Source: Synechococcus sp.
GTDB taxonomy: Bacteria > Cyanobacteriota > Cyanobacteriia > Thermostichales > PCC-7336
Length of the DNA: 34,294 nucleotides
Direction: 5' to 3'
NCBI GenBank assembly: GCA_051439425.1
Contig: JBFRWD010000149.1
Span: 1 to 34,294, forward strand
How positions within the stretch are numbered: position 1 is the first letter of the stretch; every line of letters begins with the position of its first letter. The notes under the pieces were generated by a model that saw only the letters and a list, made by a program, of their open reading frames with translations, was not told where the DNA came from and made no database searches. Made by a program: the position numbers and the translations under genes. Positions 1-34,294 of this stretch are shown one piece after another.

Positions 1-135
1 GGTCTTTGGTTGCTGGTAAAGGCGATCGCCTTTCTTACTTGGCACGTTCTGAGAATTACCTGGAAAGTATTTTGGGTCTTGTTTTTCGTCTTTTGCTTTC
101 AAAGTTTGTTTGGACGAGCGATCTCCAAAATCTAA
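1..135 (+). CDS. 3' end of a small hydrophobic (membrane) protein, partial
   Basis: Frame 1 is open from base 1 to TAA at 133-135 (GLWLLVKAIAFLTWHVLRITWKVFWVLFFVFCFQSLFGRAISKI*). It is strongly hydrophobic, contains a HIP1 site at 22-29 and is followed by a hairpin. Confidence 0.5.
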   Translation, partial: GLWLLVKAIAFLTWHVLRITWKVFWVLFFVFCFQSLFGRAISKI

Positions 136-146
136 ATCCTCTCGGC

Positions 147-183
147 AATGAACTTAGCCAGTTAGAAAGTGGCTAAGTTCATT
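147..183. terminator. Perfect 14-bp inverted repeat, probable terminator or RNA stem-loop
   Basis: AATGAACTTAGCCA (147-160), 9-nt loop, TGGCTAAGTTCATT (170-183), 11 nt after the upstream stop codon. There is no clear U-tract. Confidence 0.55.
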
Positions 184-551
184 CCTCAGAATCACGAATG
201 TGCCCCAGTCACAGCCAATATTGTTAAAACTGGCAAAGACTAAAATACTAATGACTCTACGCGAAGTAGTGGACATTTCAAAGACTGGCTTGGGTCTTCG
301 GCGTTTTACACTTTTATCCGTGAGATCAAGATCCTACAGTTTGTATGCGTTGGCCCTGCAACCCTGCTGCTCCTGTTGGCATACTTTGTGAACTGACCTT
401 TCCAGAACGTTAAAAAATGTAAAATTGGCGATCAATACCGAATCCTCGGCTGGTGAGCTCTGGTGAGTACTACCCAGAAATTGGAAACGAGACTGATACT
501 AACTAGAATCTACAAGGGAACCTTACTTTTCAAAGAGACCGAAGGTTTAGG

Positions 552-3104
552 ATGAGTCATTCTCGAGACAATCACCACCCTTCTCAACCCAAGCCAGTTG
601 GAATCTTCAAACTGTCTGAATATGCATCAGCTGGGGCATCTGTAGTCGGGACAATTGCTGCAGCGCTGACAAAGGAATTCCTATACGCAGCTACCCCTCT
701 TTCATTTTCACTATTTCTCAATCTGATAAGTCGGCAGCGACTTGAGAACCAATTTCGCAATAACGAACGCATTAACCTTCATTTAGAGGAGTCAGTTGCG
801 AAACTAGACAAAAGAATCAATGCCATGCAGCATGAGTGGTTGCCAGATCTGAAAACCGATCTCGCTAAAATTACTCAGAAACTAAACGATATTAATCAGT
901 CCAGAATCGATCCGGCGCTGAAGTCGAGAGAGATTGCTCAAGAACTACAGCAGCTAAAGAAACGGTTCGAACGTGAAATTGAATTGATTCGAAATTCATT
1001 ACTGGAGAGTCCTAAATTAAAAGAAGAAAGGCTGGATGCACTACTTCAGGTAGTCGATTCGCTCAAAGGTCAGATTTCCGCTATTGAAGACGACGTTCGG
1101 TCGGCTAGAGGGAGGGGAACGTTAGGGGAAACCTTTGATCGGAAGCTTGAAGAACTGAAAAAGCTTCTACAAATAGAGTTTCAGACCGAAATTGCAGATC
1201 GAATTGGTGCGAACGAAAGGGTAAGCCAAGTAGAACAGCAGTTACAGCAACTTCAAGTGTCTGTTCGAAATGACTTTGAGCGACTCAGACATGAACAGGT
1301 AGCCTTAAGGGAGAGCACTACACAACAACCATTTGATGAACTACAACATGCCCTCGAAAGTATCCGAGAAAGGCTTGAACGGATTGACTTGAGGGTAGAT
1401 AGTGAGGTAAGCGAGTTTCAAGAAAAACATAGTGTCTTCGAGGAAAATCTCGAGGGACTCAGACAGGAGTTCAAACAAGAACTTTCCAATATTAGGCTCA
1501 GAGCCGTAGAACAACTCAACGCTCTTCATCAACCGCAACTTCAAGAACTGAGAAGCTTACTTGATGAATTGCAATCGCGCTTAGATGCATACGAACCAGC
1601 AGGCTCTCAAGCACTGGGAATTCAGATTGAACCGTCAAGTCCGAATATCGAAACAATTTCCTCAGATCGTATCCTCATACCTGATGACATCTCTACATCC
1701 GTTGAAGAAGAGTGGGGAGATAGTAGCACTGGTTTCGCAGAGGCAACCGAGGATGTAGACGTTCTCGATCTCAATATAGGAATCGATTTCGGCACCCAGT
1801 TTACAAAGGCTTGTTTTCGAGACGTTGCGCAAGAACGTTCTGAAATTGTCAGTTTTGAAAAGAATGCATGCGATCTTGAGAGTGGCATGTTAACGAGCAA
1901 AGTTGGCATTCTAAATGATGGGACCTTGATTGCAGGGGTAACCGAAAAAGAATGGCAGAGTTATCAGTCAGATATTGGTCAACCGGTTGAATATATCAAG
2001 ATGCGCCTTGCATATCTTGATACACCTGATACCTTGGATGGATGGGAACTGGAGAGCATACCAGAACTAGAGGATCCAGAGGTTATAGAGAATATATGTG
2101 CTTATTTCCTCAGCCAAGTCATCTGTCGTACTCAAGAATGGATCGTTTCTAACAAAAAGGATTTGATCGTAAACCAGAAACTATATTGGACTGCAAACGT
2201 AGGAGTCCCCGTTGAATATAGAGATTCGAATGCCAAAGAAAGATTTGAGAAAGTTTTATCTCTCGCCTGGTTACTAAGTAATGAAGCCAAGACTGATCGT
2301 ATGCGGTTGGACAACCTTAAAGAGCGGATGATTTTCTTAAGGAAGAAATTGCAGGAAACAAAAGGAATTGACTGCCATGCAGTCCCTGAGATCGCGGCAG
2401 AAGTCTGGTCTTTCATTAACTCACGCCAAGTGGACGATGGTTTCTATATCCTCTTTGATATTGGTGATGGCACCCTCGACGGAAATGCATTTTATTATTG
2501 GCGAGACGAAGGTGAGCCCAGGGTAGATTTCTATAAGGCTATCGTAAAACCGTTAGGAGTTGCAGCGTTTATCCAACAACTCCAAGATGAACTCAAGCAT
2601 TCAGAGAATGCATATCGTCATTTACTATTTGGAGACTCTAATAGGATACCAATAAGAGTGAGCTCTAGCCAGTCATTCAAACGGATTCAGCAACTTGTGG
2701 CTCAAGTGGTTTTCAGAGGTGTCAAGGAATATAGAAGACATCATAAATGGGAAAGTGAGAGAGATTTAAAAGACCGCTTAAAGTTTTTCTTAGGAGGCGG
2801 GGGAAGTATAAGTAACTTATATATAGATGCAGTTAAGTCCACCCATAAAGATTTCAACCATCAGAGTTCAAATATCCCTGTATATCAACAGGTTTCAATA
2901 CCGTTTCCAGACGATTTGGAAGTCAATGGCTTGAGTCGAGATAAGTTCTATCGCTTTGCAGTTGCCTATGGGTTATCTATACCCCAAGGGGAAAGTGCTG
3001 AAGTTAGACTGCCTAGTGAAATGGAAAGTATTGAATACAACCGTACAGTTCTGAACTCCACCTATAATGTCGAGAATTACGATGATTCAAGAGGGAGTTG
3101 GTAA
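552..3104 (+). CDS. Membrane-anchored coiled-coil protein with a C-terminal actin/Hsp70 (ASKHA)-fold ATPase domain
   Basis: 850-aa ORF. N-terminal hydrophobic segment (ASAGASVVGTIAAAL...YAATPLSFSLFLNLI), about 290 aa of E/Q/L/K-rich heptad sequence, an acidic linker, then actin-fold motifs: phosphate-1 IGIDFGTQFTK (~aa 410), connect-1 VPEIAA, phosphate-2 LFDIGDGTLD (~aa 636), adenosine FLGGGGS (~aa 748) and connect-2 FAVAYGL. Confidence 0.8.
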   Translation: MSHSRDNHHPSQPKPVGIFKLSEYASAGASVVGTIAAALTKEFLYAATPLSFSLFLNLISRQRLENQFRNNERINLHLEESVAKLDKRINAMQHEWLPDLKTDLAKITQKLNDINQSRIDPALKSREIAQELQQLKKRFEREIELIRNSLLESPKLKEERLDALLQVVDSLKGQISAIEDDVRSARGRGTLGETFDRKLEELKKLLQIEFQTEIADRIGANERVSQVEQQLQQLQVSVRNDFERLRHEQVALRESTTQQPFDELQHALESIRERLERIDLRVDSEVSEFQEKHSVFEENLEGLRQEFKQELSNIRLRAVEQLNALHQPQLQELRSLLDELQSRLDAYEPAGSQALGIQIEPSSPNIETISSDRILIPDDISTSVEEEWGDSSTGFAEATEDVDVLDLNIGIDFGTQFTKACFRDVAQERSEIVSFEKNACDLESGMLTSKVGILNDGTLIAGVTEKEWQSYQSDIGQPVEYIKMRLAYLDTPDTLDGWELESIPELEDPEVIENICAYFLSQVICRTQEWIVSNKKDLIVNQKLYWTANVGVPVEYRDSNAKERFEKVLSLAWLLSNEAKTDRMRLDNLKERMIFLRKKLQETKGIDCHAVPEIAAEVWSFINSRQVDDGFYILFDIGDGTLDGNAFYYWRDEGEPRVDFYKAIVKPLGVAAFIQQLQDELKHSENAYRHLLFGDSNRIPIRVSSSQSFKRIQQLVAQVVFRGVKEYRRHHKWESERDLKDRLKFFLGGGGSISNLYIDAVKSTHKDFNHQSSNIPVYQQVSIPFPDDLEVNGLSRDKFYRFAVAYGLSIPQGESAEVRLPSEMESIEYNRTVLNSTYNVENYDDSRGSW

Positions 3105-3175
3105 TAGTAGGCATGAAATATTATTACTTCTAGCTAGAATCTAGAAGATGTTTAAAATATTAAATTCTTTGTAGC

Positions 3176-6100
3176 ATGAATGTAGGGGAAATGACTTCAA
3201 TGACATGGGACCCTAGTACCGTAAGTTTAGAAGTTCGTTTACGAGCCAATCCAGGGAAACGTGGACTGACTACAGGAAAGACGCGAACATCTGGAACTCG
3301 TTTACTCGTTCAGGTTCAATTTGGCCCTAACGAGAAATCCTATAAACCTTATCACTTACTTGAGCTATGCGGAGACCTAGAAGGAATACCTGCATTATTT
3401 GAAAACAATCGATTTTCCCCTCCAGATGAACTCAGAAGAATGCTTACTTTTGAGAAAGTTAAAGGATATCTGACAAATATCTATTACAGCATGGAATCGA
3501 GTAAAACAAACTTCTATGCCCATCAATTTAAGCCAGTTCTTAAGTTCTTAGAATCTCCAACTGGTCGTTTGCTGATTGCTGATGAAGTTGGTTTGGGTAA
3601 AACGATCGAGTCAATGTATGTTTGGAAAGAGTTGGTATCTAGGGAAGATGCGAGACGCCTTCTGATTGTATGCCCTGCTATCTTGAGAGAGAAGTGGCAG
3701 GATGATTTGAGAAATTATTTTAATATAAAAGCCGACCTTATCAATTCTCATCAGCTGCTGGAAAAGACCAAAGATGTATTGGAACTAGACAAACAACTAC
3801 CTTTTGCTTGCATTGTTAGCATGGAAGGTTTACGACCAAGTAAAAACTGGGACGACACCAGTGTCAATACATCAACAGCCCAACTCGCTCGTATACTTGA
3901 TAGTAACTCAGCCACTGATGATTTTGGTCTATTCGATCTAGCTATTATTGATGAAGCTCACTATATGAGGAATCCTTCAACTGCAACCCATCAGTTGGGA
4001 AAGTTGATTCGGGATTCTGCAAAACACCTTATCTTACTAACCGCTACTCCTATTCAAGTTCATAGTAGAAACCTCTACCAGTTACTAAGAATTGTCAGTC
4101 CAGAGGATTTCTTTAATGAATCAGTTTTTGACGATATGCTAGAAGCCAATAGGCCTCTAGTCGGAGCACTTCGGCATATTTGGAGTACCCCTCCAAATTT
4201 AGATCTAGCACAAAAACTGATGGCTCAAGCACTGAACTCTAAGTACTTTTCAGACAATCCCATTCTAAAAAATATATATCGTAAAATATCAAACGTAGAA
4301 ACAATTGATACTGATGAACTTGTCAGGATTGGATATAAGCTCGAGAGTTCTTCTTTAATCGGTCAGTATATCTCCCGCAGTCGGAAACGAGATGTTATCG
4401 CTAATCGAGTGGAGCGTTCTTCCCAAACCCTTAAAGTACAGTTCACTGCATTAGAGCAAGCAATCTACGGTCGCGTTACAGATGCGATGCGACAAAGGGC
4501 TAAAGGCCAAAAAGGTACATCCTTGTTTAGCCTCATCACTCGACAGCGGCAAATGGCTAGCTGTATGCCTGCCGCCCTTACTTCCTGGTCACAGCAGGGA
4601 ATTTTAGAGGATCTGGCCCACCAGGAGAGCATTCAGATGTGGGAAGACTTAGGGATTGCATCTAAACTCTCGGAGAACAATGCCTCTAAGCAGTCAGCAT
4701 TGAAGGATTGGACTTTTAAACTTGATTCAAAATCTATCTCTGAATTAAAACAGAACGACTCAAAATATAGAGAGCTTATTGCTTTTATTAGTAAAGAGCT
4801 AAGGAGAAACTCGTCCGAGAAGTTTGTATTATTCTCCTACTTTAAAGCAACACTCACTTATCTTCAGGAACGTCTTGCAACGGATGGCATTCTTTCTCAC
4901 GTGATTATGGGGGGAATGGGGGAAGACAAATGGGAAACTATTCATGCATTCCGGGAGGACGACACTCCAATCCTCCTGTCATCTGAAGTTGGTAGCGAAG
5001 GCATCGATCTTCAGTTTTGCCGCTTTTTGATTAATTACGACTTACCCTGGAATCCCATGCGCGTGGAGCAAAGAATTGGTAGGCTCGATCGCCTTGGCCA
5101 ACAGGCGGAACGGATCTCAATCGTTAATTTCAGCCAGGCAGATACGATCGAAGAGAGAATTTTGGAGCGCTTGTACGATAGGATTGACATTTTTAGGGAA
5201 AGTATTGGCGATCTAGAGATGATCTTGGGTGAAATGACTCAGAAACTGCTTGTCCCTTTGCTGGACCCAAATCTTACAGACATTGAAAGAGAAAAGAAGG
5301 CAGATGAAGCAACTACTGTTCTGTTAAAACAAAGAGAGGCACAAGAAAAGCTCGAGCGAGAGGCAGTTAATATGGTTGCATTTTCCGACCATATCCTAAC
5401 GGAGATATTGAAAAGCCGTGAACAAGGTAGGTGGCTACACCCGCAAGAAATGTATTATTTTATCGATGATTTCTTCGCCCGATACTATCCAGGTACAACG
5501 ATTGAACCCATAGATGCATCCAACTACTTGTTTACGCTCTCTCTATCTGAAGATGCAAAGGTTGACTTGGAAGATTACAGACAACAGAACTCTATTCGCA
5601 CTCCAACACTTCTGACTAAGTTTCCGGTAAGCTGCGGTTTCGATCCTAAAGCTTTTGAAACGCTACAAAAGCTTAGTAAGGTTGGTGAATTAATCGAACC
5701 AAGTCATCCTTTAGTGCAATGGATCGGTAATACATATACTGATAGTTCTAAGACATTTCATCCTGCAATTTCATCTCGCCTTGACTCCGCTCAAGCTGGT
5801 GTCTCTCCGGGACTTTACGTTTATACTATTCATCGTTGGGAATTTACTGGACTTAAATCGGAACGAAGGTTGGCTTACAAGGCTATTCAATGTAATTCCG
5901 GTGAAATGTTACCTGATAATATCTCCGAATCTTTTGTCAATGTAGTTTCGCTTCAGGGGCAAGACAGACCGAATGCTGCAAATCTTATTGAAGACATGGA
6001 TTCAGTACTATCTTTTTACGCTGATTGTGACGATTATCTTGAGGAATCCTTCGATCAATATTCTGAAGACTTTGAAACTGAAAATACCAATCGTTGTAAT

Positions 6101-6328
6101 GTTCAGCAACGCAGCGCAGAAGATTATGCTAATCGGAAGATAAAAGAGCTTGAAGAGCGTATTGAAAAGTATCGATCGCTGAACAATCAACGCATGATAC
6201 CCGCAACTCAAGGCTTATTAAATAAAATCAATAGAGAGTTAGAACTTAAAATTAGAAATATCAATCGCAGAAGAGATATTAGTCTAGATATGGAACGCTT
6301 ATCAGCCGGGATTGTACTGGTTGAATAG
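3176..6328 (+). CDS. SNF2/RapA-like SF2 helicase/ATPase
   Basis: 1050-aa ORF with LIADEVGLGKT (motif I), DEAH (II), TATP (III), SEVGSEGIDLQ (V), YDLPWNP and EQRIGRLDRLGQ (VI), and a C-terminal coiled coil. ATG 3191, after AGGGGA, may be the real start. Confidence 0.9.
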   Translation: MNVGEMTSMTWDPSTVSLEVRLRANPGKRGLTTGKTRTSGTRLLVQVQFGPNEKSYKPYHLLELCGDLEGIPALFENNRFSPPDELRRMLTFEKVKGYLTNIYYSMESSKTNFYAHQFKPVLKFLESPTGRLLIADEVGLGKTIESMYVWKELVSREDARRLLIVCPAILREKWQDDLRNYFNIKADLINSHQLLEKTKDVLELDKQLPFACIVSMEGLRPSKNWDDTSVNTSTAQLARILDSNSATDDFGLFDLAIIDEAHYMRNPSTATHQLGKLIRDSAKHLILLTATPIQVHSRNLYQLLRIVSPEDFFNESVFDDMLEANRPLVGALRHIWSTPPNLDLAQKLMAQALNSKYFSDNPILKNIYRKISNVETIDTDELVRIGYKLESSSLIGQYISRSRKRDVIANRVERSSQTLKVQFTALEQAIYGRVTDAMRQRAKGQKGTSLFSLITRQRQMASCMPAALTSWSQQGILEDLAHQESIQMWEDLGIASKLSENNASKQSALKDWTFKLDSKSISELKQNDSKYRELIAFISKELRRNSSEKFVLFSYFKATLTYLQERLATDGILSHVIMGGMGEDKWETIHAFREDDTPILLSSEVGSEGIDLQFCRFLINYDLPWNPMRVEQRIGRLDRLGQQAERISIVNFSQADTIEERILERLYDRIDIFRESIGDLEMILGEMTQKLLVPLLDPNLTDIEREKKADEATTVLLKQREAQEKLEREAVNMVAFSDHILTEILKSREQGRWLHPQEMYYFIDDFFARYYPGTTIEPIDASNYLFTLSLSEDAKVDLEDYRQQNSIRTPTLLTKFPVSCGFDPKAFETLQKLSKVGELIEPSHPLVQWIGNTYTDSSKTFHPAISSRLDSAQAGVSPGLYVYTIHRWEFTGLKSERRLAYKAIQCNSGEMLPDNISESFVNVVSLQGQDRPNAANLIEDMDSVLSFYADCDDYLEESFDQYSEDFETENTNRCNVQQRSAEDYANRKIKELEERIEKYRSLNNQRMIPATQGLLNKINRELELKIRNINRRRDISLDMERLSAGIVLVE

Positions 6329-6378
6329 CACTTCCCATCCTAAAGATATAGGTTTATTTGTTGGTTTTTACTTTTGAT

Positions 6379-6406
6379 TTGACACGAGTCTTTAGGACGC
6401 TAGACT
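6379..6406 (+). promoter_or_regulatory. Putative sigma70-type promoter for the SNF2-MTase operon
   Basis: TTGACA (6379-6384), a 16-bp spacer and TAGACT (6401-6406), with an AT-rich tract upstream, about 40 bp before ATG 6446. Confidence 0.45.
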
Positions 6407-6445
6407 TCACAGGATATAACAGGAATAGCTGGTTGCATCATCACC

Positions 6446-9310
6446 ATGTCGTCTTCAATTGCTCCTGGAGCCCGAATACTGTGTCGCGATGCAGAATGGT
6501 TTGTCAAGTCCACCTCGTACTCTTCTGATGGAAGTCGAGTGATTGAAGCTGTAGGAGTCTCAGAATTTATTCAGGGGCGACCGGCGCGATTTCTTGAAGA
6601 TCTCGAAGAGGACTTAGAGGTTCTCAGACCAGAGGAAACGAAGCTGATTTCCGATTCCTCCTCCGGGTACATTCATACTCTTTTGTTTTTGGATGCGCAC
6701 CTGCGACAAACTGCGCCGGATGACGAATCGATTTATTTAGGGCATCGGGCGGCGATGGATGCTTTGCCCTATCAGTTGGTGCCCGTATACAAGGCTCTGC
6801 AGATGCCGCGCCAACGCATCTTGATTGCGGATGCAGTCGGCTTGGGTAAAACGTTAGAGGCAGGAATCACGATCGCCGAACTGATCCGCAGGGGGCGGGG
6901 GCGGCGCATTCTGGTGGTGACCTCAAAAGCGATGATGGTCCAGTTTCAGAAGGAGTTTTGGAGTCGGTTCACGATTCCGCTCGTCAAGCTGGATTCAAGC
7001 GGTATTCAACGGATTCGGGCGAAGGTACCTGGGAATCATAATCCGTTTCACTACTACGATCGCGCTATCGTTTCGGTCGATACTCTCAAGCAGGATCGGG
7101 AATATCGCAGCTATTTGGAGCAAGCTTACTGGGACATCATCGTCATTGATGAAGCTCAGAATGTTGCTCGTCGCGGGAAGGGGCAGAGTGCTTCTCAACG
7201 GGCCAAGCTCGCTTCCCGTCTCGCAACTCGCTCCGATACGTTGATCATGTTGTCGGCTACACCACACGACGGCCGGCCGGAAAGCTTTGCCAGCCTGATG
7301 AATATGCTGGACCCGGCAGCGATCGCCAACGAGTCCGATTACAGCAAGGAGGACATTCGCGATCTTTACGTGCGCCGGTTCAAAAAGGATGTCTTGAAAG
7401 ACCTGCGCAAACACGTTCCCGAGCGTGAAGTCCAAGCCATTGAGGAATCCGCTTCTCCAGCGGAAGAACGAGTGTTCGAAACGCTGAACGAGCTTCAATT
7501 CAAAAGTATCGACAGTCGGCGCAAAAGCGGTCAACTGTTCAAGACCACGTTGCTCAAGGCGATGCTATCCAGCCCGGCTGCCTGTCTGGAGACGGTGACC
7601 AATCGCATCAAAACGCTGTCCAACAAAGAGAGCTTGGGAGCGGAGGATCGTCACGATATTGGCGAGCTGGAACGGCTGAAGGCCGATCTCGAGCTTATTA
7701 GTGAAGAGGATTTTTCCAAATATCGTCGCTTGCTCGCGCTAATCAGGGATGACTTTGGTTGGAAGGGACGAGATCGCACGGATCGGATTGTTATTTTTAC
7801 CGGTCGCAGGAAGACGCTGGCATTTCTCAAGGAGCATCTGGCGATAGACCTGAAGCTCAAGCCCGAAGCTATACAGGAACTCTACGGCACGATGCCGGAT
7901 GTGGATCAGAATCGCATTGTCGAGGAGTTCGGGCAGGAGAAAGCCAAGGTTCGCATTTTGATTGCGACGGAGGTGGCGTCTGAAGGATTGAACTTACACT
8001 ATCTCAGCCACAAGCTGATTCACTTCGATATTCCCTGGTCTTTGATGACGTTGCAGCAACGGAACGGTCGCATCGATCGCTACGGTCAGGAGCGCCAGCC
8101 GCTGATTCGCTATATGCTGACTCGCTCTCGGTTGGAGCGGATGGATGAGGTGGAGCGCATTATCAAGGTGCTACTGGATAAGGACGATCAGGCAATCAAG
8201 AATATCGGCGATCCGTCGGTGTTTATGGGGGTGTTCGATGCGGAGGCGGAAGAGGAGATAACGGCTGAGGCGATCGCTTCGGGGAAGAGTGCTGGGGAGT
8301 TCGAGCAGGAGTTGGATGAGAACGCCAGTTCCGGGGGAGAGTTCGATATTTTCAGTTGGTTTGAAGATGCGGATGACGAGTCGGAGGAACTGGAATTTGA
8401 CGAGCCGGTTAAGGGGGACATGCCGTCGATTTTTCCTTCGACGTTCAAGTTTGCTACTACTGCACTGTTGAGTTTGGAGCCTCCCCCTCAAAACTTGAAT
8501 ATCCGCGAAGAAGAGGGGCTGGTGGAGTTGAAGCTACCGGTGGAGATGGAACGGCGTTACAAGCGGCTTCCAAACGAAATTAAGCCCAAGCCGACCGAAC
8601 TATTGCAGTTGACCGATCGCCCCAGTCGGGTGATGCAGGCGATGGAGGCGGCACGGAGAGAGGAGAAGGCTTGGCCTGCGGAGCAGTATTTGTGGGAATT
8701 GCATCCGCTGACGGAATGGCTGACCGATCGCTGCTTATTTCGGTTCGGACGCCATCAAGCACCGACGATCGAGCTGGTGTCGGGGCTGGAGGAGGGAGAG
8801 GCAAGTTTCATTGTGTTTGGGAGTTTTCCCAATCGGCGGGGACGACCAGTGATTAATCGCTGGGTGACGGTGGTGTTTGAAGATGGAAAGTTTGCGAGGG
8901 TGGAACCTCTGAAGGAGACCCTGGAACGGACTCAGTTGGGTCGAATGGATATTCCCAATCCTGGGGAGCTGAATGTTGACGTGCTGCTGCCGTTGAGAGC
9001 TGCTGCTATTCGAGAAGCTCACCACTACCTGTTGGCCGAAAGAACTGCGTTCGAGCAGGTGTTACAACCGAAGTTTGAGGAACAGCAACAACGGCTGGAT
9101 CGATTGAAAGGGAGGCATGTCGAACAGTTGGAGTTGAGGTTTCAAGCTGACAAGCGAACTGGTGCTCTGAAGCAGCAGAAGCGGCAGAGAGATCTCAATC
9201 AGATTGAGAAAATTTTCAAGGATTACCGGGATTGGGTGGACCTTTCGATGACGACCGAAACGGAACCCTACATCAAGTTGGTTGCCGTTTTGCGGCATTC
9301 GAACAGTTAA
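6446..9310 (+). CDS. SNF2-family helicase, DrmD-like (DISARM-related)
   Basis: 954 aa with LIADAVGLGKT, DEAQN, SATPHDG, TEVASEGLNLH, FDIPWS and QRNGRIDRYGQ. The N-terminal PGARILCRDAEW is typical of RM-associated SNF2 proteins. It lies directly upstream of the large MTase. Confidence 0.9.
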   Translation: MSSSIAPGARILCRDAEWFVKSTSYSSDGSRVIEAVGVSEFIQGRPARFLEDLEEDLEVLRPEETKLISDSSSGYIHTLLFLDAHLRQTAPDDESIYLGHRAAMDALPYQLVPVYKALQMPRQRILIADAVGLGKTLEAGITIAELIRRGRGRRILVVTSKAMMVQFQKEFWSRFTIPLVKLDSSGIQRIRAKVPGNHNPFHYYDRAIVSVDTLKQDREYRSYLEQAYWDIIVIDEAQNVARRGKGQSASQRAKLASRLATRSDTLIMLSATPHDGRPESFASLMNMLDPAAIANESDYSKEDIRDLYVRRFKKDVLKDLRKHVPEREVQAIEESASPAEERVFETLNELQFKSIDSRRKSGQLFKTTLLKAMLSSPAACLETVTNRIKTLSNKESLGAEDRHDIGELERLKADLELISEEDFSKYRRLLALIRDDFGWKGRDRTDRIVIFTGRRKTLAFLKEHLAIDLKLKPEAIQELYGTMPDVDQNRIVEEFGQEKAKVRILIATEVASEGLNLHYLSHKLIHFDIPWSLMTLQQRNGRIDRYGQERQPLIRYMLTRSRLERMDEVERIIKVLLDKDDQAIKNIGDPSVFMGVFDAEAEEEITAEAIASGKSAGEFEQELDENASSGGEFDIFSWFEDADDESEELEFDEPVKGDMPSIFPSTFKFATTALLSLEPPPQNLNIREEEGLVELKLPVEMERRYKRLPNEIKPKPTELLQLTDRPSRVMQAMEAARREEKAWPAEQYLWELHPLTEWLTDRCLFRFGRHQAPTIELVSGLEEGEASFIVFGSFPNRRGRPVINRWVTVVFEDGKFARVEPLKETLERTQLGRMDIPNPGELNVDVLLPLRAAAIREAHHYLLAERTAFEQVLQPKFEEQQQRLDRLKGRHVEQLELRFQADKRTGALKQQKRQRDLNQIEKIFKDYRDWVDLSMTTETEPYIKLVAVLRHSNS

Positions 9311-9393
9311 AGTCAACTTCTTTGTCACCAAACTGGTGGCGGTGCCTCCTCCCGAGAGGCTTCCAAGTAGACATTGCCGATTAGGTGAAGAAC

Positions 9394-12300
9394 ATGGCCT
9401 TGGTGGGAATTGCGAACGAAAACGAGTTTTACTCGGCGCACTATCTGGATGCCATTCTGACGGCGGATTTGAAGGGAGTGGCCAAGCGATGGCAGGAGGA
9501 GGTCAAGGGGGCGGAGGAGAAGACGCCGGACAAGCAATTGTTGGGGTTGCGGCAGGAGTATTTTCGCTTGCGTGATCGCCTGGAGCGCCTGCGCGAGCCT
9601 GAGGCTCGGCTGGAGCTGCAGCGGGAGTTTTTGCAGCGGTTGCTGGCGGTGTTGGGGTACGACTGGCAGCCGCAACTGATGTTGATGGATGACGATACGG
9701 TGCTGCCGGTGGTGGCGGAGGTAACGCGCAGCAACGGAGTGCCGCTGCTGTGGGTGTTGGAAGCATTCAACCCCGAGTCTGAACCAGCAGATGCGCTGTC
9801 GCTGGAACTGGATGAAGTGCAGTATGCGGGACTGCCAGAGGTGGAGGGAGAGAGGCTGACGGGTCTGTCGGTGGAGGACGTACTTACCGACGCGGTATTC
9901 GCGCAGGAGAATCCTCCAAGGTGGGTGCTGGTAGCGAGTATCGACCAGGTGTTGTTGCTCGATCGCCACAAGTGGAATGCCTCGCGATTACTCCGATTCG
10001 ACTTGGTTGAGCTACTGGAGGAGCGGGATAGCAATGCGTTGTTGGCAGCGGCGACGCTGTTGCATCGGGAGCATACCTGTCCGCAGGAGGGGAGTGCCTT
10101 TCTGGATGATTTGGACGAGAACAGTCACCGCCATGCCTACAGCGTTTCGGAGGATTTGAAGTTTGCATTGCGGGAGGCGATCGAGCTGCTGGGGAACGAG
10201 GCGATCGCCTATCGTCGTCAGGTGAAGAAGGAGCGGGTTTTTTCGAGCAAAGAGCAACAGGAGAAGGGGGAGCGGGAGATCGATCCGAACCAGCTCAAGA
10301 TCGAGTGTTTGCGGTGGGTCTATCGGCTGCTGTTTGTGTTTTATATCGAGGCGCGGCCGGAGTTGGGCTACGCGCCGATGGGGTCGGATGTGTATCGGGA
10401 GGGATACAGCCTGGAGAGCTTGCGGGATTTGGAGCAGGCGGAGTTGCTGACGAGCGAGGACGAGGAAGGCTTTTATATCGATACCTGTATTCGTCGCTTG
10501 TTTCGACTGTTGTGGGAAGGGTATCCGGCGCAGAAGGAGAAACAGTTGGATTTGGCCGGTCAGTTGGAGGATGAGATTCACGATACGTTTCGGCTGCCAG
10601 CGCTGAAGAGTCACCTGTTCAATCCGGGGCGGACGCCGATGTTGAATCGGGTCAAGTTTCGCAATGCGGCGATGCGGCAGGTGTTGGAGTTGATGTCGCT
10701 GTCCCGGGAGAAGGGTAAGCAGAAGCGACGGGGGCGGATCAGTTACGCGCAGTTGGGGGTGAACCAGCTGGGCGAGGTGTACGAGGGCTTGTTGAGTCTG
10801 TCGGCCTTTTTTGCGGAAGAGGATTTGTACGAGGTGAAACCTGCCAAAGATCCGGAGGAGCGCAGCGAGTTGGAGGTGGGCTATTTCGTGCCGCAGTCGC
10901 GGCTGGACGAATTTAAGGCGGACGAGTTTGTGAAGGATTCGGTGACGGGGCAAAAGCCGCGCATGCATCGGAAGGGGAAGTTTTTGTTTCGACTGGCGGG
11001 ACGCGATCGCCAGAAGAGTGCCAGCTATTACACACCGCAGTCACTGACGGAATGTTTGGTGAAGTACGCGCTGAAGGAGCTGCTGAAGGACAAGTTGGCG
11101 GACGATATTTTGACGCTGACAGTGTGCGAACCGGCGATGGGGAGTGCGGCGTTTTTGAACGAGGCAATCGACCAGTTGGCGGAGGCGTATTTAGAGCGCA
11201 AGCAGGAGGAGACGGGGGAGCGGATTCCGCACGATCGCGTGGCGATTGAGAAGCAGAAGGTGAAGATGCTGCTGGCCGATCGCAATGTGTTTGGCATCGA
11301 CAAGAACCCGATCGCGATGGAGTTGGCGGAGGTTTCGCTGTGGCTCAACTGCATTTACCGCGATCGCATTGAGGTGGAGCAGGTTGACGGTAGGGGCAAT
11401 GCTTACAGGACCTATCGAGATGGGGATGTGTTTGTGCCTTGGTTTGGGTTGCAGTTGCACTGCGGTAATTCGCTGATTGGGGGGCGACGGCAGATCTATC
11501 GACGCGGGCAGGTGACGGGGCTGAAGAAGGGCCAGAAGCTGTGGCATGCGGTGGAGCCGGAGCGGGTGGTGTTGGGGGAGGCGTTGCCGGAGGATGGGAT
11601 TTTCCATTTCTTGTTGGGGGATACGGGGATGGCGAATTACACGGACAAGGTCGTCAAGGGGATGGAGCCGGAGGCGATCGCCCGCATTAAGGAGTGGCAG
11701 AAGGGGTTTGCAAAGGCTGCGCTGACGCAGGAGCAGGCGGATTATTCGGTGCAGTTGAGTCGGCGGATCGACAGTTTGTGGAGCGAGTATGCGGTGGAGT
11801 TGGGGAAGATCCGCGATCGGACGACGGATTCGCTGGCGGTGTGGGGGCAGGTGTCTGCTGGGGAGGAGCTGGAGACGGCTTTGGAGCAGAAGGACAAGAT
11901 TTACGCTCAGGAGAAGCTGTCGGAGGGGGTGAATAATGCGGGGGCTTACCGGCGGCTGAAGTTGGTAATGGACTATTGGTGTGCGTTGTGGTTTTGGCCG
12001 ATCGCGCGGGCGGAGGAAATGCCTTCTATGGAGCAGTTTTTGCAGGAGGTGGGAGCGATTTTGGGGGAGACGGAGATGTTGGCTCCCGCCGTGCAGCAGA
12101 TTCAGCTATTTCCAGAGACGCAGGAGGCTGAGCAGGGGGAGTTGTTTTTGCGCAGTTGGGGGTATGTCGATCTCGATAAGTTAAAGCTGTTGAGTCCCCG
12201 GCTGCAAATTGTTGAGGAGCTTGCGGAGCGGCATCGGTTTTTCCATTGGGAGTTGGAGTTTGCCGATATTTTTCGGGAGGAGGCTGGCTTTGATCTGATG

Positions 12301-14307
12301 TTGGGGAATCCGCCGTGGGTGAAGGTGGAATGGCAAGAAGGGGGGATTCTAGGGGATTACAACCCCGTGGTAGAACTGCAGAAGTTGTCGGCAAGTAAGT
12401 TATCAGCAATACGAGGGAGCTTATTTGAGCTTTATCCAGGACTGAGAAGCGCTTATTTTCAAGAGTTTGAGGAATCAGATGGCACTCAGAATTTCCTTAA
12501 TGCAGTTCAAAACTATCCTCTTCTAGAAGGACAAAAAGCAAACCTTTTCAAATGTTTCTTGCCACAAGCCTGGAAGTATAGCAAGGCTCAGGGAGTATCA
12601 GGTTTCCTACATCCCGAGGGGGTTTATGACGATCCGCGAGGCGGACTACTTCGTGCAACACTTTATCAATATTTACAAGCTCATTTTCAGTTTGACAATG
12701 AACTTCGTTTATTTAATGAGGTTCATCACGCAACCAAATTTAGTATCAACCTCTATAAGAAACCATCTAAGCTTTTTGAGGAAAAGAGTAGATTTGTCCA
12801 TCTTGCCAACTTGTTTACAGCAAAAACAGTCTTTGAATGCTTCGAAACATCATCGGAAAGGGTAATTCCAGGAATTAAAGATGAAGATGGGAAATGGGAA
12901 ACAAAGGGTCATCCTGTGAGAATTATTAGTGTCGATCTCTCAACACTTGATCTTTTTGCAAAGCTATATGGGGCGGACGGGACTTCTGCAATTGAGGCAA
13001 GACTACCAGCTATACATACTCAAAGCCTAGTTAGTGCTCTGGGCAAATTTTCTGGCCAGGGTAAGAAGTTATCAGTCGTTAGTTATTTCCCAACACCTTC
13101 AACATGCTGGAATGAAGTTAACGCGCAAAAGGATGGAACAATAAGAAGAGAGACGACAAGGCCTGAAAACACTCAACAGTTGATTTTCTCGGGTCCTCAT
13201 TTTTATGTGGGTAATCCTTTCTACAAAACCCCTAAGAGCGTTTGTCAATTAAATAGTGACTATAACGTCGTCGATTTAGGTGATATACCTGATGATTTTT
13301 TACCAAGAAGTAATTATATCCCTTCATGCTCTCCTTCTGAATATGAAAATCGTCTAACGATTGTTCCGTGGACATCTCAACAAACAGTAACTAATTTTTA
13401 TCGTGTTATTAGTCGCGAAATGCTCAGCCAATCAGGAGAAAGAACTTTTGTGCCTGCTTTGATTCCTCCTGGTGCAGCTAGCATTCATACATGTGTATCT
13501 ACGGTATTCAAAAATGTTCTGGATGCAATAGACTTTCTCTCAATGGGATTAAGTCTTTCTGTTGATTTTTTCGTTAAAACGACAGGTATGGGACACGCAA
13601 ATCACAATATTTTGCGTCTACTTCCCCTAACTCCTGAGAGCTTTTCCTTAAAACATCTACTTCGCCTACGTGCTCTTACCCTCAATTGCCTCACCACCCA
13701 CTATGCCGACCTCTGGGTCGACACCTTTGACCCCACCTTCACTCACGACACTTGGAGCAAACCCAACGATCCCCGCCTCGATCCCAACTTCTTCACCAAC
13801 CTCTCCCCCACCTGGCAACGCAACTGTACCCTCCGTACCGATTACGCCCGCCGCCAAGCCCTCGTCGAAATCGATGTTCTCGCCGCCCAAGCCCTCGGCC
13901 TCACCCTCGACGAACTCATCACCATCTACCGCGTCCAATTCCCCGTCATGCAGCAATACGAACGGGAAACCTACTACGACAAAAACGGCCGCATCGTCTT
14001 CACTACCAGTAAAGGCCTCACCGGCGTCGGCCTCCCCCGCAAAGGCAACAAAAAACAAGGCACTATCGGCTGGGAAGACGTCTACGACCCCACCACCCAA
14101 CAAGCCACCCAAGACCGCATCGCCATCCAAATCGAAGACGACACCCTACCCCCCACCGTCCCTCTCCGCCCCGGCGAACAGTGGCTCGGCGACGACGGCA
14201 AACGTCTGCGCACCATCGTCTACGAAGCCCCCTTCGTCAAATGCGACAGAGTCGAAGACTACCGCATCGCCTGGGCTCATTTCGAAGCTCGCGCATCTGA
14301 AATGTAG
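9394..14307 (+). CDS. Large N6-adenine DNA methyltransferase (type IIG/Eco57I/PglX/DrmMI-like)
   Basis: About 1637 aa; likely start ATG 9394 (MALVGIANENEFYS) after AGGTGA, while the track starts at GTG 9385. Motifs: LGEVYEGLL, SYYTP (X), CEPAMGSAAFL (I, SAM binding), FGIDKNP, GNSL, FFHWELEF and GNPPW (IV, catalytic), followed by a target-recognition region. Confidence 0.92.
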   Translation: MALVGIANENEFYSAHYLDAILTADLKGVAKRWQEEVKGAEEKTPDKQLLGLRQEYFRLRDRLERLREPEARLELQREFLQRLLAVLGYDWQPQLMLMDDDTVLPVVAEVTRSNGVPLLWVLEAFNPESEPADALSLELDEVQYAGLPEVEGERLTGLSVEDVLTDAVFAQENPPRWVLVASIDQVLLLDRHKWNASRLLRFDLVELLEERDSNALLAAATLLHREHTCPQEGSAFLDDLDENSHRHAYSVSEDLKFALREAIELLGNEAIAYRRQVKKERVFSSKEQQEKGEREIDPNQLKIECLRWVYRLLFVFYIEARPELGYAPMGSDVYREGYSLESLRDLEQAELLTSEDEEGFYIDTCIRRLFRLLWEGYPAQKEKQLDLAGQLEDEIHDTFRLPALKSHLFNPGRTPMLNRVKFRNAAMRQVLELMSLSREKGKQKRRGRISYAQLGVNQLGEVYEGLLSLSAFFAEEDLYEVKPAKDPEERSELEVGYFVPQSRLDEFKADEFVKDSVTGQKPRMHRKGKFLFRLAGRDRQKSASYYTPQSLTECLVKYALKELLKDKLADDILTLTVCEPAMGSAAFLNEAIDQLAEAYLERKQEETGERIPHDRVAIEKQKVKMLLADRNVFGIDKNPIAMELAEVSLWLNCIYRDRIEVEQVDGRGNAYRTYRDGDVFVPWFGLQLHCGNSLIGGRRQIYRRGQVTGLKKGQKLWHAVEPERVVLGEALPEDGIFHFLLGDTGMANYTDKVVKGMEPEAIARIKEWQKGFAKAALTQEQADYSVQLSRRIDSLWSEYAVELGKIRDRTTDSLAVWGQVSAGEELETALEQKDKIYAQEKLSEGVNNAGAYRRLKLVMDYWCALWFWPIARAEEMPSMEQFLQEVGAILGETEMLAPAVQQIQLFPETQEAEQGELFLRSWGYVDLDKLKLLSPRLQIVEELAERHRFFHWELEFADIFREEAGFDLMLGNPPWVKVEWQEGGILGDYNPVVELQKLSASKLSAIRGSLFELYPGLRSAYFQEFEESDGTQNFLNAVQNYPLLEGQKANLFKCFLPQAWKYSKAQGVSGFLHPEGVYDDPRGGLLRATLYQYLQAHFQFDNELRLFNEVHHATKFSINLYKKPSKLFEEKSRFVHLANLFTAKTVFECFETSSERVIPGIKDEDGKWETKGHPVRIISVDLSTLDLFAKLYGADGTSAIEARLPAIHTQSLVSALGKFSGQGKKLSVVSYFPTPSTCWNEVNAQKDGTIRRETTRPENTQQLIFSGPHFYVGNPFYKTPKSVCQLNSDYNVVDLGDIPDDFLPRSNYIPSCSPSEYENRLTIVPWTSQQTVTNFYRVISREMLSQSGERTFVPALIPPGAASIHTCVSTVFKNVLDAIDFLSMGLSLSVDFFVKTTGMGHANHNILRLLPLTPESFSLKHLLRLRALTLNCLTTHYADLWVDTFDPTFTHDTWSKPNDPRLDPNFFTNLSPTWQRNCTLRTDYARRQALVEIDVLAAQALGLTLDELITIYRVQFPVMQQYERETYYDKNGRIVFTTSKGLTGVGLPRKGNKKQGTIGWEDVYDPTTQQATQDRIAIQIEDDTLPPTVPLRPGEQWLGDDGKRLRTIVYEAPFVKCDRVEDYRIAWAHFEARASEM

Positions 14308-14403
14308 AAACTACTGAACTGAGTCTCTCTACTGGCAGAAGTTATTTCACGGAGCCCCAGGAAGTAGGTCATCGAAACAATAGGCACTTTCAAATGGCTG
14401 CCT

Positions 14404-14865
14404 TTACTTCATCAAAGGCTTCAAGGGACTAAGAATCTCATAATAAGCATCCTTTAAAGCTTCGCGGGTAACCCGGTAATTTCCGCGCCTCTGCTTGTGC
14501 CGATTTCCTAAACTTTGAAAAGCCTGATCGAGAAGAACGGTGAACTCATCTTGGTTCTGACCCTTACCCAGAACTTCAGTATCTATTTCGATCCCGTACA
14601 GTCTGCCACTGTGTTTCCCGACGCGGGGATAAACATGCGAGCTAGCTGTATTGGCATCAGACTCTACTGAAGTATCCTCATTGCCAATGTAGGAAAACTC
14701 AATAGCAAAACGCTTTCTATCCTCATCAAGCTTCCCCCTTATCGCTTTAGGGACATCATAGGGAGAGAGCATCACCTGTCTTTCTCGCCCTCTAATAATC
14801 TCCATCCTGGGCTTTGCCTCATTCAGAGACAAAGGATCGAGACTCACCCACTTAGTAGCTTTCAT
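14404..14865 (-). CDS. Small hypothetical protein with a DUF2283-like beta-rich segment
   Basis: 153 aa. Its start overlaps the upstream stop (ATGA, 14862-14865), indicating translational coupling. The segment LDEDRKRFAIEF...GKHSGRLYGIEID resembles the DUF2283 pattern (YD.E.D.LYI.F...GR+vGIEI) by eye. Confidence 0.7.
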   Translation of the reverse strand: MKATKWVSLDPLSLNEAKPRMEIIRGRERQVMLSPYDVPKAIRGKLDEDRKRFAIEFSYIGNEDTSVESDANTASSHVYPRVGKHSGRLYGIEIDTEVLGKGQNQDEFTVLLDQAFQSLGNRHKQRRGNYRVTREALKDAYYEILSPLKPLMK

Positions 14866-15671
14866 GACTTAGACCTTTCCAGTAATAGTCCCACGTAGGC
14901 TGCGAAAGTAGAGATCTGCTTCTGAGTAGTTAGGTCGGCACTGATAATTGAATCGTTCCTACTATCGAGTACCACTACTCCCCAAGGTTGCCCCTTAACT
15001 TCGATTGGCATTCCTACAAACAAGCGAGATCTAGGGAGCTTTTTCTTTAACCACTTTACAGTGACGAAAGTCTCACCAGCATACACATTATAGTTTGCGA
15101 CAGTTGGGTTATTCGCTAGGTCGGGCAACCCCTGTACGAATATCACGCTCTGACCACTCCAAGCCTGACCAGCCACCCCTTCAGCATCATCACTGCGATC
15201 GGGAGCCTTAAAGTATGTCGAAGTATTGAGCGTCAAGTGACCCGAGCGCTCCACAGGCAGCAGCCACCCACCCCAAGGCCAAGCGCGCGCAACCAACCAA
15301 ACCCATGGATACGGTGTCCAACGAGAATACTTAAACAAAGTGACTCGGTGGTGATCGACGGGATCGTCCTTCCCATCAATAAAAACATCGTCCCTCAATC
15401 TATTCAGATAGCGATGGACGGTTTGCCACAGCCATGGCGGACCCAACTGACGCTTGATAATAGCAATCAGTCCTACAGCAAGAGTTAGAGCAACCAGCAT
15501 GAACCATGCTGTGTTCTGCAACCAAGCAACCAAATTTTGGTAGACCCCCCAGGAAAAGGCAGTTCGATCTGCCTTGAGCGTCGCCCCATAAGCAGTCACC
15601 AACAACCCCAATACAACCTGCAAAAAAGACAAGAACCCGTAAACACTTCCCCAAGACCTACGAATCGGCAT
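14862..15671 (-). CDS. Two-TM membrane protein with a C-terminal GAF-like domain
   Basis: 269 aa. Two hydrophobic helices (aa ~10-31 and ~55-72), then RVTLF, EGVAGQAWSGQSVIFV and LFVGMPIEVKGQPWGVVVLDS, which match GAF-domain signature segments. Confidence 0.75.
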   Translation of the reverse strand: MPIRRSWGSVYGFLSFLQVVLGLLVTAYGATLKADRTAFSWGVYQNLVAWLQNTAWFMLVALTLAVGLIAIIKRQLGPPWLWQTVHRYLNRLRDDVFIDGKDDPVDHHRVTLFKYSRWTPYPWVWLVARAWPWGGWLLPVERSGHLTLNTSTYFKAPDRSDDAEGVAGQAWSGQSVIFVQGLPDLANNPTVANYNVYAGETFVTVKWLKKKLPRSRLFVGMPIEVKGQPWGVVVLDSRNDSIISADLTTQKQISTFAAYVGLLLERSKS

Positions 15672-15778
15672 TCCACCCCCGTGACAGTGACTCTTTCGAT
15701 ATCGGAGACCAGAACTGGGCAGACTTAGAAAACCGCATTTGCAAATTGGCTCTGAAGCCAGCGCGACTCAGCCTAACT

Positions 15779-17581
15779 ATGTCGACCCTGAAAGCCCTGA
15801 GAAGCAAATTAGCAGACCAAGCCTATCCCAATCTGTCTCTTCGACTTGAATCCGAGGATATCTCCACTCTGAAGGAAAAGTACGCGCTACCCCGCTACAC
15901 CTATCGGCTTTCAAAAAACGCGATCGCTTTAGCTGGCTGTGCCGCGATGCTGGCTGCTTCGTTAGCAGTCAAAGGCGAGCAACGGACTTATGTCCTTGTT
16001 GCAGCTACGACCATAGGGGGAGCTGCCATTGCCTACAGTGCCTATCGCGATCGGCAACAGCAATTCCACATCCATCTCGAAACCAACATTGCCCTTGAGG
16101 AAGAAAGAAAGAGACGAGAACGGCTTGCCGTTCTGAGAACACTGCTGTGGCTCGCCAACGCCGACAATTCCATTTCTCCCGAAGAAACTAAAGCTCTACA
16201 GGAAATAGCCGAAAGGTTGGAGGTCGAAGATTTCGATCTGGCCGATGAGGTTGAAAACTTACCCGCAGAATTATCTGATATTCTCAGCCCAATTTACAGC
16301 GAAGGTGCAAAACAATTTCTCATCAAAGAGCTGATTCATTTATGCTTTGTCGACGGGCATTACAGTGCATTCGAGAGGAAGGCTGTATTTTACATCGCCA
16401 AGATAATGGGCGAACAAGCAGAGTTTGTTTTGAGAATGGAAGCAGACTATGCCGCTAATCACCTGAATGGCGATCTGATAGAACTTGATTCCGATGTCGA
16501 GAAAGCAAAGACAGAACAAAAGACCTCTGAAGGTTTTAACTGGAAGAAGATTGGCGTTATTGGAGGCCTTGGCGTTGTTGGAGGTTTAGCCTTAGCGGCA
16601 ACTGGAGGAGTAGCTGCTCCAGCAATCGGTGGCTTGATTGGGAGTACGTTCCTAGGCCTCAATGGTGCAGCAGCAATGAGTGCGGGCTTGGCATTCATTG
16701 GGGGCGGATCTCTAGCCGCTGGTGGACTCGGAATGGCGGGCGGTACGGCAGTAATATACGGCAGTTTCGGTCTGGCAGGCGCAGCAGCAGCAGCCAATGC
16801 TGGAAACAATCTCCTCGGAGATCTTAAAGAGTTTCAGTTCGTTCCCGCTCACGAAGATCGCGATGCTTGCCACAGCATCATCTGCATTCATGGCTTCATG
16901 CAACAAGGCTTAGACGTTTCGCAGGAATGGAAGGCAGTAGCGAACCATTACGAACACAGTTGCGTCTTAGGCCTCAATTGGGAGTCCAAGAAACTGCAGG
17001 AGCTCTCCAATCTCATCACATCCCTAACAGTTAAACAGGGAGCCGCTCAGTTTGCTGGTTTTATGGGTAGGCATGGCTTGAGGGCTGCGGGAAAAAAACT
17101 GGCTTTGCCTGCAGCGGTTCTCAGTACCTTTAGTGCGATCGACAATCCCTGGTCTGTAGCTAAGAACAGGGCGGAGAAGGCAGGTTATGTTCTGGGCCGA
17201 ATCTTAGCTGAGATGAAAACTCCAGTTTCGCTACTGGGCTATTCCTTGGGAGCAAGAGTCATCATCAATGCCCTTCAGTACTTGCAAGACAACAATATTG
17301 AAGGCAAGGTTTACGACGTCTGGCTATTAGGTGGTGCTGTGAGTCGAAACCATCCATTCTTTCAAGGAAAGAATCTAAAAAAAGTTGTTGCAAACAACAT
17401 CATGAATGCATACTCCCGTAAGGATTGTGTCCTGACTTATCTGTACCGTTCTGCCGAACTGCTTGATCGCCCCATAGGCCTAGAGCCCTTGAAACACAGC
17501 GATATCGTAGATGTTGACGTGACAGAATCCGTTGGGGGGCACTTGCAATATCCTAAGAACTTAGACGTGTTTTTCAAATAG
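15779..17581 (+). CDS. TM + TerB-like + DUF726 (TMCO4-like) alpha/beta-hydrolase fusion
   Basis: About 600 aa; likely start ATG 15779, while the track uses TTG 15746. Two N-terminal TM helices; TerB repeats LANADNSISPEE and LCFVDGHYSAFE; Gly/Ala-rich ATGGVAAPAIGG...GGGSLAAGGLGMAGG; IHGF, NPWSVAKNRAEKAG, nucleophile elbow GYSLG, YSRKD and GGHLQY. Confidence 0.82.
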   Translation: MSTLKALRSKLADQAYPNLSLRLESEDISTLKEKYALPRYTYRLSKNAIALAGCAAMLAASLAVKGEQRTYVLVAATTIGGAAIAYSAYRDRQQQFHIHLETNIALEEERKRRERLAVLRTLLWLANADNSISPEETKALQEIAERLEVEDFDLADEVENLPAELSDILSPIYSEGAKQFLIKELIHLCFVDGHYSAFERKAVFYIAKIMGEQAEFVLRMEADYAANHLNGDLIELDSDVEKAKTEQKTSEGFNWKKIGVIGGLGVVGGLALAATGGVAAPAIGGLIGSTFLGLNGAAAMSAGLAFIGGGSLAAGGLGMAGGTAVIYGSFGLAGAAAAANAGNNLLGDLKEFQFVPAHEDRDACHSIICIHGFMQQGLDVSQEWKAVANHYEHSCVLGLNWESKKLQELSNLITSLTVKQGAAQFAGFMGRHGLRAAGKKLALPAAVLSTFSAIDNPWSVAKNRAEKAGYVLGRILAEMKTPVSLLGYSLGARVIINALQYLQDNNIEGKVYDVWLLGGAVSRNHPFFQGKNLKKVVANNIMNAYSRKDCVLTYLYRSAELLDRPIGLEPLKHSDIVDVDVTESVGGHLQYPKNLDVFFK

Positions 17582-17709
17582 AGGTTATCAACGACTGCGA
17601 GCGACTTATTCGAATCACAGCATCGCGATGCCTCGCTTCCAGACAGTGCGGCCATTTGTGCTTTCAGAAGTCTATTGCCGCTAAAGCAAACAGACGACAA
17701 GCCAATGCT

Positions 17710-19194
17710 TCATACGCAAACGGGATCTTCTGAATTTTCAGACTTTTCAGCTACTCCTAGCTCGAGCGCAGCCACTTCTCCTAAAGCTAAATCGAACGCA
17801 TCGAGATCGTCAGGCTCACTCGGTGTCCATACAAAGCAGTCCAAAAAGAGATCGGGAGCGAATACAGACTGTACGGCTTCAGGAAAAATAAGCGGTTCAC
17901 CAAGACTTAAGCCCCAAATGCTAGCGTCCTCATTCAGACCTATTCTTTCCTTGTATTCAGATAGGCTGCAATCGCAACCATTGACGTCGCTCTCTGCATC
18001 GAAAAGCTCGTCAGTATATTCGTAGGCATCTAAGACTTCAATTGACCCAATAATCCTATTGGGAGACCAAAAGTCCTCCTCTAAGCCGAGCTCATCCACA
18101 AAATTTTCGAGATGGGCATCTAACTCCCTGTTGATTTCTTCGTTATCGTTCCCAATATCAAGACGTCCTGTATTGTGCAGCAATAATTCTGAATTGACAT
18201 AACGAGGTAAAACTTCCTCTGTTAAAGGCACTGGAGTAACTGTGCATCTACCACTCAGCAATAGAAGAAGTGAAACATCATCAGTTGACAGAGTAAGATG
18301 TCTGGACAATCCACGCTTCATATAAGATGAAATTGATGCATAGTTGCTAAATTCCGAAAAGCGATCGTAAGCAGCTTGATAACGGGCAAGCAAATTGTCG
18401 CTTTTATAATTGTGCTGTGATTTTTCGGAAATTCCTTTCAGTGAACCTAAGAATGGTGAATTGTCAATGTTATGAAATCCAAGTCCAAAATTTCCACAAT
18501 ATTTGCGAAACTCTTTAAAGCCTGGAAGATCGTTCAGCGGTTCAAAGGATTCAACTGACATTCCCGTTCCAAATGCTTGGTAGTGATATCCTTCCTCTTC
18601 ACCAATCATTACTTCCTCAATCGTGAATCTCGACCAGAGAAAGTATTGTTTGGGACTACCCACACCCACTATTAAAAAGACAGTATCACCTCGTGAATCC
18701 TTGACAGCTCCTTTGCGAGTAGAGATTCCGCATGTCTGTAGCTGATTGTCTGAAATCTCATCTTCTTCGTAAATATCTAGAGATTGCTCTCCAGGCAAAT
18801 ACCCCAACCGTTCGAAGTTATGATACTGAACCCAATGCTTGATTCCGTCACGATGGTCACGGGGGGTTCTCACTGGAGTACGAACGTTACAGTTATACTC
18901 TGGATCCAGATTTTTTATCCAAGTCCCTTCCCTATCGAACAGGACTTCTTCTGAACATTTCTCAATTACTTCGAATTTAAAAACACCATGTATTCCCGGT
19001 CTTGTGACTCTCTTCTTGAGTCCATACTTTAAAAAAGCACTTCTTAGCGGATAGCTTCCCCGTTGAAGGACTTGGCTGCGATTGCGATCAAGCCCGTGAG
19101 TATGCTGCCCCCAACGTTTATAAATATGCTTCGACTGACCGATATAGAACTTCCCGTTCGTTGTATTGGTAATTCGATAGATACCACAGACCAT
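17710..19194 (-). CDS. GIY-YIG nuclease fused to putative PUA/EVE-like and ASCH-like domains
   Basis: About 494 aa (ATG 19194 or GTG 19203). N-terminal GIYRITNTTNGKFYIGQS..I.KRW.QH...FEVIE...RE..WI...YN is a clear GIY-YIG domain. The C-terminal LSTDDVSLLLLLSG...LLLH...IIGSIEVLDAY...WGLSLGEPLIFPEAV resembles ASCH (less certain). Confidence 0.8.
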   Translation of the reverse strand: MVCGIYRITNTTNGKFYIGQSKHIYKRWGQHTHGLDRNRSQVLQRGSYPLRSAFLKYGLKKRVTRPGIHGVFKFEVIEKCSEEVLFDREGTWIKNLDPEYNCNVRTPVRTPRDHRDGIKHWVQYHNFERLGYLPGEQSLDIYEEDEISDNQLQTCGISTRKGAVKDSRGDTVFLIVGVGSPKQYFLWSRFTIEEVMIGEEEGYHYQAFGTGMSVESFEPLNDLPGFKEFRKYCGNFGLGFHNIDNSPFLGSLKGISEKSQHNYKSDNLLARYQAAYDRFSEFSNYASISSYMKRGLSRHLTLSTDDVSLLLLLSGRCTVTPVPLTEEVLPRYVNSELLLHNTGRLDIGNDNEEINRELDAHLENFVDELGLEEDFWSPNRIIGSIEVLDAYEYTDELFDAESDVNGCDCSLSEYKERIGLNEDASIWGLSLGEPLIFPEAVQSVFAPDLFLDCFVWTPSEPDDLDAFDLALGEVAALELGVAEKSENSEDPVCV

Positions 19195-19450
19195 TTCCTG
19201 CACCTAACGTGACAATTCCCCGCAAAGAATATATTTAGTTTCAGAAAACTGTTCTTCATCCCTTTGAAAAGTTTCTCCGTCCTCAAAATGGAAGGGTTAA
19301 AGAAAATATTTCCTCTTGAGTCAATTTGCCCGTCGCTTGCCTCTATCTTCGCACTCCGAAGCATGAGTCTCTCGAACCCCACAGAATCTCACACAATCTG
19401 GGCACACTTTGGGCAATAAATATTTGATCGAGCTGCATAGCTCCCAACTC

Positions 19451-21415
19451 ATGCACCTGAATACCATCCTCGACCAGATCGATATGGGCAGCATTGCCCT
19501 CCCAGAATTCCAAAGAGGTTATGTCTGGAATCGCGATCAGGTGCGCAACCTTATGGCCTCTCTCTACCGAGGACATCCTGTCGGTAGCCTACTCGTCTGG
19601 GAAACCCAAACCGAACAAGTCATCGAACAAGCTCGCGGAAACGGAAATCTATCCGCAGGCACTGTCAAACTCCTCCTCGACGGCCAACAACGCATCACCT
19701 CTCTTTACGGCCTCATTCGTGGCAAAGCCCCAAAATTCTTTGACGGCAACCCCAAATCCTTCACTGGCCTCTACTTCAACCTCGAAGAAGAAACCTTTGC
19801 CTTCTACATGCCCACCCGTATGGAGGGCAACCCCCTTTGGATTAACGTCACTGAGCTAATGCAACAAGGCCTTGGAACTTTCGCACCAACATTAATTACA
19901 AATCCCGACCTTGCTCCAAAACTCAGCATTTACTTCGAACGCCTCAACGCAATCGACGCCATTAAAAAACGAGATTTTCACATAGAGGAAGTCACCGGTG
20001 CCGACAAAACAGTCGATGAAGTGGTCGATATCTTCAACAACGTCAACAGCGGAGGCACCAAGCTCTCTAAAGGCGACCTCGCCCTCGCCCGCATCTGCGC
20101 AGCTTGGCCCGAAGGCCGCGACGAACTCAAATCCCGCCTCGATCGCTGGAGCAAAGCCGGATTCAACTTTAAACTCGACTGGTTCCTCCGTTGCATCACC
20201 GCCGTCATCACTAACGAATCCCTCTTCTCCGCTCTCAAGGATGTCTCCACTGAACACTTCCAAGAGGGCCTGCATGAAACCGAGAGGTCAATTGACACTC
20301 TGCTCAACATTATTGCTTCCCGCCTCGGTCTCGATCACGATCGCGTCCTCGGTAGCGTCTATTCCTTCCCCCTCATGGCCCGCTACCTCGATCGATGCGG
20401 CGGCCATTTCCCAAACTCGCAAGAACGCGACCAACTCCTCTACTGGTACGTTCACAGCACTCTCTGGGGCCGCTACTCCGGCCAAACCGAATCCACCCTG
20501 CGCAAAGACCTAGCCGCGATCGACGGTCCCGACGGCAATCTCTCCCGCCTTATCGAACTCCTGCGACAAAACCGAGGCGATCTGCGAGTGAAACCCGAAG
20601 ACTTCAGTGGTTGGAGCATGGGCAACCGCTTCTACTCGATGCTGTACCTGCTCACCCGCGTTTGCCAAGCCCGTGACTGGGAAGACGACATTCCCCTCTC
20701 CAAGTACTTTTTGGGGGGCAATCTCTCCAATCTCGAAGTCCATCACATCTTCCCAAAGTCCAAGCTCTACGAGCACGGCTACAAAAAATCAGAAGTCAAC
20801 GCGATCGCCAACTTTACCTTCCTCACCAAAGAAACCAACATCAGGGTCTCCAACCGAGATCCAGCAGATTACTTTGCCTACTACGAAGCCAAACATCCCG
20901 GCACCATCGCATCCCACTGGATACCGATGGATCCAGAGCTGTGGACCTACGATAACTATCCTCAATTCCTCGCTGCCCGTCGTCAGCTGTTGGCCAAAGC
21001 CACCAACAAATTCCTTGACAGCCTCTATTCTGGAGCCATCTCCGAACCAGAGGCGGCCCCTTCTATCCTCGAACGCGAACCACTGAAATTCCCCAGCAAC
21101 ATAGCTAAAGACCGCGAAGAAAAACTGATTCGGGATTGCAACCAATGGGTTGTCTCGCAACAATTACCCTCCGGTGAAATGTCCTACCCGCTGACGGATT
21201 CGGACACTGGCGAAGAACTCGCCATCCTAGATTTGGCCTGGCCAAACGGCCTACAGCTTGGCCTCAGCCATCCTGTTGCTCTCCTAATCAATGAGGACAG
21301 CAACACTGAGGCGATCGCCAATCGAGCGGGCTACCGTTTCTTTACAACCGTTGAAAAATTCCAAGCTTACGTAAACAGAGAAATTCTTTCAGTACCAGAG
21401 GCAGTAAAAGTATGA
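19451..21415 (+). CDS. GmrSD-like DUF262/DUF1524 protein (putative type IV modification-dependent restriction endonuclease)
   Basis: About 654 aa from ATG 19451 (track start TTG 19409). DUF262 motifs LPEFQRGYVW, PVGSLLVW, LLDGQQRITSL and FNNVNSGGTKL; HNH-like DUF1524 motifs EVHHIFPKS and NAIANFTFL; plus an extra C-terminal domain. Confidence 0.88.
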   Translation: MHLNTILDQIDMGSIALPEFQRGYVWNRDQVRNLMASLYRGHPVGSLLVWETQTEQVIEQARGNGNLSAGTVKLLLDGQQRITSLYGLIRGKAPKFFDGNPKSFTGLYFNLEEETFAFYMPTRMEGNPLWINVTELMQQGLGTFAPTLITNPDLAPKLSIYFERLNAIDAIKKRDFHIEEVTGADKTVDEVVDIFNNVNSGGTKLSKGDLALARICAAWPEGRDELKSRLDRWSKAGFNFKLDWFLRCITAVITNESLFSALKDVSTEHFQEGLHETERSIDTLLNIIASRLGLDHDRVLGSVYSFPLMARYLDRCGGHFPNSQERDQLLYWYVHSTLWGRYSGQTESTLRKDLAAIDGPDGNLSRLIELLRQNRGDLRVKPEDFSGWSMGNRFYSMLYLLTRVCQARDWEDDIPLSKYFLGGNLSNLEVHHIFPKSKLYEHGYKKSEVNAIANFTFLTKETNIRVSNRDPADYFAYYEAKHPGTIASHWIPMDPELWTYDNYPQFLAARRQLLAKATNKFLDSLYSGAISEPEAAPSILEREPLKFPSNIAKDREEKLIRDCNQWVVSQQLPSGEMSYPLTDSDTGEELAILDLAWPNGLQLGLSHPVALLINEDSNTEAIANRAGYRFFTTVEKFQAYVNREILSVPEAVKV

Positions 21416-21575
21416 ATACAAGCTCAAAATTGATGAAAACCGAATAAAATCTGACTTCTCCTCCTCAGGCTGAACTTTTATTTCCCACTAGGACTATCGA
21501 TCTCTCCTCAATGCTTTTCTGAGCCTGCCGTCCAATCAAGGCGAACCTCCCAACCCTCGAACTTCCCTCGCGCTT

Positions 21576-24500
21576 ATGCTCCCGTCCATCGTCGCCACCG
21601 AACTCCGCCGCTGCGTGGCCGACTACCTCCGCACCACCTTTCGACCGACCACTCCCAGCTTCGAAACTTTAATCGAATCCTTCCTAGACAGAAACGAAAC
21701 CGAAGGCACCTACTGCAAAGGCCCTTACGTTTCCATCGGTCTCCCCTTCAGACAAGGTTCCGTCGGCTCCGGCTACTTCAAACAAATTCCCATGCAGTTC
21801 GCCCCTCACCTCCACCAGGAGCGAGCCTTCAACCTCCTCAGTCCCCCTTACTATCAGTCCACCCTGGTCGCCACCGGCACAGGCTCGGGTAAAACCGAAT
21901 GCTTCTTAATGCCCATCCTGGAACACTGCCGCCAAAATCCAGGCCCTGGCATCAAAGCCATCCTCATCTACCCGATGAATGCCCTCGCCACCGACCAATC
22001 CAAACGCATCGCCCAACTCATCCATCAATCTCGCTCCTTGCGCAACCAAGTCACAGCCGGACTCTACGTCGGAGAAAGCGACGAAGCTCCCAGCCCCAGC
22101 ATGACTCCCGACAAAGTCATCACAGACAAAAACACCATCCGCGAATCCCCCCCCGATCTCCTCCTCACTAACTACAAAATGCTGGATTACCTCCTCATCC
22201 AGCCCGAAACCCAATCGCTCTGGAACCACAACCAGCCTGAAACCCTGCGCTACATCGTCGTCGACGAATTCCATACCTTCGACGGAGCCCAAGGAACCGA
22301 CCTCGCCTGCCTCCTGCGTCGCCTCAAACACCGCCTCAACACTCCTCCCCAGCACCTAGCCTGCGTCGGCACTTCCGCCACCCTCGGCGGCGAATCCAAC
22401 CGCAAAGACATGCTGAAGTATGCCAGCGCTATCTTCAAAGAATCGTTTGACGAAACAGCCTTGATCGAAGAGGACCGCCTGACAGCCAGCGAATTTCTCG
22501 AAGATACCCTCCTCAATGTTCGTCCCCTTCCCGAGCCCGCCCACATCGATCGCCTTCGCCCCGAAACCTACACCACCCCAGAAGAATACGCGATCGCCCA
22601 AGCCAAGCTCTGGCTGCAAGATCTCGCCCCCACACTCCCCGAGGCTCAATCATTTCTAGAAGGTCAAGTCTCGCTCCCCCTGTCGGGTATTCCCCCAACT
22701 CTGGACGACAACTGGCGCATCCAATTGGGGATGCTCTTGATGAGCTTGCCGATGGTACAAAACCTCATCCGCCAGCTCAGCCAAGGCCCCACCTCCTACG
22801 AAGACCTCTGGTACACCCTGCGCCGCCGCTTCTATATCCCACCCAACGCAGACGAATCCTATCCCTTCCTACTTCTCGACAGCATTCTGGCTCTGATGGC
22901 ATCGGCCCGCCGCACCATTCAAAAACCAGATGGCAGCACCACCGTCTTGCCCTGGCTGCAACTACGCGTCCAAGTTTGGTTCCGTGAACTCAAGCGCATG
23001 GTGGCCACCGTCAAGCCAGATCCCCAACTGCAATTCTCCGACGACTTGCTCCATCACCAAGCCAAACACACTCTGCCCGTCGTCCACTGCCGCGACTGCG
23101 GTGCCACCGGTTGGGCTGGAGTCAAACCCAGCGAAAATCAACCCACTTTAGTCCCCAACGATCTCAGAAACTTTTATCGCGCCTTCTTCAGCCGCAGCCC
23201 CCTGGTCACCTTTGCTTTCCCCACCGGGGACTCCCCCCAAGGGCCGGATTTCCTCTACAAACTCTGCAGTAATTGTCTGCGCCTCAACCGCCGCAGTGCT
23301 GAAACCTGCGAAAGCTGCCACCACGAAGAACTTATCTCCGTCCGTGTTCCTCAGGTCGTGAGAGAAGAAAAGATGCGCAATGGTGACAAGCGCAATGTCT
23401 CCAGCAGCGACTGTCCCTTCTGCGGCAGCAGTAGCGGTCTCACCATCGTTGGAGCCCAAGCCGCTAGCCTCAGCAGTGCCATGGTCGGTACTCTATTCGC
23501 CACTTCCTTCAACAGTGACAAAAAACTCCTCACCTTCTCCGACTCCGTTCAAGACGCCGCCCACAGGGCCGGATTCTACGATGCCCGTACCTACCGCACC
23601 ACCCTTCGCACCGCCATCCACCACGCGATCGCAGATCTCCCCGATAATCTCAACTTGGCCGAACTCATTCACCACTTCCCCACCTATTGGCAGGGGCGTT
23701 TAAAAACCTCGGGAGATTACGCAGCAACCTTTCTCCCCACCGATATGGAATGGCTACGGGAATGGGACACATACGTTAGCGAAAATAAGGACGACCTCGA
23801 CCCCAATAGCAATCTGATCGAACTGGTTAACCAACGCCTGCAATGGGAAGTTACCAACCAATTCGGTCACCGTTCTGCTGTCGGTCCATCCTTGGAGCGC
23901 AGCGGAGCCTGTAGCGCAGCGTTCGATCCCTCTGTCCTGGCCGCTGCTAGCAAAGACCTGCATCAATACCTGTCGAACGAAATTGAAGCTTTAAGAGAGG
24001 TGGACGCAGAAGTCACCCGCCAGTATCTGTTAGGCCTACTTCACCACCTGCGTCAACGCGGTGGAATCTTACAAGAAGCCACCAAAGACTATATCGAACA
24101 AGGTGGGAATACCTTCATCCTCAATCGTCCGATTTTCATGCCGCCTATCGGGCCGCGCATCCCAACCCCCGTCTATCTAGCCGATGGTAAAGCCAATGCC
24201 GATCGGTTCGAGCGAGTGCTCCTTCCCGAACGACGCGCCAGCTGGAGCGAGAACTGGACCTACCGTTGCTTTTCTAGCAAAAGCTTGCTGTTGAAAGAAC
24301 AAATAGCCGACATCCTATCTCAGACTCTGGCAATACTCGGCAAAGTGGGATTGCTGGAGAGTCGCCCCTGTAATAACGGTCGAGCGTGGGGAATTCCTCC
24401 CAAAGCCATCTCCGTTGCAATCGGCGGCACCGTGCTCGCCTGCGATCGCTGCCGTCACCAACTTACAGCCCACAACCACGAGCTAGATAGCCTTCAAGGC

Positions 24501-27500
24501 TCTAACTGCTTGACCAAACACTGCACAGGTCGCTACCAACCCAACGACAATGCCGCCCTTGCCTACTACCGAGAGCTCTACCGCACGGGCCAGGTCCAAC
24601 GCATCGTCGCTGCAGAACATACCGGGCTCCTGACCCGTCCCAATCGGGAGCGGCTCGAACAACAGTTCATCCACGGTCATCGCCGCTGCGATCCCAACCT
24701 ACTCTCCGCCACCTCCACCCTGGAAATGGGGATCGACATCGGCGATCTCTCCAGCGTTCTTCTCTGCTCGGTACCGCCAGCTCCCGCCAACTTCCAACAA
24801 CGAATCGGACGAGCGGGACGACGTGATGGTAACGCTCTCGTAGGCACCGTCGCTAACGGAACCCCACACGATCTCTTCTTTTACTCCGATCCGAAAGACC
24901 GCATGCTGGAGGGAGCGGTGGATGCTGCCGGTTGCTATCTGGATGCTTCCGCGATCCTGCAACGACAACTCACTGCTTTTTGCCTCGATAACTGGATTCA
25001 AACGGGCATCGATCGCATCGCCATCCCTCACAAGCTTTCGGATGTCCTCAATGCCATCGAGAAAAACGCTCGAGAACGATTTCCCCATAACTGGCTAACA
25101 TTTATCGGCGATCGCCAAGCGGAGCTATTCGAGAAATTTATTGCTTTATTCTCTGAGGACATTGAAGAACGCACCCAACAAAACCTCCGTCTGTTTATCG
25201 AGCGGGGTCTGGAAGATGAAGGAAGTCTCCGCTGGCGCATTCTCAACCGGTTGGAAGGAGTGCGAACCGAACGAACTCGTTTGAGCAGCACCATCAATAG
25301 CCTGCGTAAGAAAATCAAAGGCCGCAAAGAACAGCCCGAAGCCCTTCAGAATGAAGAACAGCTAGACAATCTCGAGCGAGAACTGGCAGGATTTCGAGGC
25401 TTGATGCGAGATCTGAACGGGAAACGATTGCTGAATTTCCTGACGGACGAAGGACTTTTACCCAACTACGCCTTTCCCGAAGCTGGTGTCACCTTGCGCT
25501 CCATCATCTGGCGACAAAAGCAGACGACTGAACGTGACAACGGTAAGAAGTACGAGACTTTCACCCTCACTTACGAACGCCCAGGCGCGATCGCCATCAA
25601 GGAGCTGGTCCCCAGCGGCGTGTTCTATGCAGAAGGTCGCCGAGTCAAAATTGACCAAGTCGATTTACGACTGTCAGAACCAGAAGACTGGCGCATTTGC
25701 CGCAACTGCTCGTTTTCCACCCAAGCGTTTACGTCTGCAGGTAAGTCAAAAACCTGTCCCCGTTGCGGCGACACCATGTGGTCCGATCGCGGTCGGGTAC
25801 GCCGCATGATGCGGCTGCGGCAAGTAATGGCCTCCAATGCCGATCGCAAAAGTCGCTTTGGTGACGACAGCGACGATCGCGCGACCTCCTTTTTTCAACG
25901 CCAACTCCTTGTCGATTTCGAGCCAGAATACCGAGATCGAACCTATGCCATCGCCGACAAAGACTTCCCCTTTGGCTTCGAATACATTTCCCGCACCAAT
26001 TTTCGGGAAATCAACTTTGGCGAACCCCAAGGAGTTGGGGAATCTTTCGATGTCGCCGGTCACAAGATGAAAGTGCACGGATTCCAGGTGTGCAACCGCT
26101 GTGGCAAAGTGATGCGTAGCAAAAATCCGACAGCAGACGATCACACCATCAGCTGCAGCATGCGCAATAAACCCGATCGGGCAAAGGCGATCGAGGCCTT
26201 ATTTCTCTTCCGAGAGTTTGAGTCGGAATCCTTGCGTTTTCTAATGCCGGACGAACAGTTCTGGTCCAACAGGGGTCTTCACTCTTTCCTGGCGTCTCTC
26301 CAATTGGGTCTCAAAGAACTGTTTTCAGGAAAAGTGGACCACCTGAAAACCTGCATTAGCGAAGAACCCCAGCCCAATTCACCCGTCCGCAAGCGATTTC
26401 TCTACCTGTACGACAGCGTGCCGGGAGGCACAGGATATCTCAACCAGCTAGTTCGAAATCCCTCAAAATTACGGGAAGTCTTCGAACAATCCCTCTCGAG
26501 ACTGAGCAGCTGTACATGTGAGGACGGCTGCTACAACTGTCTGTTCGCCTATCGCAACAGCTTTGATTTAGATGAAACAAGTCGCAAGCAAGGGATCGAG
26601 CTACTCTCCTCCATTCTCAATCACTGGGGCGATCTTCAAGAAACCTCCGCAGGACTCTCCGCAATTCGAGTCGATTCCAATCTCGAAAGCGAGCTCGAGC
26701 GCAAATTTCTCGAAGCTATCCGCCGTTACAAAGGAACAATCTACGACGGCGAGCCCCCGAAGCTACGCAAAGAAATTATTGAAGGAAAAGCTGGCTACTA
26801 TCTCCGGATCGGTGATTCCGCTTGGACGATTGAAACTCAGGCACTTCTAGGCGAAAGAGAAGGGGTGAGCATTCCTTCTCGAGCTTATTTTCTGATCCGC
26901 CCTGCTTCTGGCAGGCTCGAAAGCAAGCCAATCGCAGTCTTCAGCGACGGTTGGGAGTACCACCGAGATCGCATCCATCAAGACCTCAAGCAAAGATTGG
27001 CCATCCAACGCAGCAGTAACTACCTGATTTGGTCTCTTTCTTGGGATGACATCGAGGAGCAACTGGAACCTCAAACCAGCATCTCCAGAATCGACTGCTT
27101 GAATTGCAAGTTATTTTCCAAGTTTCGCCAAAACCCCGATTCGGTCTATCGCCAGTACAACTGTGATTTAGCCAAGCTTACCGATGCCCAAAGCTTTGAG
27201 TGGCTGATGCAGTATCTTGCCGCTCCCGATGAAGGACAGTGGCAGCGCTGGGCTTTACTGAGAACTTACGCTCAAGCTGACCCTAGTTCCCTCAATAATC
27301 CTCAGCAGAAGTCAGCTTGGCAGTCAGAACTTGCAAACCTTATCGGTGCCAATTGTCTGGATTGTTGGACAGTGCCTGAGAAGGGACTCTTCACCAAGCT
27401 CCAACCCGATACAGGCCTAACAATTTGGCATGGGATTGATCCTAATCGTCATAAATCCCAGGATTGCGAAGGAAGTCTAGTCGCAATCGCGCTCAAGGAT

Positions 27501-27953
27501 ACCGGGGAGCCTAAGGAACTCAAACCTAGATGGAATGAAGCCCTTAGGCTTCTCAACCTATACCAATTTCTTCCACACACATACGCGACCTTTGACGGAC
27601 AAGTAGCTGCTCTTCAACCATCGCAGTCTGCATCGGACAAAGGTTCTACTGATTTCGCTCGACAAGAATGGGAGGAACTCAAAGAGTTGGTCCTCGAAGA
27701 TAGTCTGATGCCAGTCATCGAGCAAATGGCTGCTGATAATTGGCCCGTTCCCGAAGCTGGCTACGAGCTGGAAGGTTTACGAAACACAGTGATTGCACAA
27801 TCGGAGCTTGCCTGGGTGCCTGCAAAAATTGCTGTTGTAGTGGAGCCCCTAGACCGGGAAGCATTTAGAGAGGAAGGCTGGGAAGCCTTATTGGTAGATG
27901 AATTCATCAATCGGTTTACTGAAATTGGCCGACAACTACGGGGGAGTGACTAA
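21576..27953 (+). CDS. Giant YprA/Hrq-like DEAH helicase with DUF1998 (MZB) Zn domain and C-terminal restriction-endonuclease-like domains
   Basis: 2125 aa with HLHQ (Q motif), ATGTGSGKTE, IYPMNALATDQ, LTNYKMLD, DEFH, TSAT, FSDSVQDAA, EHTG, ATSTLEMGIDIG, QRIGRAGR and LPNYAFP; several CxxC pairs; DUF1998 LYDSVPGGTGY...CTCEDGCYNCL; then ESELERKF...IAVFSDGWEYH...DLKQR (Vsr/DUF559-like). Confidence 0.92.
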   Translation: MLPSIVATELRRCVADYLRTTFRPTTPSFETLIESFLDRNETEGTYCKGPYVSIGLPFRQGSVGSGYFKQIPMQFAPHLHQERAFNLLSPPYYQSTLVATGTGSGKTECFLMPILEHCRQNPGPGIKAILIYPMNALATDQSKRIAQLIHQSRSLRNQVTAGLYVGESDEAPSPSMTPDKVITDKNTIRESPPDLLLTNYKMLDYLLIQPETQSLWNHNQPETLRYIVVDEFHTFDGAQGTDLACLLRRLKHRLNTPPQHLACVGTSATLGGESNRKDMLKYASAIFKESFDETALIEEDRLTASEFLEDTLLNVRPLPEPAHIDRLRPETYTTPEEYAIAQAKLWLQDLAPTLPEAQSFLEGQVSLPLSGIPPTLDDNWRIQLGMLLMSLPMVQNLIRQLSQGPTSYEDLWYTLRRRFYIPPNADESYPFLLLDSILALMASARRTIQKPDGSTTVLPWLQLRVQVWFRELKRMVATVKPDPQLQFSDDLLHHQAKHTLPVVHCRDCGATGWAGVKPSENQPTLVPNDLRNFYRAFFSRSPLVTFAFPTGDSPQGPDFLYKLCSNCLRLNRRSAETCESCHHEELISVRVPQVVREEKMRNGDKRNVSSSDCPFCGSSSGLTIVGAQAASLSSAMVGTLFATSFNSDKKLLTFSDSVQDAAHRAGFYDARTYRTTLRTAIHHAIADLPDNLNLAELIHHFPTYWQGRLKTSGDYAATFLPTDMEWLREWDTYVSENKDDLDPNSNLIELVNQRLQWEVTNQFGHRSAVGPSLERSGACSAAFDPSVLAAASKDLHQYLSNEIEALREVDAEVTRQYLLGLLHHLRQRGGILQEATKDYIEQGGNTFILNRPIFMPPIGPRIPTPVYLADGKANADRFERVLLPERRASWSENWTYRCFSSKSLLLKEQIADILSQTLAILGKVGLLESRPCNNGRAWGIPPKAISVAIGGTVLACDRCRHQLTAHNHELDSLQGSNCLTKHCTGRYQPNDNAALAYYRELYRTGQVQRIVAAEHTGLLTRPNRERLEQQFIHGHRRCDPNLLSATSTLEMGIDIGDLSSVLLCSVPPAPANFQQRIGRAGRRDGNALVGTVANGTPHDLFFYSDPKDRMLEGAVDAAGCYLDASAILQRQLTAFCLDNWIQTGIDRIAIPHKLSDVLNAIEKNARERFPHNWLTFIGDRQAELFEKFIALFSEDIEERTQQNLRLFIERGLEDEGSLRWRILNRLEGVRTERTRLSSTINSLRKKIKGRKEQPEALQNEEQLDNLERELAGFRGLMRDLNGKRLLNFLTDEGLLPNYAFPEAGVTLRSIIWRQKQTTERDNGKKYETFTLTYERPGAIAIKELVPSGVFYAEGRRVKIDQVDLRLSEPEDWRICRNCSFSTQAFTSAGKSKTCPRCGDTMWSDRGRVRRMMRLRQVMASNADRKSRFGDDSDDRATSFFQRQLLVDFEPEYRDRTYAIADKDFPFGFEYISRTNFREINFGEPQGVGESFDVAGHKMKVHGFQVCNRCGKVMRSKNPTADDHTISCSMRNKPDRAKAIEALFLFREFESESLRFLMPDEQFWSNRGLHSFLASLQLGLKELFSGKVDHLKTCISEEPQPNSPVRKRFLYLYDSVPGGTGYLNQLVRNPSKLREVFEQSLSRLSSCTCEDGCYNCLFAYRNSFDLDETSRKQGIELLSSILNHWGDLQETSAGLSAIRVDSNLESELERKFLEAIRRYKGTIYDGEPPKLRKEIIEGKAGYYLRIGDSAWTIETQALLGEREGVSIPSRAYFLIRPASGRLESKPIAVFSDGWEYHRDRIHQDLKQRLAIQRSSNYLIWSLSWDDIEEQLEPQTSISRIDCLNCKLFSKFRQNPDSVYRQYNCDLAKLTDAQSFEWLMQYLAAPDEGQWQRWALLRTYAQADPSSLNNPQQKSAWQSELANLIGANCLDCWTVPEKGLFTKLQPDTGLTIWHGIDPNRHKSQDCEGSLVAIALKDTGEPKELKPRWNEALRLLNLYQFLPHTYATFDGQVAALQPSQSASDKGSTDFARQEWEELKELVLEDSLMPVIEQMAADNWPVPEAGYELEGLRNTVIAQSELAWVPAKIAVVVEPLDREAFREEGWEALLVDEFINRFTEIGRQLRGSD

Positions 27954-30098
27954 ATGGCCTTAAAGCACGATATTCGATTGGCAATTTCCGATGATTTTCT
28001 CGACTCATTCAGTCAATTGCCCCGAAACGCCCAATCTAAAGTCTCGGAATTCATCAATCGCTTCAAACAGGATCCAACTCGACCGGGTCTCAATTACGAA
28101 TCCATTCGGAATGGACGAGATAAACGCTTGAAGTCCGTTCGAGTCGACCAAGCTCATCGGGCGATCGTACTTAAGCCTGACGAGGGAAATGTCTATATTC
28201 TGCTCTGGGTGGACAAGCATGACGAAGCCTATGACTGGGCTAAACGTAAGCTGTGCCAAGTCAACCGGGTTTCTGGAGCACTGCAAATTATTGACGTCGA
28301 AGAGGCAGATAGAGCGACAGAAGAACTGACTCAAAATCGAGATCGCACGCAAACTACTATCTTTGACAGCATCAAAGATAAGTACTTGTTGAGATTGGGG
28401 GTTCCCGAAATCCTCATGCCCGCTATTCGGCAACTTGTCACCGAAGAGGATCTCGACCGATTGATCCCTCACCTTCCCTCTGAAGCCAGCGATGCTTTGA
28501 CGATGCTGGCTGCGGGATACGAGCTAGACACTGTCCTGAATTGGCTGGAGAAACAGAAAGAAGAACCGGAAGCAGATCCCGAAGATTTAGTCTCTGCACT
28601 CGATAACGACGACAGCCGCAGTCGTTTTATTGTCATTACTGACGACGGCGAACTGGAAGAAATGCTGGCAGCCCCTTTGGAAAAGTGGCGAGTATTTCTC
28701 CATCCCAGCCAGCGAAAACTGGTTGCGCGTGATTGGAACGGCCCCGTCAGAGTTCTTGGTGGGGCGGGAACGGGCAAGACAGTCGTGGCAATGCATAGAG
28801 CCCGTTGGTTGGCCGAACAGCGCTTCAATCAATCCGGCGATCGCACCCTGTTCACGACCTTTACCCGCAACCTCGCGACAGATATCGAAGCCAATCTCCA
28901 AACGATTTGTTCACCCGAGACTATGCGTCGCATTCAAGTGCTCAATCTCGATGCATGGGTAGCTGAATTTCTTAGAAGAGAAGATATCGACACCACTATT
29001 GTTTACGAACAGAAAACAGACAACCTTTGGGAGGAAGCCTACGAACTAGCTCCTATGGAGTTTGGGCTTTCAATTGATTTCTACAAAGAGGAATGGCAGC
29101 AGGTTGTCTTGGCCAGCGGTTGTCAGAATCTGAGAGAGTACCTCACTGCTCGACGAACAGGTAGAGGCACTAGGCTCAGTCGCAAGCAGAGACAAGCGAT
29201 TTGGCCCGTATTCGAGGAATATCGGGGCCTTCTTAGAGAAAGAGGTTGGAAAGAACCAGACGAGGCGATGAGAGATGCCGCTAAACTCATTACTTCTAAG
29301 GGAGAAGCTTTCTTACCCTTCAATTCTGTCATTGTCGATGAAGCTCAAGACATGAGCGCACCAGCATTTCAACTTATTAGGGCAATCGCAGGATCTGAAT
29401 CGAAAAATGACTTGTTTATTGTGGGCGATCCCCATCAACGTATTTATGGAAAGGTAGTCACTTTAAGTCAGTGCGGAGTAAACATTCGGGGTAGAGGTAG
29501 AAAACTTCGACTGAACTATCGAACCACTGACGAGACCCGTAAATGGGCAACAGCCATCCTTAAAGGGGTTACTGCCGACGATTTAGACGGAGGTAGAGAT
29601 GGTCTTTCGGACTACCGTTCTCTAATGCATGGCGAAGAGCCTATTTTGAAGGGATTTACATCGTTTGAGGAAGAACTCACCTTTCTCAAGTCTGTACTTA
29701 CTCAACTTTCTTCCAATAATGCTCAGCAACTCTCTGGAGTCTGTCTTGCATTACGAACCCATCTGTTACTCGAAAAGTACGAAGCCGCTCTCAAGACTGC
29801 CGGTTTTGACGTTAAGCAAATCCATCGAGATCGGGCCGACAATCCCTTGGATGGAGGAATTCGCCTAGGTACGATGCACAGAATTAAGGGCCTACAGTTT
29901 GATTATGTATTTCTGCCAGGGCTGAACAACTCAGTGTTGCCTCTTCAAAAGGGGTTAGAGCACTGCCCAGATGAAGCTTCTCGCGACAAGTTTATCGATG
30001 GCGAGCGTTGTCTTCTACATGTAGCCGCGACACGAGCTAAAAAGCAGGTTATCGCCAGTTACTATGACGTTCCCAGCAAGTTATTGGGCGAAACGTAA
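27954..30098 (+). CDS. UvrD/Rep-like SF1 helicase with an N-terminal RelE/ParE-like domain
   Basis: 714 aa, with ATG immediately after the upstream TAA. Motifs GGAGTGKT, TFTRNL, DEAQD, VGDPHQRIY, NYRTT, TMHRIKGLQF and HVAATRAK. The N-terminal ~90 aa (F..SF..LP...Q.KV...PGLNYE...SVRVDQAHRAIV...LLWVDKHDEAY) is RelE-like. Confidence 0.9.
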   Translation: MALKHDIRLAISDDFLDSFSQLPRNAQSKVSEFINRFKQDPTRPGLNYESIRNGRDKRLKSVRVDQAHRAIVLKPDEGNVYILLWVDKHDEAYDWAKRKLCQVNRVSGALQIIDVEEADRATEELTQNRDRTQTTIFDSIKDKYLLRLGVPEILMPAIRQLVTEEDLDRLIPHLPSEASDALTMLAAGYELDTVLNWLEKQKEEPEADPEDLVSALDNDDSRSRFIVITDDGELEEMLAAPLEKWRVFLHPSQRKLVARDWNGPVRVLGGAGTGKTVVAMHRARWLAEQRFNQSGDRTLFTTFTRNLATDIEANLQTICSPETMRRIQVLNLDAWVAEFLRREDIDTTIVYEQKTDNLWEEAYELAPMEFGLSIDFYKEEWQQVVLASGCQNLREYLTARRTGRGTRLSRKQRQAIWPVFEEYRGLLRERGWKEPDEAMRDAAKLITSKGEAFLPFNSVIVDEAQDMSAPAFQLIRAIAGSESKNDLFIVGDPHQRIYGKVVTLSQCGVNIRGRGRKLRLNYRTTDETRKWATAILKGVTADDLDGGRDGLSDYRSLMHGEEPILKGFTSFEEELTFLKSVLTQLSSNNAQQLSGVCLALRTHLLLEKYEAALKTAGFDVKQIHRDRADNPLDGGIRLGTMHRIKGLQFDYVFLPGLNNSVLPLQKGLEHCPDEASRDKFIDGERCLLHVAATRAKKQVIASYYDVPSKLLGET

Positions 30099-30212
30099 GC
30101 CTTTATTGCTAGTAAATAGATATCTTTTGTATACAAAACTAACTCTACTGAGCAAGGTCCGTTTATACATGCCCTATTAAACGGCAAGAACTTCATCATA
30201 GGAAAAAACTAT

Positions 30213-33200
30213 CTATATTGATCGAGCGCTCTTGTTTGACAGGAATCTAGCTGTTTGACTATCTTTCTGCGAGAAGTTCTGTAAACACTCACTCCAATTT
30301 TTGCCTTTAGGAGGTCGAATTCTTATCGACTGCATAAATGCTGCAATGGCAGTCGCCGCCATCTTCTCGCCGCGTTCATTCGCGTTGAAAGCGACGAAGA
30401 TCTGATTATTCTGTGCGATCGCCCCCTGTATTAGATGATTTGGCAACCTCTCCGAATCACCAACTGCAACAAACAGCGTTTTTGCATCTTTCTGGGCTAA
30501 CGCCGCTGCCGATAAGGCATCGATAGGCGATTCAACCAACACCACTCGTTCCAGCGTTTGACTCTCTCCAATGGAAAAGTAAAACCAGCCGTCATTATTC
30601 CTGGCCGCTGGCTCCAACCTCTGCGATGGCCCATCTGGCCCTAACTCGATTTGACTTCCACCCGTGACATTGCCAAAGAAGTCTCGTTCCAAGAAAACAA
30701 CACTTCCTCCCTCACATCGCAATCCACTGGCGTAGATCTGACCAGTATCGTGCAGACGATCTACCAATTCGGGAGGTAACTTTCTTTCGCATATGAAGTA
30801 ATCGCGCGCTAACTGCCAATTCTTGTCTTGCTTTGGCGGTAAGACATAACCGGCAACCTGCTTTCTGTCACTAGCCTCAATTTCAGTCAGCAACTGCGAT
30901 CGCTCCTGTTGCCGCTTAGCATTCCAATCCCTAAAAGGCTGCGCACCTGCGTACACCAACTCAAACGCCTCAGCCTCTTGCCCCACAATAAAGTCGTCAA
31001 CCCCTTTCTCCGGCCCCGGCAGCTCGATTACCCCCACCTCGCATTCCTGACGTTGCAACAACCGCCCTGTCTTCCAAATCGCATCCTGCACGTTCTTGCG
31101 AGTCTTCGGTTTCTCATCCCGGTCGAAACAGAAAAACACCTCCCGTCCCTCCCGCACAAACACCTGCAACTCCGGAATCACCCGCTCCGGTTCCTCCCCA
31201 ACCGCCTTGCGCCTGCCATTCCAAATCCCTGGCAACGCGATCGCCGCATATCCCGCACTCAACAAACAAGCCGCCTTCTTCGCTCCCTCCACCAACACAA
31301 TCGGCACCCGCTCCCGCTGCACCCAAGCCCAAAAAAACTCACGGGGATCGCCAGGCCTCTCCAACCCGTAACTGCGAGCCACCTTCTCCCAAATGCGATC
31401 GGGCACGTCGAGGAAAAACGCCCGCGTCGGTGTTTTGATGGGATGTTCGTACTTGATGGGCTTCCCCTTGTCCTTGGAAATGCGGGGATCGTCTGGCTTG
31501 AAACAACCCCACTGCATCGGCTTCCAGTTATCGAGCGGGTCGAGACCGCTGCACCACCAACCTCCTTTCGCCAGATGGGAGTACCGACGGCGAACGCGAT
31601 CGCTTAACTCTCCATCCTTCGTTCGCGACAGGCGATCGGAATAACAAACGCGCCGGTAGGTCTCTTCCCCTTGCAGGCTCTTGAAGTTGAGGGCAATCAG
31701 ATCGGTAGCGATCGCGCTGGTGCGATGCAGTTCGTCAAAGTGCTTCGATTCGAGACCGGGATTGCGATCGATCTCGGGTTGGCGATCGCCCTCTCTTTCG
31801 TTGCTGACAACTCGCGGGCACCATTTCGGCTTCGCATGCTTCGATGGCCTCTCCACATTCCTGGTGACATCTTGCTTTTTGGAGCGCTCGCCAACTTCAG
31901 GTGTAGCGTCTTCGGGAGCCTCTCCTCCAACCACAGATTCCCGAGCCAGTCGCTCTCGCAACTGCTGCCGCAACAGTTCGATGGGATTTTGGTTGGCCCG
32001 ACTGCGCTGAGCTAGTTTCGTCAGCCCTTCGATATCCTCGGTGTAGAGCTTGAGGTCGGTCTTGACCCGACTGACCGTAACGTAGAAACTCTCCTTTCCA
32101 ATCGTGCGATCGGCCGCAATCAAGGCCCGCTCGGCAGTCTTCCCCTGTGCCGCATAGGTGGTGGACACCAGAGCGTAATCCAAATGCTGGGGTCGCGACA
32201 GATCGATCGCCTCGAACCGTCCGTCCGCATACTGCACCCGAGCTATATTCCCCTCAATCGATTCCACCCAAAACTGCTGACCGTTCCGCCGCCCCAACTC
32301 CCTGTCGTTCTTCGTCCATCGCAAAATATCCCCCGGCGCAATCTCGATCGCCTTGCGCGCAAACATCGCTTTCTTGAAATGGGCATCCACAATCCGCTGC
32401 GAGCCATCCTCCGCCCTCAACCCCAGGCGATCGCCCTCCTTGCCCACCACCTCGTAAAACGCCCCTTTCTCCAAATCCCGCCGCACGTTTCGATACAGCG
32501 GCATTACCACATCTCCTTCCGCAAAGTGATGGGCGTACCGCGTCTGTACCTCCGTCAGATCGCGAGCCTCCAACCGCTCGATTTCCACCCCGTCCCCTAA
32601 TTGCCCTTCTTCCCGAAGTCCAGCTCGAATCCGTTGGGTAATCTCCAATCGCTCCCGATTCGTTCCAGCCAGCACGAGCGTCTTGTCTCGTTCCTCGGGG
32701 GACAGTGCCAGATAGTCATCCACCAATCGAGCTTGTCGTTCGGATTCGTCAGCGATCGCCGCAATGCAACCCGCACGCTGCAGCTGCTCGATCCCTTCTC
32801 GAACGCGACCTCTAGAAATCAGCCTCACCGCCCGTCGCAGTTCGGGAGTCCGCTGCCGCCTCGACTCGTCCAAATAAGCCGTGCGCATCCCCGCCTGCTG
32901 CAAGCTCTTAAACGGATTGCCTGCTTCCACCGCCGAAAGCTGGCGAGTGTCCCCCACCAAAATCAGGCGAGCTCCTTCCTGTTCAGCTCGCGCCAACAAA
33001 GCCCGAGCATCCTTGGCACTCAATAATCCGGCCTCGTCCACCACCCAGACTTCCTTCGCGTTCGGGCGATCGGACAGCGGTGAAAACAGCAAACTGGCCA
33101 CCGTCGAGCTGGAGATTCCCGCCTCCTCACCCAACACCTTGGCTGCCTCCGCACTGGGCGCAAACCCTCTCAGCACGTAGTCCTGCCCTTCCGAGATCGC

Positions 33201-33461
33201 CTTGAACTCCTTCAAAGCAATCGTTTTTCCAGCCCCAGCCACCCCCTGCCAGGCCACAACGCGATCGCTGACAGTCGCAGCCAACGCAATCCCCTCTCGC
33301 TGCCCTGCCGTAAGTCTCTTGCCCCTCGGCGATTGGGCTTCTCGTTCGCCCAGATATCGAGCGAAATCTTCAGGCTCGGCGATCTCCTCCAACTGTCCCT
33401 GTCCTTGTTTCATCAGGCGAATCGTAGACAGTTCCCGCTGCACCGCCTTCTCGGTGGTCAC
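30213..33461 (-). CDS. C-terminal part of the relaxase gene: TrwC/TraI RecD-like helicase + DUF3854 primase-like + DUF3991/TOPRIM
   Basis: QGVAGAGKT, VVDEAG, LVGDTRQL, RRQRT, YALVSTTYAAQGKT and YVTVSR; DUF3854-type KPIKYEHP...VEGAKKAACLLSAGYAAIALPGIWNG...FCFDRD...KGVDD; and VESPIDALS. It is in frame with the upstream relaxase ORF across one TAG. Confidence 0.85.
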   Translation of the reverse strand: MTTEKAVQRELSTIRLMKQGQGQLEEIAEPEDFARYLGEREAQSPRGKRLTAGQREGIALAATVSDRVVAWQGVAGAGKTIALKEFKAISEGQDYVLRGFAPSAEAAKVLGEEAGISSSTVASLLFSPLSDRPNAKEVWVVDEAGLLSAKDARALLARAEQEGARLILVGDTRQLSAVEAGNPFKSLQQAGMRTAYLDESRRQRTPELRRAVRLISRGRVREGIEQLQRAGCIAAIADESERQARLVDDYLALSPEERDKTLVLAGTNRERLEITQRIRAGLREEGQLGDGVEIERLEARDLTEVQTRYAHHFAEGDVVMPLYRNVRRDLEKGAFYEVVGKEGDRLGLRAEDGSQRIVDAHFKKAMFARKAIEIAPGDILRWTKNDRELGRRNGQQFWVESIEGNIARVQYADGRFEAIDLSRPQHLDYALVSTTYAAQGKTAERALIAADRTIGKESFYVTVSRVKTDLKLYTEDIEGLTKLAQRSRANQNPIELLRQQLRERLARESVVGGEAPEDATPEVGERSKKQDVTRNVERPSKHAKPKWCPRVVSNEREGDRQPEIDRNPGLESKHFDELHRTSAIATDLIALNFKSLQGEETYRRVCYSDRLSRTKDGELSDRVRRRYSHLAKGGWWCSGLDPLDNWKPMQWGCFKPDDPRISKDKGKPIKYEHPIKTPTRAFFLDVPDRIWEKVARSYGLERPGDPREFFWAWVQRERVPIVLVEGAKKAACLLSAGYAAIALPGIWNGRRKAVGEEPERVIPELQVFVREGREVFFCFDRDEKPKTRKNVQDAIWKTGRLLQRQECEVGVIELPGPEKGVDDFIVGQEAEAFELVYAGAQPFRDWNAKRQQERSQLLTEIEASDRKQVAGYVLPPKQDKNWQLARDYFICERKLPPELVDRLHDTGQIYASGLRCEGGSVVFLERDFFGNVTGGSQIELGPDGPSQRLEPAARNNDGWFYFSIGESQTLERVVLVESPIDALSAAALAQKDAKTLFVAVGDSERLPNHLIQGAIAQNNQIFVAFNANERGEKMAATAIAAFMQSIRIRPPKGKNWSECLQNFSQKDSQTARFLSNKSARSI

Positions 33462-34294
33462 CTAGTCGTCCAGGTAAATCAGCTCTTCCGATTCCGCGAT
33501 CGCTGTCTGCACTTGACCGAGGCCGTACTTGCCAACTTCGGAAAGAATAAACTGCTCGATGTTCTCCGTTGGAAACGCCACCTCCCGTTCGGAACAATGT
33601 TCGATACCATCCGCGATCGCTTGTTTCAGCTGTTCGTCACTATCTTCACCAAGCTGCGATCGCTCCTCCCGTTGCGGAAACTCAATGCCAATCGACTGCG
33701 CTTCCCGAAACCAAAAATCCTGCAGCTCCTGTCGAGCTACCGACTCACCTTTCTTCGTCCGAGTCGCCTCCCAAACCGACTCCCGCTCCGCCCAAGTGGA
33801 CTCCGCCCCAATGTGTTGGAGAATCTGCCGTCTCCGCTCCGAGAAGAACTCCAATTGCTCCCGGCTGAAACCCGTAATTTCGAATTGCCCGTGGTCTCTG
33901 GGCTCGATCCGATAGCCCAACTGCTGCACCTGTCGGGCCAGCTCGTTCTGATAGATCTGACCCAGCAGCTTGCGGTGCTTGTAGATGCGATCGTTGTGCA
34001 GGCTGTACCACTTGCCATTCTCCACCCGCGTCATGTTCAGCAGGACGCAGTGGGTATGGAGGTGAGGATCGAGCTCGCGGCTGGTGTCGTGGTGAAACTG
34101 CCCCACTACCAAGTTGCCGGTGGTAACGACCCGACGGTCTTTCTCTTCCGACCCGAAGCGAACCCGCGTTTGGGCATAGCGCTGCTCGACTACCTTCAGC
34201 GTTCGCTCCACAGCCATGCGGTGAGCCTTCTCCAATTCCCCATCGCCGTATGCAAGGGCCAAAAGGCTGACGCTCTTGGGCGCAGAAAACGTTA
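33462..34294 (-). CDS. mobF: MOB-F (TrwC-family) HUH relaxase domain, 5'-partial, ending at an in-frame amber stop
   Basis: The frame is open to the window edge and reads TFSAPKSVSLLAL...H..AV...GQFHHDTSRELDPHLHTHC...N, then FEITGF...FSERRRQI, all canonical MobF motifs. TAG is at 33462-33464. Confidence 0.9.
   Translation of the reverse strand, partial: TFSAPKSVSLLALAYGDGELEKAHRMAVERTLKVVEQRYAQTRVRFGSEEKDRRVVTTGNLVVGQFHHDTSRELDPHLHTHCVLLNMTRVENGKWYSLHNDRIYKHRKLLGQIYQNELARQVQQLGYRIEPRDHGQFEITGFSREQLEFFSERRRQILQHIGAESTWAERESVWEATRTKKGESVARQELQDFWFREAQSIGIEFPQREERSQLGEDSDEQLKQAIADGIEHCSEREVAFPTENIEQFILSEVGKYGLGQVQTAIAESEELIYLDD

Follow-up and report, generated by a model that had tools for sequence, protein, structure and literature searches.

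Two adjacent genes at the head of a cyanobacterial defence island raise the question of why a SNF2 helicase should be encoded beside an ATPase of the actin/Hsp70 fold, and whether the two form a defence system in their own right. Both lie in the window, by which we mean the whole 34,294-nucleotide stretch of Synechococcus sp. DNA analysed here (contig JBFRWD010000149.1).

Composition and setting of the gene pair

Gene 1 (P0001; 552..3104, + strand) appears in the ORF list as an 850-aa protein, a long-form Hsp70-NBD-like ATPase, and gene 2 (P0002; 3176..6328, + strand) as a 1050-aa protein that profile matches place among DrmD/RapA-type SNF2 ATPases. They are co-oriented and 71 bp apart, as an initial annotation of this DNA had described. 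A consensus scan of the spacer (3105..3175) returned no terminator-like site and one weak promoter-like match (3113-3140) that does not rise above the shuffle background; at many other loci the homologues of the two genes abut or overlap, compared with the 71 bp seen here.

The G+C content is 0.39-0.44 across positions 1-6000 versus 0.53-0.58 across 7001-12000. The HIP1 site (GCGATCGC) occurs 28 times in the window compared with 0.73 times in shuffles, but is absent between 30 and 7318; at the density of about one site per kb found elsewhere, about six would be expected over gene 1 and gene 2. The pair is thus AT-rich and free of HIP1, as first noted, and on account of these two properties both genes were probably acquired from outside the host.

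Unlike the pair, the adjoining region (6446..14307, + strand) has HIP1 sites and a higher G+C content. Pfam, PADLOC and NCBIfam matches identify there a second SNF2 gene (DrmD PDLC02621 / BrxHII-like), followed by a gene for a 1640-aa type IIG / PglX-like methyltransferase, a domain content that corresponds to ArmA and ArmB of ARMADA as set out in the available text of PMC12458937. Pfam and PADLOC scans of the window proteins agree with the earlier placement of the pair at the head of a defence island. A TraI-like helicase with DUF3854 and Toprim domains is likewise among the window proteins.

The ATPase and its cyanobacterial extension

The C-terminal domain of gene 1 (aa 405-835; 1764..3056, + strand) was characterised through an AlphaFold2 model (pLDDT 89.4, pTM 0.89), whose best Foldseek matches are the nucleotide-binding domains (NBDs) of DnaK and BiP, with E about 1e-12. 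Structural alignment with VIA gave Z scores of 24.5 for Sse1/Hsp110 and 24.0 for BiP (326-332 residues aligned), followed by BeeR (21.5), MreB (19.5) and actin/Arp (about 16). The motifs GIDFGTxxTK, IKMRLA, PEIAAE, FDIGDGTLDG and GGGG are invariant or nearly so in homologue alignments A1 and A2, as are residues D412, K419, K483, E613 and D636, and we take them to be the phosphate-1, phosphate-2, connect and adenosine motifs of Hsp70, all of which gene 1 retains. An Hsp70-type NBD fold is therefore confidently predicted for this domain, in keeping with the complete actin/Hsp70-fold ATPase recognised at the outset.

Sequence profiles do not find this likeness. The ATPase domain matches no Pfam family, including PF00012 (Hsp70), even at E <= 10, and gene 1 as a whole has no Pfam, PADLOC or NCBIfam family match; PF00012 occurs in 12% of the members of one related Atlas cluster. 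Among 5.8 billion clusters, gene 1 has 14 close homologues, all unnamed or 'hypothetical', and the ATPase family, which carries no annotation beyond 'hypothetical protein', comprises about 900 representatives at 50% identity (E <= 1e-30). As previously remarked, gene 1 has no Hsp70 substrate-binding domain, since merely 15 residues follow the ATPase domain. These form a short C-terminal tail (3057..3101, + strand) with a Y-x-D motif conserved in the A1/A2 consensus and a pLDDT below 50 in the monomer model. Short-form homologues, at 440-590 aa, likewise lack a substrate-binding domain.

Upstream of the ATPase domain lie three further segments. The first is an N-terminal hydrophobic hairpin (aa 22-59; 615..728, + strand), a possible membrane anchor, whose motif EYxSxAASVVGxxxxAL..YAAxPLSxSLxLNLxxRxR is kept in all long-form homologues aligned and which is absent from short forms. 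Averaged over 19 residues, its Kyte-Doolittle hydropathy peaks at 1.2 here and at 1.3-1.9 in homologues, on the margin of what a true transmembrane segment would show; the hydrophobic element originally proposed as a transmembrane anchor stands, and its membrane-spanning nature is uncertain. The second is a coiled-coil stalk (aa 62-350; 735..1601, + strand), which confirms the predicted coiled coil of about 290 aa: its heptad score is 0.49 compared with 0.27 +/- 0.03 in shuffles (0 of 200 as high), and only 12 of its 289 residues are Pro or Gly. The stalk is poorly conserved in sequence, and the segment upstream of the ATPase domain ranges from 255 to 695 aa among homologues. The third is an acidic, Pro/Ser-rich linker (aa 351-404; 1602..1763, + strand), variable and gappy in A1, in which Pro and Gly counts rise.

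Long forms account for about 19 of the best 150 family representatives and are confined to a cyanobacterial subgroup; the remainder are bare ATPases of 440-590 aa, encoded after the SNF2 gene, the opposite order to that in the window. Because most members lack both hairpin and stalk, any membrane tethering would be a cyanobacterial add-on and not the core mechanism. The initial proposal that a membrane-sensing stalk positions the ATPase switch does not survive as a general mechanism.

An Hsp70-like ATPase has also been described in CoCoNuT, a predicted defence system in which, as here, coiled coils occur (CnuD/CnuCD; PMC11090510, available text). In that account CnuD joins an NBD to a substrate-binding domain, has degenerate Walker-like motifs and is partnered by McrB-like GTPases and McrC, whereas in our pair an NBD with no substrate-binding domain retains its catalytic motifs and has a SNF2 protein as partner. 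No McrB- or McrC-like protein was detected among the 12 large window ORFs or 183 flanking proteins of other loci, which were scanned with PADLOC and, for the window and 20 of the flanking proteins, also with Pfam.

The SNF2 partner

Judged by its sequence, gene 2 encodes a RapA/DrmD-type SNF2 ATPase. Its N-terminal beta-barrel domain (aa 9-64; 3200..3367, + strand) has strands at 19-64 in model me195b2e86d4c (pLDDT 83-89) and a highly conserved sequence, WNPxxxGQxVRLxxNPGxRGxTTG. The SNF2 motor core (aa about 115-700; 3518..5275, + strand) was located by motifs and VIA; Walker A GLGKT, DEAH, TATP and QRIGR are invariant in 43 SNF2 sequences, and VIA matches over residues about 98-700 are led by ZorD (Z 19.5), CHD4 (18.6) and INO80 (18.4). 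Atlas features and VIA define a RapA_C-like C-terminal domain with a long helical hairpin (aa 745-1050; 5408..6325, + strand), for which the Atlas feature search matches clusters carrying PF12137 RapA_C (score 0.96), while Pfam itself finds no RapA_C in gene 2. Pfam recognises SNF2-rel_dom, Helicase_C and ResIII in gene 2, and the absence of any nuclease match is in line with the nuclease-free protein envisaged earlier.

Gene 2 matches the PADLOC DrmD model PDLC02623 over its full length (E 1.4e-293, 974 bits), and the window protein and all five other partners examined score 900-1030 bits. Because it belongs to exactly this subfamily, gene 2 is more DrmD-like than the initial annotation had supposed: its separation from the downstream DrmD-like gene holds at subfamily level (about 28% identity over 206 aa), but gene 2 is itself filed as DrmD. 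The DrmD of DISARM class 1, which like the pair occurs in defence islands, is its full-length homologue, yet against NCBIfam DISARM_DrmD (NF038317; residues 69-1035) gene 2 reaches 439.7 bits, below the equivalog cut-off of 610. The pair does not travel with DrmA, DrmB, DrmC or DrmMI, of which DrmB and DrmC were seen near it at locus L038 alone; no PLD domain of the DrmC type was detected among the 12 large window ORFs, and most loci have no methyltransferase within three genes that could stand for DrmMI, the type IIG / PglX-like gene of the window differing from the pair in composition. We know of no Hsp70-like partner among DISARM components.

Zorya type I, to which the pair had been likened, resembles it in the general idea of a membrane-anchored long helical tail joined with a SNF2 ATPase, and ZorD is the top structural match for the motor core. 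Here, however, the stalk is carried by the ATPase rather than by an ion-channel stator, and it is missing from most of the family. Membership was rejected: gene 2 scores 29.3 bits against NCBIfam ZorD (cut-off 1500), PADLOC ZorD matches the motor core only (E 3e-16), the Mrr-like nuclease of ZorD is not found in gene 2, and PADLOC detects no ZorA, ZorB or ZorC among the 12 large window proteins.

The nearest solved sequence to gene 2 is Escherichia coli RapA (E 2.9e-28). Its structure alone matches the gene 2 model from the N-terminal region right through to the C-terminus (chain 4s20_K, 775 residues spanning 67..1046, Z 17.4, rmsd 11.5, about 15% identity). RapA acts alone on RNA polymerase, and to our knowledge has no Hsp70-like partner gene. 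This whole-chain alignment and the place of RapA as nearest solved sequence, together with the RapA_C-like features and the housekeeping flanks of many long-form loci, would suit a non-defence accessory, namely a RapA-like transcription or nucleoprotein remodeller with an Hsp70-like co-factor, for instance one recycling stalled RNA polymerase under stress and membrane-anchored in some cyanobacteria. We regard such a role as quite unlikely: gene 2 obtains 157.3 bits against the NCBIfam RapA equivalog NF003426 (cut-off 576), and the pair is patchily distributed, carried on plasmids, foreign in composition in the window and repeatedly found next to defence systems.

Conservation, gene context and proposed function

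Starting from the ATPase, a P0002-like SNF2 gene is adjacent in 64 of 74 loci, and four of the ten exceptions end at a contig edge. The reverse search agrees: across 400 cyanobacterial genomes all seven SNF2 homologues at >=45% identity adjoin the ATPase, and a single one at 27% does not. Across 400 alphaproteobacterial genomes, a homologue at 54% has the ATPase, both evaluable ones at 34-36% have a divergent ATPase-like ORF, and six matches at 30-33% (five genomes) have none. Pairwise identities of the two proteins correlate with r = 0.94 over 496 locus pairs, a value reached by 0 of 500 label permutations, and the pair recurs, in one or other of two gene orders, in cyanobacteria, alpha- and gammaproteobacteria and one spirochaete. 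Conservation extends to no third gene, as the next largest neighbour cluster occurs in 9 loci. The two genes are a conserved, co-evolving unit, as the initial annotation had assumed. At three loci the partner is altered: in L052 and L054 it is reduced to a protein homologous to the SNF2 C-terminal domain (hhalign probability 98%, A3 columns 785-913), and in L068 it is a SNF2 version without Walker A or RecA2.

The distribution of the cassette is patchy, some copies lie on plasmids, and the composition of the copy in the window is foreign. The ATPase family occurs in 5 of 60 relatives and in one of three genomes of the same genus. Most copies are chromosomal; the pair lies on 3 of 72,556 plasmids, one copy beside type I-D CRISPR-Cas genes and transposases and another beside toxin-antitoxin genes, and none was found in viral contigs. 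Plasmid carriage, the TraI-like helicase of the window and a fold common to ParM, AlfA, Alp7A, MreB and BeeR (Z 15-21) might suggest that the pair serves a mobile element, with a filament-forming actin-like ATPase and a SNF2 motor for partitioning or DNA handling. This we consider highly improbable, given that the Hsp70/Hsp110 NBDs (Z 24-24.5) score clearly above ParM-type actins (16-18), that no adaptor or centromere-binding gene is conserved, and that the pair is so rare on plasmids and absent from the viral contigs.

Counting defence neighbours within three genes of the pair, we found CBASS, DrmB and DrmC at L038, SspH and SspA at L050, pAgo and PDC-M03 at L015, a TIR-like ThsB at L012, and PDC-S68 at L059, L063-65 and L069. 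A YprA-like helicase and an ArmA-like SNF2 gene flank L044, and ARMADA-like genes flank the pair in the window. At L059, HmaB and HmaC lie directly upstream, the SNF2 gene beginning 5 nt past HmaC. Membership of Hma was rejected, as these genes adjoin the pair only there, and the L059 SNF2 scores 949 bits on PDLC02623 and has no HmaA match at E <= 1e-60. The flanks differ from locus to locus, and many long-form cyanobacterial loci are flanked by housekeeping genes (glycosyl hydrolase, SDR, metallophosphoesterase, ABC permease, Rieske protein). The gene context makes a defence role plausible. A methyltransferase within three genes is missing from most loci, so that self/non-self discrimination is not evident.

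Some of these neighbours would also fit a non-autonomous pair, an exchangeable helicase and regulator supplying the SNF2 component to methylation-based systems (DISARM class 1, ARMADA, Hma, BREX-like). PADLOC files the SNF2 subfamily as DrmD, the L059 gene sits where the Hma helicase would be expected, DrmB and DrmC are nearby in L038, and ArmA/ArmB-like genes or their relatives adjoin the pair in the window and at L044. Yet such neighbours occur at just a handful of the 64 paired loci, there is no conserved third gene, many loci and two small plasmids have no methyltransferase or YprA helicase nearby, and base composition sets the pair apart from the ARMADA-like genes of the window; we judge this explanation unlikely.

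The pair is probably an undescribed anti-phage or anti-plasmid module. PADLOC-DB v2.0.0 has no model for the ATPase and no system that contains it, and our full-text literature search found no description of the pair, in accord with the earlier failure to recognise a named system. Taken as a whole, the explanation that we somewhat favour is a horizontally mobile cassette of a SNF2 protein and an Hsp70-NBD-like ATPase, directed against phages or plasmids, in which the ATPase switches the SNF2 effector. The catalytic motifs kept in both proteins suggest that both are catalytically competent. Driven by nucleotide, the ATPase would switch or clamp the SNF2 protein, and its likeliest target, from gene content, may be the RapA_C-like C-terminal domain, as this is the only part kept in the reduced partners of L052 and L054. 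The SNF2 motor would be the effector: travelling along invader DNA, it would remove or arrest proteins, for example RNA polymerase or replication proteins, and would not cut the DNA, since the scans find no nuclease domain. The ATPase of Leptolyngbya-like cyanobacteria, the window genome among them, appears to have gained the hydrophobic hairpin and variable-length stalk, which probably hold the machine at a membrane as a lineage-specific localisation layer over the core mechanism. Against a defence reading, the search for a nuclease or another effector of the classical kind came up empty. The RapA-like architecture also fits transcription-related housekeeping.

SNF2 remodellers with actin and Arps (INO80, SWR1 and SWI/SNF, through the HSA helix) are familiar from eukaryotes, and plant PICKLE is reportedly partnered by J-proteins and Hsp70. 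Arp4, Arp7/9, Arp8 and actin align to our ATPase model at Z 15-16, but the likeness is an analogy only, as Hsp70 resembles the model more closely than actin does, and no HSA helix was identified in the pair. Possible, though doubtful, is the bolder proposal of a machine of two obligately coupled motors, without precedent in prokaryotic immunity, in which the Hsp70/actin-fold ATPase physically gates a RapA-like SNF2 translocase for nuclease-free eviction or stalling of proteins on foreign DNA, suspended from a membrane in some cyanobacteria on a coiled-coil stalk of tunable length, as a functional counterpart of the eukaryotic SNF2-plus-actin/Arp (or Hsp70) modules.

DISARM, BREX, Zorya, ARMADA, Dpd and Hma all include SNF2 helicases, whose control is in general poorly understood. 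The novelty of this candidate two-ATPase defence cassette is that one SNF2 subfamily comes with a sole dedicated partner whose fold had no earlier association with it. The pair would supply the true context of the PADLOC 'DrmD' model PDLC02623 and would represent a prokaryotic example of the coupling between SNF2 motors and actin-fold ATPases known from eukaryotic chromatin remodellers. Having only two genes, the system is tractable and could reveal what activates a SNF2 motor against foreign DNA.

A compositionally foreign gene pair

The window spans all 34,294 bp of contig C149, part of a cyanobacterial draft genome of 4.8 Mb, and opens with two forward-strand genes separated by 71 bp: gene 1 (552..3104, 850 aa) and gene 2 (3176..6328, 1050 aa). 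G+C content is 0.39–0.44 in the first 6 kb versus 0.53–0.58 across 7–12 kb, and the cyanobacterial HIP1 octamer, present 28 times in the window against 0.73 expected from shuffles, has no site from position 30 to 7318; being low in G+C and devoid of HIP1, both genes are therefore compositionally foreign to the host. The ORFs, G+C profile and HIP1 map confirm the initial annotation, which had described co-oriented, AT-rich genes lacking this octamer. Promoter and terminator scans gave nothing exceeding the shuffle background, and a tRNA search found none. Among the sequencing runs listed, none of RNA contains the stretch, and the single run that does may be the source sample.

Gene 1 has no match above cut-off in Pfam (and none at E ≤ 10 for its C-terminal 456 residues), matches no PADLOC family, yields coiled-coil noise only in NCBIfam, and among PDB sequences matches only apolipoprotein and myosin (E ≥ 0.15). 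Among 5.8 billion clusters, a word-indexed search found 14 homologues and one weak match, all unnamed or 'hypothetical' apart from one labelled coiled-coil protein. Their alignment shows that the hydrophobic N-terminal hairpin is kept, the middle is gap-rich and weakly kept, and the C-terminal domain is strongly kept, with GIDFGTxxTK and IKMRL invariant and PEI, DxGxGTxDG and GGGG nearly so. Residues 62–350 are sparse in Pro and Gly and have a heptad score of 0.49 versus 0.27 ± 0.03, a value reached by 0 of 200 shuffles, so that the coiled coil of ~290 aa proposed initially is upheld. The transmembrane anchor proposed with it fares less well: the maximum 19-residue Kyte-Doolittle mean of the hairpin is 1.2 in gene 1 (1.3–1.9 in homologues), and because this hydropathy is borderline, a role as putative membrane anchor is plausible.

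The C-terminal domain was modelled from a 40-sequence alignment (pLDDT 89.4, pTM 0.89). Foldseek, a search that the initial annotation had suggested, returned the nucleotide-binding domains (NBDs) of DnaK, BiP and Hsp72 as best PDB matches (E about 1e-12, TM 0.45–0.54, 13–14% identity), and an independent all-against-representatives structural alignment gave Z scores of 24.5 to Sse1/Hsp110, 24.0 to BiP, 21.5 to BeeR, 19.5 to MreB, 18.8 to FtsA, about 17 to ParM and about 16 to actin/Arps. On the predicted structure, the domain is an ASKHA-fold ATPase nearest to the Hsp70 NBD. Gene 1 ends 15 residues past this domain and therefore lacks a substrate-binding domain, and the anatomy first described, an actin/Hsp70-fold ATPase with full motifs and no such domain, was correct.

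Pfam assigns SNF2-rel_dom, Helicase_C and ResIII to gene 2 and no nuclease domain, in keeping with its earlier description as a SNF2 ATPase without an obvious nuclease. It matches the PADLOC DrmD model PDLC02623 end to end (E 1.4e-293, 974 bits) and aligns with NCBIfam DISARM_DrmD over residues 69–1035 at 439.7 bits, under the cut-off of 610; the NCBIfam DpdE and ZorD equivalogs score far under theirs. All five of the other partner SNF2s scanned match PDLC02623 (913–1033 bits), and the ATPase partners of these five have no PADLOC matches. PDLC02623 is in effect a model of the gene 2 SNF2 subfamily, and PADLOC v2.0.0 holds no model for the Hsp70-like partner.

An AlphaFold2 model of gene 2 (43 sequences, pLDDT 75.5) has four parts: a beta-barrel at the N-terminus, the paired RecA lobes and their helical insertion, a C-terminal alpha/beta domain, and a long hairpin of helices. 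The motor core matches ZorD, CHD4 and INO80 (Z 18–19.5), and the sole chain aligning along the whole length is RapA (775 residues, span 67..1046, Z 17.4, rmsd 11.5), which is also the nearest solved sequence (E 2.9e-28). Language-model features of residues 745–1050 lead to RapA_C-carrying clusters (score 0.96), and Pfam does not detect RapA_C in gene 2. The NCBIfam RapA equivalog scores far under its cut-off, and gene 2 as RapA is rejected at that level. A RapA-like housekeeping or stress function for the pair, on which both this whole-length likeness and the low equivalog score bear, seems to us quite doubtful.

Pairing, architectures and spread

The cassette is conserved, co-evolving and mobile, and both encoded ATPases keep their catalytic motifs, including D412 and K419 in phosphate-1 of gene 1 and the Walker A K142 and the DEAH motif of gene 2. 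One genome per species was scanned by pattern plus tblastn, which yielded 74 loci with a gene 1 relative, and a SNF2 protein resembling gene 2 (45–64% identity) adjoins it in 64 of them. Four of the other ten loci stop at a contig edge (L043, L072, L073, L074), L057 and L071 are fragments, and L032 has no partner. Conversely, each of the 7 SNF2 matches of at least 45% identity found in a sample of 400 cyanobacterial genomes lies no more than 1.5 kb from the ATPase gene, and the single match at 27% has no neighbouring ATPase. Among 400 alphaproteobacterial genomes, the SNF2 match at 54% has the ATPase, two at 34–36% are followed by a divergent ATPase-like ORF, a contig end truncates one at 40%, and six at 30–33% (five genomes) have none; these reverse counts are not independent of the 74-locus survey, because some genomes are of the same species in both. 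Pairwise identities of the two proteins over 32 loci correlate with r = 0.94, partly from the shared ancestry of the hosts, and 0 of 500 permutations are as high.

Reduced partners were also observed. At L052:8614–9987 and L054:3362–4798 the ATPase is preceded not by a SNF2 gene but by a 457–478 aa protein homologous to the SNF2 C-terminal domain only (hhalign probability 98%), an arrangement that may represent a minimal two-gene version or a product of decay. At L068:7766–9985 the partner, a 739-aa SNF2 derivative, has a replaced Walker A and has lost the second RecA lobe, and it retains both terminal domains (N and C). Complex predictions of the ATPase domain (5–440 of the ATPase-domain alignment) with SNF2 residues 690–1050 (SNF2 alignment), in constructs without the conserved ATPase tail and the SNF2 N-terminal half, scored 0.00, 0.31 and 0.00, with the mark set at 0.32, values that leave binding neither favoured nor disfavoured.

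In Leptolyngbya- and Phormidesmis-like cyanobacteria the ATPase is long (700–1100 aa, with hairpin and stalk) and encoded 5' of its SNF2 partner. In other cyanobacteria, Rhizobiales, Caulobacterales, Arenicellales and one spirochaete it is short (about 400–590 aa), starts at or near the phosphate-1 motif and is encoded 3' of the SNF2 partner, the stop and start codons frequently overlapping. Searching 1.84 billion 50%-identity representatives with the ATPase-domain profile retrieved 2,956 at E ≤ 0.001, 2,205 at ≤ 1e-10 and 904 at ≤ 1e-30, with about 19 long forms among the best 150 matches. Unusual members include P0031 (1454 aa), whose ATPase domain is preceded by about 1,000 residues, and P0156 (718 aa), with an N-terminal ATPase domain and a 300-aa C-terminal extension. 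Atlas neighbours of the ATPase are 'hypothetical protein' clusters, commonest in Pseudomonadota.

The distribution is patchy, with the ATPase family in 5 of 60 relatives of the window's genome and 1 of 3 from the same genus. In viral contigs, 0 of 59 pattern matches were confirmed by tblastn. Three of 72,556 plasmids carry the pair, its genes annotated as 'hypothetical protein' and 'SNF2-related protein'. One of these copies neighbours cas1d, cas2 and transposases, a second neighbours toxin-antitoxin genes, and the culturable Leptolyngbya sp. BL0902 has a plasmid-borne pair. Element maintenance by an actin-like ATPase, to which these plasmid copies and the lower structural scores to ParM and actin than to BiP are both relevant, is very improbable.

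Genomic surroundings and known systems

In the window, the pair abuts a second SNF2 (PDLC02621/BrxHII-like) and a 1640-aa PglX-like/type IIG methyltransferase (6446–14307). After a gap of about 7 kb come two helicases (21576–30098): one of 2125 aa is YprA/DruE-like, with DEAD, MZB/DUF1998 and an HNH-like C-terminus, and the other is UvrD/GajB-like. Compared by domain content, this set matches ArmA to ArmD as described in the excerpted text of PMC12458937, which also gives the ARMADA gene order as reversed in cyanobacteria. The ARMADA-like set appears to be split by inserted genes; between its halves, at 14404–21415, are two unknown ORFs (153 and 269 aa, reverse strand), a TerB-DUF726 protein (15746–17581), a GIY-YIG protein (17710–19203, reverse strand) and a GmrSD-type type IV restriction enzyme (PADLOC HEC-05, 19409–21415). 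A 1082-aa reverse-strand protein (30213–33461) with AAA_30, TraI helicase-associated, DUF3854 and Toprim domains resembles a relaxase or primase-helicase. The entire 34-kb contig may be part of a plasmid or integrative element.

We compared 183 flanking proteins from the other loci with PADLOC (E ≤ 1e-15; about 28 picked flanking proteins lay outside the scan). Short-form loci often lie among defence genes, including CBASS, DrmB and DrmC (L038), SspH and SspA (L050), a type III methyltransferase and an HKD-Snf2 protein (L063–65), and elsewhere retron-type RT and MADS-like or Mokosh-like proteins; PDC-S68 is near the pair in L059, L063–65 and L069. Long-form loci have fewer defence neighbours, among them pAgo and PDC-M03 (L015), TIR-like ThsB (L012), PDC-S70 and PDC-S17, and many have housekeeping flanks. 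As raw counts of matches, these suggest an enrichment of defence genes around the pair.

Three related cyanobacterial loci (L021, L025 and L027, about 4500–9900) carry a 1400-aa DpdE/ZorD-like SNF2 just upstream of the pair. Next after this SNF2 is a Rieske protein in L027 and a Fic/SoFic-like protein in the other two; L030 encodes the Fic-like protein and lacks the SNF2. L059:135–11329 encodes HmaB (DUF1156-type methylase), HmaC (DUF499 ATPase) and, 5 nt later, a PDLC02623-type SNF2 with the ATPase, then PDC-S68, the pair occupying the place expected for the Hma helicase; L059 and L063 are given as examples of Rhizobium or Mesorhizobium loci with the short form.

At L044, a YprA-like helicase and a PDLC02621-type SNF2 adjoin the pair. 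Beyond the two genes, nothing else is conserved across the loci, the next most frequent gene cluster being present in 9. With both observations in view, we regard it as unlikely that the pair serves DISARM, ARMADA or Hma-type systems as an add-on subunit. Membership of DISARM was rejected because DrmA, DrmB, DrmC and DrmMI are not conserved alongside the pair. CoCoNuT membership was likewise rejected: no McrB- or McrC-like match came up among the 12 large window ORFs or the 183 flanking proteins, and the NBD is free-standing, its motifs intact. The initial annotation had drawn a likeness to Zorya type I; membership was rejected, as the 12 large window proteins gave no ZorA, ZorB or ZorC match and ZorD membership fails.

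Separately, SNF2 proteins are already known from defence islands and Hsp70-like proteins from predicted defence systems, and nuclease-fused Snf2 in defence is the subject of PMC11232893. What appears to be new is the obligate SNF2 and Hsp70-like pairing, of which full-text searches, with subscription journals outside their scope, returned no description, in agreement with the first impression that the pair matches no named system. The nearest published items, as far as their excerpted texts go, are CoCoNuT CnuD (PMC11090510), GTPase-centric systems with HSP70 (PMC7159879), ARMADA (PMC12458937) and a BREX survey (PMC12839542).

A proposed role for the pair

We lean towards a defence-type module: the SNF2 motor would act as effector, under the control of the Hsp70-like NBD as a nucleotide-driven regulator. 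This control would probably be exerted on the RapA_C-like C-terminal domain of the SNF2 protein, because this is the only part kept in the reduced partners of L052 and L054. As no nuclease is detectable, the motor would most likely translocate along invader DNA and so evict or stall the proteins on it; alternatively, the module may co-operate with neighbouring restriction-type systems. The hairpin and stalk would form a cyanobacterial localisation layer. By analogy, and tentatively, the pair may represent a nuclease-free two-motor machine, functionally parallel to eukaryotic modules that combine SNF2 with actin/Arp or Hsp70 proteins.
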